Shown: piece by piece, positions 1-64,000 of the stretch
How positions within the stretch are numbered: position 1 is the stretch's first letter
Layout of the letters: each line of letters opens with the position of its first letter
IMG/VR virus record: IMGVR_UViG_3300007609_001696
Span: 1 to 64,000 of that record
Direction: 5' to 3' (one strand)
Length of the DNA: 64,000 nucleotides
Origin: a virus
Made by a program: the position numbers and the translations under genes
The notes under the pieces: generated by a model
Told to the model about the DNA's origin: nothing
Database searches by the model: none
What the model saw: the letters and a program-made list of their open reading frames with translations, nothing else

Positions 1-1
1 C

Positions 2-703
2 GGTGGCGAGCCTCTCATGTACGAACAGCACTGGCAATACATGAAGCGTATTATAGAACTTGGTGACGGTCCAGGATTATATGCTAGATATAACACTAAT
101 TTAAGTAGAGTCAATTACAAAGGCATCAATTTATACAACGATATATTGGCAAACATACGAGATTGGGAAATATGCGCTAGCATCGACGGCACTAACGAAA
201 TTGGCGAGTATGTGAGAACTGGCTTGAATTACAAGCAGTGGTTAGATAATTATCTTGCCGGAGTTGAATTTCAGCAACGTCCTAGTCAAATGCGGTTAGA
301 CTATACAATTACTTTACCAGGCTTGTTTGACGCGGTAAATATGTTTAAGTTAAGCAAACAAACCAACACACAGCTTCTAACTAAAATTACTTTCACATTT
401 AGTCCTGATGTAGCTATGAGTCCGTTGTTGTTACCAAGAGAAATACTTGATCCAATTGTGGATGATATATTACAACAGTGCAAAGATGCATCATGGAAGC
501 AACAACCGTTAATAGACACTTTGAATCAGCTTAAATCTAGACAAACTACACAAGAACAATGGCCCGAACAGTACAAGAAAGGCTGGCAAGATGCCAAAAG
601 AAAAGTTGAAAGATTGGAAAGCATACGAAAAGATAGCTTGACGTTAAGCAACATATTAGAAAGGAATAAATCAGCATATGAATGGTGGACCAGAATTGCC
701 TGA
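2..703 (+). CDS. Radical SAM protein, C-terminal part (5' end lies outside the window)
   Basis: The frame is open from base 2 and reads GGEPLMY; YNTN and SIDG...EYVR motifs are typical of phage radical SAM proteins. Confidence 0.75.
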   Translation, partial: GGEPLMYEQHWQYMKRIIELGDGPGLYARYNTNLSRVNYKGINLYNDILANIRDWEICASIDGTNEIGEYVRTGLNYKQWLDNYLAGVEFQQRPSQMRLDYTITLPGLFDAVNMFKLSKQTNTQLLTKITFTFSPDVAMSPLLLPREILDPIVDDILQQCKDASWKQQPLIDTLNQLKSRQTTQEQWPEQYKKGWQDAKRKVERLESIRKDSLTLSNILERNKSAYEWWTRIA

Positions 704-1883
704 GGTACAAGTAACTCTGCGAAATGTAAAAAATAAAAACGATTATCTAACATATTTTATTAAACCAGATAATTCTTGTTTAGCAAAAGATTGGGTCGAA
801 GCACTAAAAGATTTGTTGCGAAAAGGAAACCCTATAGAAAAAAATTATTGTTTTATGGGATTCCCTTACAGTCAAAGAACTGTTCCGTATTTGTGCGGAA
901 AACTTAATAATTATATTTTTACTATTAACAGTTTTAATCAAACAAATACATGGCAGGAAGCAGGATTAGATCCTTACGTTATAGAAGAACATTTTTCAGA
1001 AGAGTCGGTAAGATTCTCTGCAAATTACCCAAAAGGTCCAGCAGACAATAACGACGAAAGCAAAACTTTAGGGTTACGATTAAAGCATGCCATGATGAAT
1101 AATCTGCATCTTCACTTTGAAAGATTGCAAGGGCAAGTATGGAATCTTAGTCCTTATTATAAACTAGCAAATTACGAAACTAAGTTTGCAATTCGTCAGC
1201 TTAATAATTTATGCCATGAATTAGAAAATAGAATACTAAGTGATAGAAAATTTGAGATTGAACCAAAATGGACCAGACCTAGTCAAATTACCACTTTTTT
1301 GCAGGCTCCTAGATTTGAACTAAAAGACGATCACAGAAAAGGATTTGTAGAAAATGGGTATGATAGAGAGTTTGGCAAAGTTTATATGCATTGGACACAG
1401 ATAGGGAAAACCTTGTTTGAAGTATGGAGAGACGAAGGTGCTCCGAATCTCAGTGTAGGAACTGATCCAACAGACATTACAATTGGCTCGGGCGCAACAA
1501 GCGAAGCAATAAACAGTCTAAAGTATTACAGTGGCGAGTTTGATGTTGAATGGGCCAAGACTATTAAATATGGACAGTACAGTTGGTACGACGAAGAAAT
1601 GGATAATTATTACAATTGGCTTAAATCTAACAATGTAGATATTAGCAATCCACATCTTAGTCTCGGATATTTGCCTATTGCTAGCGTAGACTTGCAGAAA
1701 AGTTTCGGAACACAAGACGAAAAAGAAATTTGGAGTATAATGGGAGATTATTTAGATATCTATTCAATACAAGTCGACGATGTTGAAAATATTTATCCTG
1801 ACAGCTGGGCAGATGACGATGCCGACGAAAAGCAAATAAAATTTATGAGTACCGGGTATGACTACTCTAGTAGCGGGCGGTGA
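678..1883 (+). CDS. Hypothetical phage protein (glycan-modification island)
   Basis: 401-aa ORF overlapping both neighbours; no recognised family. Confidence 0.6.
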   Translation: MNGGPELPEVQVTLRNVKNKNDYLTYFIKPDNSCLAKDWVEALKDLLRKGNPIEKNYCFMGFPYSQRTVPYLCGKLNNYIFTINSFNQTNTWQEAGLDPYVIEEHFSEESVRFSANYPKGPADNNDESKTLGLRLKHAMMNNLHLHFERLQGQVWNLSPYYKLANYETKFAIRQLNNLCHELENRILSDRKFEIEPKWTRPSQITTFLQAPRFELKDDHRKGFVENGYDREFGKVYMHWTQIGKTLFEVWRDEGAPNLSVGTDPTDITIGSGATSEAINSLKYYSGEFDVEWAKTIKYGQYSWYDEEMDNYYNWLKSNNVDISNPHLSLGYLPIASVDLQKSFGTQDEKEIWSIMGDYLDIYSIQVDDVENIYPDSWADDDADEKQIKFMSTGYDYSSSGR

Positions 1884-2631
1884 TAGCTTTACATTTGGGT
1901 GCGAACTCAAGGACGATTGGCCCGGGCCGAGTTCAAATGCCTGGTGTAATTTAGTAGCCCAACAAAACAACTGGCAATGCGTAAACACAGCACTAGGCGG
2001 ATCTAGTAATAGCAGTATTGCTAGAAAAGTTTTAAACACATGCGAACGTAATAAGAATCAAAATATCTTTGTGTGTGTAATGTGGAGTTTTCCGTCCCGT
2101 TATGAGTTTAGATTTACCTATGATACCAACAATAGAGAGTCGCCGTGGAAAAGTGTTAACCCATGGGATTTGGAAACATACGAACAAAAAATCAAACAAG
2201 TAAATATGCAGGGGAGTGCCACACATAGAGATTTTAAGCAAAACAGCGATTTTCTTAAAAGTAGTGGCATGCGCGATTTTCTACAACATTTTTACAAGCA
2301 TGTAGGTAGCAGCGACGTATATGAGTACTATCAGACCTACAAGGAAATTGTGTTTTTACAAAATTTTTGTAAAACTCAAAATATTCCTTATTTGTTTAGT
2401 ATTTGCGATAATACTACATTGAATCATTCGTGCAATGACAGTAATGTTGATGCATTGTATGACTGTATAGACTTTGATAATTTCTTTTTGTTTTGTAATA
2501 ATTTAGGGTTTGACCAGTGGGCATGGGAAAACAGATATGCTAGGGGAGATTTTCATCCTTTAGAACAAGCGCACCAAGATGCAGCAATTTTAATAGGGGA
2601 ACGTGTACGTGAAGTACTTAACAAAAATTAA
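1858..2631 (+). CDS. SGNH/GDSL hydrolase-like protein
   Basis: N-terminal GDSFTFG, GSSN block, C-terminal HP..HQ. Confidence 0.7.
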   Translation: MTTLVAGGDSFTFGCELKDDWPGPSSNAWCNLVAQQNNWQCVNTALGGSSNSSIARKVLNTCERNKNQNIFVCVMWSFPSRYEFRFTYDTNNRESPWKSVNPWDLETYEQKIKQVNMQGSATHRDFKQNSDFLKSSGMRDFLQHFYKHVGSSDVYEYYQTYKEIVFLQNFCKTQNIPYLFSICDNTTLNHSCNDSNVDALYDCIDFDNFFLFCNNLGFDQWAWENRYARGDFHPLEQAHQDAAILIGERVREVLNKN

Positions 2632-2731
2632 AGACATTGTATTATGGCCATACAGAAAAATTCGCCTAGAAATACAATACAGAAAACGACTCAAAGAACT
2701 CAAAAAAAGAGATCCATTTATATACAAATGA
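2609..2731 (+). CDS. Small basic peptide ending RDPFIYK (40 aa, not in ORF track)
   Basis: GTG start after AGGGGA; TGA overlaps the ATG at 2728; PFIY-ending peptides are typical neighbours of carbamoyltransferase/SGNH genes. Confidence 0.6.
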   Translation: MKYLTKIKDIVLWPYRKIRLEIQYRKRLKELKKRDPFIYK

Positions 2732-3390
2732 TATTGTGTTTGGGTGATAGTTTTACCTTTGGTGAAGAATTAAAAAATCCAGCCAGGTCGGCATGGCCAG
2801 CATTATTGAGCAAACTCACTGGTATGCCTGTTGAAAATCAAGGCATGCCTGGCTCTGGAAACCATCGATTGATCAAAGAGTTGATAAATTCTTTTACCTC
2901 TAAAAAGCCACTTACAGCAGTAATTATTTGCTGGACCAGTGCACACCGGCAGGAGCATGCAGATCAAGCAGGAGCATTTGATATTTGGCCAGGATGCAGT
3001 GGCAGAACTTTTACCAGCATTGACACAGTGCACAGAAAACAGCTGATCAAATACATCACAGAATACCACAACGATGTGTACGATTACAGAAATTGGCTCA
3101 GGCAAGTCTACACAGCACAAATATTATGCGAGTCCAATGGTGTTCCTTATGTATTCTTTAATGCCTACGGCAATGAAATTTTAAATAAAAAATACATGGA
3201 AAATGTAGAAAATAAACATCTAATAGAAAGTGTAAACACACAACACTTTGTAGGATGGCCATACCAGGGCATAGTAGAATGGGTTTACGATTTGCCCAAA
3301 GGACCAGGCGGCCACACCCTAGAGCAAGGCCATCAACTGATAGCGGAAAAAATATATGAACATATTAGGAATCAGCACTGGGTTTCATGA
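2728..3390 (+). CDS. SGNH/GDSL hydrolase-like protein
   Basis: MILCLGDSFTFG start, GSGN, C-terminal GH...GH; start reassigned from 2644 to 2728. Confidence 0.7.
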   Translation: MILCLGDSFTFGEELKNPARSAWPALLSKLTGMPVENQGMPGSGNHRLIKELINSFTSKKPLTAVIICWTSAHRQEHADQAGAFDIWPGCSGRTFTSIDTVHRKQLIKYITEYHNDVYDYRNWLRQVYTAQILCESNGVPYVFFNAYGNEILNKKYMENVENKHLIESVNTQHFVGWPYQGIVEWVYDLPKGPGGHTLEQGHQLIAEKIYEHIRNQHWVS

Positions 3391-4843
3391 TGCTGGTGTA
3401 GCGGTTGTTGATTACAACGGCAGAATACTTTTTGCTGCACACAGTGAGAGATACAGCAAACAAAAACACGACAAGTACCTCAATCAACAAATACTCAGTC
3501 AAGCATCTGATTATGGAGAAATTCACAAAGTTGCTTACTATGAAATTCCGTGGCTAAAAAAGACCAGAGAAATTTATGCCGGACAGGGATTTGCTAACGG
3601 TAGTTGCCTCAGTGCAAAGTCGGCATTACATCAACAAGGTATAGATTTTTCTCAGTCTATATCAGAGTGGCCCCACCACATGACACATGCTGCTGCTGGG
3701 TTTCAAACAAGCCCATTCAATGAAGCAACTTGTGTGGTAATAGACGCAATTGGTGAATGGGATACAATTAGTATATGGGATGCTAAGTATGATGCCGATG
3801 GAGTAGCACAATACACCAAATTATATAGTCGCCAGTATCCTCATAGTTTAGGCTTGTTGTACAGTGCAATCACTGACTACATAGGATTAAGGCCGATGGA
3901 TGAAGAGTATATTACGATGGGCATGGCCGGCTGGGGCGCTCCGGTACATGTGGAAAAAATTCGAAAAGATTTTATACAAAACAGCAAAAACTTTACCCTC
4001 AAGCAAAATCTGCACGTAGGCATACCAGAAGAGTGGTTCGGAGAAGCTACACCAGAAGATCTAGCAGCAAGTGTTCAGCAAATAGCTGAGGAGGAAATAG
4101 CAAACGTGATGTCTGTGGCTCAACGTAAGGGTCGTAGTGCGAATCTTGTGTACATGGGCGGTGTTGCCCTAAACTGTGTTGCAAACAGCAAAATAGCACC
4201 GCTTTGGGACGATATATGGATAATGCCAAACCCAGGGGATTGCGGCAGTAGTTTAGGCGCGGCTGCACTTGAGTATGGTAAAAAACTCAATTGGACTACC
4301 CCTTATCTTGGAACTGAAATCAAGGGGCCTTACCCTGTGGGCAAGTTGGTCAAAGAGTTGAAAAAAAATCAAATTGCAGGTGTTGCCAACGGAAGAGCAG
4401 AATTTGGACCAAGAGCACTAGGAAATAGAAGTTTGTTGGCTGATCCGAGAGGTCCGCACATCAAAGACCGTGTCAACGAAATCAAGCGTAGGCAAAAGTT
4501 TAGACCGTTTGCGCCTGTGATTCTCGAAGAACATGCTGCAGATTATTTTGAAATGCCCGTAGAAAAATCTCCATATATGCAGTTTGTGGCCCGGGTCAAA
4601 GATCCAGAAAGTTTTCCTGCTATAACGCACATAGACGGAACTGCTCGAGTACAAACAGTAGGCCGATCAGAATCGGGCACTGGTATACGTCAGCTCTTAG
4701 AAGTTTGGTATCGAGAAACCGGATGCCCTATGTTGTTGAACACAAGTTTAAACATTCGTGGGGAGCCTATAGTCGACACTGAACAAGATGCTGCAAAATG
4801 GACAGCACAGTATAGTGTGCCTGTGTTTACCACAGAGCTTTAA
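3356..4843 (+). CDS. Carbamoyltransferase (NodU/CmcH/TobZ family)
   Basis: HD, HHxxHA, GGVALNC, EFGPRALGNRSLLADP, FRPFAP, H.DGTARVQ and LNTSLN motifs. Confidence 0.95.
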   Translation: MNILGISTGFHDAGVAVVDYNGRILFAAHSERYSKQKHDKYLNQQILSQASDYGEIHKVAYYEIPWLKKTREIYAGQGFANGSCLSAKSALHQQGIDFSQSISEWPHHMTHAAAGFQTSPFNEATCVVIDAIGEWDTISIWDAKYDADGVAQYTKLYSRQYPHSLGLLYSAITDYIGLRPMDEEYITMGMAGWGAPVHVEKIRKDFIQNSKNFTLKQNLHVGIPEEWFGEATPEDLAASVQQIAEEEIANVMSVAQRKGRSANLVYMGGVALNCVANSKIAPLWDDIWIMPNPGDCGSSLGAAALEYGKKLNWTTPYLGTEIKGPYPVGKLVKELKKNQIAGVANGRAEFGPRALGNRSLLADPRGPHIKDRVNEIKRRQKFRPFAPVILEEHAADYFEMPVEKSPYMQFVARVKDPESFPAITHIDGTARVQTVGRSESGTGIRQLLEVWYRETGCPMLLNTSLNIRGEPIVDTEQDAAKWTAQYSVPVFTTEL

Positions 4844-5907
4844 ATTTTAGCTATTGCAATTTCAAGATTGGTAAACAACTCGTTGACCAGTCGTTCTTGC
4901 AAGCCGTCACTAAACACATGGTGTTGATTGTATTCTAATACGCCCTGTATTACATTGTATCTATCTTTTAGATCGTCGATGTTTAATTCGCCCACTGATT
5001 TTATCACCTTTAAAACTTTTTGATATCTACTTGCATGACTTACGTCATTGTCGTAGCTTTCGTTCCACAATCCGTGATAGGTCTCAAATCCATAGTCGTG
5101 CAGGGTATTGAGCGTGTTGGGTGTGCCTAAAACCACAAACGGCATGCCCAACACAAACGGTTTGAGAGTTTTTTCAGTGATATAATTTTCTTTGTAGTCA
5201 AACACAGTTTCTGTGACTATGTTCATAAAGCATTGTTTGGCATATTTGTTTTCTATGTAAAAACTTTGCTGTGTGTTGTCGTCCAGCACCAATGGCAACG
5301 TTTCTGCGGCTTGTGCAACATTGTGATGCTGACAGTCGTAGTCTGTGCAACTTTCCTCAAAGGTTCTTCCTGTGTAAGCGTCTTGCTCAGGGAAGCTAAA
5401 AAGACTGTTTTTTAACAAGTCTTTGTCGACTATGTCGCACAATAGCCATCTACGATGCGGCCGCGGCCCGTCAAACAATCTGTTTAAACTGTAAAAATGA
5501 TAGTTTATATCTGCTTTTTGTTTTATTAGTGGATTGTGCTTGTATCCTCGATACCAATCTTGTGCTACAATGCCATGAAAGAAGAAATATACCGGTGTCC
5601 AGTTGTATTTTTCTATGTATTGAGATAAATTTACACCCCATCGTTGCGTAGTAATAAGTACTACACGAGATCCCCACTCTTTGAATAATTCGCCATAATG
5701 ATCTAAAAATGGAACACTTGCAAAAATTGGCTCTTGATCGTATACTAAAAATACCACATCTGGTACATCTACTGTGCTTTCAAACGCAACTTGATCAGGC
5801 GAGCTGGATCCAAAAGGATATGGATAAACCAGTGCTGGGTTTAGATGTCTATGATTTTCAAAAATATAATCTTTAAGAGTAAGGTAAAATTGGTCTAAAT
5901 TAAACAT
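4840..5907 (-). CDS. Glycosyltransferase-like protein (phage 'ET...TEKT.KP' family)
   Basis: SLNR...HR, IVTET, ITEKTLKPF..GMPFVVLG, GFETY...ESYD; paralogs at 44477 and 51210. Confidence 0.6.
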   Translation of the reverse strand: MFNLDQFYLTLKDYIFENHRHLNPALVYPYPFGSSSPDQVAFESTVDVPDVVFLVYDQEPIFASVPFLDHYGELFKEWGSRVVLITTQRWGVNLSQYIEKYNWTPVYFFFHGIVAQDWYRGYKHNPLIKQKADINYHFYSLNRLFDGPRPHRRWLLCDIVDKDLLKNSLFSFPEQDAYTGRTFEESCTDYDCQHHNVAQAAETLPLVLDDNTQQSFYIENKYAKQCFMNIVTETVFDYKENYITEKTLKPFVLGMPFVVLGTPNTLNTLHDYGFETYHGLWNESYDNDVSHASRYQKVLKVIKSVGELNIDDLKDRYNVIQGVLEYNQHHVFSDGLQERLVNELFTNLEIAIAKI

Positions 5908-8900
5908 GTTTGATGTATTTTATTACGGAAAGAAACCTGATATATTCAGTTTCGAACAATATGCCGAAACTTTGGCACAGGCACAAGAATTATCAAAAAC
6001 TGAACGCTTTTGGTATATTTATGGCGGAAACGACTACTCAAATTTTAATTTTAATGTGATACCTCCTAGTTGGGAATGGAATCATGTGTATGTGTACGGC
6101 AGTCAATGGCAAAAAGATGGCGGTGTGTATCTTGCCTGCAAATGGGATATTGGTCCTTACAACTATAGACAAGAACAACGTGTAAAACGTTTGCCGTGTC
6201 AGGATTTTTGGCAGATACCAATAGATATTGAAGATTTTGATTTTAGCTGGCACCCAGATCCGCAGGAAAAATTTATTCACATATTTGGTACTCAATGGCA
6301 ACAAAGTGGCGGCCCTGAATACCACACACCTGGTGCAGACGAATACAAATTCGAAGCTGTGCAGCGTGCTACGGCGTTGCCCAACAAAAACCATTGGTAC
6401 ATATCTGATAATATTGATACCAGTGCATTTGACTTTAGTTGGCATCCAAGATCTGATGAAAAATTTATTCATGTGTTTGGCACTCAATGGCAACCTGATG
6501 GCGGCCCTGAATATCGCACACCTGGTGCCAGCAAGAAGAAATATGAAATAAGTCAAAAAGCCACAGCAAAATCAAACAAACAACACTGGCACATACCTAA
6601 CAACATAGATGTCAGTACATTTGACTTTAGTTGGCATCCAAGATCTGATGAAAAATTTATTCATGTGTTTGGAACACAATGGCAACCTGATGGTGGTCCT
6701 GAATATCACACACCTGGTGCCACTGAACTCAAGTACGAAATATCCCAGAAAGCCACTGCAACGACAGATACCAAAAATTGGCATATACCCGACAATATTG
6801 ACACAAGTGGGTTTGACTTCTCATGGCACCCAAGATCAGATGAAAAATTTGTACACATTTTTGGCACTCAGTGGCAACCAGATGGAGGACCTGAGTATCA
6901 TACGCCAGGTGCTAGTGAACTCAAGTATGAAACTTCACAAAAAGCCATTGCTCGGCCTGTTCTGGACAACTGGCATGTGCCAGACTACATTGATCTAGAC
7001 AAGTTTGACTTTTCGTGGCATCCAAGGTCAGATGAAAAATTTATTCATGTATTCGGCACTCAGTGGCACAACAGTGGCGGTCCAGAGTATAGAACCACTG
7101 ACGCAACTGAAATAAAATTTGAGAACACACAACGAGCTGTGAGTATGCCGCAAAAAGACCGTTGGGAAATACCCGAGCATGCCGACATTGATAATTTTGA
7201 TTTCAGTTGGCATCCACCAAGAGGCGAAAGTTATGTGCATGTGTTTGGCAGTCAGTGGGCAAGAGATGTAGGTCCAAAATATGTTAGTCCCGGCAGCAAC
7301 AACAAAAAATATGAAACAGCACAGGTAGTAAAAGGCAAAATTACCACTGATATCTTTGTGATTGACCAATTCAACAGCAATAACACAACTAGTTATCAAA
7401 GTGTAAAATCGCAATATCCTGATGCCAAAAAAACCCGCGGGGTGGGCAATTGGGCCAGCATTATCAAAAAAGCCTGCGAAGCCAGCTCCAGTGATTTTGT
7501 GTGGGTTGTTAGCAGTGACTATGACTACACAGATTTTGATTTTGGCTGGTATCCCGAAACATGGCAAAGCAACATGATTCATGTGTTTGGTAGCAAGTAC
7601 CAAAAATGGGCTAATATATTCAGAGTTCCTCGTTGGGAATTTTTAAGATTGTCGCAATGGTTTGATGATATTAAGAATTTTCCTGAACTTAATTTTGTCG
7701 ACGACCAGAAAGTTAAACTGTTTGACGACAACAGAGAAATATGGTGGATTGATCACAGCAATAAATCAAGAGTACTGCGTAAAAATCACAAAATTGTAAG
7801 ATTTTTTGAAAGTTATTTGGAAACGATCAAACGAATAGTAGCCCGCACAGATCAAGAGTACATTTGGGTCACCAGCAGTTTGTGTGATTATAGTCAGTTT
7901 GATTTTGGTTGGGAGCCAGAACCTTGGCAACAAAATATGCTACATGTGTTTCCAAGCAATGAACAAAAATTTGGTGACACATTCTATGTGCCAGTAGCAG
8001 AGTTTCAAAAACAATCTGCAGATTTAAAATTACTTGACTGGTTTGACACTGTAAATTATGTTAAAGATCAAACAGTAGACCGAGTAGTAGCGCCAATTGA
8101 GTACTACAGTGGTTGTTTAACTGAAGCTGTAAAAAATTATAATTTTGTAGAGCCATACGTTAAGTTTATTCACAAATCAATACCAGCAATCGAGCCTTCT
8201 TCTGAGTCTTACTTGGTAACACCGTCAATTTGGCGCCCTCAAGACCGCGCTGTACACGCTTTTAACAACGGTGCTGCATGCTTGATACCAAAAGATGCTA
8301 AAAAGGCAATTAAGAGCCAGATTTATGATTATGACTATATATTGCGTCACAAAACTGAAAAATTTGTGGAAAAACCACTAGATGTTGTGTTTATTGCCAA
8401 TGGTGAAAAAAATTCTCAAAAGCACGAACAAAAATTAAAGGATCTAGTTCCTAGAGCAAAATCTAGTAAAAATGTACAAGGAAGAATGCAGGCTTACAAA
8501 GCCGCGGCTGAGTTAAGCAAAACTGAATGGTTTTTTGCAGTTTTTGCTAAGTGTGATGTGAATCCTTATTTTGATTTCAATTGGCATCCGGATAGACTAC
8601 AGGCGGATAAGCACTATATTTTTCATGCATACAATCCTATAAATGATCTCACATATGGACATATGTCTGTTATTGCCTATCATAGAGATACAATTTTAAA
8701 CACCAAAGAATGGCACAGTGATGTTACTCTTAGTGGTTTACACGAAGTAGTTCCTATGTTGAGTTGTACAGCAGTTTATGACGAAGACAAATATGCAGTA
8801 TGGAGAACAGCATTTAGGGAAACAATCAAGTTGTCTGCTCTGCAGGACATTGAAAGTACATACAGATTAGAAAAATGGCTTACAGTAGGCAATGGGGATC

Positions 8901-9031
8901 TAGGAGATTATAGTTTGCTTGGTGCAAAGCACGGAGTAGAATACTACAAAAACAACAAAGATGACATGGATGCTTTGCAGAAGCCTGCAGAATGGAAATG
9001 GTGCATGCAGTATTATAAGTCTAAGGTTTAA
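5906..9031 (+). CDS. Large protein with tandem FDFSWHP repeats and degenerate GT-A-like domains
   Basis: 1041 aa; six 64-aa repeats plus diverged copies; C-terminal DVVFI..GE / WRTAFRE region. Confidence 0.65.
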   Translation: MFDVFYYGKKPDIFSFEQYAETLAQAQELSKTERFWYIYGGNDYSNFNFNVIPPSWEWNHVYVYGSQWQKDGGVYLACKWDIGPYNYRQEQRVKRLPCQDFWQIPIDIEDFDFSWHPDPQEKFIHIFGTQWQQSGGPEYHTPGADEYKFEAVQRATALPNKNHWYISDNIDTSAFDFSWHPRSDEKFIHVFGTQWQPDGGPEYRTPGASKKKYEISQKATAKSNKQHWHIPNNIDVSTFDFSWHPRSDEKFIHVFGTQWQPDGGPEYHTPGATELKYEISQKATATTDTKNWHIPDNIDTSGFDFSWHPRSDEKFVHIFGTQWQPDGGPEYHTPGASELKYETSQKAIARPVLDNWHVPDYIDLDKFDFSWHPRSDEKFIHVFGTQWHNSGGPEYRTTDATEIKFENTQRAVSMPQKDRWEIPEHADIDNFDFSWHPPRGESYVHVFGSQWARDVGPKYVSPGSNNKKYETAQVVKGKITTDIFVIDQFNSNNTTSYQSVKSQYPDAKKTRGVGNWASIIKKACEASSSDFVWVVSSDYDYTDFDFGWYPETWQSNMIHVFGSKYQKWANIFRVPRWEFLRLSQWFDDIKNFPELNFVDDQKVKLFDDNREIWWIDHSNKSRVLRKNHKIVRFFESYLETIKRIVARTDQEYIWVTSSLCDYSQFDFGWEPEPWQQNMLHVFPSNEQKFGDTFYVPVAEFQKQSADLKLLDWFDTVNYVKDQTVDRVVAPIEYYSGCLTEAVKNYNFVEPYVKFIHKSIPAIEPSSESYLVTPSIWRPQDRAVHAFNNGAACLIPKDAKKAIKSQIYDYDYILRHKTEKFVEKPLDVVFIANGEKNSQKHEQKLKDLVPRAKSSKNVQGRMQAYKAAAELSKTEWFFAVFAKCDVNPYFDFNWHPDRLQADKHYIFHAYNPINDLTYGHMSVIAYHRDTILNTKEWHSDVTLSGLHEVVPMLSCTAVYDEDKYAVWRTAFRETIKLSALQDIESTYRLEKWLTVGNGDLGDYSLLGAKHGVEYYKNNKDDMDALQKPAEWKWCMQYYKSKV
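6200..7330 (+). repeat. Six in-frame tandem coding repeats, period 192 nt (64 aa)
   Basis: TTTGAY(FDF) recurs at 6236, 6428, 6620, 6812, 7004 and 7196. Confidence 0.9.
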
Positions 9032-9965
9032 GCAGGTTTTTCAAATACCATTTGTAGTATTTTTTAACACCTTCTTCGAGGTCTATTTTTGGATCGTAAT
9101 CAAGATAGTGTCTTGCTTGAGAAATGTCCAGTTGACCTCTATGGGGATAGCTTGTATCTCGACAAGTTTCAACAACGGATCCTTTGCCAACAACTTCAAC
9201 TACAATTTTTGCCAAATCTGCCAGAGACCTAGCTTTGCCTCTAGAGATGTTGAAAACCTTTTTGTCAGTATCTTGTATGCCAGCAAGCATAATGCCACGT
9301 GCCGTGTCGGACACATAGGTAAAATCTAACTTCTCATTACCTTTAAGTAATAGTGGCATATCATTGTGTGCATTATGCAGAAATTTTCCAACCACTCTAT
9401 CATGATTATCTAATGGTCCATATACTGCGCTTGGCCTTACAATTCTCCAATCTATATTGTTTATATTGCAAAAATCTTTTGTAGTTAGCTCTGCTGCTCT
9501 TTTGTAAATGCCATATAATCCTTTTGGTTTTTTTGGCAGTTGCTCGCTTTGCGGATCTATGGTAAAATCGCCATATATCATACTCGAACTAACATAAACA
9601 AATTTTTCCACATTAGCTTTTGCACAATAGGAAAGGACATTGTACAAGCCGCTGCTGAAATTAGTAAGTGCTTCGTGTGGATAGGTATAAACCAGTTTGT
9701 TATTGGGAAAGTTTGCTAGGTGGTATGCTATAGTCGGCTGGAATTGATTAAGTTTCCACAATACCGAATCATCAAGATGTTCAATCTCGTTGCCAATTAT
9801 TTCGGCTTGTGGAATCCTTTCCATTCTCTTAAAGTACAAATCCCGAGGATTGTAAGATTTGTATGCATCAATTATCAATACATCGTAATTTAGAGTAATA
9901 AGTTGCTTGGCAAGATTATGCCCAATAAAGCCTAAACCTCCAAAAATTACTGCTCTTTTAGTCAC
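9021..9965 (-). CDS. NAD-dependent nucleotide-sugar epimerase/dehydratase
   Basis: GGLGFIG, SSSMIYG, YGIYK, VYGP motifs. Confidence 0.9.
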   Translation of the reverse strand: MTKRAVIFGGLGFIGHNLAKQLITLNYDVLIIDAYKSYNPRDLYFKRMERIPQAEIIGNEIEHLDDSVLWKLNQFQPTIAYHLANFPNNKLVYTYPHEALTNFSSGLYNVLSYCAKANVEKFVYVSSSMIYGDFTIDPQSEQLPKKPKGLYGIYKRAAELTTKDFCNINNIDWRIVRPSAVYGPLDNHDRVVGKFLHNAHNDMPLLLKGNEKLDFTYVSDTARGIMLAGIQDTDKKVFNISRGKARSLADLAKIVVEVVGKGSVVETCRDTSYPHRGQLDISQARHYLDYDPKIDLEEGVKKYYKWYLKNLLKP

Positions 9966-10620
9966 TTATATAATCTGTTGCTAATGGGAATATTTTTGTG
10001 ATAGCTTCGGCAACTGCCCGGGCAATTTCCATATGCTCTTTTTGTGTGCCATTGCCGGATCTCAGCTCGATGTAATGAATCCAACTACGGATAGTACCGT
10101 TCATGTACAAACGACTTTGGGTAAGTCCTTCTGGCAATACTGCTCTTGCTTGTTCTTTAGCAATGCCATTCTCGATAGCCCATTTATATGCTCTTCGTGA
10201 TTCTATAATTACACGTTCTTGTGCTAATGCCCATTCTGTTTTTAGATCGATATCGCTTGTTTCTACACTATTCTGGCGATTTTTTGTATCTTGCAGACGT
10301 GCTTCTCTAATTTCGAATCTTAAATCCTTAACTGGATCTGCATAACGTTGGGAAAACTCCTGAAAAGAGAACGATCTGTGTCTAAGGATTTGTCTTGCGA
10401 TGTCACGAGTAGTCTCGATCTCTAGGCACGCAGATACCATTTCAAATGGGCTCCAATGTTTGTGCTTTGCAAGGTAGTTGAGTAAACGCTCACTGGTCTC
10501 AGTATTGAGTTGATTCGATGGGTTAGATACTCGAGCAGCATATGCAATAAGATCTTGAACATTTTCTAATCCTTCTATTTCGTCAGAAGGTTGACTATAG
10601 TTAATTAGTTTAACTTGCAT
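9958..10620 (-). CDS. thyX: Flavin-dependent thymidylate synthase
   Basis: HWSPFE and RQILRHRSFSFQEFSQRY signature; EQARAVLP. Confidence 0.97.
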   Translation of the reverse strand: MQVKLINYSQPSDEIEGLENVQDLIAYAARVSNPSNQLNTETSERLLNYLAKHKHWSPFEMVSACLEIETTRDIARQILRHRSFSFQEFSQRYADPVKDLRFEIREARLQDTKNRQNSVETSDIDLKTEWALAQERVIIESRRAYKWAIENGIAKEQARAVLPEGLTQSRLYMNGTIRSWIHYIELRSGNGTQKEHMEIARAVAEAITKIFPLATDYISD

Positions 10621-10943
10621 TATAGGTCCTTGAGAATTTGGTCAGTTGCTTGGCTAGCACTGGTTGCAACAGCTTTAACATTTACATGATAATCAAGCCC
10701 TTCGATTAGGTCTTCTAGCTCGCTTAATTTTTCTTGAATTGCTTCTTCCAGGTCCTTTGGATCAGTGCCTTGATTTAATAATGCCTGAATATCAATGTCT
10801 ACTTTGTTCCCGCTTTTAGTGTTGATAATAATCTTATCCAACATCTCAACAGGAACTTCGTGCATGTCAACATCACTGATAAGTATCTCCCACTTGGATA
10901 GAAAATCAAGATTTAGTGTGTCAACATGATCACGATCTGGCAC
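10620..10943 (-). CDS. Hypothetical protein
   Basis: Translationally coupled ORF in the operon. Confidence 0.6.
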   Translation of the reverse strand: MPDRDHVDTLNLDFLSKWEILISDVDMHEVPVEMLDKIIINTKSGNKVDIDIQALLNQGTDPKDLEEAIQEKLSELEDLIEGLDYHVNVKAVATSASQATDQILKDL

Positions 10944-11626
10944 TATTCAGCTACCTTGTTTGCAGTTGTAGATTTAGATGCCGTGCTTGTTGTGGATGAC
11001 TTAGTCTTTGTATTTGTAGACTTTGTTGCAGTGCTTTTTTTGCTTGCAGTGCTACGATTTGTAGTTGACTTCGGTTTTAAGCTAGGGTCAAGATTGTAGG
11101 CTTCTGCCTGTAATTTTTTTGCTTCTGCTAGCATTGCTTCTGCATCTGCAAGCATCTTCGATGCAATTTGATCATTTGTTAGTACATCTGCAGAGCTATC
11201 TGTTGCAGGTAATGCTTTTGCAGGATCTCGTAAACCTGACTGCGAGTCAAGTTCTGCCATCTTATCGGCTGCTTCGCCGCCCTCCTGCAATTTGTCAACG
11301 ATCTCGTTTAACTCGTCTAATCGAACTTGGCTTTTGGCGTTAGGAACCATAATTACCTGATTGGTCTGAACTTTTTTGATATAGTTCTCTCGATGCAGTG
11401 TGTGCAGAAGTTTATTTCCGTCAGTGCCTACGTTTCTATCCAGCGCATCTGCAAAGTTTTCACTTTGTTGCCCCACCTCGCTTTCTAACACACTAGCAAT
11501 GTCGTCATGAATACGACTGGGCAACATTTCGCTGTACACCACCAAACACATGTGATCTTCGCCTGGAACTTTTCGGAACAGTACAATTACTTTTTTGTTA
11601 TTGTGTTTGCCTACGTGTTTAATCAT
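10943..11626 (-). CDS. Hypothetical phage protein with S/T/K-rich tail
   Basis: Strong SD (TAAGGAG), coupled stop/start. Confidence 0.65.
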   Translation of the reverse strand: MIKHVGKHNNKKVIVLFRKVPGEDHMCLVVYSEMLPSRIHDDIASVLESEVGQQSENFADALDRNVGTDGNKLLHTLHRENYIKKVQTNQVIMVPNAKSQVRLDELNEIVDKLQEGGEAADKMAELDSQSGLRDPAKALPATDSSADVLTNDQIASKMLADAEAMLAEAKKLQAEAYNLDPSLKPKSTTNRSTASKKSTATKSTNTKTKSSTTSTASKSTTANKVAE

Positions 11627-11651
11627 TTTTTATCTCCTTAGGAAGCAGTGC

Positions 11652-11906
11652 TTATTCAGCTGCTTCTTCTGTTTCTTGGCTTTCTTCGGCAGATTCTTCT
11701 TCGTTATTGTCTACTTTGATCGCACCACTTGCTACTAAGAAATTTACAATTTTTGTGTATAATGCACCAACAGTTTCCATTTCGTTTGGCTTGAAAGCAC
11801 CGCGCTTAGAGCAAGCGTCAATTACATTAACCATAACTGCTAGGTCATTTACAGAAAGACCTTCTGCTTGATTTTCTTGTGTTTCTACTTGATTTTCTTC
11901 GGACAT
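11652..11906 (-). CDS. Small acidic hypothetical protein
   Basis: AAGGAG SD; TATAAATA late promoter upstream. Confidence 0.65.
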   Translation of the reverse strand: MSEENQVETQENQAEGLSVNDLAVMVNVIDACSKRGAFKPNEMETVGALYTKIVNFLVASGAIKVDNNEEESAEESQETEEAAE

Positions 11907-11938
11907 TGAGAATACTCCTTTTAAATGTTATCTACGTG

Positions 11939-11946
11939 TATTTATA
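11939..11946 (-). promoter_or_regulatory. T4-type late promoter TATAAATA
   Basis: Exact T4 late consensus in the intergenic gap. Confidence 0.65.
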
Positions 11947-11968
11947 TGGGTATATTTAGGTGATAAAA

Positions 11969-12217
11969 TTATTTGATAGTTGGGTATACAAGTTGAAAGA
12001 AACTAGCTTCGCTGCCAGATTCGAATCCGTATACAATTGAATTATAGTTATTACCGTTGACTATACAGTATCTTCCGGTGAAGTTTTTGTATATCCAGCT
12101 TGAAATTTTATTTATTTGGTGGGTGCTCACATCATTTATTTCAACTTGAGTGAAATGCTCTGGCATCCATTCAAGCAATCTTTCTTGGGTGATGTTTAAA
12201 ACATTAACTTCCATCAT
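11969..12217 (-). CDS. Hypothetical protein
   Basis: Overlaps the stop of the VWA gene. Confidence 0.55.
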   Translation of the reverse strand: MMEVNVLNITQERLLEWMPEHFTQVEINDVSTHQINKISSWIYKNFTGRYCIVNGNNYNSIVYGFESGSEASFFQLVYPTIK

Positions 12218-13419
12218 TCTTTGTAGTAAGCATGATTGCCAAATGGAGGTTCAATTGTCTCGTTGCCATGAATGATAAACAGTGTGTCGCAGTAGTTTTC
12301 ATCACCCCAACTATCCCAAGGATAGCCATCTGTGAACATAACAAACAATTTAGGCTCAATATCATTGTTTTTCATAAATTCCCAGTTGGCTGTAAACTGT
12401 GTACCGCCGTATCCTTGAATATCATAGTTGGTGATATCATCAATATTTTCCGCAGTAAACAGCTTAGGATTGTGAACTTCTGTGTCAAAGCACCAAAGAT
12501 GCAACCTGAACTCTGTATAAGAGCTCATAATGCCTTTGATTTCGCCAAAAAAGTCGCGCAACATTTGTTCGTTTACTGAGCCTGACGTGTCTACACTCAC
12601 ACAAATATCAATAGTATCCTCAGGAATCATGCCAGGCATAACAGCGTCGTTGTGCCATCCTTTGCGATTAGGACGCATAAAAGTAAAATCACTTTTTACT
12701 GTGCTTTCAATCTGCATGTCCAACAACTCGCGCCAGTCCATTTTAGGCTCTGTAAGTTCTTCTAAGATACGTTTTACACCGCTGGGCACGTTTCCTGCAC
12801 CGGCAGTTTGTGCTGCTTGTAGTACAGCATTTTTTAGTTCATCTTTGATCTGCTGTTTTTCTTCTTTGCTGAGCTTTGGAGGACCTTTTTTGCCATCACC
12901 ATCTTGTGAATCGTTGCCTGACTCGCCACTGTTGCTGTCGTCTTTGTCGTCCAAGTGCTCGTCCAACAATTGATCCATCAGTTGATCAACATCAATTTTT
13001 TCAGCATTTTCGTACAAGTCGTCGTAGACTTCCTCGTAACTCCAGCCCTCGTATTTGATATCATACAAATAAGGCACATTCTTTGGTCCTTCGCCTACTT
13101 TGTGTCTAAGTAGATCAGCATTTACACAGTAGTCTTGTGCAATATTACTCAGACGAGGGTCACGTCCGTCGATGCGAGTGATGTGGTCATAAATGGCATG
13201 TAGTAATTCGTGTCCAATTAGAAATTCAAGCTCTTTGACACTGAGCTTTTCCACAAACTCTGTGTTGTAAAAAAAGTCTCTGCCGTTGGTAGCCGCTGTA
13301 GGACACCAGTCTGAGCTTTCAATTAACCGCATGCGAGTAGCAAGGTTGCCAAAAAATGGATGGTTAAGAAGCATCTTAACACGAGCAGTAATCAACTTTT
13401 CTTTAACAGCGTCTGACAT
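12214..13419 (-). CDS. Metallopeptidase-VWA protein (DUF2201-like)
   Basis: HELLH zinc motif, NxAxD, C-terminal VWA MIDAS DTSGS...GGT...TDGY. Confidence 0.85.
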   Translation of the reverse strand: MSDAVKEKLITARVKMLLNHPFFGNLATRMRLIESSDWCPTAATNGRDFFYNTEFVEKLSVKELEFLIGHELLHAIYDHITRIDGRDPRLSNIAQDYCVNADLLRHKVGEGPKNVPYLYDIKYEGWSYEEVYDDLYENAEKIDVDQLMDQLLDEHLDDKDDSNSGESGNDSQDGDGKKGPPKLSKEEKQQIKDELKNAVLQAAQTAGAGNVPSGVKRILEELTEPKMDWRELLDMQIESTVKSDFTFMRPNRKGWHNDAVMPGMIPEDTIDICVSVDTSGSVNEQMLRDFFGEIKGIMSSYTEFRLHLWCFDTEVHNPKLFTAENIDDITNYDIQGYGGTQFTANWEFMKNNDIEPKLFVMFTDGYPWDSWGDENYCDTLFIIHGNETIEPPFGNHAYYKE

Positions 13420-13445
13420 GGTATGTCTCCTAATTCAACAAGTTT

Positions 13446-13473
13446 ATTATACACTATTTACAGTACAATGCAA
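13446..13473 (-). promoter_or_regulatory. Sigma70-like promoter TTGCAT-N16-TATAAT with an embedded TAAATA
   Basis: Upstream of the AGGAG SD of the VWA gene. Confidence 0.5.
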
Positions 13474-13478
13474 CCAAC

Positions 13479-14582
13479 TTAGTCGTTGTTTGCATTGATA
13501 ACATACTTGCCAAATCGTTTGTGGAACTCGTTAAAGCTCTTGAGACTGCCTGGCTGGAACGGCAGTTTGTAGTTGACCAGTGCTACTCTGGCACCCATTA
13601 CAACCAACTCAGTTTCAAAATTATCCATCATAAACTTGAAGAAGTTATCTGTCATGTCGTGCCATTTTTTCTTGTCGCCTTCTTTTTTGTAGGCTTCCTG
13701 TAGCTCGTAGCACATTGATACTGTCAGCGAGTACATTGCGGAAATTTCTTTACTTTCCATTTCAGTGACTTCGCCTGATAAAATATCAGTTGGGTTAGGC
13801 AAACTACCAGCAATTTTACGATGTGCCATGAACTTTAATGCAAGTCCCTCTCCTACTGTGCCAGCTACTAAATCTAACATAGTTTGTTCGTCAAGCTGAT
13901 CGTCTCCGATCAACTCGCTCACAAAAGACCATGCACGAGGAGTAGCAAAAGCACGACTTGAGGAGCGAGGATCGAAGTCGAATAAATCTTGCTTTGCAAA
14001 TTGTAGATAACCTACAACATCTGGGTGAATATTATTTTCAACAGCCCACATAAACCAGCTGTCGAATTCTGCTGTCATTTCAAGGTGCACAAAGCGATTT
14101 GCCAACGGACTGGGCATCCGGTATGTAACACCTTTGTCTGACTCTCGGTTACCAGCGGCAACAATCACTACATTGTCTGGCAATGAGTAATTACCAACTT
14201 TGCGATTGAGAATCAATTGATATCCACTGGCTTGTACAGCAGGCGCCGCAGCATTCATTTCATCTAAAAACAAAATAATAGTATCATACTGCTTGGCCAT
14301 TTCTTCTGTTGGAAGATCAACAGGCGGAGCCCATTTCATGGTGTTGCTGTCTTTGTCGTAGTAAGGAATACCTCGCAAGTCAGTGGGTTCCAGCAGTGGC
14401 ATGCGCAGGTCGATCATGTGTGCATTACCGTAGCTTCCACTGGCAGCAAGTGCTGCAATCAGTTCCGACTTTCCAATGCCCGGGGGTCCCCAAAGAAACA
14501 CAGGACGTTTGATGGCAAAACAACGATTGATGGCTGATTTTGCTTGAATACTGCTTACAGTACGATTTTCAGTAAGTGACAT
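13479..14582 (-). CDS. MoxR-family AAA+ ATPase
   Basis: Walker A GPPGIGKS, Walker B LFLDE, AAGN, LANRF, TPR; adjacent to a VWA partner. Confidence 0.9.
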   Translation of the reverse strand: MSLTENRTVSSIQAKSAINRCFAIKRPVFLWGPPGIGKSELIAALAASGSYGNAHMIDLRMPLLEPTDLRGIPYYDKDSNTMKWAPPVDLPTEEMAKQYDTIILFLDEMNAAAPAVQASGYQLILNRKVGNYSLPDNVVIVAAGNRESDKGVTYRMPSPLANRFVHLEMTAEFDSWFMWAVENNIHPDVVGYLQFAKQDLFDFDPRSSSRAFATPRAWSFVSELIGDDQLDEQTMLDLVAGTVGEGLALKFMAHRKIAGSLPNPTDILSGEVTEMESKEISAMYSLTVSMCYELQEAYKKEGDKKKWHDMTDNFFKFMMDNFETELVVMGARVALVNYKLPFQPGSLKSFNEFHKRFGKYVINANND

Positions 14583-14624
14583 AGTTTGCTACTCCTAGTG
14601 TGTCATCTTTTTTGCTACACTGTT

Positions 14625-14652
14625 ATAGTAACATCTGTAGCCTAACTGTCAA
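14625..14652 (-). promoter_or_regulatory. Sigma70-like early promoter TTGACA-N16-(TGn)TACTAT
   Basis: Upstream of the MoxR gene and its AGGAG SD. Confidence 0.6.
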
Positions 14653-15017
14653 CCGTTATTTTCTAGATAAATGCCTATATTGTCCTGATATAACGCCAAC
14701 TCTACAGCAGTGCGTTCACTAAACAGCGCCATTGTTTTTGGCATCAGATAGTAAGGACAAGGCAGTAGTTGGTCGAATCTATAAAGATAGTTCAGTGTGA
14801 GATTTTGAATATTGATCAAATAAAATTCTATGCCAAGCTCGGTGCCTAATATTACAAAGCCCTGCGGCGACAGTCTCAGCCCACCGTCTTTGAGTGTATT
14901 TTGCCAAATGCAGTGCCATGCTTCTTTGAATGCATATCCTTTGTGTTCAACCACATAATCAGTTATCTGTTTTTTTAGAGTATATTGCTTCACCTTGTGT
15001 GAGAAGAAAAACTTCAA
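14649..15017 (-). CDS. Hypothetical phage protein (start uncertain)
   Basis: GGLRLS..G motif; operon context. Confidence 0.55.
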   Translation of the reverse strand: MKFFFSHKVKQYTLKKQITDYVVEHKGYAFKEAWHCIWQNTLKDGGLRLSPQGFVILGTELGIEFYLINIQNLTLNYLYRFDQLLPCPYYLMPKTMALFSERTAVELALYQDNIGIYLENNG

Positions 15018-15261
15018 ATCCGTCGGTGTTAAACTGGTCGTTTAACTTTTTTGCAAGGTTTATAGCATGCCCTGGATTACTGAATGCAACTTTTTTATAT
15101 TTAGGTCCAGGATAACTGACCACTGTGTTGAGACTTTTAAGGTTGATTGGCTCGCCGTTGTAGTACACAGCCCAAAAACCTTCAGATTGAATTACTTGAT
15201 CTGCTTTATAGGTGGATTGATTTAGATCTTGTAGTAGTATTTTGGGTTTTGGTCGACTCAT
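14959..15261 (-). CDS. Hypothetical phage protein (MSRPKP..., GPKYKK..FSNPGHA)
   Basis: GAGG SD and TAAATA upstream. Confidence 0.7.
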   Translation of the reverse strand: MSRPKPKILLQDLNQSTYKADQVIQSEGFWAVYYNGEPINLKSLNTVVSYPGPKYKKVAFSNPGHAINLAKKLNDQFNTDGFEVFLLTQGEAIYSKKTDN

Positions 15262-15283
15262 GTATACACCTCGTGTAGTGTAT

Positions 15284-15490
15284 TTACCAGGTGTTGCCTT
15301 TGATCTCTACCTCTACTACTTGATTTGATTCGCTTTTGCTTTGAAAATGCTGTGCGCCGGCAAGATCGCTTAATACTATGCTGATGTCTGTGCTGAGTTG
15401 TTCTGCTTCCTGCAAAGTCAAAATCAGCTGTTTTTGATTGCTAGCGCGGGCACTTTGTACTCGTTGTAAGAATTTTTTAATATGTATCAT
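15284..15490 (-). CDS. Hypothetical protein
   Basis: Coupled to the upstream gene. Confidence 0.55.
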   Translation of the reverse strand: MIHIKKFLQRVQSARASNQKQLILTLQEAEQLSTDISIVLSDLAGAQHFQSKSESNQVVEVEIKGNTW

Positions 15491-15957
15491 TGTTGTTTAT
15501 GTAATCGCAATTGTTCTTGCATTTCTACCTGTGTCTTATACGGACCTTTGAATTGGTAGCGATGCAGTGTGATTAATTTAGGACAAAATGCTTTGGCCCA
15601 ATTGTTGTTGAACTTGATAATATAGTAGCCAGCACAATAATAACTGCTGGACTTTTGTGACTTTGTAAACAGTGGTAGTTTTTTCTGCACATCATACACT
15701 GCATTGTAAGGAAACAATTTTGTAGGATATCCGTTAACGGCATGTTCGGCTTCGGACTCTGCTGGTTGTTCAGACGAGCCAGCTATAAACCGAATCGAGT
15801 ACTGCTTTTTTAACTGTGATAGATTTTGGAAATTGGTTTTTTGTTTTTTGATTGTAAGTGTTAGACCGCCCTCGGTTTGTTGCAAGATACCGGTTCTTAC
15901 ACCGTTTTCCTCCAATATCCAAAAGTTGTCCGAAAGCTCTTTTGCTAGTATTTCCAT
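15487..15957 (-). CDS. Hypothetical phage protein
   Basis: ATG at 15957 overlaps the RNase H stop; LPLFTKS.KS.SYYCAGYY block. Confidence 0.65.
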   Translation of the reverse strand: MEILAKELSDNFWILEENGVRTGILQQTEGGLTLTIKKQKTNFQNLSQLKKQYSIRFIAGSSEQPAESEAEHAVNGYPTKLFPYNAVYDVQKKLPLFTKSQKSSSYYCAGYYIIKFNNNWAKAFCPKLITLHRYQFKGPYKTQVEMQEQLRLHKQQ

Positions 15958-16952
15958 CAGTGATTTTCCTTGTATGGCGCCTGTAGCCATTCTGCAAATG
16001 CAGTGGCCTGTTCTGACATTTTATGTAGATCGTATTTGCCACAAAATTTTAAAAATTTTGCACCCACCATTGGGTTAGACTTGACTGTGCTGGCCTGTTG
16101 AATGGTTTCGTCTATGTATTGTTTGATGTCCCCGGGCTGTGCTGTAAGATCAATCAGTTGACGATTGCGTTCATAGTCATCTAGCACTCTGTGCTCTTCG
16201 CCATTATGGTCTGTCCAACGCTGTAACATCATGTTGTTCCAATTGAATCCTTTGTTAGATCTGTCAGCGTATGCTTCTAACAGTCCTACTTTGTTTTTGG
16301 TACCTTTTTTGCGCACCCCCGGATAGGCTGAAAATACATTATCACTGGTGTCGCCTCGCATGCATTTCTCAAACAGCAGATATTGCGGATCTCCAGGATG
16401 TTTTTGATCGCCAGTTTTTTTGTCTTTTACTGGATTTCCTTTTCCATCAAAGTATCCGTCTAGTGTAATGTGTTCGTCTGTGATACCATTGTACTGTGTA
16501 ACATTGTGCGCTAGTAGTTGATAATAATCGCTGTCGCTACTAATGATCACATGTTCGTCGTTTGGGTGCAGTGCAATAAATCTTGCAATCATATCATCTG
16601 CTTCGGCAATACTATTTTGTAATACTGTACAGTTGGACTTGTCTTTTAAGAAATCACAAAGATCGTCAAACGCTTCAAAAAACAAACGATCTTCTTCTTG
16701 TTCTGATTCGGTTTTTGCCATGCGTTGTGCACGACGCTGCGCCTTGTATGGAGTGTAAAAGTCTTTGCGCCAACTACGCCCTTCTAGTGCAAATACAACG
16801 TGGTCTGAGTTGTGCATTCTGTGGCATTTGTTTACAGCACCCAGTGTGATATGAATACTAAGACCAAGTTTATCCCACATGTCACTGCCGCGATGTGCAA
16901 CATGTCTGCCACGGAAAAAAGTATTTGCGGCGTCTACCAGTAGATATTTCAT
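15957..16952 (-). CDS. rnh: T4-type RNase H / 5'-3' flap exonuclease
   Basis: LLVD, WRK..Y..YKAQR, EADD, SSDSD..QL, GD.SDN motifs. Confidence 0.9.
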   Translation of the reverse strand: MKYLLVDAANTFFRGRHVAHRGSDMWDKLGLSIHITLGAVNKCHRMHNSDHVVFALEGRSWRKDFYTPYKAQRRAQRMAKTESEQEEDRLFFEAFDDLCDFLKDKSNCTVLQNSIAEADDMIARFIALHPNDEHVIISSDSDYYQLLAHNVTQYNGITDEHITLDGYFDGKGNPVKDKKTGDQKHPGDPQYLLFEKCMRGDTSDNVFSAYPGVRKKGTKNKVGLLEAYADRSNKGFNWNNMMLQRWTDHNGEEHRVLDDYERNRQLIDLTAQPGDIKQYIDETIQQASTVKSNPMVGAKFLKFCGKYDLHKMSEQATAFAEWLQAPYKENH

Positions 16953-17629
16953 TATAACAACTTTCTAATATAAGGGGTTAAATGTTTTGCCCACGCAATA
17001 TGAGCATCCTTGCCAAAGTGAAAAGTATCTAGATGTCTTGTTTTAAAACCTTGTGACCGAAGCCAATCACAATATATGTCTTCCACAAAGCAACCGTGCC
17101 ATTCTTTGTTTAAATACAGAGGAGTAAATGTATTAAAAAACAGATGCTTGATACGTCGATCAAGCAGTTCCTGGTGAAAATCAAAAATACGATTTTCCCA
17201 GTATCTTATTTTTTGCCCGTAGTGTTCTTTGTCGCAGTTTGCAATAAAATTCTTGTATCGATTGTGCAAATCTGCTGGCACACTATCAATTCCACTTCCG
17301 TTGATTTGAAAGTATTCTCCTTCGTGCAACCATTCTTCTCGTTCGGGTGTACTCCAGCCTATCAGCACAAAAATTTCACTTTTGTGTTTTTGATCTAAAA
17401 ATTCTCTAGCGGTACGCAGTATTCTTTCGTTGCTAGCACTGCTGACAGCATCGGTAGCGAAGCCACAGTTTAATGCAGTGGCAATTCGCTTGCCAAAACT
17501 TACTTCAAGATTGTCTGGATGGGGCCTGTCTCTCATGGCTTTGTATCTAGGATCATCACTGGCAAAACAGTAGGTGTTGACTGCTTCTGCGCCTGCACTA
17601 TGACTATCACCGTTTACATAAAGAATCAT
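16952..17629 (-). CDS. SGNH hydrolase-like protein
   Basis: NGDSHSAG, ASNERI, C-terminal H....H..W. Confidence 0.65.
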   Translation of the reverse strand: MILYVNGDSHSAGAEAVNTYCFASDDPRYKAMRDRPHPDNLEVSFGKRIATALNCGFATDAVSSASNERILRTAREFLDQKHKSEIFVLIGWSTPEREEWLHEGEYFQINGSGIDSVPADLHNRYKNFIANCDKEHYGQKIRYWENRIFDFHQELLDRRIKHLFFNTFTPLYLNKEWHGCFVEDIYCDWLRSQGFKTRHLDTFHFGKDAHIAWAKHLTPYIRKLL

Positions 17630-17964
17630 TTGACTTCTGTTCTGCCGTTGCCAATGTCGGTTTTGTCGATGTATTTGTTTGTTGCCGCATCCTGCTCGTA
17701 GGTTTCCAGCACCACGTGTCTACATACATTTCTAAACCAATTGTCTACCACATCAATTTCGGTTTGTCCTTGGAATCCTTCTTTGCGAAGTTGCTCTACA
17801 AAGTAATAATTCCAGTCAAGTTCAAAACTGCCTTCTGTGGCTTTTGTGCCAATGTCTACACCCAATACCTCTACCCATGGTTCGCCACGATGTGTAGCCA
17901 GCTCTTTGGCAGATTTGGCAGGTTGTTGTTTTTTGTTTTTTACTAGTTTGCTCCACCAGCCCAC
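17626..17964 (-). CDS. Hypothetical phage protein
   Basis: GTG start at 17964 after GGAGG; FELDWN motif. Confidence 0.6.
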   Translation of the reverse strand: MGWWSKLVKNKKQQPAKSAKELATHRGEPWVEVLGVDIGTKATEGSFELDWNYYFVEQLRKEGFQGQTEIDVVDNWFRNVCRHVVLETYEQDAATNKYIDKTDIGNGRTEVK

Positions 17965-17966
17965 GA

Positions 17967-19055
17967 CTATTCCTCCAGTTGTTCCCATGGCACATCTTTG
18001 TTGCCAAAGTGTCCATATGTGCATTGTTTACTATACTTGGTAAAGTTAAACAAGTCAAATCTTTTTATAATACCGTATGGTGTTAGATCAACGGAATTAC
18101 ACCAACGTAGAATTGCATCTGTATCACCGTCGCTGTCTACATAAACAGCCATTGGTTCCTTAACGCCAATAGCATAACTCAATTGAACAGTGCACCAATT
18201 AGCCATGCCTTTTGCTACAGCGTTTTTTGCCAACCAGCGAGCCATGTATGCTGCACTACGATCTACTTTGGAGGGATCTTTTCCGCTGAAAGCACCCCCA
18301 CCGTGAGGAGCGTAACCGCCATAAGTGTCAACAATAATTTTTCTACCGGTGAGTCCTGCATCCCCATCTGGGCCACCAATAACAAACTTGCCAGTAGGAT
18401 TGATGTATAGCTTAGTAATTCCTTCATTGTATAAATTTCCCAGTGTTTGCTTGATTGCTTGTTTTGCCAGTCGTTCTGCATCAAGTTCGTGCCCTTCGGT
18501 GTGTTGCGTGCTTACAACCACACTGGTTGCATGATCGGGCTGACCGTCTTTGTAGGCAATACTCACTTGGCTCTTTGAATCGGGGCCAAGTACATGCAAG
18601 TTCTGCTGGCGAATCTCTGCCAAGCATTTTAAAATTTCATGCGAGTAGTGAATGGGTGCGGGCATGTAACTGGGTGTTTGATTACAAGCATACCCAAACA
18701 TTATGCCTTGATCCCCTGCTCCAAACTCATCTGTGCCCAAGCTGATGTCGCCACTTTGTTTGTGTAGGTGATTGTGCACTGTTAACTTGCGCCAGTCAAA
18801 TCCTTCTTGTTCGTAACCAATCTGTTTGACCACATCTTTGACTATGTTTTCCACTTGATCTGTAGAGAGATTAAAGTTTTTCACTTCGCCTGCTACGCAC
18901 ACATAATTAGTTGTAACCAATGTCTCAATTCCTGCACGAGTGGTTTCGTCCCCTGCTTCAAGAGCCGCATCCAGTAATGCATCTGAAATCTGGTCTGCAA
19001 TTTTATCAGGATGCCCTGCACTCACCGATTCACTGGTAAAAATATAATCTGTCAT
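17967..19055 (-). CDS. metK: S-adenosylmethionine synthetase
   Basis: FTSESV..GHPDK, GAGDQG, GGGAFSGKD signatures. Confidence 0.97.
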   Translation of the reverse strand: MTDYIFTSESVSAGHPDKIADQISDALLDAALEAGDETTRAGIETLVTTNYVCVAGEVKNFNLSTDQVENIVKDVVKQIGYEQEGFDWRKLTVHNHLHKQSGDISLGTDEFGAGDQGIMFGYACNQTPSYMPAPIHYSHEILKCLAEIRQQNLHVLGPDSKSQVSIAYKDGQPDHATSVVVSTQHTEGHELDAERLAKQAIKQTLGNLYNEGITKLYINPTGKFVIGGPDGDAGLTGRKIIVDTYGGYAPHGGGAFSGKDPSKVDRSAAYMARWLAKNAVAKGMANWCTVQLSYAIGVKEPMAVYVDSDGDTDAILRWCNSVDLTPYGIIKRFDLFNFTKYSKQCTYGHFGNKDVPWEQLEE

Positions 19056-19072
19056 TTGTTGTTTCCTTATTA

Positions 19073-19924
19073 TTATGTGCCCCAGCCGTTGCCGAAAATA
19101 TCGACATGTAATCTAGGACTGTATCGCCAACCCTCTGACATTGCTAGATGGGCTACGTTTTTGGCGTTTGCTTGATATTCCTCAGCGCACCCGCCAACGG
19201 GCATAATATATACTGGTGCACGTACTCCTGCAAGCGCATATTGGGTAACAGCTTGACGAACTTCCTCCAGATCGGCCTGATCACCAACCACAAACTTAAA
19301 ATAGAGGTTGCTGTTAGGAATGTTAGAATATTCCACTGCAATTTCAGGCCTAATAGCAGAATCCCAAGATTCTCCCGAAACACTGAGTTTTGGGCTACAA
19401 GAAAAAGTCCATGTAATCTGCTTTTGAGTTTCGAGGAATTCACGGAAAGGTCCGCGTAGCTGTTGAGTTGTATTTGTCTCAAAAGTGACATTTTTTAAAT
19501 CCTTCATTTTAGGGTGGCCGAACAGATCTGCGTACAATCTTTGCCATCCTAGTAGAGGTTCCCCTCCTGTTAAAATAAGATGTATGTCTTGCCCGTTGTC
19601 TAGTGTCCAACTGCCGTTTGGTGTTAACTCCAGTAATCGATCTACTACTTCATCAAGTTCACTATCAGTAGCAAGGTGCTTAAACCTAGGATCCCAACTA
19701 GCGTAGCTGTCGCATCCGGTGCGTACAAGAGGTAGTTCCTCAAATGTTGTATAATCTGTTGCAATGACATTTTTATATTCCTCACTTAATTGGCCTTTGG
19801 GCATGCCAAAACCTTCGCATTTAAAATTGCAGCCAAATGTACGCAGGAATACACTAGGCACGCCTACAAACTGTCCTTCGCCTTGCACACTATAAAATGC
19901 TTCTGTGTATCTTAACTTTGGCAT
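19073..19924 (-). CDS. queE: 7-carboxy-7-deazaguanine synthase (radical SAM, CX3CX34C)
   Basis: FYSVQGEG, FLRTFGCN..C, GCDS, TGGEP, ETN, SPK, PRLH; start reassigned to MPKLRY. Confidence 0.92.
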   Translation of the reverse strand: MPKLRYTEAFYSVQGEGQFVGVPSVFLRTFGCNFKCEGFGMPKGQLSEEYKNVIATDYTTFEELPLVRTGCDSYASWDPRFKHLATDSELDEVVDRLLELTPNGSWTLDNGQDIHLILTGGEPLLGWQRLYADLFGHPKMKDLKNVTFETNTTQQLRGPFREFLETQKQITWTFSCSPKLSVSGESWDSAIRPEIAVEYSNIPNSNLYFKFVVGDQADLEEVRQAVTQYALAGVRAPVYIMPVGGCAEEYQANAKNVAHLAMSEGWRYSPRLHVDIFGNGWGT

Positions 19925-20511
19925 TATTTTTCTAGCCTTGCTAATGCATCTTGCGGTGACTCCCAGTCCCATTCAGGAATCATTGGCAATGTCTTGTCCT
20001 TTGCCATTTTACGCTGTGCGTCAGTTTTAGCAGTTTCCTCATCAACTTCGCACATAGCATCGTTGCGATCATGCTCGTACACACGCACTCGCTCTACATA
20101 ACAACGACCTTGTGTGATCTTGTAAATGTAGTGATTAACATGTTCCCAGATAAACAAACTGCTCATTTCCATGCTTACGCCACTGGGCAATACACGTAAT
20201 GTGCCCAATAGGCCATTTGTTTCGATGTGATCACTGCCGCGAAGTTGCTCCAATCGCGGATCGTCTGCTGGAAGAACAGTAACATGATCAAAATAGTATT
20301 CTAAAAACTCCTTCACAGGCTTTAGCCCGCCAAACGGAACAATCCATCCATGCTCGTCTGGTTCACCTGCAAATGTAAATTCTACACTGCGATCATATCC
20401 GTGAATTTGGGCACAATGTCCAGGTGATCCATCTTCTTTGATATCAAACCACTGTGCATGCCCACAAGGTAGATACTTGTATACTTTGGTTGACTTAATC
20501 TTAATACTCAT
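19924..20511 (-). CDS. queD: 6-carboxytetrahydropterin synthase (T-fold)
   Basis: H...HC..IHGY, W..FGGLK, FDH, S.E, V.EH; adjacent to queE. Confidence 0.88.
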   Translation of the reverse strand: MSIKIKSTKVYKYLPCGHAQWFDIKEDGSPGHCAQIHGYDRSVEFTFAGEPDEHGWIVPFGGLKPVKEFLEYYFDHVTVLPADDPRLEQLRGSDHIETNGLLGTLRVLPSGVSMEMSSLFIWEHVNHYIYKITQGRCYVERVRVYEHDRNDAMCEVDEETAKTDAQRKMAKDKTLPMIPEWDWESPQDALARLEK

Positions 20512-20580
20512 CTCTTGCCTCCGTTGAGTAAGTTTGATGACGCAGAATTTTTAAAGTGGGTTGATGTCGAGACCACTGTG
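20512..20580 (-). ncRNA. Candidate preQ1-I-like riboswitch / pseudoknot in the queD 5' UTR
   Basis: AGUGG/CCACU P1, loop UCUC-GAC-AUCAAC, A-rich tail UUAAAAA, downstream GUC able to pair with GAC, then GGAGG in a weak hairpin. Confidence 0.5.
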
Positions 20581-20628
20581 TATAATAGAGTATTATACAC
20601 GGTATACGAGGATTTGTAAAGTTATTTA
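20578..20628 (-). promoter_or_regulatory. Sigma70 promoter TTTACA-N17-TATAAT overlapped by a 10-bp inverted repeat; TAAATA just upstream
   Basis: -35 at 20615-20620, -10 at 20592-20597; GTGTATAATA-gag-TATTATACAC at 20578-20600. Confidence 0.7.
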
Positions 20629-21137
20629 TCACAGATCTGTATTGCAAGAACACTGCGAAGCTCCCCGCAGTTTCTTGTAGGAGCACGGCCAACATGCGGG
20701 TACTTGCTGTTGAAAATTACAGCAGTGCCCGGTTTTGGTAAAACTGATGTGGTACTGTCTTCAAAAATAAAAGTTTCTCCGCCCCAGTTATGATCCCAGC
20801 GTTTGTTGAGATACAAAACACAGGTGATGTGATCATCGTCAGGATGATCTATGTGCACATCCCCATCTAATCCATAGGTGTTGCCTGCAATCATTACTCT
20901 TAGTATTTTTTTGTTCGGATAAAGATCCAACAATTGTTTTACAAGTTCTTTTACGCTTGTAACACAAATATCTTTGAATCGTGATGCATATAGATCATAT
21001 AAATTGATAAACCACATAGGATATGCAGTGTTTTCGTTGCTTTTCTGACCAAATCTCCACAACGGTTGATTTATAAGTTCTCGATTTATTTGTTCCAACT
21101 GTTGTTCAGTTGCAAAATTATCTATAATTTGACTCAT
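20622..21137 (-). CDS. 2OG-Fe(II) oxygenase
   Basis: H.D, LYLN..W...WGGE, H, R motifs; probable start MSQII. Confidence 0.85.
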   Translation of the reverse strand: MSQIIDNFATEQQLEQINRELINQPLWRFGQKSNENTAYPMWFINLYDLYASRFKDICVTSVKELVKQLLDLYPNKKILRVMIAGNTYGLDGDVHIDHPDDDHITCVLYLNKRWDHNWGGETFIFEDSTTSVLPKPGTAVIFNSKYPHVGRAPTRNCGELRSVLAIQICDK

Positions 21138-21303
21138 TGTTCTTTGATAGTGCCGCAACAGCCTCGGTTTGAACATCTAATAACAATTCTCGAATCATGT
21201 CTTGTCTGAGACTGTTGAAGCCACGATCTATTTGCCATTTGTGAAGTTCCAACACATTGTCTAACTTATCTTTGAGATCTTGTACAATTTTTTCACTGAT
21301 CAT
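21118..21303 (-). CDS. Small hypothetical protein
   Basis: Fills the operon gap; probable start MISEK. Confidence 0.45.
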   Translation of the reverse strand: MISEKIVQDLKDKLDNVLELHKWQIDRGFNSLRQDMIRELLLDVQTEAVAALSKNNESNYR

Positions 21304-21475
21304 TTTCAGAATCCTTTTTATCGCTAATACTCCACGTGCCGTCTTTGTTATCATGCCAGTATAGCACAGTGCCTTCTTTCCAGCCCATTTCTTCCAACAA
21401 ACTTTCTGGAAAAGGCAAGATTAAATTGCCCTCGTTGTCCTCTTCGAGGTTTGCAACATAATTTTTATCATTCAT
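21293..21475 (-). CDS. AbrB/MazE-like small DNA-binding protein
   Basis: LILPFP..LL..MGWKEG..L.W pattern. Confidence 0.7.
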   Translation of the reverse strand: MNDKNYVANLEEDNEGNLILPFPESLLEEMGWKEGTVLYWHDNKDGTWSISDKKDSENDQ

Positions 21476-22034
21476 ACTTGCCTACGGCCTCCCATGGATA
21501 CACAAGCCAAACGTCCTTTTCTGCTTTGTTAACTTCGTGGGCATAGTAACTAACCAAATCAAACTCTGAACTCAAATTTTCTGTGATCACAGCAAACCGC
21601 ACGTTGCGTCCCCATACACTGTTCCATGCTTCTAGTTCATGTGGTAAACAACTGCTTTCCCAATCATTTTTAATCCAGTTGAATGTAGCGCCTGTGTCGT
21701 TGATATCATCAACGATTAGAATATTTTTGCGTTGCTTTATGTCCCAACGACAGCCTGTTACGCCACTTTCTTCTGTATAGTTATAACCAAACGCATCTTC
21801 GCTCATCCAGCAATTGGTCTCACTGCCGTGTCCGCTTTTATTGTCGCGAAGACTAACTTTAAGTGCTTCGCCGCCAACATCCAACATGTTGCTGATAATA
21901 GTAGCAGGAACATTACCACCTCTGGTTATACCTACAACGTAGTCAGGAATCCACGCATCTTTGTGCATCTGAGTACAGATATCCATGCATGCTGTTTCTA
22001 TGTCTTGCCAACTGTAGTAGTGTTTTTCTATCAT
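21468..22034 (-). CDS. Purine-type phosphoribosyltransferase
   Basis: GITRGG, PRPP motif ILIVDDINDTGAT, W..YPWE. Confidence 0.88.
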   Translation of the reverse strand: MIEKHYYSWQDIETACMDICTQMHKDAWIPDYVVGITRGGNVPATIISNMLDVGGEALKVSLRDNKSGHGSETNCWMSEDAFGYNYTEESGVTGCRWDIKQRKNILIVDDINDTGATFNWIKNDWESSCLPHELEAWNSVWGRNVRFAVITENLSSEFDLVSYYAHEVNKAEKDVWLVYPWEAVGKYE

Positions 22035-22471
22035 AGTGCCTCCTTTGATCTAATGGAAAAATATTCTTCGTGATCTATCCACTGTCCTTGTCGCACAAAT
22101 CCCCAGTTTCTTTTTTTGCTGAAAGGCATAAAAAGAGTCCATGCTGTGATGTCTGGATCTAACTCTATACGATGCAAACTTTGCGGACTGCTTACTCTAA
22201 AATGCCCAGGCCCCCGCCACTTTGCCACAGGAATACCATTTACTGATACCCATTCCCAGTAGCCACCTCTAAGAATAAAAGTAAAATATCCCCATGGGTG
22301 ATCATGGAGGTCATCCGGGTCGCTTTTTAAAAACTTGTGCAAAAATACATTAAATGGAAAATTATTCCTATCCTTGATAAACAGATAATAGCGTTCCAAG
22401 TAAGGCTCTTTGCCTGTTCTGTCAAGTATCACTCGATGTCTGTTTAGTCGTTGCATTAATGTTTTAAACAT
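22031..22471 (-). CDS. Cupin-fold protein
   Basis: LHDHPW...ILRGGYWE, HRIEL, WGF. Confidence 0.75.
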   Translation of the reverse strand: MFKTLMQRLNRHRVILDRTGKEPYLERYYLFIKDRNNFPFNVFLHKFLKSDPDDLHDHPWGYFTFILRGGYWEWVSVNGIPVAKWRGPGHFRVSSPQSLHRIELDPDITAWTLFMPFSKKRNWGFVRQGQWIDHEEYFSIRSKEAL

Positions 22472-22904
22472 CACCACTCCGTTTGATAGTATCGATCATG
22501 TGTTTTTGTTCTATCAAGTCTTCCAAACTGGGCAACGATTCTAGCTTGTGTTTCACTTCAGGACTGTCGCACAATGCTTGTTCTACCATTTCTACTCGGG
22601 TAATAATAGCATCCAGTTTATCGTCTATACGTTCCAGTGTTTCGGCAACTTTTATTTCTTTGCCTGCGCCTCTGTGTATGGTAACATCATTTGGCTGATC
22701 CAGTATATCTGTTAGTGTAAACGAATAGTCACTGTGATCGAACCAACCACTACCGCTCATGTTATCGTCTGAAAAAGACAAATCTAGGGCAGAATCATCT
22801 GCTCCTAGATCTAGTGTGATTGTGTCCTCTGTGTTGTTACTACAGTCCTCGCTGAGCACTATAATGTTAAAAGGATCATAATGGTGATTAGAATTTGAAC
22901 TCAT
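22464..22904 (-). CDS. Hypothetical acidic protein with coiled-coil C-terminus
   Basis: Probable start MSSNSN overlapping the subtilisin 3' end. Confidence 0.5.
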   Translation of the reverse strand: MSSNSNHHYDPFNIIVLSEDCSNNTEDTITLDLGADDSALDLSFSDDNMSGSGWFDHSDYSFTLTDILDQPNDVTIHRGAGKEIKVAETLERIDDKLDAIITRVEMVEQALCDSPEVKHKLESLPSLEDLIEQKHMIDTIKRSGDV

Positions 22905-25900
22905 ATTCCACGCCGTATTCCACAACATCTTGATCTGTGCCGGCATAGTTGACCCTATTCTCAACGTATGCACCAAGGTTGTGATTGTCTGTATTATAAC
23001 TTAAACTTACACCAAAGTCAACTTCGGTATAGCCACTGCTGAGATTTGCTGTTTGTCGCTGAGTGATTACCTTGCCGTCTATGGTGCGTGCAACTGGAAC
23101 ATCTAAATTAAGATCCCCGCTTACAATCCGAGTAGGAATACTTGCTGTAGCACCAAACACATAGTCGCTAACATTTTTAAACATCCCGACATGAGCTGAT
23201 ACGCTTGTCACGTTGTTGACTTCAGAAACTAAACTACTGTCTGCACCGGCATTGTTAATGCTGTATCCTAATTCTGTGCGTCCGATAAAGTCAAGCCCAA
23301 ACATGTTCTTAGACGCTGTGTAAGCGCCGTACACAGTACGAGTATGATCATCTAATGCAAATACTCCACTAAAATCATTGCCCAACAATTGATCTTTTTC
23401 TTGCACAAACCCAATCTCCCAACTGTTGTACTGTTTGGCAATACCAAACGAGTTTTGGTTGTGTCCTGATACTACCAAGCCCATTGCACGTTGAACACTG
23501 CCTGCTAGACTAGCAAAACTGGACGTGACCTTACCTTGACTGAGATCCTTGGCCCAACTAGCGACACGAGTATCTTCTGTAAAGTTAGCACTGCTGAGAT
23601 CAACGTAGAAGTCACGTTCAAACTTGTCCAGCACCATTGTATTGCTAGCCACACTTCCTAAGTTGATGTTACCTCCGACACCGCCGCTCAACTGTGCTAC
23701 GCCGCCATCGGTTCGGCCTGTTTTGGGGATTCCGGTAGCACCCACTGGTTGCGTAGCACTATCCATGTCAAGCAATCCTTGTCCGTGTACATTTTCATTG
23801 TAGTTGGGAATGTCTTTGTTTGCTGTAGTTAGTACTAATTTAGCCAAGTTTGGTGCTGTCATGTGTGGCCACATTTGATGCAACACTGCTACTGCACCTG
23901 CAACTGCCGGAGCTGCCATACTAGTTCCACTCATATGATTGTAATTGTTGTTGCGCACACTGCTATAAACACTGCTCCCCGGAGCCATAATATAGAAGTC
24001 TTTGATCCTGTATGCATCGTTGCACTGTTGAACAGCATCATTCCAATCCAAGCAAACATGTCCTGCTTTATTACTGGACGGATCGATGCGATCGTTTGCC
24101 GAGTTCCAGTTGCCTACAATCAACATTCTGCCATCTAACACAAGATCGCCATTGTCGTCTGTGACTGTGGCCATTAGACCCGGGTAAGCTGCGTAGTCTA
24201 GTCCGTCGTTGCCGGCAGCCACTGTTAGTACAGTTTGATTGTTGTCTGCAGATACCCAATTTTTTGTGTCATCTACATAACCATTGTAACCGTTGGTGCT
24301 GTAGTACCAATGGTTGTTGCTGAACATACCATTGCCGTGGCTCTCAAGATTGTTTTTCCAGCCACTGTCGAAATTACTGCTGGCACTCATGTTGTAAACC
24401 ACTGCTCCGTTTTGATGTGCCCAAGCAAGCCCTTGCTTGGCGTAAAAGAAACTGTAACCCGTGTTGTTGGTTACTTTGGCAATTAGCAGTTTAGCATCAG
24501 GTGCAACACCCACGGATCCGTTGTTGTTCAACTCTCCGGCTGCAATACCGGCTACATGAGTGCCATGACCGTCTAAATCACTGACATTTGAAGATCCGTC
24601 TAAGAAATTTTTAGTGCCAATTATTTGATCGTCCAATTCTGCATGATTAACGTCGGCACCTGTGTCGGCAATAGCAATAATACTGCCTTTGCCCGTCCAT
24701 CCTCTGCTCCATGCAGCATCTACTTTGATTTCTGCAAGATGATCATCGCCTTTGCTGTCAGTGGCCCAAAATTCTTGCTTGCTTCTATATTCGTCTGCAG
24801 AAAGCACACCGGCAGTAGGAGTGCCTAATGCTGAATCAGAATATTCAACATCAACATATCCGTCAAAATCGTCTTCAACTTCTTGTGTATCATCCACAGA
24901 TTGATTGTTCTTTATGGATACATCAGTTTGTTCAACCACAGTTTCTTTTTTAGGAGAAGCAATTATTTCTTCTGTGGTTACACGGCGAACAATTTTTGTT
25001 TTTGTACTTTCGTCGCTGTATGTTTCCTTGATTGTATCATCCCAGATAGTTTCCACTACTTCGATCTGACCGGTTGTAATTCTATATTCGGTATACTCTG
25101 CGATCACAGTATCACCGTTGGAATTTACACTTTCCTCCTCGTAGACACGAATAAGTAACTTTCTCACGTCTCCGTCTTTGACTTCGATAATTCTGCGAGC
25201 CTTCATTTCGGTACCCATAACTGTTGACTCGGTAAGCGAAACAACTGGCTCTTCAACAACTGGTTCTTCTACCACTGGCTCTTCAACAACTGGCTCTTCT
25301 ACCACTGGCTCTTCTTCAACTACCACTGGCTCTTCTTCAACTACCACTGGCTCTTCAACTACCACTGGTTCTTCAACTACCACTGGCTCTTCTTCAACTA
25401 CCACTGGCTCTTCAACTACCACTGGCTCTTCTTCGATAACTACTTCGCCGTCGGAGCCGGTTACTACTACTAAATTGTTTTCCTGTATGATATTATCTGC
25501 TTGTTGTTGTGATTCTACAGCAACAATTTGAGATTCGGAATAGATATAATTTTCAAATTGCCCCGGATCGGCAATAATGTTTGCTTGTGAAACATCAATA
25601 GGTTTGCCGTAGCTGATTTGTTCTACCAAGGGTTTGACTTTTTGCGATAAAAACTTAAAACTGGCCGCGGCAGTGTAATAATCACTGCTGTACAATATTT
25701 GTGCTTGTTTGATTGGATCTAGCTGATTAATAGAAGCCTGTAAAGCAGACCATGTTGACTCGAGCGCACGAATTGCTCTTGTAGCTGTGTGTGCTATTTG
25801 TTGATCAGAACCTGTGGGATTGGTCAGACTACTCAGTCGCCCAAGTGCATTTAATTGTTGTTCGAGACCGCTGATATTAGCTTGTACTTGAGAAATATTT

Positions 25901-26034
25901 TGGTTTAACCCGGCTTCGTTGAGAATGTTTTGCACAGGTTGAGAAATGGTGTTTGCACCAGAGTTACCTCCACTGCCGCATCCCGCCAACAGGGCTGTAG
26001 CCGAAACTGCAAGTGCTAATTTTGAATACTTCAT
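22888..26034 (-). CDS. Subtilisin (S8) protease with lipoprotein signal and C-terminal beta-barrel-like domain
   Basis: Lipobox LAGC; catalytic DTG, HGTHVAG, GTSMAAP; terminal YEFKF typical of outer-membrane barrels. Confidence 0.88.
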   Translation of the reverse strand: MKYSKLALAVSATALLAGCGSGGNSGANTISQPVQNILNEAGLNQNISQVQANISGLEQQLNALGRLSSLTNPTGSDQQIAHTATRAIRALESTWSALQASINQLDPIKQAQILYSSDYYTAAASFKFLSQKVKPLVEQISYGKPIDVSQANIIADPGQFENYIYSESQIVAVESQQQADNIIQENNLVVVTGSDGEVVIEEEPVVVEEPVVVEEEPVVVEEPVVVEEPVVVEEEPVVVEEEPVVEEPVVEEPVVEEPVVEEPVVSLTESTVMGTEMKARRIIEVKDGDVRKLLIRVYEEESVNSNGDTVIAEYTEYRITTGQIEVVETIWDDTIKETYSDESTKTKIVRRVTTEEIIASPKKETVVEQTDVSIKNNQSVDDTQEVEDDFDGYVDVEYSDSALGTPTAGVLSADEYRSKQEFWATDSKGDDHLAEIKVDAAWSRGWTGKGSIIAIADTGADVNHAELDDQIIGTKNFLDGSSNVSDLDGHGTHVAGIAAGELNNNGSVGVAPDAKLLIAKVTNNTGYSFFYAKQGLAWAHQNGAVVYNMSASSNFDSGWKNNLESHGNGMFSNNHWYYSTNGYNGYVDDTKNWVSADNNQTVLTVAAGNDGLDYAAYPGLMATVTDDNGDLVLDGRMLIVGNWNSANDRIDPSSNKAGHVCLDWNDAVQQCNDAYRIKDFYIMAPGSSVYSSVRNNNYNHMSGTSMAAPAVAGAVAVLHQMWPHMTAPNLAKLVLTTANKDIPNYNENVHGQGLLDMDSATQPVGATGIPKTGRTDGGVAQLSGGVGGNINLGSVASNTMVLDKFERDFYVDLSSANFTEDTRVASWAKDLSQGKVTSSFASLAGSVQRAMGLVVSGHNQNSFGIAKQYNSWEIGFVQEKDQLLGNDFSGVFALDDHTRTVYGAYTASKNMFGLDFIGRTELGYSINNAGADSSLVSEVNNVTSVSAHVGMFKNVSDYVFGATASIPTRIVSGDLNLDVPVARTIDGKVITQRQTANLSSGYTEVDFGVSLSYNTDNHNLGAYVENRVNYAGTDQDVVEYGVEYEFKF
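25240..25435 (-). repeat. Low-complexity coding tandem repeat (EEPVV)n
   Basis: 15-21-nt GAAGAGCCAGTGGTAGTT-like units. Confidence 0.9.
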
Positions 26035-26067
26035 TGATTGCTTCTCTTGTTTACTACCTACAAGTAT

Positions 26068-26095
26068 AGTATATAGAATACAATTATTTTGTCAA
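26068..26095 (-). promoter_or_regulatory. Sigma70-like promoter TTGACA-N16-TATACT for the subtilisin gene
   Basis: Near-consensus boxes upstream of the ATG at 26034. Confidence 0.6.
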
Positions 26096-26238
26096 CCAAA
26101 AATAGCTACAAAAAGCAAAAAAGATATGAGAAGTATGATTAATATGCCAAACACTTGTAGCACAAAGTCAACTATACTTCTCATGGTATTAGGAAACAGC
26201 AACACAAGAAGTATTGCTGTTAATAAAAAAACTATCAA
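26092..26238 (-). CDS. Small two-TM membrane protein (48 aa, not in ORF track)
   Basis: TTG start overlaps the upstream TGA; reads MIVFLLTAILLVLLFPNTMRSIVDFVLQVFGILIILLISFLLFVAIFG. Confidence 0.5.
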   Translation of the reverse strand: MIVFLLTAILLVLLFPNTMRSIVDFVLQVFGILIILLISFLLFVAIFG

Positions 26239-26966
26239 TTAGCCTTCCAAATGTCGGCATAGTAGCCCTTGCCAGTGGTATCGCCGCCGTCGTTGTCAAC
26301 TTCATTGCCGTTGTATGTAACACCCACAATAGTGTCTTCGCCGTTCAAGTATTCTACTACTTGCAAACGCAGTTTAGCAGGATCAAACTGTTCCCCATTT
26401 GTCAGATGCAGTACTCCATCGAAAAATGTGCCTTTTTCTGAGCTAAACATTTGAGCAACATACTCACTGGGTGCTTCGTCGCAACAGGAGTATTCTTGAA
26501 TCTCGATGTATTCTTCGCCTGAGTTTTCATAGATTTCGTCAGCTAGTGCAGCGACTTCTTGATGTTCCAATACTGTGTCCAGTAACGTTGACTCATAATC
26601 TTCGCCGTCGACTTCGTTGATTTCAATCATGGCACTGTCATAGTCTGCGCCAAATGTATGTTCGAATTCCTCTGGCGGTTCATACCATGGACGAGCATCA
26701 CCATCTTCGTCGATCATAAAATGAGCTTCATCTGGCACATCGTCGATGTAGTCGAAATCATACTCGTCGTCTTCTGAACTTACCATGTAATGCACTAGAT
26801 CAGCGTCGCCGTGTTCTTCTACCACTGGTTTCCAAAAATCGTGTGCTTGTTTACTAACACTCATGTAAGAGGATTCTCCTCCGTATCCATTGATAGTGAT
26901 GCGGTAATAACGATCCGGGCGTTTGATTGCTTGAATAAGTTCTTCTTGCTGTTCTACAGTTGCCAC
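26235..26966 (-). CDS. Highly acidic hypothetical phage protein
   Basis: AGGAG SD; GYGGE, SEKG.FF, GDTTGK motifs. Confidence 0.65.
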   Translation of the reverse strand: MATVEQQEELIQAIKRPDRYYRITINGYGGESSYMSVSKQAHDFWKPVVEEHGDADLVHYMVSSEDDEYDFDYIDDVPDEAHFMIDEDGDARPWYEPPEEFEHTFGADYDSAMIEINEVDGEDYESTLLDTVLEHQEVAALADEIYENSGEEYIEIQEYSCCDEAPSEYVAQMFSSEKGTFFDGVLHLTNGEQFDPAKLRLQVVEYLNGEDTIVGVTYNGNEVDNDGGDTTGKGYYADIWKAN

Positions 26967-27559
26967 TTTATACTCCTACAGTCTGGGTAGCTAAAATCAT
27001 TGTGTTGAAATATTTCTTTTCTGCGCAGTTTGTTGTTGGCTATTACACATTCTTCCGGACGCATGTAATAGTGATAGCCGATCGAAATAGTGCCTTCGAT
27101 CCACGGACTATCTCTCAAGTCTCTGCCATCGTACCTGGCACGACTCAGCCATTCATATGCATCTTTGTTGTCAGTTAGTATAGCACCTCCTAAGCCAATG
27201 TCAAGAGGTTTTCCACGTCCAAAGCTCAAGCATTGAAATTGTCCTGCACGGTACATATTGGGTTCTAATCTTCTAGCACTGTCCCACACAGGCGATGGTG
27301 CCATTTGGTATTCATACTCCCAATCATAATTGCAGTATTCAAAAGGTATGTGCAACTTGTGCAGTGTTTGTGGCACACTCAAATATGTATATGCCGGAAT
27401 CTCCAACGGCTCTAACCATTTCAAGTACCGCAAGCAAAGCTCAATTGCGTGGGTACATCTGTCTGTGGTCACTGCATAAGGTGCCCCAGTGAATTCTGCT
27501 AGTTTAGTTTCAAAATCAAAAATAGCATCAAATGGATCTTTGTAATTAGTTAAATCCAC
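26954..27559 (-). CDS. Short DegT/DnrJ/EryC1/StrS PLP aminotransferase-like protein
   Basis: FE..LA...GA.YA, T.A..L.L, DSA, LSF..GKPL..G.GG; about 200 aa, start approximate. Confidence 0.75.
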   Translation of the reverse strand: MDLTNYKDPFDAIFDFETKLAEFTGAPYAVTTDRCTHAIELCLRYLKWLEPLEIPAYTYLSVPQTLHKLHIPFEYCNYDWEYEYQMAPSPVWDSARRLEPNMYRAGQFQCLSFGRGKPLDIGLGGAILTDNKDAYEWLSRARYDGRDLRDSPWIEGTISIGYHYYMRPEECVIANNKLRRKEIFQHNDFSYPDCRSIKWQL

Positions 27560-28067
27560 CGGGCATAAGTCCTGTGATCTGCAGTGTGTATCTAAAGTCG
27601 GGTCCAAGATTTGCTGCCATGTGCGGCACATCTCCTTGCCAGATTACACAGCTTCCTTTGGTGTATTCCACAAATGGTTTGCTATCTATTTCAAAAATAT
27701 GACCTGGCTTCCAGTCTTCTAAAAAAACCACTGCACGATATACCATGTCGCTGGTAACGCTGTTGTGCTCGCAGTATCTGGCATATGTGTCGCTGTGATA
27801 AGGTAAAATTGTTCCAGGGTCCATTCTATAAAAGCTTGTTCCTGCTTTTTCGAATCCTAGTTCTTGTGCAATCTCAATAGCCCATTTTGGCTGATACCGT
27901 CTAAAATCTACCATCCAACCTGTATCATAGATATCCCCGTAGGTTGCGCTCCATGCTTCTGTGGTTTCTGAATCATTGAACGGTTCTTTGAAGTAATTGA
28001 GAAGTTTAAAGCTTGTGTTGTCGAACTCAGTGTTTACTCGTGAAAAAGTCCAATTGTTATTGTTCAT
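27546..28067 (-). CDS. 2OG-Fe(II) oxygenase-like protein
   Basis: PG..LP.H.D, H.AAN, R..LQITG. Confidence 0.75.
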   Translation of the reverse strand: MNNNNWTFSRVNTEFDNTSFKLLNYFKEPFNDSETTEAWSATYGDIYDTGWMVDFRRYQPKWAIEIAQELGFEKAGTSFYRMDPGTILPYHSDTYARYCEHNSVTSDMVYRAVVFLEDWKPGHIFEIDSKPFVEYTKGSCVIWQGDVPHMAANLGPDFRYTLQITGLMPGGFN

Positions 28068-28947
28068 TGTTTTTTTCCAATGTATACTGGTCTAGACACA
28101 TGTCTTCCAGTGATTTAGTGACTACGTTATATTCGCTGGGTGTATCAACCACGCTCATTGGAGTATCGCCTGGTCTTCTGGGACCAATTACAACAGGAAC
28201 TTTTTCTCCTGTTGCGTGTTGCATAGCTCTAACAACCTCGTGTACACTCTGGCCTTTGGTAGTGCCTAAACTTTCAAACGGTGTATTCTTTGGTCCGCCA
28301 TTGATAGACGCAAGAATACTATTGCATAAATCCACCACATGAATATAATCTCGCACACAAGTGCCATCTGGCGTGTCGTAGTCGTCGCCGTTGACTGTGA
28401 GTGTGTCACGTTTTCCTGCTGCAACTTCTGCAGCCACTCTTATGAGATGAGTTGATTCGCCGTGCTGCGAAAATTCTCCGTCACTGCCGCTTACATTAAA
28501 AAATCTAAAGATAGTAAACGCAGGACAAATCTGCTTGATTACATCTTCTGCAGCTACTTTGCTTCTAGCATATGGACTGTCCATTCCCCATGCACTTGCT
28601 GTGCTGGCAAAAATAAAGTGATCTGTTTGAATTGTACTTGCTACAATAGCAGTGCCCATGATGTTTACACGGTAGAATTCAAACGGATTGATCCAACTGT
28701 CACCAACTGTACTCATGCCAGCCAAGTGAACCACAGCATCATATTTTTTGTTGCTGATGCGTTTAGGAATGGATTGTGTAACATCAAGTTCTGTAAATTT
28801 CTTCACATATGCAGATACATCATTTGATGATTCGTGAATATTTGCATCAACTGCTTCAACTTCAATATTGTTTTGATGCAAAATTTTGCACAAGTGTGCT
28901 CCAATATATCCTGTTGCACCTGTTACTAATACTTTTTTCTTGCTCAT
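28057..28947 (-). CDS. galE: UDP-glucose 4-epimerase
   Basis: TGATGYIG, YARSK, RFFNV, DY.TPDGTCVRDYIHV.DL, RR.GD. Confidence 0.9.
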   Translation of the reverse strand: MSKKKVLVTGATGYIGAHLCKILHQNNIEVEAVDANIHESSNDVSAYVKKFTELDVTQSIPKRISNKKYDAVVHLAGMSTVGDSWINPFEFYRVNIMGTAIVASTIQTDHFIFASTASAWGMDSPYARSKVAAEDVIKQICPAFTIFRFFNVSGSDGEFSQHGESTHLIRVAAEVAAGKRDTLTVNGDDYDTPDGTCVRDYIHVVDLCNSILASINGGPKNTPFESLGTTKGQSVHEVVRAMQHATGEKVPVVIGPRRPGDTPMSVVDTPSEYNVVTKSLEDMCLDQYTLEKNNEQ

Positions 28948-30149
28948 TTGTACTCTGTTCCTGAATGACTAAAATTTCTGTCTGCCACATGATCTCTGTA
29001 GCGATTACCACTTCGCAACCACTGCAATCCGTTGCCCTGCATGATATCTACCATTCGATCAATTGTGCCGTTGTTCCAGTCTGATATTTCGCCCTGCAAC
29101 ACGCTAGGCTCTTCTAGCCCTGCTAAAATCTTACTTACTGCATCCTCCTTGCTCCACGGAACATACAACCGACTAGCATCGTTGCCGAATGTTTCAGGGA
29201 AACTACGATATGCAGGATAAACCACATTACATCCTAGTGCGTCTGCTTCACTGACAGTGTTGCTGACCCAATCCTGTAGCGCACAATTAAACAGTACTTT
29301 ACTATCATTGACTACATTGTAATAATCATTCTTCTGCAAGTTCGCCATAATAGTAAGTTTGCCGTCTGCAACCATCTGAGTGGCACGTTCCAGGTACCGT
29401 GGATTGTTGCTACGCAATGGACCACCACTCAGTACTGCAAACTCAACATCTGGACGCACTGCTTTTACCATCTCAATTACATCCATAAAGAAGTCTGGCT
29501 GTTTTTCTTGGTCAAAGCGTGCTGCAAATACCACACGGTCTTTTCTTTCGGTCCACGGTTTAATACGATTGTTTACACGACTTTGAACCTCTGTTTTGCC
29601 AAAGCTCAAACCCGAGATGTTGTAGATAGGAGCAGTCCAGCCTGCAATCTTCATATGTGCAACCATTTCTTCGTTGGTTGCAAGAATATGTACATTGGGG
29701 ATTTCATTGCACATCTTTTCGTACAAACTCATCCACTTTTCCATACCCCATACATGAACAAAGTCATCTGGGTCAATTGCTTGTGCAAGACAGCGTAGAT
29801 AAATTTTAGGACGCTGTTCTTCCGGTACCTGACACAAAATATAAGGCAGTGCTTCCATACCAGGCTGAAACATGTCTTCAAAAAAGATTGCATCGTCAGC
29901 AGTAATTTCACCGTTGCGATGCATCTGTACTAGATTCATCAATTGGCTCATGCCAAAATAGCTGCGACCGTGTGCGTCTAGTACTTGACCTACCGATATT
30001 GATTTGGTATTATCAATTGTTTCACCTGGTACCACAGTGTAATCAATGCCTCTGCGATTGTACACCTCTGTGCTCCAGTCTTGCAGTTGCAGTGTGTAGC
30101 GTCCTTCGTAAGGCTCTAAGCCCATGTAAAAAAGTTTTCTAAAACTCAT
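28944..30149 (-). CDS. Glycosyltransferase (GT-B, GT4-like)
   Basis: R...EKQP and D-x7-E (QDWVSNTVSEA) motifs. Confidence 0.82.
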   Translation of the reverse strand: MSFRKLFYMGLEPYEGRYTLQLQDWSTEVYNRRGIDYTVVPGETIDNTKSISVGQVLDAHGRSYFGMSQLMNLVQMHRNGEITADDAIFFEDMFQPGMEALPYILCQVPEEQRPKIYLRCLAQAIDPDDFVHVWGMEKWMSLYEKMCNEIPNVHILATNEEMVAHMKIAGWTAPIYNISGLSFGKTEVQSRVNNRIKPWTERKDRVVFAARFDQEKQPDFFMDVIEMVKAVRPDVEFAVLSGGPLRSNNPRYLERATQMVADGKLTIMANLQKNDYYNVVNDSKVLFNCALQDWVSNTVSEADALGCNVVYPAYRSFPETFGNDASRLYVPWSKEDAVSKILAGLEEPSVLQGEISDWNNGTIDRMVDIMQGNGLQWLRSGNRYRDHVADRNFSHSGTEYK

Positions 30150-30173
30150 TGTTGTGCCTTTGTTTGAATAAAA

Positions 30174-30431
30174 TTGAGAGCAGTAACTGGTTAGTGTTTA
30201 ACGGCGGTAGCCGCCCCGGGCGTCTTTGCCCCAATGGTTTGTTATTTTTTTACCATCCTTGAATCGGAGGTAGCTGCTATAAGCATAAGACTTATGTCTA
30301 TACAAATCTGCCTCGTTGTAGCGATAGCCAAAACGAACACAGAACTTACGGAATTGATCAAGATCGCTAAAGATATTAGCTACTGCTTGCTTCATACACG
30401 TGTTTCCTTATTATTGAGTTACTGCTCTCAA
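30174..30431. repeat. Perfect 15-bp inverted repeat flanking a 65-aa gene
   Basis: TTGAGAGCAGTAACT (30174-30188) and AGTTACTGCTCTCAA (30417-30431). Confidence 0.9.
30198..30395 (-). CDS. Small basic/aromatic hypothetical protein
   Basis: AAGGA SD; 65 aa. Confidence 0.65.
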   Translation of the reverse strand: MKQAVANIFSDLDQFRKFCVRFGYRYNEADLYRHKSYAYSSYLRFKDGKKITNHWGKDARGGYRR

Positions 30432-30436
30432 AACTG

Positions 30437-30868
30437 TTAACATCCTACTTCTTCAGCGCCATTAAGCTCGTTGGTTACTGTCTCTTTAGGATAAAAAATT
30501 TCACAACCGTTTTCGTTGTCTTCTGCTACAGAAATTTTTACATCTCTGTTTGGGTATCTGGCTTTAATTTCCGCATACAAGTCGTCTGCAATCATTTCAC
30601 AGCTCTTGTAATCTAGATCAAGTACTGTGGTCGAATGGTCGACTTCTTCGTACAGTCGTTGCAACCAACGTTTGAACTGTATAAACTCGATGTCGCGATC
30701 GTTGTGAAATACTTCAATCCACACACGAAAATGAAAAATATGTCTGTGTGGATATCCTAAAAAGCTCACATCGTCCCAATCGCCTGTGGCAAGTTTAGGA
30801 TCTGTGTCCGCTCCGGGATATTTATGCACGCCTTCTTTGGTAAAAGAAACCCAAATGCTTCGATTCAT
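30437..30868 (-). CDS. Second QueD-like T-fold protein, DpdL-like (candidate CDG decarboxylase)
   Basis: LGYPHRHIF (LxxxHRHxF), RDIEF...K, SCE.IA, V.ED.ENG parallel the PTPS/QueD motif order. Confidence 0.65.
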   Translation of the reverse strand: MNRSIWVSFTKEGVHKYPGADTDPKLATGDWDDVSFLGYPHRHIFHFRVWIEVFHNDRDIEFIQFKRWLQRLYEEVDHSTTVLDLDYKSCEMIADDLYAEIKARYPNRDVKISVAEDNENGCEIFYPKETVTNELNGAEEVGC

Positions 30869-31368
30869 TTTAATACCTCGTCGTTTTTGTATTCTTGCCA
30901 GTCAGTGTATTTAGATCTATCCATTAAGTTGTGTAAATTATGACACCATACACCAGGATTAGTCGCCGCAAAATCCTTGTCATCCAACTTGATCATTGTG
31001 TTGTAATTCCACTGACTGATATAAGGTAATGGAATTCTCAACTGTGGAATAAAATTATTGTGTTCAATCAAACAACTTTCTAAAAAGTCTTCTGCTTGTG
31101 CAATAGGAATATCCAATGTACACAGTATACCCTTGTGCAAAAAATGTGTGATCATAACTTCCCATCTTTCCCACTCTGCGCCAGCTGGATTGAAGCTGTG
31201 ATTAGCGCCAAAGAAGATGTGTTCGCAATTGTGTTCAATGTACATTTGTTCAATGTCAGTTGTATCTTGTATTTCGGTTACAAACAGTGTACGACATCCA
31301 AACGCAGGTGTGCGTTCTACTTCGTATCCTATGAAGAAGTTGGTGTTTTCGTGTCCTTCACGATTCAT
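30865..31368 (-). CDS. Hypothetical protein of the deazaguanine cluster
   Basis: EVE.TPA...TLFV, HIFFGANHSF, TNPGVW; coupled to the DpdL-like gene. Confidence 0.65.
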   Translation of the reverse strand: MNREGHENTNFFIGYEVERTPAFGCRTLFVTEIQDTTDIEQMYIEHNCEHIFFGANHSFNPAGAEWERWEVMITHFLHKGILCTLDIPIAQAEDFLESCLIEHNNFIPQLRIPLPYISQWNYNTMIKLDDKDFAATNPGVWCHNLHNLMDRSKYTDWQEYKNDEVLK

Positions 31369-31579
31369 TTATTTCTGCCTTTAGTGTATTAATACGTTTT
31401 AGAGTACTCTCCATTTCGTCTTTGAGTGCAAGCTTGCGCTTTTTCAATTGCTGTACGTGTTCATCTTCGTCGTATTTCTTGTACTGTTCTACAATATATG
31501 CATTTAAATCATCGTGTTGTAGTTTAACACTTTCATAGTGGCCTGTCAACTTATCTACTTGATGTTCTATACTTGACAT
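31358..31579 (-). CDS. DUF465/YdcH-like coiled-coil protein
   Basis: H..L......LKK.KL.LKDE pattern; probable start MSSIE. Confidence 0.65.
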   Translation of the reverse strand: MSSIEHQVDKLTGHYESVKLQHDDLNAYIVEQYKKYDEDEHVQQLKKRKLALKDEMESTLKRINTLKAEINES

Positions 31580-31580
31580 A

Positions 31581-33038
31581 TTATTCCTCCTCAAATAAGG
31601 CACCAAATTGGGTGCTAGCATTTACAGTTTTCTTGCCGACGTTGAGTCTAGTGCCAATCACCTGCATCCAGAATTTGCTGTGCTGATCAATCAATTCCAA
31701 ACTTTTTTCTCTGTCTTGTAAACTGAAAATTTCGTCCACAAGATCTCTGTGTGTAATAGTTTCAAAACGTTCGTCAATCAGCATGTGAGGATATAGTCCA
31801 GAATCGTATTCTCTGTTGCTACGCTGTGTGCTTTCAATGTGCATCCACACATTGTGCGACATCTGTAGCGCATAACTAAAACTATCCCACGAAGTTTTGC
31901 CTTCCTTGCCTATTTTATTTAGATCACCTGGCTTGTATATACAGATATCTTGAATGCTCAAATGATCGCTAATAGGTGATTCCTCAAAACTAGGCAGTAT
32001 GCCCTCGTTGATCACTACATCACCGAACTTGCGACGGTCTGTTGCATATTTTTTATCATCGGCACTTGGACTCATCATGTAACTCCATTTGCCTCTATCT
32101 TCGATTCTAATATTGTGATATATCTGACCATTTGCAGTAGCAAGAAACGGACTAGCACAATCGTATGTGATCATAAAGTTTGGATTGTGATATTTGCGCA
32201 CTGCACGTTGTATGTCTGTTAGCAAACATGCCCACTCTAGTTTGCTAGTGCCTAGGAAATGCATCACATCATGCACGCCTTGTTCTAGCAAACCGTCGTG
32301 AATAAGATGTACAAGCCTGCGCAAGATCAAGTGTACATCGCACATGTTCTGACCACCCATTGCCCAGCCATCAAAGTGTGTTTCTGGGTACTTAGCAGGA
32401 TCACAATAGTCTTTGAATTCTTCATACCAACTGTCAGCATCAGCATGATTGCTGCCTTGTAACACATTCAGTACTTTGAAGTTGCCACGACGGTTAGCCA
32501 TATAGTATTGAGCATTGATGTGTGTTGCATCAACAGCATCTTGATAACTGTAAATACCACTGGCCGCGGCCGCTTTAGGATCTTGAAATGTCCAAGTAGG
32601 AATATCCAGCATCATACCGTAATCCATATACTCTTCCATCCACTCTACTACCAAGCGGCGTTTTTCGGCTGCCTTTGGGCAGTTGGGATTTTTCCAATCA
32701 CCTTCCCATAATCCTTTGGCAATCTGGAATCCGCCCGAATCGCCCAACAACCACGAATTTTCTCTGTCACGCTGGCGCACCATGTTTTCCTTGGCTATTT
32801 CTTTGGCGGTATCAAGGTTTGCATGACCTGCTGAATACAATGCCCACTTGTACTGGAATGCGCCTTCTTGTACATTTAGAAAGTTTAGTGCTTCAACGCT
32901 GCCGAGACCAGCTGGGACCCTTGCAGGATCTACATAGTTTTCTTCACGCTGTTTGCCAATGAAAGTGGCATAAAACCCGCTTATGCTAGGCAAAAACACA
33001 GCATAGTCTTGTTGTGTTGCTGTTAGGTTTTGATTCAT
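31581..33038 (-). CDS. TGT-fold guanine transglycosylase, probably DNA-acting (DpdA-like)
   Basis: DSGGFQ, MMLDIP, VLQG, GWAMGG, HFLG, YDCASP; no TGT zinc-binding motif seen; sits between the clamp gene and que genes. Confidence 0.8.
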   Translation of the reverse strand: MNQNLTATQQDYAVFLPSISGFYATFIGKQREENYVDPARVPAGLGSVEALNFLNVQEGAFQYKWALYSAGHANLDTAKEIAKENMVRQRDRENSWLLGDSGGFQIAKGLWEGDWKNPNCPKAAEKRRLVVEWMEEYMDYGMMLDIPTWTFQDPKAAAASGIYSYQDAVDATHINAQYYMANRRGNFKVLNVLQGSNHADADSWYEEFKDYCDPAKYPETHFDGWAMGGQNMCDVHLILRRLVHLIHDGLLEQGVHDVMHFLGTSKLEWACLLTDIQRAVRKYHNPNFMITYDCASPFLATANGQIYHNIRIEDRGKWSYMMSPSADDKKYATDRRKFGDVVINEGILPSFEESPISDHLSIQDICIYKPGDLNKIGKEGKTSWDSFSYALQMSHNVWMHIESTQRSNREYDSGLYPHMLIDERFETITHRDLVDEIFSLQDREKSLELIDQHSKFWMQVIGTRLNVGKKTVNASTQFGALFEEE

Positions 33039-33769
33039 TACTTGCTTTGTGCAGGCAGAATGTAGTTGTATTCAGCAATACCGCTGTCTACTGTGATCTG
33101 TGCAGCACCTGCATCTGAAAACTTGATGGTAGCATCACCCGGCAACTTAAGAATACTCAGCACCGGTGCTACAGGCCAGTTCCAGCCTTTGCCCAAGTCA
33201 CCGTTCACATCAGCTTCAAACACAAAGTTTCCAGCATGTGTGCTGTGATCGCCAAAGTAAAACTTCAAATCGGCGCCATCAGTTTTGGCTACAAATGTAG
33301 TTTCTTCAGAGTTGGCTTGTGCTTGAAAATGGAATCTTTGTACACTAGCAATGTTGGGTGTTACTTCAACATCCCACTGCACTCCTTTGAATTTCACAGT
33401 TTTGAGTTTTTCGTTGATGATTTCTGCACTCATAAAACGATAGTCGTTTTTAAAGTCTCCAGCAGTGTTTTCAAAATGCAAACCCACAGGCACATCTTCG
33501 CCGTTGCGTTCTTGTGTGTTCACAGAAATTTTAGCATTTTCTTTGTATTCTGGGATGTTCAGCAGAATGTTTAGTTTGTTGAGGTTAGGCATGCCAAATG
33601 TACCAACAAAATCCTCAACTGGTGTTTTGAACTTTCCTTGTACAATCACACTGCGGTCTTCGGCCATTGCATCGATGACAGTTTCTTTGTCGTTGCCTGT
33701 GACTTTGACAGTGTCGATAAATCCCAAACTGTGGGTGTGTTGTACTAGATCTAGTAGGAAATCATTCAT
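33038..33769 (-). CDS. Putative sliding clamp (gp45/PCNA-like)
   Basis: 243 aa with beta-alpha-beta pattern, C-terminal Y.YILP, near polB. Confidence 0.6.
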   Translation of the reverse strand: MNDFLLDLVQHTHSLGFIDTVKVTGNDKETVIDAMAEDRSVIVQGKFKTPVEDFVGTFGMPNLNKLNILLNIPEYKENAKISVNTQERNGEDVPVGLHFENTAGDFKNDYRFMSAEIINEKLKTVKFKGVQWDVEVTPNIASVQRFHFQAQANSEETTFVAKTDGADLKFYFGDHSTHAGNFVFEADVNGDLGKGWNWPVAPVLSILKLPGDATIKFSDAGAAQITVDSGIAEYNYILPAQSK

Positions 33770-33772
33770 TGA

Positions 33773-34711
33773 TTATTTCTCCGTGTTTCTTTGAATTTTT
33801 GCAAGAGTCTGTCCTGCTCGATTGTGCTCCAGTTTGCCGGGCTTTTGTATAATAGCATAACTAAAATTAGGATAATGATCTACAAGTTCAATTATACTGA
33901 ATCCTAATCCATCTGTCAAGGATTTTAGCCTGGTTTTGGTCATGTAGCACTTGAGATTTTGTTCTGCCAAGATACAACTTCCCTGTATCTCGCAATTGTT
34001 GTAGCTGAACGCCATGACGCCGCCCGGTCTCAGCAATTGGTAAAATGTTTTGAACAACTCCACCTGTACACTGTATGGCTTGAATTCAAAGTAGTTTAAC
34101 GCAAAGATAAAGCCAAATTGTTGTTGCGGCAGAATTGAGAAGTCATCGTTGTTGATCACATATGGCCGCATGCGTCTTTGATATTTTTCGTTGAATCTAT
34201 CCATCACTTCGTCCAGCAGTTCTTGATGCCGGTCTACTATGTACAAAGGGTCGCATCCTACCAAGTGCCGGGTCCACTCCTCCATACACGGATTAAGCTG
34301 AAGTCCAGGATAGGTCCAGTCTACATATGGTTTTATTTTTGCAGACAATTCTTTGGTGTACAGATCTGTGCCATACTGACTATTTTGATATCTAGTTTCG
34401 TCGGCATCGCCACTTTGGTAGTATTTTTCGTATGTGCGGTAACTGTCAATGAGATAGTCTTTTTCCAATTCTTTGATAAGATCGTCAAAGTCGTCGAGCA
34501 CATTTTTGCTGTAGTTTCTTATGTTAAAGTAGCTTTGCTCAATGTTTTTTAACTCTTGCTCTATATGATTCACAGAGATATTTAGACCTGGATTTTTAGA
34601 GGTGTGTAATTTTCTACTCAACCCATTGGCCATTTTGCGAATTTGACTCCAGTTTATATCTAAAAAGTCATCTCTTGCACTGATAATTTTGCTTAATTTA
34701 CGTTCTGCCAT
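33773..34711 (-). CDS. Class I SAM-dependent methyltransferase-like protein
   Basis: LP...FGFIFA.NYF, LLRPGG...F; probable start MAERK. Confidence 0.7.
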   Translation of the reverse strand: MAERKLSKIISARDDFLDINWSQIRKMANGLSRKLHTSKNPGLNISVNHIEQELKNIEQSYFNIRNYSKNVLDDFDDLIKELEKDYLIDSYRTYEKYYQSGDADETRYQNSQYGTDLYTKELSAKIKPYVDWTYPGLQLNPCMEEWTRHLVGCDPLYIVDRHQELLDEVMDRFNEKYQRRMRPYVINNDDFSILPQQQFGFIFALNYFEFKPYSVQVELFKTFYQLLRPGGVMAFSYNNCEIQGSCILAEQNLKCYMTKTRLKSLTDGLGFSIIELVDHYPNFSYAIIQKPGKLEHNRAGQTLAKIQRNTEK

Positions 34712-34712
34712 A

Positions 34713-35696
34713 TTAAAACTCAAACAAACTGTCAAAAGTTGTGCTAGTATCGGTCTTTTCTTTGAGATCCCAATCTAGTTCGCCTAATAGATTGTTGACT
34801 TTTGCATCAACAATTGTTTCTGTCATTAGGTCGTCATCAAACGGTAATTCTTTAAACCAATTTGGAATATGTAATTCGTCAATTGGGTATGCTACACTGG
34901 TATAGCCCATGGGATTGTGTTTGAGCTTGCACACAATTGTTTTTTGCCCATCCATTATTTCCATGGAATATTTGTCTCCGTTCATTTCACGCAGACTATT
35001 CCAATTGAGTGCTGCTCTGACGTGGCCCGGCATGTTCACTTTGCCTTTTCTTGCTAATTCATTGCGAAACTTGGTCAAGTTGTTTACACGTTTGGGTGTG
35101 CCTTTTTCCCAACTGGGCATTTGTTTAAATTCCAGTTTAAAGTCACGGATTCGCTCTGTAACATAATCTTCACCTAGATCCATCAGTGTATCCAACAAAA
35201 TACTGCTGAGAAAGTCTTGCATAAACTTTGGTGTGTCCGACCTTTTTAGGTCAAGGCCCATTGCTTTTACCTTGCCTGGCTTTCCGTCTATGTCTTTGCG
35301 CTCGCCTTCGTCATCATAAACCAGTAATGCATAGCGTTTCTTAGTGATAAACAATCCGCTTTCGGCCACAGCTTCTCGTCCACACTGCACAATTTCACCG
35401 TACTTTCTTGGACAAGCAAATGCACGTTTCATGAAGTCAGGAAAGCTCGCAGACACTTGTTCGCCAATTTGATCATACAATTGTACTACTGTGTCTTTGT
35501 CCCAGGTCATGGTGCCTGATTCAACTTCCTTGCGCACAGCCGGCCATGCACTAAAATAGCAGGAATCTGTGTTGTGTAAAAGAATATCATTGCCAAAAAA
35601 GAATGGATCGCCATCAGCAATACTTATATCGTAAACATAATCATCGTCGGTGTTAACAAGCTCTACAGATTTTACTCGTTCTCTGATAGTATCCAT
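34713..35696 (-). CDS. polB: DNA polymerase B, C-terminal fragment preceded by the split-intein C half
   Basis: ...VYDISI...ILLHN|TDSCYF, KKRY, K.MGL..KRSDTP; C-terminal FDSLFEF. Confidence 0.93.
   Translation of the reverse strand: MDTIRERVKSVELVNTDDDYVYDISIADGDPFFFGNDILLHNTDSCYFSAWPAVRKEVESGTMTWDKDTVVQLYDQIGEQVSASFPDFMKRAFACPRKYGEIVQCGREAVAESGLFITKKRYALLVYDDEGERKDIDGKPGKVKAMGLDLKRSDTPKFMQDFLSSILLDTLMDLGEDYVTERIRDFKLEFKQMPSWEKGTPKRVNNLTKFRNELARKGKVNMPGHVRAALNWNSLREMNGDKYSMEIMDGQKTIVCKLKHNPMGYTSVAYPIDELHIPNWFKELPFDDDLMTETIVDAKVNNLLGELDWDLKEKTDTSTTFDSLFEF
35571..35696 (-). mobile_element. Split intein C-fragment (42 aa)
   Basis: Block F VYDISI, block G LLHN, +1 Thr. Confidence 0.9.
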
Positions 35697-36628
35697 TTTT
35701 TGCATTCCTTTAAAATTTTATTGGGATTTTCTAAAAATTCACTTTCCCAAATAACTAAACATTTAATATTTCTTTCAGACAGTAAAAGTTTTATTTTTTG
35801 ACTATCTTCTTTCCATATATCACTGGCAACCTTGTTAACAACAGAATGGTAATAATTTTCAACAAAAAATTTAGGATTGCAGTGCCAGTAATCTCCATTA
35901 TATTCAATTGCTTTGTTGTTGTGCACTATATCATAAAAATTAGCTTTGTTATGGCCGTAGACGCAGTACTGTTTTGTATTGCACGAATAGTCTAAGCTAA
36001 ATCCTAAATATTTTTCTAATTCATCTACAAAAAATTTTTCTGTATTGCTAACATAATTTGTAGTATGTACTCTTTCCTGCAATATTATTACTGCCGTTTC
36101 TGTATCGCAATTATATCTTTTACAAATATTTTCTATAGAGTGTGATTTTTCTTTGCAGATTTCTTTATATTTTTTTGTACCTTGTTCTTTGCCATACTTT
36201 TCTACAAAATAATCTATGGTATTTGTGTATGCTTGTCGCTCGCAATAGTTTTGCCAGCGTATTGTGCCTTCCGCTTCTCCGTGTTTTTTGATTAGATTTT
36301 TCAGTGTAACTGCTCTACTTTTGTTAAAGTCTTCAAAATCTTTATCTGTCCAGCCGTATTTTTCTTTTTTATATTCATAAGAATTAGAATATGCCTGTTT
36401 TTGTTTATATGCCTGCCACCGCAGTTTTCCTTCTTCGACTCCGTGTTTTTTAATTAGATTAGATTCAGTGACGGCTGTATTTTTTGCTAAAGCGTCATCT
36501 ACAAGTTTTGCTTCCGGATAAACTTTTTTGTATTCTCTACCGTTTGCGAATCGTCCTGTGCAATTATATTTGAAATGTGTCCATTGCAATCTTGGGGCTT
36601 CAAAGCCGCATTCTAAACATTTAGGCAT
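35672..36628 (-). CDS. Free-standing homing endonuclease, Vsr-like/EDxHD type, with zinc finger and KxG.EEG repeats
   Basis: CLEC..H..C, repeats, S..E...YD...IEYNGDYWHCNP...D..K...IWE; very AT-rich. Confidence 0.85.
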   Translation of the reverse strand: MPKCLECGFEAPRLQWTHFKYNCTGRFANGREYKKVYPEAKLVDDALAKNTAVTESNLIKKHGVEEGKLRWQAYKQKQAYSNSYEYKKEKYGWTDKDFEDFNKSRAVTLKNLIKKHGEAEGTIRWQNYCERQAYTNTIDYFVEKYGKEQGTKKYKEICKEKSHSIENICKRYNCDTETAVIILQERVHTTNYVSNTEKFFVDELEKYLGFSLDYSCNTKQYCVYGHNKANFYDIVHNNKAIEYNGDYWHCNPKFFVENYYHSVVNKVASDIWKEDSQKIKLLLSERNIKCLVIWESEFLENPNKILKECKKWILSENE

Positions 36629-36630
36629 AT

Positions 36631-36665
36631 GGCGATACTCCTGTTGTCATAAACTATTTATCGCC
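36631..36665 (-). promoter_or_regulatory. Late promoter TAAATA plus a hairpin over the endonuclease initiation region
   Basis: GGCGATA...AGGAG-TATCGCC; TAAATA at 36655-36660. Confidence 0.65.
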
Positions 36666-37028
36666 TAGGACGGTAATTAATAAATCATTTGGTTGCAATT
36701 CAGTTGGTTTAACTTCACATGTAAAACCATCTCTGTCCACAATTAGACTATGATCTTCTGTTACGATAATTTGCTTTCCAGATTCGCTTGTAACTTTATA
36801 TTTTTTCTTTAAAGTTGAATGACGCATAACATACGAAATATTATAAAAGGAAGCCTGATCCTCATAACTATTGTAACCTAACACTTTATGATCATTGTTT
36901 TTAGAAGTAGGAATCGCGTATTCTTTGTTGTTATCTTGAATAACCCTATATTCGATGTTATTAAAAAGTTCTTCGATACTAATTTTGTTGCCGTTTGACA
37001 AAGTTATTAAAGTATTGCCAGTTACACT
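36654..37028 (-). mobile_element. Split intein N-fragment (124 aa)
   Basis: Block A SVTGNTLI directly after YGD, block B VTEDH, then stop. Confidence 0.9.
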
Positions 37029-38822
37029 ATCGCCATATATAACTGCATCGCCAACGTGATTGTATTCACCTACAATCAGTTCATTTGCATATGCATCCAT
37101 GTGCTTGGCAATTTGTCTGCCAGTGAGTGTAGTTGATTGACCAATGCGCTTATCAAAGAATCTACAACCAGGGTTAAGAATAGCACCATACAAACTGTTC
37201 AAGTTAATTTTCTTGACCAGCTGTCTCTTATCCCAAAACTCTCTGTCTTCTGGTGTTTGTGCGTCTTTCTTTTTCTTCTGCAACTCCTTGCGTTCTGCAT
37301 ACCAACGTTCTAGCAGCCCAGGCACAACACCTTGTATATCGTAGCGGAAGATAGTGCCATTTGCACTCAACACCCATGGTTCACTGCTGAGATAGATTAG
37401 TTTATAAATCTCTGCGCCTGTTAGTGTGTCCGATTCGCCGTTTTCCCAGTCTACTGTGATAGGATGAGTGGTGTCTTGTGACATAACATATCCGTATTCT
37501 CTACTGCCAAACTCCCCCTCCCAGGCCTCAGCAAAGCTCTTTTTCTTGGCCATTCTTGACTCAACCATTTCTTCTGTGTAGTCCTGTCGGAGCTGACCAA
37601 GAATGGTTTCGGGTGCCATGTTAAGAGCACGAATCACACTAGGATATAGACTGTTCAAGTCAATACTGCCAATCCATTTGTGCATGCCTTTTTTGGGATA
37701 TGCAACATAAGCACCAGCTGCGGCAGTATTTTCGCCGTGATCCTTGCGATTGGGCACCACCATGCCGCGTTCGTGTGCCTCGTTGATAATGGCTTGTTCA
37801 GTAACAGCAACTGCTCCCATGGTTGTTTGTAGCAACACTGTGTTGGCATGGGCTAGTTCATTTGCAAGGGCTAGAAATTTAAGTTTTTTGTCTAGCTTTC
37901 CTAGTAGAGCAGTATCTTGTCTGTTGTAGTCGATAAACTTTTCAAAATCGTGATTGTACAATTGATCAAGTGTACCTTCATAAGCAACTTTCTTTTCACT
38001 TAGTTCGTGCTCGCCTATGGCATCAAGGCTATAGCTGTGTCGTTCTTCGTAGGTGTATTTTCTGTACAGTTGCATATAGTCCATGTGCACTCTGCCTACT
38101 AGATCAAATGTTTCATTTTCAGCACCATATCTTTCAAAAGTGCGTTTTTTAGGAAACTGATTCCACAAACAAAACTGCCGAGTGTACTCCTTGCCCAGCA
38201 CTTTGGTAATGCGATTCACTGTGTACGGAATATCATATCCTTCGCTGTTCCACCCACTTAGCACATCAGCATCTTCGATCAGTGCTAAAAAAGTTTCCAG
38301 CATGTCTTCTTCGCGGTCAAACATAAAAGTATTGCCAAATTTCTCGGCAATCTGCTGTGCTTCTTGTGCATCTACAGTTTTTGGCGGAATAGCAAGAGTT
38401 ACCAATTGATCTAGCCAGTCTAGATAGACTGTAATAGCTGTGATTTTGTTGAAAGGATCACTGGGCGGCGAAAAGCCTTTGGTGGTATCAAAGTCAGCCT
38501 CAATATCAAAAAAAGCTGTTTGAAGTTCAGGGGCATCGTGGTTATAGTAATTGTTGGCAAGACATCTAAACACTGGATTGATATCACTCTCAAACAGTGC
38601 TTTTTGCCCATGAATTTTCAGTTCTTTGCGAAATTCTTTTTGTGATTTACAACGAACTTGTGTTACGGGATCTCCGTAGATACTGCGATGTTTGCCTTTG
38701 GGATCTGCATAGTAGAAAGTAAATTCTACTGGGTATTCACGAAACTCTCGTTGACCGCGAATGCGTTCCACAATGTGAATAGTGTCTCGATCTCTGTCAA
38801 ACAGAGCGTCAACATATGACAT
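36654..38822 (-). CDS. polB: DNA polymerase B, N-terminal fragment (3'-5' exonuclease + palm) ending in the split-intein N half
   Basis: DIE, GWNS..YD, YN..D, DLNSLYPS, K..LNSLYG, YGD|SVTGNT...TEDH. Confidence 0.95.
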   Translation of the reverse strand: MSYVDALFDRDRDTIHIVERIRGQREFREYPVEFTFYYADPKGKHRSIYGDPVTQVRCKSQKEFRKELKIHGQKALFESDINPVFRCLANNYYNHDAPELQTAFFDIEADFDTTKGFSPPSDPFNKITAITVYLDWLDQLVTLAIPPKTVDAQEAQQIAEKFGNTFMFDREEDMLETFLALIEDADVLSGWNSEGYDIPYTVNRITKVLGKEYTRQFCLWNQFPKKRTFERYGAENETFDLVGRVHMDYMQLYRKYTYEERHSYSLDAIGEHELSEKKVAYEGTLDQLYNHDFEKFIDYNRQDTALLGKLDKKLKFLALANELAHANTVLLQTTMGAVAVTEQAIINEAHERGMVVPNRKDHGENTAAAGAYVAYPKKGMHKWIGSIDLNSLYPSVIRALNMAPETILGQLRQDYTEEMVESRMAKKKSFAEAWEGEFGSREYGYVMSQDTTHPITVDWENGESDTLTGAEIYKLIYLSSEPWVLSANGTIFRYDIQGVVPGLLERWYAERKELQKKKKDAQTPEDREFWDKRQLVKKINLNSLYGAILNPGCRFFDKRIGQSTTLTGRQIAKHMDAYANELIVGEYNHVGDAVIYGDSVTGNTLITLSNGNKISIEELFNNIEYRVIQDNNKEYAIPTSKNNDHKVLGYNSYEDQASFYNISYVMRHSTLKKKYKVTSESGKQIIVTEDHSLIVDRDGFTCEVKPTELQPNDLLITVLGDK

Positions 38823-38891
38823 TTATTTCTCCTGCTGTTTATGGCCAAGCTACCTTTCTTCATGCCTAGGGGCGGCGAACCTTGTTACACT

Positions 38892-38923
38892 AATATATAG
38901 CACAAATATATAGCACAAATATA
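38892..38923. repeat. 13-bp tandem duplication upstream of polB
   Basis: AATATATAGCACA x2 plus a partial third copy. Confidence 0.85.
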
Positions 38924-38926
38924 ATG

Positions 38927-39154
38927 TCACAAAATATTTAATAATGTTAGTACCAATCCTGCTGTGCTCATCACTAGATTGGTGGCAATCATAGCACCAT
39001 CACGCCACATAAAACTGACAATCAGCCATACATAGCCCCCTGCGGCTAGAATCAACGGACCAGCTGGGTACATGTCTGGAAAGCCGGCATTAACTACAGT
39101 GCCTAAGATTAGAGTTGTTGTGGCAATCCACTTTAGAATTGAATCCAACTTCAT
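38927..39154 (-). CDS. Small three-TM membrane protein
   Basis: Hydrophobic; KW.AT, YP.GP. Confidence 0.65.
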   Translation of the reverse strand: MKLDSILKWIATTTLILGTVVNAGFPDMYPAGPLILAAGGYVWLIVSFMWRDGAMIATNLVMSTAGLVLTLLNIL

Positions 39155-39430
39155 TTTATCAAATAATACTCTGTTTGTTGCTGATCTGTGAGCGTAGCGT
39201 ACACTTCTACCATAGGATTAAACATACTCATTTTGGTTACTATACGTGTGTTCAAAGAAATTTTATTGTCAAGAATCCAACAACCAATACGATTGTGTTC
39301 TAACCAGTCGGCTATTACCATGTTTGCAATAAGATCGGGCTCGTCTGTGTCGCCTATCTTGAATTCATATACAAGGACGTTTTTACCACCAGCTGACGGC
39401 TCGCCCAAATCCAAATATGTTGACAAAGCA
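39151..39430 (-). CDS. Hypothetical protein (start uncertain)
   Basis: F.IGD..EPDL motif; 3' part of track ORF 39151..39504. Confidence 0.45.
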
Positions 39431-39667
39431 AAAATATCCTGTAAGTACCATAGGCCACAGTAGTTGCCTACGATAGTAAGCATAACATCCAGTGAGTGCA
39501 CCAATTAAAAATCCTGGATATACAAATCTCATGTCAGGATCATATGCATAAAGTGCAAGGTACATACTAGCACTCACTGTAAAAACAAAACTTACTATTT
39601 CGTTGTAAAAAGCAATTCTGTCACTGCGGTAGCTGTTGATCCAAAATTGCTTGACGTTTTCGATCAC
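39383..39667 (-). CDS. Small three-TM membrane protein
   Basis: Hydrophobic helices; coupled to the upstream gene. Confidence 0.65.
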   Translation of the reverse strand: MIENVKQFWINSYRSDRIAFYNEIVSFVFTVSASMYLALYAYDPDMRFVYPGFLIGALTGCYAYYRRQLLWPMVLTGYFCFVNIFGFGRAVSWW

Positions 39668-39927
39668 TGTAGTTTGCCAGTGGTATCAAGAATGGTCTCT
39701 AGTAAATCATATTCTTCGCTGTGTTGCCCAAAGTTTCCCTTGTGAGCCACACGAATGGCTTTTTTTAGCACACTTGGCTTGATTTCCATTTCTTCTGCAA
39801 TTGCTTTGATGGTGTCGTTTAAACCTTCGTTGAGCATGTCGACTTCTTGCATCACGTTCATGCCTTCGTTGATAATTTGTACAAGTTTTTGCACTTCTGC
39901 CGGGTTGAATACTTTTCCTGAACTCAT
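39664..39927 (-). CDS. T4 DsbA/GapR-like small DNA-binding protein
   Basis: Coiled coil with D.IK.IAEE..IKP..L.KAI..AHK. Confidence 0.6.
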   Translation of the reverse strand: MSSGKVFNPAEVQKLVQIINEGMNVMQEVDMLNEGLNDTIKAIAEEMEIKPSVLKKAIRVAHKGNFGQHSEEYDLLETILDTTGKLQ

Positions 39928-39953
39928 AGAGACCTCTTGTTATATCTAATGTT

Positions 39954-39982
39954 ATTGTATAGGATCAAAGATAGTTTGTCAA
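39954..39982 (-). promoter_or_regulatory. Sigma70 promoter TTGACA-N17-TACAAT heading the replication/modification operon
   Basis: Near-consensus boxes and spacing. Confidence 0.75.
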
Positions 39983-41023
39983 TTAATTTTTTGGATTAAA
40001 TTGGAACAACATTTCCTGTGGCTTGTCTGTGGTAATAATGGCTGGATTTTTACGAAAAACCTGTATCTGTTCCAAGTCATCTGCATTCTTGATTACACCC
40101 ATGGCATTGTCTGCAAAACTAATGGCTGCTAGAACCTGCCATTCGCCGCCCATGTCTGAGTTTTTATACCAGTCAAAGTTGTCTTTGATGTAGGCTTTGC
40201 GAACAAGATTTGGATCTGCATTGTTTTTGGAAAATTCTTGAATGCTTCTGCTAGCAGAGTTTCCAAAAATTTCACCAAACACTGCTTCACCTATCTCCTT
40301 GCGATCAGCAGGAGTAATACCTTCTACTGAATTTACCAGTTGAACAAATGTTTCAACATTCATGCTTTTTTGTTTGTTGAGAAATTCGGCCACAGGTGCA
40401 GCCAACTTTTCAAACCCTGATAGTATCTGTACCATGCGACTTCTACTGGGCAGTTGTCCAGTTTCGCCAAATCGGCCGCCGCCGCCGCCTTTCTTTTCGC
40501 TGGTGGCTGCTTTGACTTCAACAGGTGTATCTCCAACTGTTACATCGCCTTTGCCTTGTATGCTGATGTCCGAACTTAGAATAGCAAGTGCATGTTCCGC
40601 AGGCCCTTTCATTTTTTGCCCAACACCATAGCTTTTCAGATGTTCAAACACAGCTCTGTTAATTGGGTCGCCATAGGTCAATTGGTCGATGGTATAGCTG
40701 CCTGGAGTAATTAGCAGTTTGGCATTGATTACACGGTTGTTTTCTAGGTTTTCCAAGAATTTTAACTTTTGCGGATAGCTGAGATTAGAATCTGCAATCT
40801 TTGCTGCAATACGACGAATTTCTGCGACTGCATACTCGTCTTTGAGCACTTCTGGCAATACCTCGCCGAATCGACTGGTTATGTTGTTTTTGTTCAATAC
40901 TGTATAGATTTTATCCAGCAAGTCTCTGTCTTGTTCGGCCTGCAGGCGCTTGACAATCAACTGCTTTAGTTCTTTGTCTGCAATTTCTTCTTGGTATTCT
41001 CGGACAATTTGTGTAATTTTCAT
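39983..41023 (-). CDS. Putative PD-(D/E)xK restriction-endonuclease-fold protein
   Basis: GPAE...KGDV.V....VEVK; N-terminus MKITQIVRE. Confidence 0.6.
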   Translation of the reverse strand: MKITQIVREYQEEIADKELKQLIVKRLQAEQDRDLLDKIYTVLNKNNITSRFGEVLPEVLKDEYAVAEIRRIAAKIADSNLSYPQKLKFLENLENNRVINAKLLITPGSYTIDQLTYGDPINRAVFEHLKSYGVGQKMKGPAEHALAILSSDISIQGKGDVTVGDTPVEVKAATSEKKGGGGGRFGETGQLPSRSRMVQILSGFEKLAAPVAEFLNKQKSMNVETFVQLVNSVEGITPADRKEIGEAVFGEIFGNSASRSIQEFSKNNADPNLVRKAYIKDNFDWYKNSDMGGEWQVLAAISFADNAMGVIKNADDLEQIQVFRKNPAIITTDKPQEMLFQFNPKN

Positions 41024-41030
41024 ATTGTAT

Positions 41031-41324
41031 TTAGTTGATGATTTTTTCTATTATCAACAGCACTAAGTCGTCTGTGCCTTTGATTATTCTATGGTGCGTG
41101 CCGCTGTCAATTAGGTATATTTTGTTGTGTACAAACGGTTCAGGCAATTGGTTATCGTACTGCAATTGCCAATTGTTACCTTTGATTACTTGCACTGTTC
41201 TATCAAACTGATCTGTATGCCATTCCAGCCGATCTTCGTTGACGTCTTTGTCAAACACTCTAACAAATATTCTTTTGCTAGATGTTTGCCAAGCAACAGT
41301 GTCTGTGTAAGGTGTTACCACCAA
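41031..41324 (-). CDS. Small cupin-like protein
   Basis: WH.D..R...W.LQ.DN.LP...HRIIKG. Confidence 0.65.
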   Translation of the reverse strand: MVVTPYTDTVAWQTSSKRIFVRVFDKDVNEDRLEWHTDQFDRTVQVIKGNNWQLQYDNQLPEPFVHNKIYLIDSGTHHRIIKGTDDLVLLIIEKIIN

Positions 41325-41911
41325 CGACCTCCGCCTTTGAGCCCCAAAGACTTGGCATATCGTGGCAATCTACAAGCCCAGTAGCCTGCTTTGGTTTTGT
41401 CTTTTTTCTTTTCGCAGTTGTGTCTGGCTGCAAAGCTTTTACGAGCTTCTGGATCTTGTAATTTAACAGAGAGATTGCCACCGCCACCTTCTGCACCAAA
41501 TTCTACTTTGTTAACATTGCCTGATTTGGGATTTTTAACATACACGTAGAATTTTTTACTGCCGCCGCGTTTGGGTTTGTTGAGCTCTACATCTCTGCCT
41601 TGATATTCAGCTTCTTTGATCACATGTTCATGTTCTTCGATTGGAAAGTCTAATGGTACATCGCCGACACCCTCTACAAATGCCCATTCGCCAATGTCTG
41701 TGTGTTCTATCAGTTCACGATCGAACCAGTGATTCAATTCTAATTCACCGTTGTTGTACTGTTGTCGTGCTTCGCGAAACAGTTCAAAATATGCGTCACT
41801 GCCCATGCGAAACATGTTTTCATGCAGATATACGCTGTTGTCAATGTGGAAATCAAGTGCTTCGCGAGCACGTGACTCGCGAGGCTTGTTGTTTAAATTT
41901 TTTGCTTTCAT
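41315..41911 (-). CDS. Late phage protein with basic C-terminal KSF.ARH.C...GYWAC domain
   Basis: TAAATA-N5-ATG; IKE junction precedes the basic domain. Confidence 0.7.
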   Translation of the reverse strand: MKAKNLNNKPRESRAREALDFHIDNSVYLHENMFRMGSDAYFELFREARQQYNNGELELNHWFDRELIEHTDIGEWAFVEGVGDVPLDFPIEEHEHVIKEAEYQGRDVELNKPKRGGSKKFYVYVKNPKSGNVNKVEFGAEGGGGNLSVKLQDPEARKSFAARHNCEKKKDKTKAGYWACRLPRYAKSLGLKGGGRWW

Positions 41912-41929
41912 GCAAGTATTTAGTTGTGT

Positions 41930-42694
41930 TTAAATACCAGCGGCTTTCTTACAATTGAGTATGTATGCACTCATGTTGTGGTCCATAAGACCGTCAAAAG
42001 GTTTAAATTTACTCCATGCACTGACTATACCTGCCAATCTGTCTATGATTTCCTGCCATTTATTGTACTTGACAAGAACCCCATACCGATTGAAGTACAT
42101 CAATTCACCATGATGGCAATAGAACAACAGTGCTGGTGGCACTCGTGTAACAATATCATTGTTGTTGACATAACGATAGTGCGAGAATGTGCAGTTTTCT
42201 ACAAACTTTCTGTTTCCTGCTCTAGGACTACCGTATGTGTACAAACAATCAATGTGGCACTCGTCCTGTAGTTTACTGGCTGCAATTGTGGCCATGGCTG
42301 CACCCAAGCTGTGCCCTGTTATAAAAAACTTTTCAACGTCACTGTCAAACACATGCTTTTGCATGGCTGACATCACATCGTTCCAAATGTCTAATACCTC
42401 ATTTTGGAATCCGTCGTGCACCCAACCGCTTGCTTCTGCGTCATCTGGCAATGCATTCAAATCTGCTGCTAAATCGTTCCACTGATCTGGTTCTGTACCC
42501 CTGAAGCTGAGTACCATCACGTTGTCTTGTTTTGAGAGGTAACCTTGTGCGCCACCTTTGTTGAAAAATTCTAAAACTTCAAATCCAATGCCTTCAAAAG
42601 GATTGTTTGTGCCGTTGTAATCTTCGTATGTCTTTCCTGCTATAACCGCGCAGACATAACCCACATATGCGGGATTGTTAAAATCTTGTTTCAT
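41930..42694 (-). CDS. Class 3 lipase
   Basis: FRGTE, VH.GF, TGHSLGAA, YGSPR.GN, N..DIV..VP, H. Confidence 0.9.
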   Translation of the reverse strand: MKQDFNNPAYVGYVCAVIAGKTYEDYNGTNNPFEGIGFEVLEFFNKGGAQGYLSKQDNVMVLSFRGTEPDQWNDLAADLNALPDDAEASGWVHDGFQNEVLDIWNDVMSAMQKHVFDSDVEKFFITGHSLGAAMATIAASKLQDECHIDCLYTYGSPRAGNRKFVENCTFSHYRYVNNNDIVTRVPPALLFYCHHGELMYFNRYGVLVKYNKWQEIIDRLAGIVSAWSKFKPFDGLMDHNMSAYILNCKKAAGI

Positions 42695-42740
42695 TTTTGA
42701 CCCTCTAACCTTGTCTTTCGACAGTAATATTTATCGGGTA

Positions 42741-42905
42741 CTAGGTTGTTTTAGAGGACATAGCTGTGTTTTTATCACACAACAGGCACACACACTTTTT
42801 GCAGATCACATAAGTAAACCTGCCAATTTCACGACCGTTTACAGTTTTCTGCAAAGCTTGCATGCAATGAGAAGGATTTTTGCATTTAGAACAAGTTGTT
42901 TTCAT
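42741..42905 (-). CDS. Small Cys-rich zinc-finger-like protein (54 aa, not in ORF track)
   Basis: ATGA overlap; CSKC...HC...CKKCVCLLC. Confidence 0.6.
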   Translation of the reverse strand: MKTTCSKCKNPSHCMQALQKTVNGREIGRFTYVICKKCVCLLCDKNTAMSSKTT

Positions 42906-43213
42906 TTGTTTTTGACGTTTTTAGCCTTTCCGCGACGATCTGGATTTGGATCTTTTCTGCGTTTTCTGCGAACTGCTCTGGCAATACCAGCTTTGCCATC
43001 CTTTTTACCATCTCCGTCTGCGTCCGCGTTTCGCAAGCTAGCGGCTTTGCTCTTGCTCAAACACTTGGGCTTGGCATTGCCTTTGGTATCCCCGCACTTG
43101 CCGATTCGCTCGCCTTTGCTGTTGTAAGCATCCCAGCCTCCGCCACCTGCGCCACCTTTTTTGCCTTTGCCGAACCAATCCTTTAAACTTTCAGAAATTT
43201 CAGCGATCCGCAT
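42902..43213 (-). CDS. Small basic Cys-pair late protein
   Basis: MRIAEISE|SLKDWF...KC...PKC; K/R-rich. Confidence 0.65.
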   Translation of the reverse strand: MRIAEISESLKDWFGKGKKGGAGGGGWDAYNSKGERIGKCGDTKGNAKPKCLSKSKAASLRNADADGDGKKDGKAGIARAVRRKRRKDPNPDRRGKAKNVKNK

Positions 43214-43620
43214 TATTCTTTGTCCCAACTAAGGCTGGTTTCGTCTGTGTCAATAGGACCACCAGCCGCCCAAGTTCGACAGGTCCTTGCACTGTGACAC
43301 TTGAATTTGTGCATCCAGCAGTAGCCCAAGTATCCATCTTCGTCTTCTAGCTCGCCCGGCATACATTCTAGCATTCTTGGGCTGATATCAAATGCCGCAC
43401 AGTTTGAACAAAGACTGGCTTTTGCGGCTTCTTCTGTGGTATTCCAGTGTTCTGCTATGTCTTTCCAGTAATCACCGGGCACATCAACGTTTAGAGGGCC
43501 GTACTGTATGTGATCAGCACGAATAGCGGCATCACGGTTTTTAGTGTTGAGTTCCAAGTCTTGTGTTGCCAGTGGACAATTTTTTTCAATTGCTTCTAGT
43601 ACGTTGATCAAGTCTCTCAT
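43213..43620 (-). CDS. Cys-rich protein, HiPIP-like metal-binding pattern
   Basis: CSNC...GYC....FKC....TC..W. Confidence 0.6.
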   Translation of the reverse strand: MRDLINVLEAIEKNCPLATQDLELNTKNRDAAIRADHIQYGPLNVDVPGDYWKDIAEHWNTTEEAAKASLCSNCAAFDISPRMLECMPGELEDEDGYLGYCWMHKFKCHSARTCRTWAAGGPIDTDETSLSWDKE

Positions 43621-44183
43621 TTCTTCTTGCTCTTGTTGCCCCAGTTTTTAGCACCCACTTTGCGACATTGTACTAGTGCTCCACTTGCATATGCACTTGG
43701 CCACACTTTATAGCGACTTTTGACTTTGTGATAACAAGCATCTTTTTCGCCAGCTGCTTCGTCAAACTGCTCTTCAGTGATAGTTTCGACACTTTCTTCC
43801 AGGCCAAATTCTCTTGGATCGGGCCATGAATCACGTTTGCCTTTATAGTAGTCGTTTACAGCTTGATACCATGCTTCTTTGTCGTTTATTTTGTATCCGG
43901 CAATCTTTTCAAAGTCTTTGACTAACTTTTCTCTAGCACTAGATTTAGCTTCACTTACTGGATCTATTGTAGCAAATACTTGTGTCTTCTTGTTGTATTT
44001 TTGTTGGATAGTAGATGCGGCCCGGTTGGCAGATTGTTGGTTGCCGAATACTTTCCACTTTTTTCCATCAATGTGCACAGCATAGTTATTCATGTTGCTT
44101 TGGTCGGGTTCGTCGTATGCACGATAGTCACTACCTGGACCTTTGCCGCCGTTGTATTGTTCGGTGAATTCATTTGCTTTCAT
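43617..44183 (-). CDS. Modular late protein with C-terminal DACY...WPSAYASG..C domain
   Basis: MKANEFTE start; internal VSE/ITE/FDE junctions. Confidence 0.65.
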   Translation of the reverse strand: MKANEFTEQYNGGKGPGSDYRAYDEPDQSNMNNYAVHIDGKKWKVFGNQQSANRAASTIQQKYNKKTQVFATIDPVSEAKSSAREKLVKDFEKIAGYKINDKEAWYQAVNDYYKGKRDSWPDPREFGLEESVETITEEQFDEAAGEKDACYHKVKSRYKVWPSAYASGALVQCRKVGAKNWGNKSKKK

Positions 44184-44187
44184 GTTA

Positions 44188-44454
44188 TTATCCTAAAATC
44201 ATTTGCTCTAATCGTGCTATTCTGGCCTCTAGTTGTGCAATCTTTTGATCTTTGTCGTCAGTTGGCTGTGTATCAACTTTTTGTGGCGGTGTTGCAGGAA
44301 CCTCAGCAGGAACACTTTCGTTGAGTTTGCCGAGTATGTCTTTCATTGCGGCTTTTTCGGCACTCAACGATCCTGGTGTAGGTGCAGCTGATTCGTCTGA
44401 GTCTGTTTGGCCTTCCATTCTCTGAAGGATTTTCAACATTTCTGGGTCGTGCAT
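44188..44454 (-). CDS. Small hypothetical late protein
   Basis: TAAATA and AAGGA upstream. Confidence 0.6.
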   Translation of the reverse strand: MHDPEMLKILQRMEGQTDSDESAAPTPGSLSAEKAAMKDILGKLNESVPAEVPATPPQKVDTQPTDDKDQKIAQLEARIARLEQMILG

Positions 44455-44476
44455 GGTTTTTGATCCTTTTGTCTAT

Positions 44477-45646
44477 TTATGATAAAAATTCTTCTATTCT
44501 AGTACCTGTAATCTCTCGCATATTTTGCTGAAAAAACAAATGTCTATTGTGTCTTAGTTTTTCAATTATTGCAGGTGTGATTTCAACGTCTTGTTTGCAA
44601 TTATCAACAATAGTTTTTAGTCGCTGTGCTCTGTTGTATTCGTTGTCGTAGCTTTCGTCAAACAATTCCGGGAAGGTTTCGTAACCTCTGCTTTGCAAAT
44701 AAGACAGCGTGCCTGCAGTGCCAAATATTTGAAAAGGATGGCCAATAGCAATAGGTTTGTAGGTCTTTTCTGTAAAAAACAACATGTAGTCCATGGTGTG
44801 TGTTTCCGACACCAAGCTGAATTTGGTTTTATAGTAGAGCTCTAGGGGACTCAAAAACGTGTGTTGTTTGTACAAGTCCGAATAAAAGTTTTGTATAAAA
44901 TCCAAAAAGTTGTTGTAATTGCTGTTGTCATAATTAAAACGGTCAAACAATTGTTGATCGGCAATATGCTTTTGGTGTTGCCACAAGCAACTTACTATAT
45001 TGCTATCCAACAGGTTATCTTTGTGCAGATAGTACAAACAAGCTTGTTTGTTTGGTCTAACCAGTGCATTTAGATTAATAAAATTGTGTTGTTTTGGCGT
45101 ACAAATATAGGTGTTCAAACTTTCAAGAATAGACGGTGTTTCCTTGTATTCTATTCTATCGTAGTGTATCATTTCCCATATTTCTACACTACACACATGC
45201 ATTTCTGAAAAATAACTGTGCTCAAACTTTTTGTGGTTGTGTTCGCCATTTAAATCTCCTGTGATAAAACATATTTTGTCAGCAGGAATTTGCATCTTGC
45301 TGAGAATGTTATAAAAGTTATTCCATGCATCATCAAGCCACCAGTAGGAGTTTGCTTCTGTGGCTTGATACAGCAACAATTTTGTGTCTTCTCTTTGCAA
45401 ATAATCAATGTAATGCTGTGGTAAGTTTAAAAAATCCTTGAAACTATGAGGGTTGTAAAGATTTAGGCAACAATAATTTTTGTTGTGTTTTTTTGGCTCT
45501 GTGGACTTTGAAAAAACTACACCGCACTTGTGCAACAGCCATTCAACAGTCCAATTCCAGTATTGATCGTTGCCGCTGAACGTTCGCTCTTTTTGGTTGT
45601 AGCAGCTTGTGTCGAGTGTTTGGTTTGGGTAAACAAGGTTAACCAT
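44477..45646 (-). CDS. Glycosyltransferase-like protein (TEKT.KP family)
   Basis: LVSET, FFTEKTYKPI..GHPF, GYETF...DESYD. Confidence 0.6.
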   Translation of the reverse strand: MVNLVYPNQTLDTSCYNQKERTFSGNDQYWNWTVEWLLHKCGVVFSKSTEPKKHNKNYCCLNLYNPHSFKDFLNLPQHYIDYLQREDTKLLLYQATEANSYWWLDDAWNNFYNILSKMQIPADKICFITGDLNGEHNHKKFEHSYFSEMHVCSVEIWEMIHYDRIEYKETPSILESLNTYICTPKQHNFINLNALVRPNKQACLYYLHKDNLLDSNIVSCLWQHQKHIADQQLFDRFNYDNSNYNNFLDFIQNFYSDLYKQHTFLSPLELYYKTKFSLVSETHTMDYMLFFTEKTYKPIAIGHPFQIFGTAGTLSYLQSRGYETFPELFDESYDNEYNRAQRLKTIVDNCKQDVEITPAIIEKLRHNRHLFFQQNMREITGTRIEEFLS

Positions 45647-45660
45647 AAATATATTTATGG
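45643..45660. promoter_or_regulatory. 18-bp palindrome containing back-to-back TAAATA motifs and both start codons
   Basis: CCATAAATATATTTATGG. Confidence 0.7.
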
Positions 45661-46826
45661 GCTTTTATTGTGCATTAGCAAACTATGGTATTACAATAGA
45701 TAACGATGATACTTTGATGCCCTGCTGTCAGTACAATCTAAATAAAAGCCAATTGCCCAAGCTATCGCACCGTCAAGCAGCCGACTTTGAAAAAACAGTT
45801 AGGCCTCAAATTATCAAAGATCTAGAGCAAGGTGTGCTTCATGCGGGCTGTGATGTTTGCTGGCATCAGGAAAAAATCAGCGGCAAAAGTTTGCGCACAG
45901 ACTCAAACAAATTCTACACAGATGATCCTCGTGGCATAGTTGACATGGAAGTAAGACTGGGCAATGTGTGCAATTTAAAATGTCCAATGTGTGGTCCTTA
46001 TGCTAGCAGTTTGTGGTATGCAGAAATGTCTAAACATCGAGATCAGTTTATGGAAAACAATTACTATCGATTGATTGACAAAAAAGATCCTGTCGACAGT
46101 CAGTACAAACCAGATCGAGATTATTACACCAGCAAATGGTATGATGAACAAACTGTGTTTGAATTTGTAGATTTGCGTTTGCATAATTTGCGCAAATTAA
46201 ACATCAGCGGAGGCGAGCCGTTTATGTCTGATACCATGCGGTCTATTCTTCAAACACTGTCAGCTCGACAAGATCTGCATCCTGATTTTACAATTCAAAT
46301 CAACACCAACGGCACTGTACTTGATCAAACACACATAGAGTTGTTGCAAAAAATAAAATACAGAGTGAGAATTTGCATAAGCCTGGAAGGTGTTGGCAAA
46401 CACAATGACTACCTAAGACATCCTTCAAACTGGCAGGACATTGACAAAAATATCAAAATTTTATGCGGAATTCGCGACAAACGTATAGAGAAAAATTTTA
46501 GTGTGACATCTCAGCACACCGTTCAGCCAGCAAGCGTGTACAGTTTTTTACCATTGGCAGAGTATTGCTATCAAATGCGTATTCCTATGGTACTGAGTCC
46601 CGTGTACAACAGTAAAATGGATCTGTCTGCTATAAATCAAGATGAAAAAAATAAGGTAAAAAACATACACTGTGATACATGCGACCAAGATACATTGGAA
46701 CGCTTCAAAAGGATAATAAGAAAAATCAATCCTAAAGAACAGTCAAGAAAATCCTACAAAAAATACATTGGGTTTTTGGATAAAATTAGAAACACCAACT
46801 ATGAAAGCTTGTTTGGTCCTTTGTGA
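45657..46826 (+). CDS. Radical SAM protein with N-terminal SPASM/twitch-like domain
   Basis: C..PCC...C..C, CNLKCPMC, GGEPF, TNG, S.EG. Confidence 0.88.
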   Translation: MGFYCALANYGITIDNDDTLMPCCQYNLNKSQLPKLSHRQAADFEKTVRPQIIKDLEQGVLHAGCDVCWHQEKISGKSLRTDSNKFYTDDPRGIVDMEVRLGNVCNLKCPMCGPYASSLWYAEMSKHRDQFMENNYYRLIDKKDPVDSQYKPDRDYYTSKWYDEQTVFEFVDLRLHNLRKLNISGGEPFMSDTMRSILQTLSARQDLHPDFTIQINTNGTVLDQTHIELLQKIKYRVRICISLEGVGKHNDYLRHPSNWQDIDKNIKILCGIRDKRIEKNFSVTSQHTVQPASVYSFLPLAEYCYQMRIPMVLSPVYNSKMDLSAINQDEKNKVKNIHCDTCDQDTLERFKRIIRKINPKEQSRKSYKKYIGFLDKIRNTNYESLFGPL

Positions 46827-47035
46827 TCTTCAGGATATATTGACTTTACTTTGCGTGAATAATTTTTAGGCTTGACTTTTTTGCGGTTTGGTCGGTTGAT
46901 GGTATAACCATATGGATCCACAGCACGTCGGATCATTGCAGGATCACCAAACAACGGCATGCTCACAGCAGCTATATTTTCACTGGCAGTGGCACCATCT
47001 GTGGCAACTTCTAGTATGATTTCACTGATCTTCAT
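46799..47035 (-). CDS. Small late protein (MKISEIILE...)
   Basis: Probable ATG at 47035. Confidence 0.55.
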   Translation of the reverse strand: MKISEIILEVATDGATASENIAAVSMPLFGDPAMIRRAVDPYGYTINRPNRKKVKPKNYSRKVKSIYPEDHKGPNKLS

Positions 47036-47339
47036 ATTCAATCTCGGCCGACAACGCACTTTTTTCTTGTGCTAGCACTTTTGTGGTGCTGAGGCAGTCT
47101 TTGATACCAATGTTTGTGATCTTGTAGCTGAGTGGAGGTATTACCCATTCAACTTGCACACACACCGGCCGACTGTTTACAATTATAGGACTGCGTTCTG
47201 CATAGTATGTGCTATTCATGTCATCTGCCAAAAACGTGCGTTCTGTCATCAAGTATCCATCGATGTACAATCTGTACACCGGAGGTTTGTCTTTGATGAC
47301 CAAAGCATGTATATCTAAGCAAACAACCTGTGATTCCAT
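47022..47339 (-). CDS. Hypothetical protein (P.YRLY....L.TER)
   Basis: TAAATACTTGC-ATG start, identical to that at 41911. Confidence 0.6.
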   Translation of the reverse strand: MESQVVCLDIHALVIKDKPPVYRLYIDGYLMTERTFLADDMNSTYYAERSPIIVNSRPVCVQVEWVIPPLSYKITNIGIKDCLSTTKVLAQEKSALSAEIEYEDQ

Positions 47340-47369
47340 GCAAGTATTTAGCAAACAATTGCAGGTGTT

Positions 47370-47552
47370 TTATTTGTTGGTGTACCAGCTGGCTATTCTT
47401 GTGAGATAATTGTGTGGCACTCTTTGTGATTTTTTGTGCGAAGTCTTGAGTTTTTTGGCCTTGGCTCGTAGGCGCTTTTGGTCTGTTTTGCTTAGTTTAT
47501 CTTTGGAATTTACACCCATGTAATCTGCGGCTTGTTTTAAAAACACATTCAT
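47370..47552 (-). CDS. Small basic hypothetical protein
   Basis: AAGGAG SD. Confidence 0.55.
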   Translation of the reverse strand: MNVFLKQAADYMGVNSKDKLSKTDQKRLRAKAKKLKTSHKKSQRVPHNYLTRIASWYTNK

Positions 47553-47568
47553 GGTATACTCCTTGTTG

Positions 47569-49968
47569 TTATTTTTTCTTACGTCCCGACTTCATGTTGG
47601 CGCACCAGTGGTATCCTTTCTGTTTTTCGCCACTGCTGTTTTTAGCTTTCTTGCGTAGACTTGTAACACTTCCCTTGCAGCTAACACCTGCCTTTTTAAA
47701 CCTTCCTGGTCTGCTTTTGCCTTTTACTTTACCATCAGCAAAGTTTTCGTCCAGTGTGGATTCTTTCATGGTTGCTACAAAGTATACACTGCCTGGATCT
47801 TGAGCATCAACAATTTCTTTTTCGTAGGCTTTGCGTAGGTCAGACACTCTGCGTTTGTATTCTTCACGATCAATTTCGCCACTAAGTTGTAGATCTAACA
47901 AGTGTGCCAGTTCTTTGGTTTCTTCTGCTTCGAGATCCTTGATATCTTGTGCTCGATTTAGTGTGCTGAACTTGCTGTCTAAGTTGTCATCTACCATAGC
48001 ATATTCATCAGATTTTTCGTCATACGCATAAACTGTTAGATCAGGATCTTGTGCTAGCTTTTTCCAAACAGCAGTGCCACCTGCACTTTGTTCTACGTCG
48101 CTTTTGATCACACCAACATCCTGTATTGCCACTTTGTACAATTCTGGCATTACACCTTGCCCTTGGTATTCTGGCAACATCATTGCCATGCTCATTTTGC
48201 CGCGACCCGGCGCACCCACCAGTTTTAGCATACCAAACGGTTTGTTGTCGTCTAACAAGAAGTAATAAATTGTATTGCCGTGTTTGCCTTTTGCCACAGC
48301 GTAGTTTTTTACACTGTCCCCTGTAAGCTCTGCTCCGCTTCCATCCAGTGCATCCTGAAAAAGATCTGGACTGATGCCCATGTCATCTTTTTCGACATCT
48401 ATTTGCTCGACTTCCGTTAGGTCTATGCCGCGCTTGGTTAGTTCCTTGCGAATTGCTTTTTTTAACTGTTGATCCACTGGCTCGTTGGTGAGTTTTTTCA
48501 AAAAATTCATTAGATTTTTTGTATTGTATTGTTGTACTAGAACTGCGCTTTCTTTTACATTCTTTTTGTCTGCAATAGCAACCAATCTTACATCGCTAGA
48601 TCTGTTAAGTTGTTTTAATTCTTCCATGCCTTTTGCATAATCAGCATTGCTAATTTTGCCATTTTCAAAATCTCGTTGTAACTGATCCAGCTTATCTTCG
48701 TCGTAGTAGATTTCGCTGTCGTTATCTTCGTCAGGATTCCACTGGAAAAATTGATCATTGTTTTTGTCCCATGCATACACAAATACACCAGGCACATTTG
48801 CAAGTTTTTTCCATATCCCCTCTTTGCTTCCTTTGCTTTGAATGTGATCACTTACAAGTGTATAGCCTTGTTTAATCGCATAAACATACAGAGGAAGTGC
48901 AATACCTTTGCCCTGGATCTCTGGATCAAAGAATACACTGCTTTTCCAATATTTGTCAAGATAGTTGGTTAACATTAATGCCCCTAAAAATCCTTCACTG
49001 TCTGGATCTTTAATGAGGAAAAACTCCACTCCTTCCCTGTCTTTTTTAATATAATGTATGTCGTATCCTTTGATTGTGCTTACTTTTTTTGTTTTTCCGA
49101 TAAAGTTATCATAATCCCCACGATACAAAAAATTTTTTTCGATGCGATTATCTATTTCGATTTCACTAATTTGCTTCCAACGTTCTGTAAGTTGTGCTAC
49201 TTTATTTGTATCCTGTGAATTTTTAGTTGCTCGAGCGTGTAGCAGCGGTGGTTCGTTGTCTTTGTTTAGTTTGATACCTAGTTTTGCCGCCTGACGTTGT
49301 GTTTCTCCGGGCTTGACATCTGCTGTGGTATTTTGTGCATCAATAATACCCACACCAGCTACTTCGGCAAAAATACCTTTTGTTTTGGGTGTTTTTTTCT
49401 TGCCTATGTTTTTGAGTGCTCGTTTGATTTTGTTTATGCCGCTCACTGTGTAGAACATGGTTTTAAGCACAGGTATAGACACGCCCAGCACTATAGCAAG
49501 TTGTTTGATTTCTTCTAGATTGAACTGCCCAAAAAGCCCAGCCAAATCAGCCGCGGCTCCGGCGTCTTCGATGGCAAACTCTGGATTGGAAGTTTTAAAA
49601 TTGTCTTTTCTCATCACTGTTTTGGCAATGAGATCTAATTCTTGGTTGTTGGCGTCCCACACCAGTACAAAAGGCATGTTAACATCTGTCTTCATATCCT
49701 TCATAACTGCTTGTGCATCAGGCCCTAGTTGAGCAATTTTCTTGCCCCACTTTTTGAACTCTTGCTTGAACAAGCGAGTAAGTTCTGCTAGTGTGATTTG
49801 ACGTTGGTTGCGTTGATCATTTACACGATCTAGAAAGTGTTGTGTAAACTCTACATCAATGCCAACCTTGCCAAACAATCGATCAGCATATGCTTCAAGT
49901 TGTTCTAGATCACTGCGTGTTACTGGCGCTGATTCTGCACCTTCATTGAGCCAACTCCAATTGCTCAT
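47569..49968 (-). CDS. Multidomain (polyvalent-like) protein with two GNAT acetyltransferase-like domains and a basic Cys-pair tail
   Basis: PEIQGKGIA..LY and PEYQGQGV...LY, each followed by SD..QS.G...W; N-terminal HFLDRVND domain. Confidence 0.7.
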   Translation of the reverse strand: MSNWSWLNEGAESAPVTRSDLEQLEAYADRLFGKVGIDVEFTQHFLDRVNDQRNQRQITLAELTRLFKQEFKKWGKKIAQLGPDAQAVMKDMKTDVNMPFVLVWDANNQELDLIAKTVMRKDNFKTSNPEFAIEDAGAAADLAGLFGQFNLEEIKQLAIVLGVSIPVLKTMFYTVSGINKIKRALKNIGKKKTPKTKGIFAEVAGVGIIDAQNTTADVKPGETQRQAAKLGIKLNKDNEPPLLHARATKNSQDTNKVAQLTERWKQISEIEIDNRIEKNFLYRGDYDNFIGKTKKVSTIKGYDIHYIKKDREGVEFFLIKDPDSEGFLGALMLTNYLDKYWKSSVFFDPEIQGKGIALPLYVYAIKQGYTLVSDHIQSKGSKEGIWKKLANVPGVFVYAWDKNNDQFFQWNPDEDNDSEIYYDEDKLDQLQRDFENGKISNADYAKGMEELKQLNRSSDVRLVAIADKKNVKESAVLVQQYNTKNLMNFLKKLTNEPVDQQLKKAIRKELTKRGIDLTEVEQIDVEKDDMGISPDLFQDALDGSGAELTGDSVKNYAVAKGKHGNTIYYFLLDDNKPFGMLKLVGAPGRGKMSMAMMLPEYQGQGVMPELYKVAIQDVGVIKSDVEQSAGGTAVWKKLAQDPDLTVYAYDEKSDEYAMVDDNLDSKFSTLNRAQDIKDLEAEETKELAHLLDLQLSGEIDREEYKRRVSDLRKAYEKEIVDAQDPGSVYFVATMKESTLDENFADGKVKGKSRPGRFKKAGVSCKGSVTSLRKKAKNSSGEKQKGYHWCANMKSGRKKK

Positions 49969-50999
49969 TTCTTTTTGCGTCCTTGGCAGTGTGCTCGCTG
50001 ACTAAATCCTTTGGGATTGGCACAGTCTATGCTGTTTTTGTATTTTTGACTCCATGCTTCGCGAAAAGATTCTACGCTTTCACCTGCTTCCATCACAGCT
50101 ATTTCGTCTGGCGTAAACGATTCTGCACGAACACCTTGAACCTTTTTTAGCAATAGTCGCACCATGGTAATCAGTTTCATTTTCATTTCGTCACTGGCGG
50201 TGCCTTTGCTGTCAATGTCTCTAAAGTCTGCAATCATTTTGGTTGCACGAGCAATCTGCTTTGCTAGTACGCCATTTGCACCTGTGTAGAAACGCTTGGC
50301 CTTGCTCTTAGGCGGTGTTGGATCACTGCGGTAGTTGCCTAGTTCGTCTGGTCTTGCTGGTTGCACATCTTCTTTCACAGGTTGTATTTTGTCTCGCATG
50401 AGTTCGTGTATCTTTTCACTGTAGCTACCAAACAAATCTTTTACAATAAGTGCTTGCTGTTTAGCATCAGCAGATGCAAACTGCTGGCGTACTTCTGTGG
50501 CGCTTTTCATTGGCTTGCCTAGCAAGTCAAAGCGAAAAGTAGGCACAGCTTCAATGTAACCACGCTTGCTCAATGGTTCAAGATCGTCATCTTTGGGCAA
50601 AGGTGCAAAGTAACCCGGACTGCCATCTGCTTTGGGCTTGAACGCAAAACGTGGATCTTCCATCATGTCTTTTTCGCTGACCGCAAAAATAACTGCTGTA
50701 TTTTCTGGATCAGCTACTTTGCTTGTAACTTCTGTTGCTTTGTATGGTTCTTTGACCTGTTTGACGCGGCTGCCTGGTACACCCACATGTCGCATGATGG
50801 TTTGTTTTTCTTGAAAGTTGAACGGACTTTTTGGAGGATCCACTTTGTCGCTGGTAACAATGTAGACATTGCTCACACCATACTTGTTAACCAAGTGGTC
50901 GTACACTGCTTTATGTCCTTTGTGAAAAGGATGGAATCTTCCTGGATAGAGAACTAGTGTTTGTGTAGTGTCTTGTTCTGTGATTTGCTCAATTTGCAT
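49965..50999 (-). CDS. Cytidyltransferase-like (HxGH) protein with basic Cys-pair tail
   Basis: YPGRFHPFHKGH, SPF.F.EK, SAT.VR; tail WSQKYK.SIDC.NPKGFSQRAHC. Confidence 0.75.
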   Translation of the reverse strand: MQIEQITEQDTTQTLVLYPGRFHPFHKGHKAVYDHLVNKYGVSNVYIVTSDKVDPPKSPFNFQEKQTIMRHVGVPGSRVKQVKEPYKATEVTSKVADPENTAVIFAVSEKDMMEDPRFAFKPKADGSPGYFAPLPKDDDLEPLSKRGYIEAVPTFRFDLLGKPMKSATEVRQQFASADAKQQALIVKDLFGSYSEKIHELMRDKIQPVKEDVQPARPDELGNYRSDPTPPKSKAKRFYTGANGVLAKQIARATKMIADFRDIDSKGTASDEMKMKLITMVRLLLKKVQGVRAESFTPDEIAVMEAGESVESFREAWSQKYKNSIDCANPKGFSQRAHCQGRKKK

Positions 51000-51039
51000 A
51001 TAACGATCTCAGTAATAGTTATAAACTATTTAGCAGAGA

Positions 51040-51207
51040 TCACATGTTCACAATAAACCATAGATATAAGTGAGTTGAAAAAGTCAAATTCTATGTACCG
51101 TTGTGACCCAGGTGTGTTTCGTTGTAGAATTCTAAATCCAATGCTTGATCTTTGACCCAAGTGGTTGCTTCTACTGAAAATTGTATTGAAATTTGTTCTG
51201 ATTCCAT
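51040..51207 (-). pseudogene. Possible gene remnant with an in-frame TAG
   Basis: GGAG SD and ATG, 38 codons, TAG at 51091-51093, then 16 more open codons. Confidence 0.3.
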
Positions 51208-51209
51208 GT

Positions 51210-52436
51210 TTACTCCAAAAGCCTGTCTATGACTGCTTGCAGTCTATCTTGTTTGCTTGCCAGCAGGTTTTGTTGATTGTGTTCTAGTATGGTTCTAAAT
51301 TGTGCTATTTCGGCAGCTAGCCCTTCGTGGTCGCTTTCAGCAATAGCAAATGCTTCGGTTAGCACTGCATGCATGCGTTCTTCTGCATCTTCCATAGAGT
51401 CGTAGTCTTCGGATATATAACCATCAAATGTTTTGTATCCGAGACTGTGCAACAAATCCAAGCTCCCCGGGGATCCTACAATAACAAAAGGTTGTAGGTT
51501 TAAAATAGGCTTAAAGGTCTTTTCTGTTAGAAATACTGTATCTTGATCGAAATGTGTTTCAACTACAAAATTCCAGTAAGCCTCTCTAAAGTAATCATCT
51601 AGGATTAGTTTATGATTATTATGTTGTTGGTCGTCTAGATCGTCTGCACGAAAAGGACAATTTAATAGAAACTGTTCTATTAAAACATCATTTTCGTTGA
51701 AATATTTATTCCAGAAATATGGGGCCCAATAATTATCGCCTTCTATCACAGTGTTTTCTTCGCCTGTGATACTGTAACTCTGTTGGTTGTAACTAAAATA
51801 TCCATCATTGTGGGCTCCATGATGCCACAGACTGGCTGCAAACAAACGCCTAAAAGGTTTGTCCATTCTATTCAAACAGGTGAACTTTTTTTGCCGAGGT
51901 TCTAGGTTGACTGTTTTTATATAATTTTTGTCAATTGTGTGAAGATATCTATAGTATACCTCGTCATCGCAAAAGTATATAAATGGATCCACATCTTTGA
52001 GTTTGTAATTAGCAATTACAAAGCGTATGCTGCCCAACGGCAAATCGTACTTGCCGTACCAATCAAAAATATTATCTATAATGTCTATGGTAGGATCGTC
52101 GCCTTCTGAGTAGAAAAATGCAAATGTTAGAAATCCGCCCTTGGCAAGATTGCGAGCATATTCGCTGGCAGCACCTATGTAATCATAGTCAGGATCAAAC
52201 ATGTTGATCCATATTGGATAAATTACCAAGTCGTCGTCTGGCGTAACATCTGTGACCAGTTTGCAAGCATACTCCATGCCCTCGAGGTCCATGTACTTGA
52301 GAAATCTAAATTCATAGCTGTATGGTGCAGTTATTGCTAGATCCCACCAAGCTTGTGACTTTGGTTCTGCTTCGTAGGCAGCAAGATTGGGCACAAAACC
52401 CCATTGGTTTTGTTTGTCAAACACAAATGTAATCAT
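51210..52436 (-). CDS. Glycosyltransferase-like protein (TEKT.KP family)
   Basis: CLNR....R, VVET, FLTEKTFKPI...QPF, GYKTF. Confidence 0.6.
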   Translation of the reverse strand: MITFVFDKQNQWGFVPNLAAYEAEPKSQAWWDLAITAPYSYEFRFLKYMDLEGMEYACKLVTDVTPDDDLVIYPIWINMFDPDYDYIGAASEYARNLAKGGFLTFAFFYSEGDDPTIDIIDNIFDWYGKYDLPLGSIRFVIANYKLKDVDPFIYFCDDEVYYRYLHTIDKNYIKTVNLEPRQKKFTCLNRMDKPFRRLFAASLWHHGAHNDGYFSYNQQSYSITGEENTVIEGDNYWAPYFWNKYFNENDVLIEQFLLNCPFRADDLDDQQHNNHKLILDDYFREAYWNFVVETHFDQDTVFLTEKTFKPILNLQPFVIVGSPGSLDLLHSLGYKTFDGYISEDYDSMEDAEERMHAVLTEAFAIAESDHEGLAAEIAQFRTILEHNQQNLLASKQDRLQAVIDRLLE

Positions 52437-52447
52437 AGATTCTTCTT

Positions 52448-52822
52448 TTAATAGTTGAATACAATTTTACGGATAGTACCATCTGTAAAATTTGTGATTT
52501 TAGCTCTTACCCATACAAAATTACCTGTAAAATTGTATGCTTCTTGTAATGTTTGCGCAGTACTCCCGTCATAGGAGTTGGTTGTGTTGTCTACATCAAA
52601 CCAGTCATTGTCCGATGGAGACTTAGATAGTGTGGCTTGCATGGTAATTTCACCTACAAAGTTTGAGAGATAGTATGCTACTGTGTGCAATCCATCGGTG
52701 TATCCATAATAACCATCACCTTTTTGTTTGTCGCTGTAAAAAGTGCTGCTGTTACCATCATAGTTGCCTGTAGCAGTGCCAAATGTGGTTGTAGGTACAA
52801 GTGTGATGCTCTGTAGTGCCAT
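52448..52822 (-). CDS. Hypothetical beta-rich protein, possibly structural
   Basis: GDGYYG..DGLHT...DWF...NFTGNFVWVRA. Confidence 0.6.
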   Translation of the reverse strand: MALQSITLVPTTTFGTATGNYDGNSSTFYSDKQKGDGYYGYTDGLHTVAYYLSNFVGEITMQATLSKSPSDNDWFDVDNTTNSYDGSTAQTLQEAYNFTGNFVWVRAKITNFTDGTIRKIVFNY

Positions 52823-52992
52823 TAGTCGTCCGCCGGCAATAGCTCAATCAACTTGCCTGGTCCAGCAAGTTCTTGTAAAACTTGATATAGTTGCGTGAGA
52901 GTGTCTTGGTCAAACACAGGCTGTGCTGTATCCTCGTCTTTGAGCAGTTCGCTTACTTTAACAACAAACACTGTTTCGTTGATTTTTGCCAT
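52822..52992 (-). CDS. Small hypothetical protein (56 aa, not in ORF track)
   Basis: TAAATA and GGAG upstream; MAKINETVFVVKVSELLKD...; stop overlaps the next start. Confidence 0.65.
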   Translation of the reverse strand: MAKINETVFVVKVSELLKDEDTAQPVFDQDTLTQLYQVLQELAGPGKLIELLPADD

Positions 52993-53011
52993 ATCTGTAC
53001 TCCAATATAAA

Positions 53012-53803
53012 CTATTTATCGAACAGTCTGAACTCTTGTATACTATTGATGCTGTCGCTCAACAGGATCTGTGACATTTGCACCGAAGCTAGATCAGTGG
53101 CATAAAAATATATCTTTCCGTATGAATACATTTTGTTGGTGAGATTTTCCTGTGCATTGTCGGGAATATATATAGAGTCGATCTGTTTTGCCCATTCCAA
53201 GAAAGCCAGTCCTCGTGTGTAGTAGTCTTGCTTTTTGCTTGTGCTGACATTTACTTTGTAGTTGTATTTGTTGTAGGGCAACTTCTTTTTGTAAGCCACA
53301 TTTACATCACCGTAGGTAACGTGTTCGTTTGGCACAGTCACAGTTCTAAGCCACAAATCAAAGCTGTGTTTTCTTGCAAAATATTTTTCTGTAGCGTGTA
53401 AGAAATTATTCAACACTGCTGGATCGTTGGCGTATATGCTGCACCAGCTGCCTTCGCAACGTATCATTGAATGGTCTTTGTTTTTTCTTGCAAATCGTGC
53501 CAACTGTGCAATCACATTCAAGCACTGAGTATCCGGCGCTGTGTAACCATCTGACATTTCTCTATAAAAAAATCCCCAGCTGAGCTGTCTATCGCTCAGC
53601 ATTGGCAATGAGTCAAAATGTGCTTTGAGTTGCTCTGGGGTTTCCAGTTTCCATTTGTAGCGTCTTATGCCTTTGCAGTCAAGTTGCAACTTGTAGAGAT
53701 ATTTGTTGTAGAAAGGCTTTTCTGTTTGCTCAATCTTTAGGCTTAAACTGGTCCAGTACGATAAGTCCTGCTCCGTCCACATTTGGTACTGCGGTGTCTT
53801 CAT
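53012..53803 (-). CDS. Hypothetical protein
   Basis: Probable start MKTPQY after GAGG; overlaps the clpA 3' end. Confidence 0.55.
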   Translation of the reverse strand: MKTPQYQMWTEQDLSYWTSLSLKIEQTEKPFYNKYLYKLQLDCKGIRRYKWKLETPEQLKAHFDSLPMLSDRQLSWGFFYREMSDGYTAPDTQCLNVIAQLARFARKNKDHSMIRCEGSWCSIYANDPAVLNNFLHATEKYFARKHSFDLWLRTVTVPNEHVTYGDVNVAYKKKLPYNKYNYKVNVSTSKKQDYYTRGLAFLEWAKQIDSIYIPDNAQENLTNKMYSYGKIYFYATDLASVQMSQILLSDSINSIQEFRLFDK

Positions 53804-56048
53804 AAAATACCTCTGCAATTTTGTTTTGTGTTAGTGTAACTTTGTCATCTTCTGCTTCCACAGACACAGATGTACCTTCACTGATTTCGCCCGACACAAT
53901 CATCTTACTCAGCGGTACTTTGATTTTATCACTGATGATTCTTGTCAATGGCCGCGCACCCATTTTAGGATCAAACCCATTGTTCAGCAAGTATTCTCTG
54001 CCGCTTTGTTCTAGATGGATTCTAATGCCTTTGTCATTGAGCAACATGTTGACTTCGTCTACAAATTTGTCTACGATACTGCTCATTGCATCTCTTTCTA
54101 GATAGTTGAACTTGTACACCGCGTCCAATCTGTTTCTAAACTCAGGACGGAAATAGTCTTTTACAGCACGATCATCTTCGCCAGTTTTTTGCAAATCTCT
54201 ACCAAAGCCAATAGCATTGCGTTCGTTGTCGGCTGCGCCTAGATTCGAAGTCATAAGAATAATACAATTTCGGCAATCTGCTTTTTTGCCGTTGCTGCTA
54301 GAAATAAAACCTTCATCCATCATTTGCAACAGTACATTGCTCACATCCGGGTGTGCCTTTTCCACTTCGTCAAACAAGATTATACTGTTTGGATTTTGTT
54401 CAATGTCACTGACCAATGCACCCCCTGAAAGATTGCTGTCTTCAAATCCAACATACCCAGGAGGAGCTCCAATCAATCTTGCTATAGTATGCTTTTCTTG
54501 AAATTCGCTCATGTCATAGCGCAGCAGTTTCATGCTCATGTGTTCGCTCAACTGTTTGGCTAGTTCTGTTTTACCAGTGCCTGTTGGTCCTAGAAAAAGA
54601 AAGCTACCAATTGGCTTGTCATGTGACTTTAGTCCGGCTTTGGCAACAAAAATCTTTTCTACTACACCATCTACCACATGATCCTGTCCGTACACACGTT
54701 GTTTAATTTGCGCATCTAGATCTTTGATGCTGCCGTCTTGCTTGTCCAAGTCCAACTGATCTATGGGAATTCTCACAATTCTGCTTACTTCTGCCAGCAC
54801 TTCCTTTTTGCCAACTGAGAAATTGGTGTATCCTTGTTTTTTTAACTTCGCTGCTGCACTGTCAATCAAATCAATGGCTTTGTCTGGCAATTTTTTATCT
54901 GCCATGTATCTCACGCTGTAATCCACTGCCGATTCTACTGCATGGTTTGTGATGTCGCATCCATGAAATTCGTCAAAGTATTTTTTGAGTCCCCGTAGAA
55001 TATCCTTGGCTACACTGGGTGTAGGCTCGTCTACTGTGAGCCTGTAAAAACGTCTTGTGAGTGCACGATCTTTTTCAAAACTTTGAGAATATTCTTCCCA
55101 TGTGGTACTGGCAATTACTTTTACTTTGCCTTTGGATATAGCCGGCTTCAGCATGTTGGCCATGTCCAAGCTAGACTCTTTGCCAGCTCCTGCACCACGC
55201 ATTTGATGTGCTTCGTCGATAAAAAGAATACAATTTTTACGACTGATCAGTGCATTGATAACTTCTGTGATTTTTTCTTCAAATTCTCCACGATATTTAC
55301 TGCCAGCCAGCAGTGTTCCAACATCGAGACTGTACACTGTGTAGCTATTGAGGTAATCTGGCACGTTGTTGGCCACAACATCTCTGGCCAATCCTTCAGC
55401 AAGTGCAGTTTTGCCCACACCTGGATCGCCTACTAGTAAAACATTGTTTTTGTTTCTCTTGCCCAGCACTTGCACCATTTCGTCAATTTCGGCATCTCTG
55501 CCAATCACTGGATCAATTTCCCCTGCCAGCACTAGATCATTGAGATTGGTGCAGTATTCGTCAAGGATTTTTTCTGCTTGTTGCGGATCATATTTTTCCA
55601 GTGAAGCAACTTTTTGCTCTCTGTAGTTTTTGTTGTAGTATTTTACAAACTGCTCGCGAATCATACCATATTTTTGGAAAATATAGTTTGAATAACTTTT
55701 GTCTTCTCCGGTGATTGCAAGGAAAATATCAGCCGGCTGTACATGATTCCTGCCGTGGAATATAACCTGTGTAAACGCACGATTAAACACACGCTCTAAT
55801 GCATAGGTCTTTTGAGCTTGCACATCCTGTTCGGCTACAAGATAATATTGCTTTTTAAGCCAAACATCCAATTCTATCAGCATACTGTCAACATCACATC
55901 CAAAATCTTTGACACACTTGTTGAAATTGTCAAAATTCAACAATGCCAGTGTGAGATGCTCTACAGTAACATATTTGTGTTTTAAATTATCTGCCATGTT
56001 GGCAGCGTCTTTGATTATTTGTTCAACTTCAGGACTTGATGTTAGCAT
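53730..56048 (-). CDS. clpA: ATP-dependent Clp protease ATP-binding subunit
   Basis: Clp N-domain, two AAA modules (GDPGVGKT, GPTGTGKT), no ClpB M-domain, IGF loop. Confidence 0.9.
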   Translation of the reverse strand: MLTSSPEVEQIIKDAANMADNLKHKYVTVEHLTLALLNFDNFNKCVKDFGCDVDSMLIELDVWLKKQYYLVAEQDVQAQKTYALERVFNRAFTQVIFHGRNHVQPADIFLAITGEDKSYSNYIFQKYGMIREQFVKYYNKNYREQKVASLEKYDPQQAEKILDEYCTNLNDLVLAGEIDPVIGRDAEIDEMVQVLGKRNKNNVLLVGDPGVGKTALAEGLARDVVANNVPDYLNSYTVYSLDVGTLLAGSKYRGEFEEKITEVINALISRKNCILFIDEAHQMRGAGAGKESSLDMANMLKPAISKGKVKVIASTTWEEYSQSFEKDRALTRRFYRLTVDEPTPSVAKDILRGLKKYFDEFHGCDITNHAVESAVDYSVRYMADKKLPDKAIDLIDSAAAKLKKQGYTNFSVGKKEVLAEVSRIVRIPIDQLDLDKQDGSIKDLDAQIKQRVYGQDHVVDGVVEKIFVAKAGLKSHDKPIGSFLFLGPTGTGKTELAKQLSEHMSMKLLRYDMSEFQEKHTIARLIGAPPGYVGFEDSNLSGGALVSDIEQNPNSIILFDEVEKAHPDVSNVLLQMMDEGFISSSNGKKADCRNCIILMTSNLGAADNERNAIGFGRDLQKTGEDDRAVKDYFRPEFRNRLDAVYKFNYLERDAMSSIVDKFVDEVNMLLNDKGIRIHLEQSGREYLLNNGFDPKMGARPLTRIISDKIKVPLSKMIVSGEISEGTSVSVEAEDDKVTLTQNKIAEVFYEDTAVPNVDGAGLIVLDQFKPKD

Positions 56049-56496
56049 AATTGTATTTTTTTGGAACCTTATTTTCTAGTCTTTGTTTGAATACTATTCC
56101 ATCTAGGTGGTCTAGTTCGTGAAGAAAACATCTAGCAGATATTCCTGCAAGTGTTTCATGTTTGGCCTTGCCCATATAGTCATAGTATAACACATCTATC
56201 ACACTTGGTCTTTCTATTTCGTAGAAATTGCCTTTAAAACTCAAGCAACCTTCTGTAAACCGTGAAGTTTTTGCACTTGTGGTCAGCAGTTGAGGATTGA
56301 AGCAAGTTCTGTACTTTCCTTCTGTATACATAACAAAAAGTCTTCTGCCTATACCAACTTGCGGTGCAGCCAGACCTATACCACCTTCGTGTTGCATAAA
56401 ATTTATCATTTGCACAGCAATCTTTTGATTTTCAAACGGTTTGCTCCAATCAAAAGGCACAGCTTTTTTCTTCAAAATACGTTTGGTAAGATGCAT
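56029..56496 (-). CDS. def: Peptide deformylase
   Basis: GIGLAAPQVG, EGCLS, HELDH. Confidence 0.95.
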   Translation of the reverse strand: MHLTKRILKKKAVPFDWSKPFENQKIAVQMINFMQHEGGIGLAAPQVGIGRRLFVMYTEGKYRTCFNPQLLTTSAKTSRFTEGCLSFKGNFYEIERPSVIDVLYYDYMGKAKHETLAGISARCFLHELDHLDGIVFKQRLENKVPKKYNYANIKS

Positions 56497-56500
56497 AAAA

Positions 56501-57274
56501 TTATTTATTGAATAGCTGTTTGGCAGTGTTGATTGCAGAGATTTGTTCTGCGGTTTTGGCTGCAGGAATTGTTGTGTTTACGTGTACAAACAAATCACCT
56601 GTTTTTCCACGTGCTGTGTATCCTTGGCCTTTGAGTTTGAGTACTTTATCATGTGAGCATCCAGCTGGTATTTTTACGTTTAGTTTTTTTTGATTTAGAT
56701 TTGTGATGGTTTGGCTGCACCCTAGTATAGCATCAAAAACATCTATATCAATAGTAGTGTGTAGGTCTAGCTCGCTTTTATACCACTGGTTTGGACAAGA
56801 CACAAACACAGTAACACGCAAGTCTCCCGGAGGCAAGTCTTGCCATCTATTGTCGCCTAGGCCTTTGAATCTTATCACACTTCCGTTGTTGATACCAGCT
56901 GGTATTTGTATGGTTCTTGTTACATTGATCCCTTCAATTCTTGCCACCACTACTTTTTCCAATGGTTCAAAAATCTCACTGGCAAGCACAGTAACGCTGA
57001 GATCGATATTAGCATTTTTTGCGTGTGTTCGATGACCAAAGTGTGAATCGAAATTTTTCCAAAAGTTTTCCATGTCCATTTCTGGCACAGGATTGTCGTA
57101 CTCACTTTTGCTTTGCTTGTTGCTGAGAACATCGTAGGCTTGTTGTATTTTTTTGAATTGTGCTTCATCGCCACCGCGATCAGGATGATGCTTGCTTGCC
57201 AATCTGCGGTAAGCTTTCTTGATGTCGTCTTGTGAAGCAGACTTGTCTAAGCCTAAAATAGAGTAATAGTCCAT
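56501..57274 (-). CDS. dnaJ: DnaJ/CbpA-type co-chaperone (no zinc finger)
   Basis: J-domain with HPD; DnaJ C-terminal domains. Confidence 0.9.
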
Positions 57275-57311
57275 ACTACATAATTATAGCAGGACTATTA
57301 ACCGTAGTCAA
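57264..57311 (-). promoter_or_regulatory. Sigma70 promoter TTGACT-N17-TATAAT (extended -10) within a 9-bp inverted repeat
   Basis: -35 at 57306-57311, -10 at 57283-57288; TAATAGTCC/GGACTATTA arms; no SD. Confidence 0.7.
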
Positions 57312-57314
57312 TAA

Positions 57315-57683
57315 TTATTTCTTGTCTTTGCTTTTTTGGTTTATTGCGTCTGCACCAAAGAATGCTGATACCAGTACTGCAATAGAAGCAAAATATGTTG
57401 GAGCAATATCTGCAATTAGTTGACTTGCTGTGTCCATGCCAAAGGCACTAGTAATAGCAATACCGATTGGATACACCAGTAGCCCAAACAGTGCAAACCA
57501 TGCCATTTTGCGAATAGCATCTCGTTGTGCATCCTGGTCTTCTAATGCCTTGCGCTTGAATTCTAGATGCATTTCCATTTCTTCTCTGCTGATATGTCCG
57601 TCGCCGTTGATGTCAATTTCGTTGGCAATATCAGTGTCGATTGTGTTTTTGTTTTGTTGTGATGGCGTGTTCTGTTCTGCCAT
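57315..57683 (-). CDS. EF-hand plus two-TM membrane protein (holin-like candidate)
   Basis: DINGDGHISREE loop followed by two hydrophobic helices. Confidence 0.65.
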   Translation of the reverse strand: MAEQNTPSQQNKNTIDTDIANEIDINGDGHISREEMEMHLEFKRKALEDQDAQRDAIRKMAWFALFGLLVYPIGIAITSAFGMDTASQLIADIAPTYFASIAVLVSAFFGADAINQKSKDKK

Positions 57684-57964
57684 TATTTTTGCTCCTCTAA
57701 ATTTTTTATTCGAGCTTCTAGTTCATCGATTTTTTTAGTGACTGCTGGATACTTTTTTCTCCATGCATCTGCTGGCTGTTCTAACCATGTCCAGCCGTAG
57801 CGAGCCACAAGAAAATCTAACGCTTGGTCTATTTTACCATACGCCCAAAGTCCTGCTCGTGTGTCCTTAAGATAGGATAGTGCGATTGCACCCGCAATTG
57901 AACCACCGATAGCAGTCCAAATCCATAGGGTATCGTCGAACATTCTATCGATCATTTCTAACAT
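57683..57964 (-). CDS. Single-TM membrane protein, putative holin/antiholin
   Basis: N-terminal TM, coiled-coil tail, next to the spanins. Confidence 0.5.
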   Translation of the reverse strand: MLEMIDRMFDDTLWIWTAIGGSIAGAIALSYLKDTRAGLWAYGKIDQALDFLVARYGWTWLEQPADAWRKKYPAVTKKIDELEARIKNLEEQK

Positions 57965-57995
57965 AGCACCCTCTCCTTTGCTATGCTAGTATTTA

Positions 57996-58439
57996 TTAGT
58001 TGAGTGGAGTTTCGCTGACCACAGATTCTGTTGTAGCCGCAGTTGCAGCGGTTTGCTCTATTTCAGGGGCAACTGCATTTTCGTAGTATACAATGATTTG
58101 TTTTTGTTGATTGATATACCGACGTAGTTCGGCTATGTTGAGAGCAAGATTTTCATAATCTTGCATGCTAAGCGCCACAAATGCTATATTTCCGTGTCTT
58201 TGTTCAAATTCTAGCAAAAAGTCATCTAGATTTCTTTCGTTGACCACATATACTCTTGTGTCAGTTAGTTGGACTGGTTTGGGTTGCGCCACCGTTGGCA
58301 CTGTTGTTTTCTCGACTTTGGTCACCACCTTCACTTCCGGTTCTTTCTGGAAGCTGCTGCAACCAGACAGGAAGAGGATCGCTACCATCGCCGCCAGTGT
58401 CTTCGGTAATGCTGCGCCAAAGTTTTGCTGTAGCACCAT
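57996..58439 (-). CDS. o-spanin (Rz1-like lipoprotein)
   Basis: Lipobox LSGC; overlaps the i-spanin 3' end in another frame. Confidence 0.75.
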   Translation of the reverse strand: MVLQQNFGAALPKTLAAMVAILFLSGCSSFQKEPEVKVVTKVEKTTVPTVAQPKPVQLTDTRVYVVNERNLDDFLLEFEQRHGNIAFVALSMQDYENLALNIAELRRYINQQKQIIVYYENAVAPEIEQTAATAATTESVVSETPLN

Positions 58440-58764
58440 TCATTTTACCTTCTAGCGTTTGTGGATCTCTCAAAGCATCTTGCACCAAATCCATGCGATT
58501 TAGTTTGCCTTGTAATTCATCTCCGTAAGCTTCTGCAGCCTGTAGATCTTGTTGTAATCTTGTGTTTAGTTGCTGAAACTTTACAATGTCTTGTTTGAGA
58601 TTTTCTATACTTTGTTCTGAAATTTCAACAGCAGTCTCCAACCGAGCGTTGTTTTCTCTTAGTGTTGCTATTGTTGCTTGTGTAGTATCGTAGTAGTACT
58701 TGGCACTGTAACCAACAATACCAAGCACCCCTACAATTACTATTAAAGCATATACCTTAAGCAT
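58261..58764 (-). CDS. i-spanin (Rz-like)
   Basis: N-terminal TM (MLKVYALIVIVG) then coiled coil; follows the endolysin. Confidence 0.75.
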   Translation of the reverse strand: MLKVYALIVIVGVLGIVGYSAKYYYDTTQATIATLRENNARLETAVEISEQSIENLKQDIVKFQQLNTRLQQDLQAAEAYGDELQGKLNRMDLVQDALRDPQTLEGKMNGATAKLWRSITEDTGGDGSDPLPVWLQQLPERTGSEGGDQSRENNSANGGATQTSPTN

Positions 58765-59221
58765 TGATGCCTTCTGAATACTGTGTCTTGCCATCTACAC
58801 GGCTAGCAGTTAGTATACTTCTGCGATTTTCGCCATCTGCTTTGTATGATACATGCACCCATCCCGAGTCAGGGATGCCCGGAGTATAAAATTCTAGTAT
58901 CAATTGGTCGAACTCTAAGTTATCACGAATCCACTCTGCTAGCTCAGCATTTGGCACGCCCGGTACTTCGATATCGGCCGCTTCACCTTTGCAATGCTGT
59001 GAGCGACTGCTTCCGCCCACCGCTTCGTTGAGCTCAGGTGAACGATAGCCACTGTTGATAACAGTAGGACCAAAGTGGTCACGAACTTTTTGTACTACAT
59101 TTTCAAACAGTGCTTTAGCTGCTTCAAGGTGATCTCCTTCTGGCGTGTTGTCAATGCCGCGACGTTCTGCAGTTTGACTTTTGGTAAATTCTGCCATTGT
59201 AAAATTTTTTGATAGACGCAT
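58757..59221 (-). CDS. Endolysin, peptidase M15A family
   Basis: SGYRS, SQH..G.AAD, WVH. Confidence 0.88.
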   Translation of the reverse strand: MRLSKNFTMAEFTKSQTAERRGIDNTPEGDHLEAAKALFENVVQKVRDHFGPTVINSGYRSPELNEAVGGSSRSQHCKGEAADIEVPGVPNAELAEWIRDNLEFDQLILEFYTPGIPDSGWVHVSYKADGENRRSILTASRVDGKTQYSEGINA

Positions 59222-59223
59222 TT

Positions 59224-59754
59224 TTAATTTCCTTTGAATGTTTTAACTGAATCGTAAAAGTCCCACGTGCCTGTTTGTGGAACTCTTGCAATGTTTTTGT
59301 ATTGTTCTAGTTGTGTGTTTTGCGTTTGATGCGATTCATACGCATCTGGTGTGCAAGGCACCAAATCCTGCAAAACCAACCGGCTTGCAGGGTATTTAGT
59401 ATTGTTGCCTTTGTACTTGATCATCCAGTCATTAATATCGGTCAAATTTGTTATGCCTGAAAGTATGGTCATTAATTGTGCCGGAAACTCTTCAGTACGT
59501 GGTATCTCTGCAAACACCAGGTAGGCATCATCGGTTTTTTCACCGTTGCTGACATCTGCGTCCAGCACATAATCATAGCCTTTTTCTATGAATTTTACCA
59601 GATCATCTGCAGGTTCGCGATCAGTGATTTTAAAACTCACTGTAACAACGTCTTTGTTTTCGCCCATTTTGCTGGAATATTCGTCAATGAAAACATTATT
59701 TCTCATGAGACGACGCAGATCTCCTGCTTTTAATCCTTCAAATAGAGCTGTCAT
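59224..59754 (-). CDS. Hypothetical phage protein
   Basis: IDEY.SKMG, FIEKGY..VLDADVS.GE. Confidence 0.65.
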   Translation of the reverse strand: MTALFEGLKAGDLRRLMRNNVFIDEYSSKMGENKDVVTVSFKITDREPADDLVKFIEKGYDYVLDADVSNGEKTDDAYLVFAEIPRTEEFPAQLMTILSGITNLTDINDWMIKYKGNNTKYPASRLVLQDLVPCTPDAYESHQTQNTQLEQYKNIARVPQTGTWDFYDSVKTFKGN

Positions 59755-60250
59755 CTTGAATACCTTTGGGGTTGTTTAATTCTTGTTCTTCTGCTGATTC
59801 CAGGTCATCGGCATTGATAAGTTGATTGTTCAACCGTTTTTTGCCTTGTTCAATGTCATTCATCAGTTTTTTTGGCATGATCAATTCAACTATCCAAATT
59901 GGTTTTTTTTCTAGTTTGCCTTTTCTGCTGCCGTCACCTCTGTAGTCTTCGGGTGATTCTATTTTTACAGGGTACACCAGTTGTTCTTTGACGTAGTTTA
60001 CTTCAATACCATAGGGCTTTAATCTTTCTATCAGTTGCGGATCTGGCATTTTGTTGTAAGGCCACATAAACTTAGCACCTACAAAATATTTTTCAAACAC
60101 AGGGCCTTCTACCAATTCCCCGTGGAGCCAATTTTTGTAGGAGTACACATTTAGTTCGTCTAGTACACGCTCCATGTCAAGCAAGTATTCCAAACTGTTG
60201 TCGCTCATGTACACACTTTTGGTATTTTCGATGATTTTTTTCAGTTCCAT
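59738..60250 (-). CDS. Hypothetical phage late protein
   Basis: ERVLD...Y.Y.NW..GELV.GP; TAAATA upstream. Confidence 0.65.
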   Translation of the reverse strand: MELKKIIENTKSVYMSDNSLEYLLDMERVLDELNVYSYKNWLHGELVEGPVFEKYFVGAKFMWPYNKMPDPQLIERLKPYGIEVNYVKEQLVYPVKIESPEDYRGDGSRKGKLEKKPIWIVELIMPKKLMNDIEQGKKRLNNQLINADDLESAEEQELNNPKGIQDDSSI

Positions 60251-60280
60251 TATACAATCTCAAGATTTATAATGTATTTA

Positions 60281-60685
60281 TTACAACTTGCCTTCGGATC
60301 TCAGTTGTGCTCTGATCTTGGTTGCTGAAATTTCATGTATGTCTGCACCTAGATCGTGTTGTGTGAATGTGTATCCAACACCTCTGCCATAGCTGATATC
60401 AACTATATTAGGCACTTGCGTGATAACATAGTCTTCATCTTCGTGAAATCCTTCCGCAGCAAGTGCGGTTCTAATGTTTACTACCACTTGAGAAAATGTA
60501 AACGGGTTATCATTTTGTCCAGGTACCCTGGCGTTTGCTTCCGTGTCAGCTGGCACATCTCTGCACATAATACACACTTGTCCAGTTTCTAACAATGCTT
60601 TTTTAAAAAGGGCTGTGTGTCCATCGTGCCAAGGTTGCCAGCGGCCCATTAGCATAGTAGTCGGGTGCTTCCAGTTAAAACTCAT
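60281..60685 (-). CDS. Cytidyltransferase-like nucleotidyltransferase
   Basis: GRWQPWHDGH, YGRGVGY, ISATKIR. Confidence 0.8.
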   Translation of the reverse strand: MSFNWKHPTTMLMGRWQPWHDGHTALFKKALLETGQVCIMCRDVPADTEANARVPGQNDNPFTFSQVVVNIRTALAAEGFHEDEDYVITQVPNIVDISYGRGVGYTFTQHDLGADIHEISATKIRAQLRSEGKL

Positions 60686-61296
60686 ATTTTTTCCTTACAG
60701 TTATCAAAGTGTCTTTTTTTCATACTACCTAAATATCTTCCTTCGGACCCGCAATGCGGACATGTAATATTAGGTTTTGATTTAATAGTATTCGCAGATT
60801 TTAATCTTGATTCTTTAGTTATTACTTGTTTTTTTCTTGCTTGACGAATTTTATTTTTTGTTTCTTCACTTACAGATTTACCTGTGTGTGTTTGTTTAAT
60901 TCTTTCCCTGTGAGCAGGATCTTCCCATAATGCCTTAGATGCCTGTCTTAGTTTTTCTATATATTCTGGATTTTGGTTTCTGTTCTTTGCGGCTACGCTT
61001 AATTTATTTCTTACTTCTTCATCTAAATTAAACATTAAATTATTTCGTTGATTATATACACTTTCAGATGTAAGATCTAATTCATTTAACATTCTATTTT
61101 CAACTTCTTGACATTCCTTCATTGGTCCTTTGTGTAAAATTTCTCTTTCCCAAATATAATCAGGATTATTAAAATCGTTCCAAAACCTCTCAGATGCTGA
61201 AGAACACACATAGCCGTCGTTTTCTGTTCCTTTGTGGTATCCTATATAAATCTTATTCAATGTCTTGTTTGTCCAACGATATACAAATGAGTCCAT
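60682..61296 (-). CDS. GIY-YIG family homing endonuclease with NUMOD-like repeats and C-terminal zinc finger
   Basis: FVY......KIYIG.H, Y..SS, E, YN, SEETK.KI, CPHC. Confidence 0.85.
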   Translation of the reverse strand: MDSFVYRWTNKTLNKIYIGYHKGTENDGYVCSSASERFWNDFNNPDYIWEREILHKGPMKECQEVENRMLNELDLTSESVYNQRNNLMFNLDEEVRNKLSVAAKNRNQNPEYIEKLRQASKALWEDPAHRERIKQTHTGKSVSEETKNKIRQARKKQVITKESRLKSANTIKSKPNITCPHCGSEGRYLGSMKKRHFDNCKEKI

Positions 61297-61320
61297 AACT
61301 TTCTCCTACAAAGTTATTTA
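61295..61320 (-). promoter_or_regulatory. Late promoter plus SD/AUG-sequestering hairpin
   Basis: ATAACTTT-gtaggag-AAAGTTAT(G); TAAATA overlaps the 5' arm. Confidence 0.75.
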
Positions 61321-61338
61321 TCATATTGTGCCATTAAC

Positions 61339-61404
61339 CTAACATTTATGCCACCGGCCCAACATCTGTGTGGTAGGTTTCTTCCAATCAAATTTCTTTT
61401 CCAT
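61339..61404 (-). pseudogene. Truncated 5' stub of the cytidyltransferase gene
   Basis: MEKKFDWKKPTTQMLGRWHKC* versus downstream MSFNWKHPTTMLMGRWQPW; has its own GGAG SD. Confidence 0.8.
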
Positions 61405-61615
61405 CTTTTACTCCGTATTTGATGTATCTATACCATATTCGTTCATGACCGTAGTACAGCACAAACTTTATAACTAAATCTGCTAAAAACACAGCACCCA
61501 CTGCTTTTGGCGGCAAGCCAAAAAACCAAGCAATAAGTGCTGTTGTAATACTGGCTATGATTCGCCAGGTGACTGCTTTGGCAATGTGTCTTTTTCTTTC
61601 AACAGCATGACTCAT
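61388..61615 (-). CDS. DUF2061-like membrane protein
   Basis: KAVTWR...YY.HERIW. Confidence 0.8.
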   Translation of the reverse strand: MSHAVERKRHIAKAVTWRIIASITTALIAWFFGLPPKAVGAVFLADLVIKFVLYYGHERIWYRYIKYGVKDGKEI

Positions 61616-62031
61616 GCAACCGACTCCTGTAGATGGTTGGCAAAACTTTGAATTTCGCTGTCAGACAGATGTCTTGTTATGTGAAAGTGCACATGCCCTA
61701 CAGGTGGCTCAAACATTTTGTTGGTGTCTTCAAACCTGCCTTGAGAAATAGTGTCTACCCATATCACTATGTCTGCACCAAATGCAGATCTTGCTGACTC
61801 GGTAGGACACACAAAATCACACATCACGTGTCTTCCGTTGGATTTTTCAAAGTCTGCAAAGGTTCTCATGCGATTGGCCTGCCTTATTCTGCCTTCTGGT
61901 GCAAAGTCCCAGTCATTGGCCATTTCTCTGACTGCGTCAGCATTGTACCAAGCATAGCCCAGGTGTTTTTGTAATCTTTGCGCAAGATGAGTTTTTCCTG
62001 AACCAGGAAGACCCATTATAAGAATTTTCAT
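61612..62031 (-). CDS. Adenylylsulfate kinase-like P-loop kinase
   Basis: GLPGSGKT, NAD.VR, DF...GR..QA, FE.P. Confidence 0.75.
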   Translation of the reverse strand: MKILIMGLPGSGKTHLAQRLQKHLGYAWYNADAVREMANDWDFAPEGRIRQANRMRTFADFEKSNGRHVMCDFVCPTESARSAFGADIVIWVDTISQGRFEDTNKMFEPPVGHVHFHITRHLSDSEIQSFANHLQESVA

Positions 62032-62195
62032 AGTGTAATAACCTAATGTATAACCTATTTATTTGCAAAAAACCCTATACCAAAATTTATATGTTTGATG
62101 TAGTTTTATTAAACACAAACTAAATATTTTTGTGATTGGGTCCTGCCTAATCTTTAGACAGGGCTCTGTCCAAATGCAAATATTTGGAGGCAACT

Positions 62196-62918
62196 TTGTC
62201 TAAGAAGCAAAAACGCAACTTTAACAATTCAAACGTAAGTAATTTCAATGATTTCGTCAGAGAACGAAAAAGATCAATCGAACTCATTCCTAGAAGCTTG
62301 AATCAGGAAAAATACATAGATTTATTGCTGGATCGCTCAAAATACATTGTATTTGCCAGTGGTCCTGCAGGAACAGGAAAAACCATGTTGGCTACCTTAG
62401 CTGGAATTCGCGCACTCAAAGAGCGAAGCATTGATAAAATAGTGCTAACTAGACCAGCAGTTGGCGTAGACGACGAAAAGCATGGTTTTTTACCAGGGGA
62501 CCTAAATCAAAAAATGGAACCTTGGACCAAACCATTATTTGACGTATTTGCGGAGTACTATTCACCGCAAGAAATTGCCAAAATGCTAGAAGAACAAACA
62601 ATTGAAATAAGCCCACTAGCATTTATGCGTGGTAGAACTTTTAAAAACAGCTGGATCATCGCTGACGAGATGCAGAATGCGACACCATCGCAAATGAAGA
62701 TGTTGCTAACACGCTTGGGCGAAAACAGTCAAATGGTGGTCACAGGAGACATCAAACAGGCGGATAGAGCCAACAATGAGAACGGCTTGCTGGATTTCAG
62801 CATGCTCTATGAACGTTATGGCAAAAGCACGATGATAGATTTCGTCCAGTTTGAAAACAAAGACATTGAACGTCATCCAGTGGTAGAAGAAGTACTCAAA
62901 ATGTATGGCGAAGGATAA
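62196..62918 (+). CDS. phoH: PhoH family ATPase
   Basis: GPAGTGKT, RPAV, GFLPG, MRGR, DEMQN, GD..Q.D; TTG start after GGAGG. Confidence 0.95.
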   Translation: MSKKQKRNFNNSNVSNFNDFVRERKRSIELIPRSLNQEKYIDLLLDRSKYIVFASGPAGTGKTMLATLAGIRALKERSIDKIVLTRPAVGVDDEKHGFLPGDLNQKMEPWTKPLFDVFAEYYSPQEIAKMLEEQTIEISPLAFMRGRTFKNSWIIADEMQNATPSQMKMLLTRLGENSQMVVTGDIKQADRANNENGLLDFSMLYERYGKSTMIDFVQFENKDIERHPVVEEVLKMYGEG

Positions 62919-62946
62919 TAAAGGGGCCTTGTGCCCCTTTATTGTT
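62917..62946. terminator. Bidirectional intrinsic terminator
   Basis: AATAAAGGGGC-cttgt-GCCCCTTTATT between convergent genes. Confidence 0.85.
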
Positions 62947-63998
62947 TAGGCAATATCCAAGCCAAAATTCTGCAGAGTCGGAATGTGTAGAGGTGTAAAT
63001 TCCTCAGAAAATTCACTTGCCCAAACAGCAAAGTCGTCTCTGCCCATGGAGTTGGCCATGTCCACATACACTTGAGCTTGACTCTGCGTAGGAGTAGCAC
63101 CAATGAGGTTTTCATACAGTGTGTCAACAGTGTCTTCTACAGTGTAATCGCCAATGTAATCTAATGCGGCGCCGGCCACCATCTCATCACTCCACCCTTG
63201 CTGATACAAATCCAAACCAATGCTCACAATGTTTGGATCACGCAGTGTTTCAACTCCAAGTGTTGCAGTCACCACACTGGCCAAACTGCCCAAGTTGTCT
63301 GAATAACTGATGTTGGCCACACCGTCGTCTACTGTAAACTCGTTGTTCCACACAGCAAATTCTATTCCGTTGGCAACTTGGTCAGCGGTTTTTTGCTTGT
63401 TTTCTGCACTTTCGCTGAAATGATACAATAAATGGGCTCTGGTAAACCCAGGCGTATTTTCCAAGTCATTTAGCCACCATGCAAAGCCTTCTGCATCCGG
63501 GTCACGTCCAAGCACATTGTTGTACAGGGCTGTGATGTATTGTTCGTTTGAAGAATCGGCACCATAGGTGTTGGCGAATTCTGCGCTTTGTAAAAAGCTG
63601 TTGGCTGTGCCCAGCAGGTTCAGTTTACCAGTGTCCAGCATATTGATCCAATAGCCCAAACCTTCGGCATCCGGAGTTCGGTCAAATGCAGCACTGTACA
63701 ATCTATAGGCCTGTCCTGCGTTACCTTCAACGTCAAATGCAATGCTACGGTCTTCAAGATACAAACGATCTCTGCTGAACATGGTGTCGTTTTCGTACAC
63801 CATCATGTACTCGCCGTAGTTTCCGCCAGGTGTTGGGTGGTCCCTGTAGATTTTTTCTTGCCAGATTGCTTCTGCTGATCCGTCATTGTCAATGTCTGCC
63901 CAGTGCAAACTTGGTTCTTGCCAATCTTCTAAGTCAGCAATTTTTAACAATTCTTTATTAACAGGTGAAAAGTTGCCCTGGCGGTCGTTGAGCCACAC
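62946..63998 (-). CDS. DUF4214 (S-layer-associated) domain protein, C-terminal part
   Basis: YRLY.AAFDR.PD..GL.YW, LY.NVLGR.PD..G..WW, FSES.E; DIDNDG loop; starts outside the window. Confidence 0.8.
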   Translation of the reverse strand: MWLNDRQGNFSPVNKELLKIADLEDWQEPSLHWADIDNDGSAEAIWQEKIYRDHPTPGGNYGEYMMVYENDTMFSRDRLYLEDRSIAFDVEGNAGQAYRLYSAAFDRTPDAEGLGYWINMLDTGKLNLLGTANSFLQSAEFANTYGADSSNEQYITALYNNVLGRDPDAEGFAWWLNDLENTPGFTRAHLLYHFSESAENKQKTADQVANGIEFAVWNNEFTVDDGVANISYSDNLGSLASVVTATLGVETLRDPNIVSIGLDLYQQGWSDEMVAGAALDYIGDYTVEDTVDTLYENLIGATPTQSQAQVYVDMANSMGRDDFAVWASEFSEEFTPLHIPTLQNFGLDIA

Positions 63999-64000
63999 GC

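Follow-up and report, generated by a model that had tools for sequence, protein, structure and literature searches.

In a PA5oct-like jumbo phage, a divergent enzyme of the tRNA-guanine transglycosylase (TGT) superfamily probably docks on a gp45-type sliding clamp through a C-terminal tail like that of the family-B DNA polymerase (PolB) and modifies nascent DNA, a model held with moderate confidence and built on sequence comparison. The window, i.e. the whole stretch of 64,000 nucleotides analysed, is part of a PA5oct-like jumbo phage contig. The tail match between PolB and the TGT-like protein exceeds chance.

Replication module, enzyme and putative clamp

The features of the locus are as follows.

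30437..31368, minus strand: two conserved genes downstream of the enzyme gene, for a 167-aa protein (P167, function unknown) and a QueD/PTPS-like 143-aa protein
31581..33038, minus strand: TGT-superfamily enzyme of 485 aa, a DpdA-like candidate DNA base-exchange enzyme (family-wide catalytic residues, hhalign)
31584..31619, minus strand: C-terminal tail of the enzyme, ASTQFGALFEEE, proposed clamp-docking peptide (conservation)
33038..33769, minus strand: predicted divergent gp45/PCNA-type sliding clamp of 243 aa (phrog_12062, hhalign, ESM Atlas)
33773..34735, minus strand: 320-aa ORF resembling methyltransferases, inserted after PolB-C and before the clamp gene (Pfam Methyltransf_23, Methyltransf_12 and Methyltransf_25, below cut-off)
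34713..35705, minus strand: C-terminal part of a family-B DNA polymerase (PolB-C), intein C-half first (phrog_1918, 3.7e-50; phrog_262, 7.9e-49)
34716..34748, minus strand: C-terminal tail of PolB, TSTTFDSLFEF, presumed clamp-binding epitope (likeness to T4 gp43)
35672..36628, minus strand: endonuclease-like ORF between the polymerase halves (phrog_22677, 5e-53)
36654..38822, minus strand: N-terminal part of the family-B DNA polymerase (PolB-N), intein N-half last (DNA_pol_B, 6e-28; phrog_262, 1.3e-145)

PolB-N also carries an exonuclease domain (4.4e-20) and an Intein_splicing match (1.1e-9), the counterpart of which covers residues 4-45 of PolB-C, and the gene at the equivalent place between the polymerase halves of Pseudomonas phage PA5oct is annotated as 'Hef-like homing endonuclease'. 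The 320-aa methyltransferase-like ORF had no homologue in 80 related loci (L001-L080). The order PolB, clamp, TGT-like enzyme, P167 and QueD-like protein was kept in most of these loci; a clamp homologue was present in 76 of the 80, and in the other four the TGT-like gene started less than 700 bases from the beginning of the locus. An equivalent gene arrangement was observed in PA5oct and Vibrio phage 2.275.O, and in Phosso the TGT-like gene is located beside primase and DnaB genes, far from the clamp homologue. The stop codon of the 243-aa ORF and the ATG of the TGT-like gene share one base, as the earlier note had claimed (minus-strand junction ...caaagcaag TAATG aatcaa...). This start/stop overlap was found here and in many relatives, and translation of the TGT-like gene may be coupled to that of the clamp gene.

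The 485-aa enzyme gave zero direct matches in the Pfam, PHROG, PDB, PADLOC and NCBIfam profiles. The previously reported DSGGFQ motif was located at residues 99-105 (GDSGGFQ), and D100, S101, G103, Q105, D145 and D293 were invariant across the enzyme family (alignment A2, 63 sequences). Both the catalytic Asp of DSGGFQ and the Asp nucleophile motif (F/Y)DC..P are present, in the order seen in TGT. Comparison of A2 with a 'TGT domain' protein of Vibrio phage GR11A by hhalign gave 95.4% (E 1.8e-8); the latter matches TIGR00432 TgtA (2.4e-10) and PF01702 (2.6e-5), so that the tie of the enzyme to TGT is indirect. Alignment with E. coli Tgt reached 19% (E 1.2e-3), with the GIIQGS, GYAVGG, LMGVG and FDCVMPTRNARNG motifs matched in the same order, and an ESM Atlas features search provided a lead, with PF01702 in 17% of the members of 8 of the 30 nearest clusters. 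By these signatures, the enzyme is assigned as a probable remote member of the TGT superfamily, and it most likely works as a DNA guanine transglycosylase in the manner of DpdA, putting in a modified base for guanine. A relationship to DpdA1 was not detected in a comparison of A2 with 9g DpdA (hhalign, 0.15%). The 9g DpdA itself also lacks a Pfam match. Among 7-deazaguanine precursor genes, the window, lying on a contig that is part of a genome, contains only the QueD-like gene, with a weak PTPS match (Pfam, 0.0077; NCBIfam QueD, 0.12); in PA5oct, a gene annotated as QueE lies 3 kb downstream. PA5oct DNA resists restriction at G-containing sites, suggesting modified G, according to passages of PMC12191111.

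The earlier note had called the 33038-33769 gene a putative clamp gene, and profile-profile comparison and an ESM Atlas look-up agree that it is gp45-like. The protein matched phrog_12062 (2.8e-39), a family of unknown function. An alignment of 119 family members (A1) compared with one of 12 annotated gp45 proteins including that of T4 (A4) by hhalign gave 86.7% (E 4.4e-6) over 177 collinear columns, a probability below 95%, and only 12% was obtained against T4 gp45 alone. The ESM Atlas model (pTM 0.90) superposed with TM 0.58/0.72 over 171 residues on a cluster in which 10% of the members carry gp45-slide_C. The curated clamp models PF09116, PF02916, PF00705 and PF00712 did not match the 243-aa protein, and a single weak PCNA_N match (0.028) was obtained among the 119 family members. 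No internal repeat was detected in it by hhalign, and clamp homology was not found by an A1-profile search of the T4 genome, a Pfam search or a PDB profile search. Phage PAC2 has a homologue annotated as 'proliferating cell nuclear antigen', and the Phosso homologue is labelled 'sliding clamp beta'. The PA5oct homologue is annotated as a 'structural protein' from virion mass spectrometry, a label that is unspecific because RNase H has the same mass-spectrometry flag. When PA5oct and a relative that is 93% complete (G001) were searched for a rival clamp, no Pfam clamp match reached the family cut-off; the sole match was DNA_PPF at 14.4 bits in G001. A gp44-like clamp loader is encoded at 70802-71725 of the contig (phrog_168, 3.7e-79), and the 232-aa ORF adjoining it had no homologue in G001 or among 18 PA5oct proteins compared. 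From profiles and model, the 243-aa protein is predicted to be a divergent gp45-type clamp.

The C-terminal tails of the polymerase and the enzyme

The earlier note had pointed out that PolB-C ends in TSTTFDSLFEF and the 485-aa TGT-like protein in a similar tail, and the translations agree: ORF 34713-35705 (minus strand) ends in ...KTDTSTTFDSLFEF and ORF 31581-33038 (minus strand) in ...NASTQFGALFEEE. The enzyme tail is preceded by the linker VGKKTVN, rich in Lys/Asn/Ser/Thr, and its F482 is nearly invariant in A2. In related loci the PolB tail is kept as T-F-x-x-L-F-[ED]-[WF]. The proposed S-T-x-F-x-x-L-F-E pattern stood in the window's own subfamily but did not extend to the whole family, where the core is broader: a hydrophobic-aromatic [LIMF][FW] dipeptide and, after it, an acidic or polar residue, often placed 25-35 residues before the C-terminus.

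For the chance test, 8-mers of the PolB tail were scored by BLOSUM62 against the 20 C-terminal residues of each of the 122 other ORFs on the 83-kb contig. The TGT-like protein scored 25, joint best with one radical-SAM protein, followed by a score of 20 and a median of 6; across all ORFs of the contig, 5 of 25,844 8-mers reached 25 against the PolB tail. The radical-SAM tail is intrinsic to its family, being common to relatives of 25-30% identity on other contigs. In lineages with an FFEF-ending PolB, the only other FFEF-ending ORFs within about ±10 kb of the gene were the TGT-like proteins.

The tail was kept in homologues down to 36% identity and tracked lineage-specific changes of the polymerase tail; neither this result nor the comparisons of the 243-aa protein with clamps refuted the idea of the earlier note, which is thus partly supported. 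Among 120 close relatives, 97 had the strict motif within the last 50 residues, as did 61 of 120 PA5oct-group relatives; of the 23 and 59 that remained, 17 and 51, respectively, had the looser [LIMF][FW]-polar core. PA5oct (36% identity) has PolB ...HFDSLFGW and enzyme ...SFNSLFDVD.... Exceptions were L172 (motif absent), L154, L164, L167, L170 and L171 (MWG in the enzyme, LF retained in PolB) and L147 (FF in the enzyme, LF in PolB). The enzyme tail behaves like a short linear motif: the linker that joins it to the ISFG/VGKK anchor is variable, both in length and in composition, and the motif sits 0 to ~35 residues from the C-terminus. Many homologues carry the motif internally, ahead of an acidic extension that contains another conserved element, (M/F)A(D/S)(L/M)(N/D)DEKLxxLE, which could be the true interaction site.

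Tails from the same genome resembled each other more closely (mean pair score 20.25) than cross-genome (17.50) or shuffled tails (13.2) in 115 distinct genome pairs, and 0 of 5000 permutations scored as high, in a test that ignores relatedness. FF occurred in PolB in 16 of 121 distinct rows, and the enzyme had FF in 16/16 of those. The FF co-variation traces to about two independent events, with both contrasts in the same direction (sign test, p = 0.5), and the L-to-F switch is parallel in PolB and enzyme in two separate lineages. Tail pairs (PolB/enzyme) included ALDEFFEF/VLDEFFEF, ETLFDFSA/DTLFDHSA and TLFDFSAI/ALFDWDSI.

Putative docking on the clamp and alternative explanations

The replication module encodes first a T4-type family-B polymerase, which an intein and an endonuclease gene interrupt, then the putative divergent gp45-type clamp and last the TGT-superfamily enzyme. 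In the proposed mechanism, the enzyme tail, a short linear motif with a hydrophobic-aromatic core, acidic flanks and a variable linker, is of the same type as the presumed clamp-binding epitope at the C-terminus of the polymerase and would dock the enzyme onto a free clamp protomer. Docking would keep the base exchanger on freshly synthesized duplex DNA, at the fork or just behind it, and favour dense modification. Because its tail peptide is the same as that of PolB, the enzyme probably docks on the clamp of PolB and modifies DNA while it is copied; that the tail binds the clamp, that DNA is the substrate, which base is inserted and when this happens relative to replication are inferred. Co-replicative action on DNA is indirectly supported by the interchangeable gp45-binding, hydrophobic-acidic C-termini of T4 gp43, gp33 and gp55, as described in passages of PMC2988020, by the restriction resistance of PA5oct, suggesting modified G, and by a parallel DpdA-clamp gene pair in the 9g-like phages. 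T4 gp43 ends in ...KASLDFLFG, and the gp55 epitope, on a divergent linker, still functions when made internal (same passages of PMC2988020). In the 9g-like phages, which are unrelated and whose DNA carries deoxyarchaeosine (abstract of PMC5567051), DpdA adjoins a gene annotated 'replicative clamp' and the polymerase; the LF/FF dipeptide lies within the last three residues of the DpdA tail in 17/17, with Q/H-x-L-F in 15/17.

Co-variation and conservation indicate shared constraint only, not the identity of the partner, and both tails may instead bind a common protein other than the clamp, such as a single-strand-binding protein, the helicase-primase or the clamp loader. The place of the Phosso TGT-like gene, near primase/DnaB and distant from the clamp homologue, would fit such a partner, which is nevertheless considered unlikely, since T4 gp43 has, at the homologous position, the gp45-binding epitope documented in PMC2988020, a start/stop overlap links the genes of enzyme and clamp in this contig as in many relatives, and the DpdA-clamp pairing recurs in 9g-like phages. 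Such a partner would still bring the enzyme to the replisome, but the enzyme would not ride the clamp.

A match arising by chance, from a compositional habit of C-termini or from a tail that belongs to the enzyme's own fold, with no shared partner at all, is improbable. Preservation of the motif at 36% identity, where the flanking linker is not kept, the parallel L-to-F switch in both proteins of two separate lineages and the higher scores of own-genome over cross-genome and shuffled tails argue against it, even though the radical-SAM enzyme at 45657-46826 equals the tail score of the TGT-like protein and the internal motif of many homologues fits a structural role too. It is highly improbable that the tail serves as a tag for degradation or targeting, read for example by the phage's own Clp-type ATPase or used in packaging, by which polymerase and enzyme are coordinated in level or location: the window does encode a ClpB/ClpA-like double-AAA protein (53730-56048), and the PA5oct clamp homologue and RNase H were detected by virion mass spectrometry, but the homologous function of the polymerase tail is well supported in T4 by passages of PMC2988020.

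Comparison with known systems

The enzyme differs from the tRNA-guanine transglycosylases (bacterial Tgt, archaeal TgtA) in several respects. It shares with them the DSGGFQ, GS, GG, G-G and (F/Y)DC..P motifs in the same order, but falls under every curated family threshold, is encoded within a replication module with its gene possibly coupled to the clamp gene, and carries a C-terminal docking-type peptide. Eukaryotic DNMT1 and UNG2 are replication-coupled DNA modifiers bound to PCNA through a PIP box. The proposed tethering of a DNA-modifying or editing enzyme to the clamp by a short peptide, acting on nascent DNA, would resemble theirs with another clamp family, motif and chemistry; a literature search found no phage example of this kind.

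Like DpdA (DpdA1-4 and bDpdA, from phages and bacterial Dpd islands), the enzyme has TGT-superfamily catalytic signatures and QueD-like neighbours (with QueE in PA5oct, whose DNA appears to contain modified G). It has no detectable sequence relation to 9g DpdA and no PADLOC or NCBIfam match, is ~170 residues longer (485 vs 317 aa) and bears the additional tail. Clamp tethering may be general to phage DNA base-exchange enzymes, with at least two separate origins, one in PA5oct-like jumbo phages and one in 9g-like Queuovirinae, a reading that is tentative and rather less probable than not. The PA5oct-like side would combine a gp45-type clamp with an F-x-x-L-F-[DE] tail copied from that of PolB; the Queuovirinae side has DpdA1 beside an annotated replicative clamp and a Q-x-L-F tail. 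In published DpdA work insertion is a post-replication event, with 0 occurrences of 'clamp' in PMC10516641, and a literature search found no paper tying DpdA or TGT to a clamp. If true, 7-deazaguanine insertion would be coupled to replication rather than simply following it, and the share of guanine replaced would depend in part on whether the tether is present and how strong it is.

Compared with T4/RB69, the clamp here is too divergent for Pfam, the motif is often internal with an acidic extension after it, and the proposed extra client is a DNA-modifying enzyme instead of a transcription factor. As in gp43, gp33 and gp55 of those phages, a brief stretch at the C-terminus, both hydrophobic and acidic, follows a divergent linker, and the motif is common to the polymerase and a putative non-polymerase client of one phage.

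Gene order at the enzyme and clamp locus

All genes around the locus of the TGT-like enzyme and the clamp lie on the - strand of a record of 83,266 bases, the first 64 kb of which form the window. In gene order they are:

36654-38822, - strand: N-terminal part of the family-B DNA polymerase (PolB) with the N-half of an intein, first in gene order (phrog_262, 1.3e-145)
35672-36628, - strand: endonuclease-like ORF, between the polymerase halves
34713-35705, - strand: C-terminal part of PolB (PolB-C) with the C-half of the intein
33773-34735, - strand: methyltransferase-like ORF, between PolB-C and the clamp gene
33038-33769, - strand: 243-aa ORF, the clamp candidate
31581-33038, - strand: 485-aa ORF, the TGT-like enzyme
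after the 485-aa ORF, - strand: DUF465 ORF, then a 167-aa ORF, then a QueD/PTPS-like ORF
after the QueD/PTPS-like ORF, - strand: glycosyltransferase, epimerase and DegT-like aminotransferase

As described in the earlier note, the stop of the 243-aa ORF overlaps the start of the enzyme gene; the - strand has TAATG at 33036-33040, with one base in common. The closest named phages by protein search were the Pseudomonas jumbo phage PA5oct and its kin (36% identity for the 485-aa protein); next came Sinorhizobium phage Phosso and Vibrio phage 2.275.O. When 8 kb of the window was compared with the phage collection by megablast, no near relative with near-identical DNA was found. The gene order of PA5oct matches that of the window, with a split PolB, an endonuclease, a 248-aa protein, a small ORF and a 540-aa TGT-like protein.

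The polymerase gene (34713-38822) is broken between YGD and TDS by the intein halves, with the separate endonuclease-like ORF in between, and PolB of PA5oct is likewise split, around a 'Hef-like homing endonuclease'. PolB is one contiguous ORF in most related loci, and two adjacent PolB ORFs were seen in loci L026 and L080. The methyltransferase-like ORF has a homologue in none of the 80 related loci L001-L080, and because of this absence it looks like a recent insertion. The sugar-tailoring genes at 26954-30149, encoding a DegT-like aminotransferase, an NAD-dependent epimerase and a GT1 glycosyltransferase, are located just downstream of the TGT-like/QueD-like block. Elsewhere in the window, 53730-56048 encodes a ClpB/ClpA-like product with two AAA+ domains (AAA_2, 4.3e-54; ClpB_D2-small, 7.1e-22).

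Identity of the 243-aa and 485-aa proteins

The 243-aa protein, a putative clamp in the earlier note, matched phrog_12062 (function unknown). No significant Pfam match was obtained for it or over 119 members of its family, and searches of PDB by sequence and profile and of NCBIfam returned nothing. A library-wide search gave 669 representatives at E <= 0.001, from which the 119 sequences of the clamp-family alignment were taken. The profile of this alignment had no match in the whole T4 genome, hhalign against T4 gp45 alone gave 12%, and an internal repeat in the family received 0.5%. When the alignment was compared by hhalign with one of 12 annotated gp45 proteins (T4 gp45 and 11 others, 25-60% identity), the probability was 86.7% with an E value of 4.4e-6 over 177 collinear columns (35-234 in the clamp family; 30-210 in gp45). 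The exact 243-aa protein is present in the ESM Atlas with a model pTM of 0.90, and its own cluster is automatically named PCNA-domain-containing. The Atlas features search picked out a cluster of which 10% of the members carry gp45-slide_C (score 0.95, 202 of 256 features in common), and the structure search gave TM 0.58/0.72 over 171 residues to another gp45-slide_C cluster. Homologues were found in 71 phage records, where one is labelled 'proliferating cell nuclear antigen' and another 'DNA polymerase III sliding clamp beta'. We conclude that the 243-aa protein is a divergent gp45-type clamp, in agreement with the earlier note's reading of it as a putative clamp.

Other candidates for the clamp were also considered. 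The contig carries a gp44-like clamp loader (70802-71725; phrog_168, 3.7e-79), and a 232-aa ORF beside it was rejected as the real clamp, having no Pfam, PHROG or NCBIfam match; it was also disfavoured by the lack of a homologue in G001, a 330-kb relative genome, or among the 18 PA5oct proteins compared. The 243-aa protein itself has homologues in both G001 (56%) and PA5oct (37.6%). Pfam gave no clamp match at a family cut-off in PA5oct or G001 (93% complete), the sole clamp match in the two being a sub-threshold DNA_PPF hit of 14.4 bits in G001. In Phosso, the 240-aa 'virion structural protein' upstream of the TGT-like gene was not a clamp-family relative (hhalign 0.14%); the clamp homologue of this phage is encoded elsewhere in the genome, ~170 kb from the TGT-like gene.

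Direct family searches of the 485-aa protein in Pfam, PHROGs, PDB (single sequence and profile), PADLOC and NCBIfam all returned nothing. In the enzyme-family alignment (63 sequences, 34-76% identity to the window protein), D100, S101, G103 and Q105 of DSGGFQ, D145 of LDIPT and D293 of YDCASP were invariant. The hhalign comparison of the family with a 'TGT domain-containing protein' of Vibrio phage GR11A gave 95.4% and an E value of 1.8e-8, and the GR11A protein matches archaeal TgtA (TIGR00432, 2.4e-10) and PF01702 (2.6e-5). A weak alignment with E. coli Tgt (19%, E 1.2e-3) paired LNVLQGS with FGIIQGS, DGWAMGG with DGYAVGG, HFLGTS with YLMGVG and YDCASPFLATANG with FDCVMPTRNARNG, and the Atlas features search found PF01702 in 17% of members for 8 of the 30 nearest clusters (score 0.94). 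No relation of the family to the DpdA of phage 9g was detected by hhalign (0.15%). Since the 9g DpdA itself has no Pfam match, the lack of one for the enzyme says little. On these alignments the 485-aa protein was filed as a remote branch of the TGT superfamily, outside the known DpdA subfamilies, and it probably works like DpdA. Bearing on DNA as the substrate, PA5oct is stated in PMC7824862 to have a 'deazaguanine synthesis/incorporation system'.

Resemblance, conservation and parallel change of the tails

The likeness of the two tails pointed out in the earlier note was borne out: PolB-C ends in TSTTFDSLFEF and the 485-aa protein ends in ASTQFGALFEEE. When the PolB tail was scored against the last 20 residues of the 122 other contig ORFs, the highest score, 25, was shared by the 485-aa protein and a radical-SAM protein, the next being 20 and the median 6; just 5 of the 25,844 8-mers in contig ORFs reached 25. 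Judged by these scores, the resemblance is real and not a chance expectation.

The radical-SAM protein (45657-46826), which ends in NTNYESLFGPL, was set aside as a third clamp client. Distant relatives on other contigs (25-30% identity) keep a similar end, so this tail is probably a family-intrinsic feature. Twitch-domain radical-SAM paralogues (NF033640, 3e-59) are encoded at 45657-46826 (+) in the window, at 79636-80838 on the contig and within 46744-89370 of G001, which has at least 8 copies, several with F/Y-x-x-[LI]-F-like tails. The remaining motif-like tails in G001 and the contig had no informative annotation. The TGT-like protein of Phosso (locus L086, 7968-12169; 549 aa, 27% identity) ends in KIVEGLF, and its gene is directly before those of a primase and a DnaB-like helicase.

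The 485-aa family is abundant (7396 of 8000 scored candidates at E <= 0.001). The strict motif was defined as [FY]xx[LIMF][FW] followed by a polar residue or the end, and a looser core was counted among the remainder. Among the best 120 hits (64-100% identity), the strict motif was found in the last 15 residues of 63 and in the last 50 residues of 97; the looser core was present in 17 of the other 23, most of which have a degenerate first motif, e.g. TNYxKLMEEE, and an extension ending in LWE. The corresponding counts for 120 hits around the PA5oct protein were 0 and 61, with the looser core in 51 of the other 59. No core was detected by these expressions in 6/120 and 8/120 proteins of the two groups, respectively. 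The tail is conserved among homologues, with the strict motif within the last 50 residues in 97/120 and 61/120, and its residue F482 hardly varies in the enzyme-family alignment. In PA5oct, PolB ends in HFDSLFGW, and the enzyme has an acidic extension behind its NSFNSLFDVD.

Many TGT-like proteins (P0241-P0360 and those of loci L105-L184 and part of L061-L080) continue past the motif with such an acidic extension, 25-35 residues long, which the window protein does not have. The extension holds a second conserved element, approximately (M/F)A(D/S)(L/M)(N/D)DEKLxxLE or EEHNLExLEDEQ, which may be a second docking site.

Both tails were read from 160 related loci, fetched with flanks of up to 10 kb. 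The consensus tails of the window subfamily are K-Q-x-[TN]-T-F-[NS]-[SN]-L-F-[ED] for PolB and N-A-S-T-[KY]-F-x-x-L-F-E for the enzyme; in lineages outside this subfamily the two tails differ together.

Table. PolB and enzyme tails in lineages outside the window subfamily
L173, L176, L184 (both tails at the very end): PolB ALQAFFEF, ALDEFFEF, VMDNFFEF; enzyme VLNEFFEF, VLDEFFEF, VMDTFFEF
L152 and kin: PolB ALNEFFEF; enzyme LDTSFFEE plus extension
L108 and kin: PolB GFIDDLFS; enzyme SKDLFDT or SKDIFDT plus extension
L113 and kin: PolB TFHSLFEF; enzyme TFGALFET
L148: PolB ETLFDFSA; enzyme DTLFDHSA
L106, L112: PolB TLFDFSAI; enzyme ALFDWDSI, NLFDWDAI

Among the ORFs of the fetched FFEF loci (up to 10 kb per side), no third ORF with such an ending was found besides PolB and the enzyme. 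Over 115 distinct pairs, the mean best 8-mer score was 20.25 within the same genome, 17.50 across genomes and 13.2 for shuffled own tails, and the own-genome mean was reached in 0 of 5000 permutations. Because the permutation test ignores relatedness, contrasts were also counted on a tree built from enzyme cores with the tails removed; L018, the PolB ORF of which is truncated, is included in the 115 pairs and left out of the tree counts. Tail classes were assigned automatically, except for L053, L055 and L079, which were assigned by eye. Among 121 distinct rows, FF was present in PolB in 16, in the enzyme in 17 and in both in 16. The tree has 2 and 3 changes of the FF state, and 2/2 independent contrasts had the same direction (p = 0.5, n = 2 being too few to reach significance); one of the two FF events (L054/L055) is inside the window's own subfamily. 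The exceptions were L147 (enzyme FF vs PolB LF), L154, L164, L167, L170 and L171 (enzyme MWG vs PolB LF) and L172 (without the motif). At the level of sequence, the enzyme tail is a copy of the PolB tail and tracks its lineage-specific changes.

Clamp residue V43 (window 33641-33643) is Phe in both LF-to-FF lineages, namely in the L055 row and in 12 of the 15 rows of the other clade, and in 0 of 105 other rows. In a control, 2/55 rows were equally extreme, and position 43 is only a lead to a candidate pocket residue.

Proposed docking and comparison with phages 9g and T4

We infer that the tail docks the enzyme on the clamp, which would add a new class of client: a DNA base-exchange enzyme from a TGT branch not named before. 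This interpretation, put forward in the earlier note as clamp-riding, co-replicative base exchange, held on both points at which it was tested, the conservation of the tail and the clamp identity of the 243-aa protein. In the simplest reading, the PolB and enzyme tails would dock on the same clamp site, and the enzyme would ride a free clamp protomer on new duplex DNA.

The proposal addresses two questions: the way in which DNA transglycosylases reach their substrate, and the spread of guanine replacement levels. According to PMC10516641, in which the word 'clamp' occurs 0 times, guanine replacement ranges from <0.1% to 100%, and 7-deazaguanine insertion is treated as a post-replication event. 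A search of openly available literature, judged partly from titles and abstracts, found nothing linking a DNA transglycosylase to a clamp. If true, the docking peptide would provide a concrete mechanism by which base exchange is tied to the fork, and a DNA-hypermodifying enzyme would join the phage clamp clients. It would also offer a sequence signature by which TGT-fold enzymes in metagenomes that act on DNA could be distinguished from those that act on tRNA. As a phage that can be cultivated, PA5oct could serve as a model for the proposal.

A parallel was found in phage 9g (locus L199, 36-3960), where three consecutive genes encode a DNA polymerase (gp01), a 'DNA polymerase processivity factor, replicative clamp' (gp02) and a DpdA-type transglycosylase (gp03), followed by the FolE, QueD and QueE genes; the clamp label of gp02 is the record's own annotation, for which Pfam gives no confirmation. 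The 9g DpdA ends in ERLQDLFDE. In 17 9g-like viral loci (L200-L216; 40-100% identity), LF or FF was present within the last three DpdA residues in 17/17 and Q-x-L-F in most, the tail forms being LQDLFDE, LHDLFD, VQELF, NQELF, EQRLF, TPGLF and RQGFF, and a clamp homologue adjoins DpdA in 16 of the 17. As a lead, these loci suggest that more than one phage group has such a pairing of enzyme and clamp. The 9g helicase (L199, 9945-11948) ends in DFDDDIPF, which resembles the acidic-hydrophobic tail of bacterial SSB, hinting at another docking peptide.

PolB of the window is of the T4 type (phrog_262, 1.3e-145) and has the kind of tail that serves as the epitope in T4 gp43, which ends in KASLDFLFG. 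The T4 clamp-binding epitopes are described in PMC2988020 as interchangeable, and the epitope of gp55 is located there on a divergent linker and is still functional when made internal.
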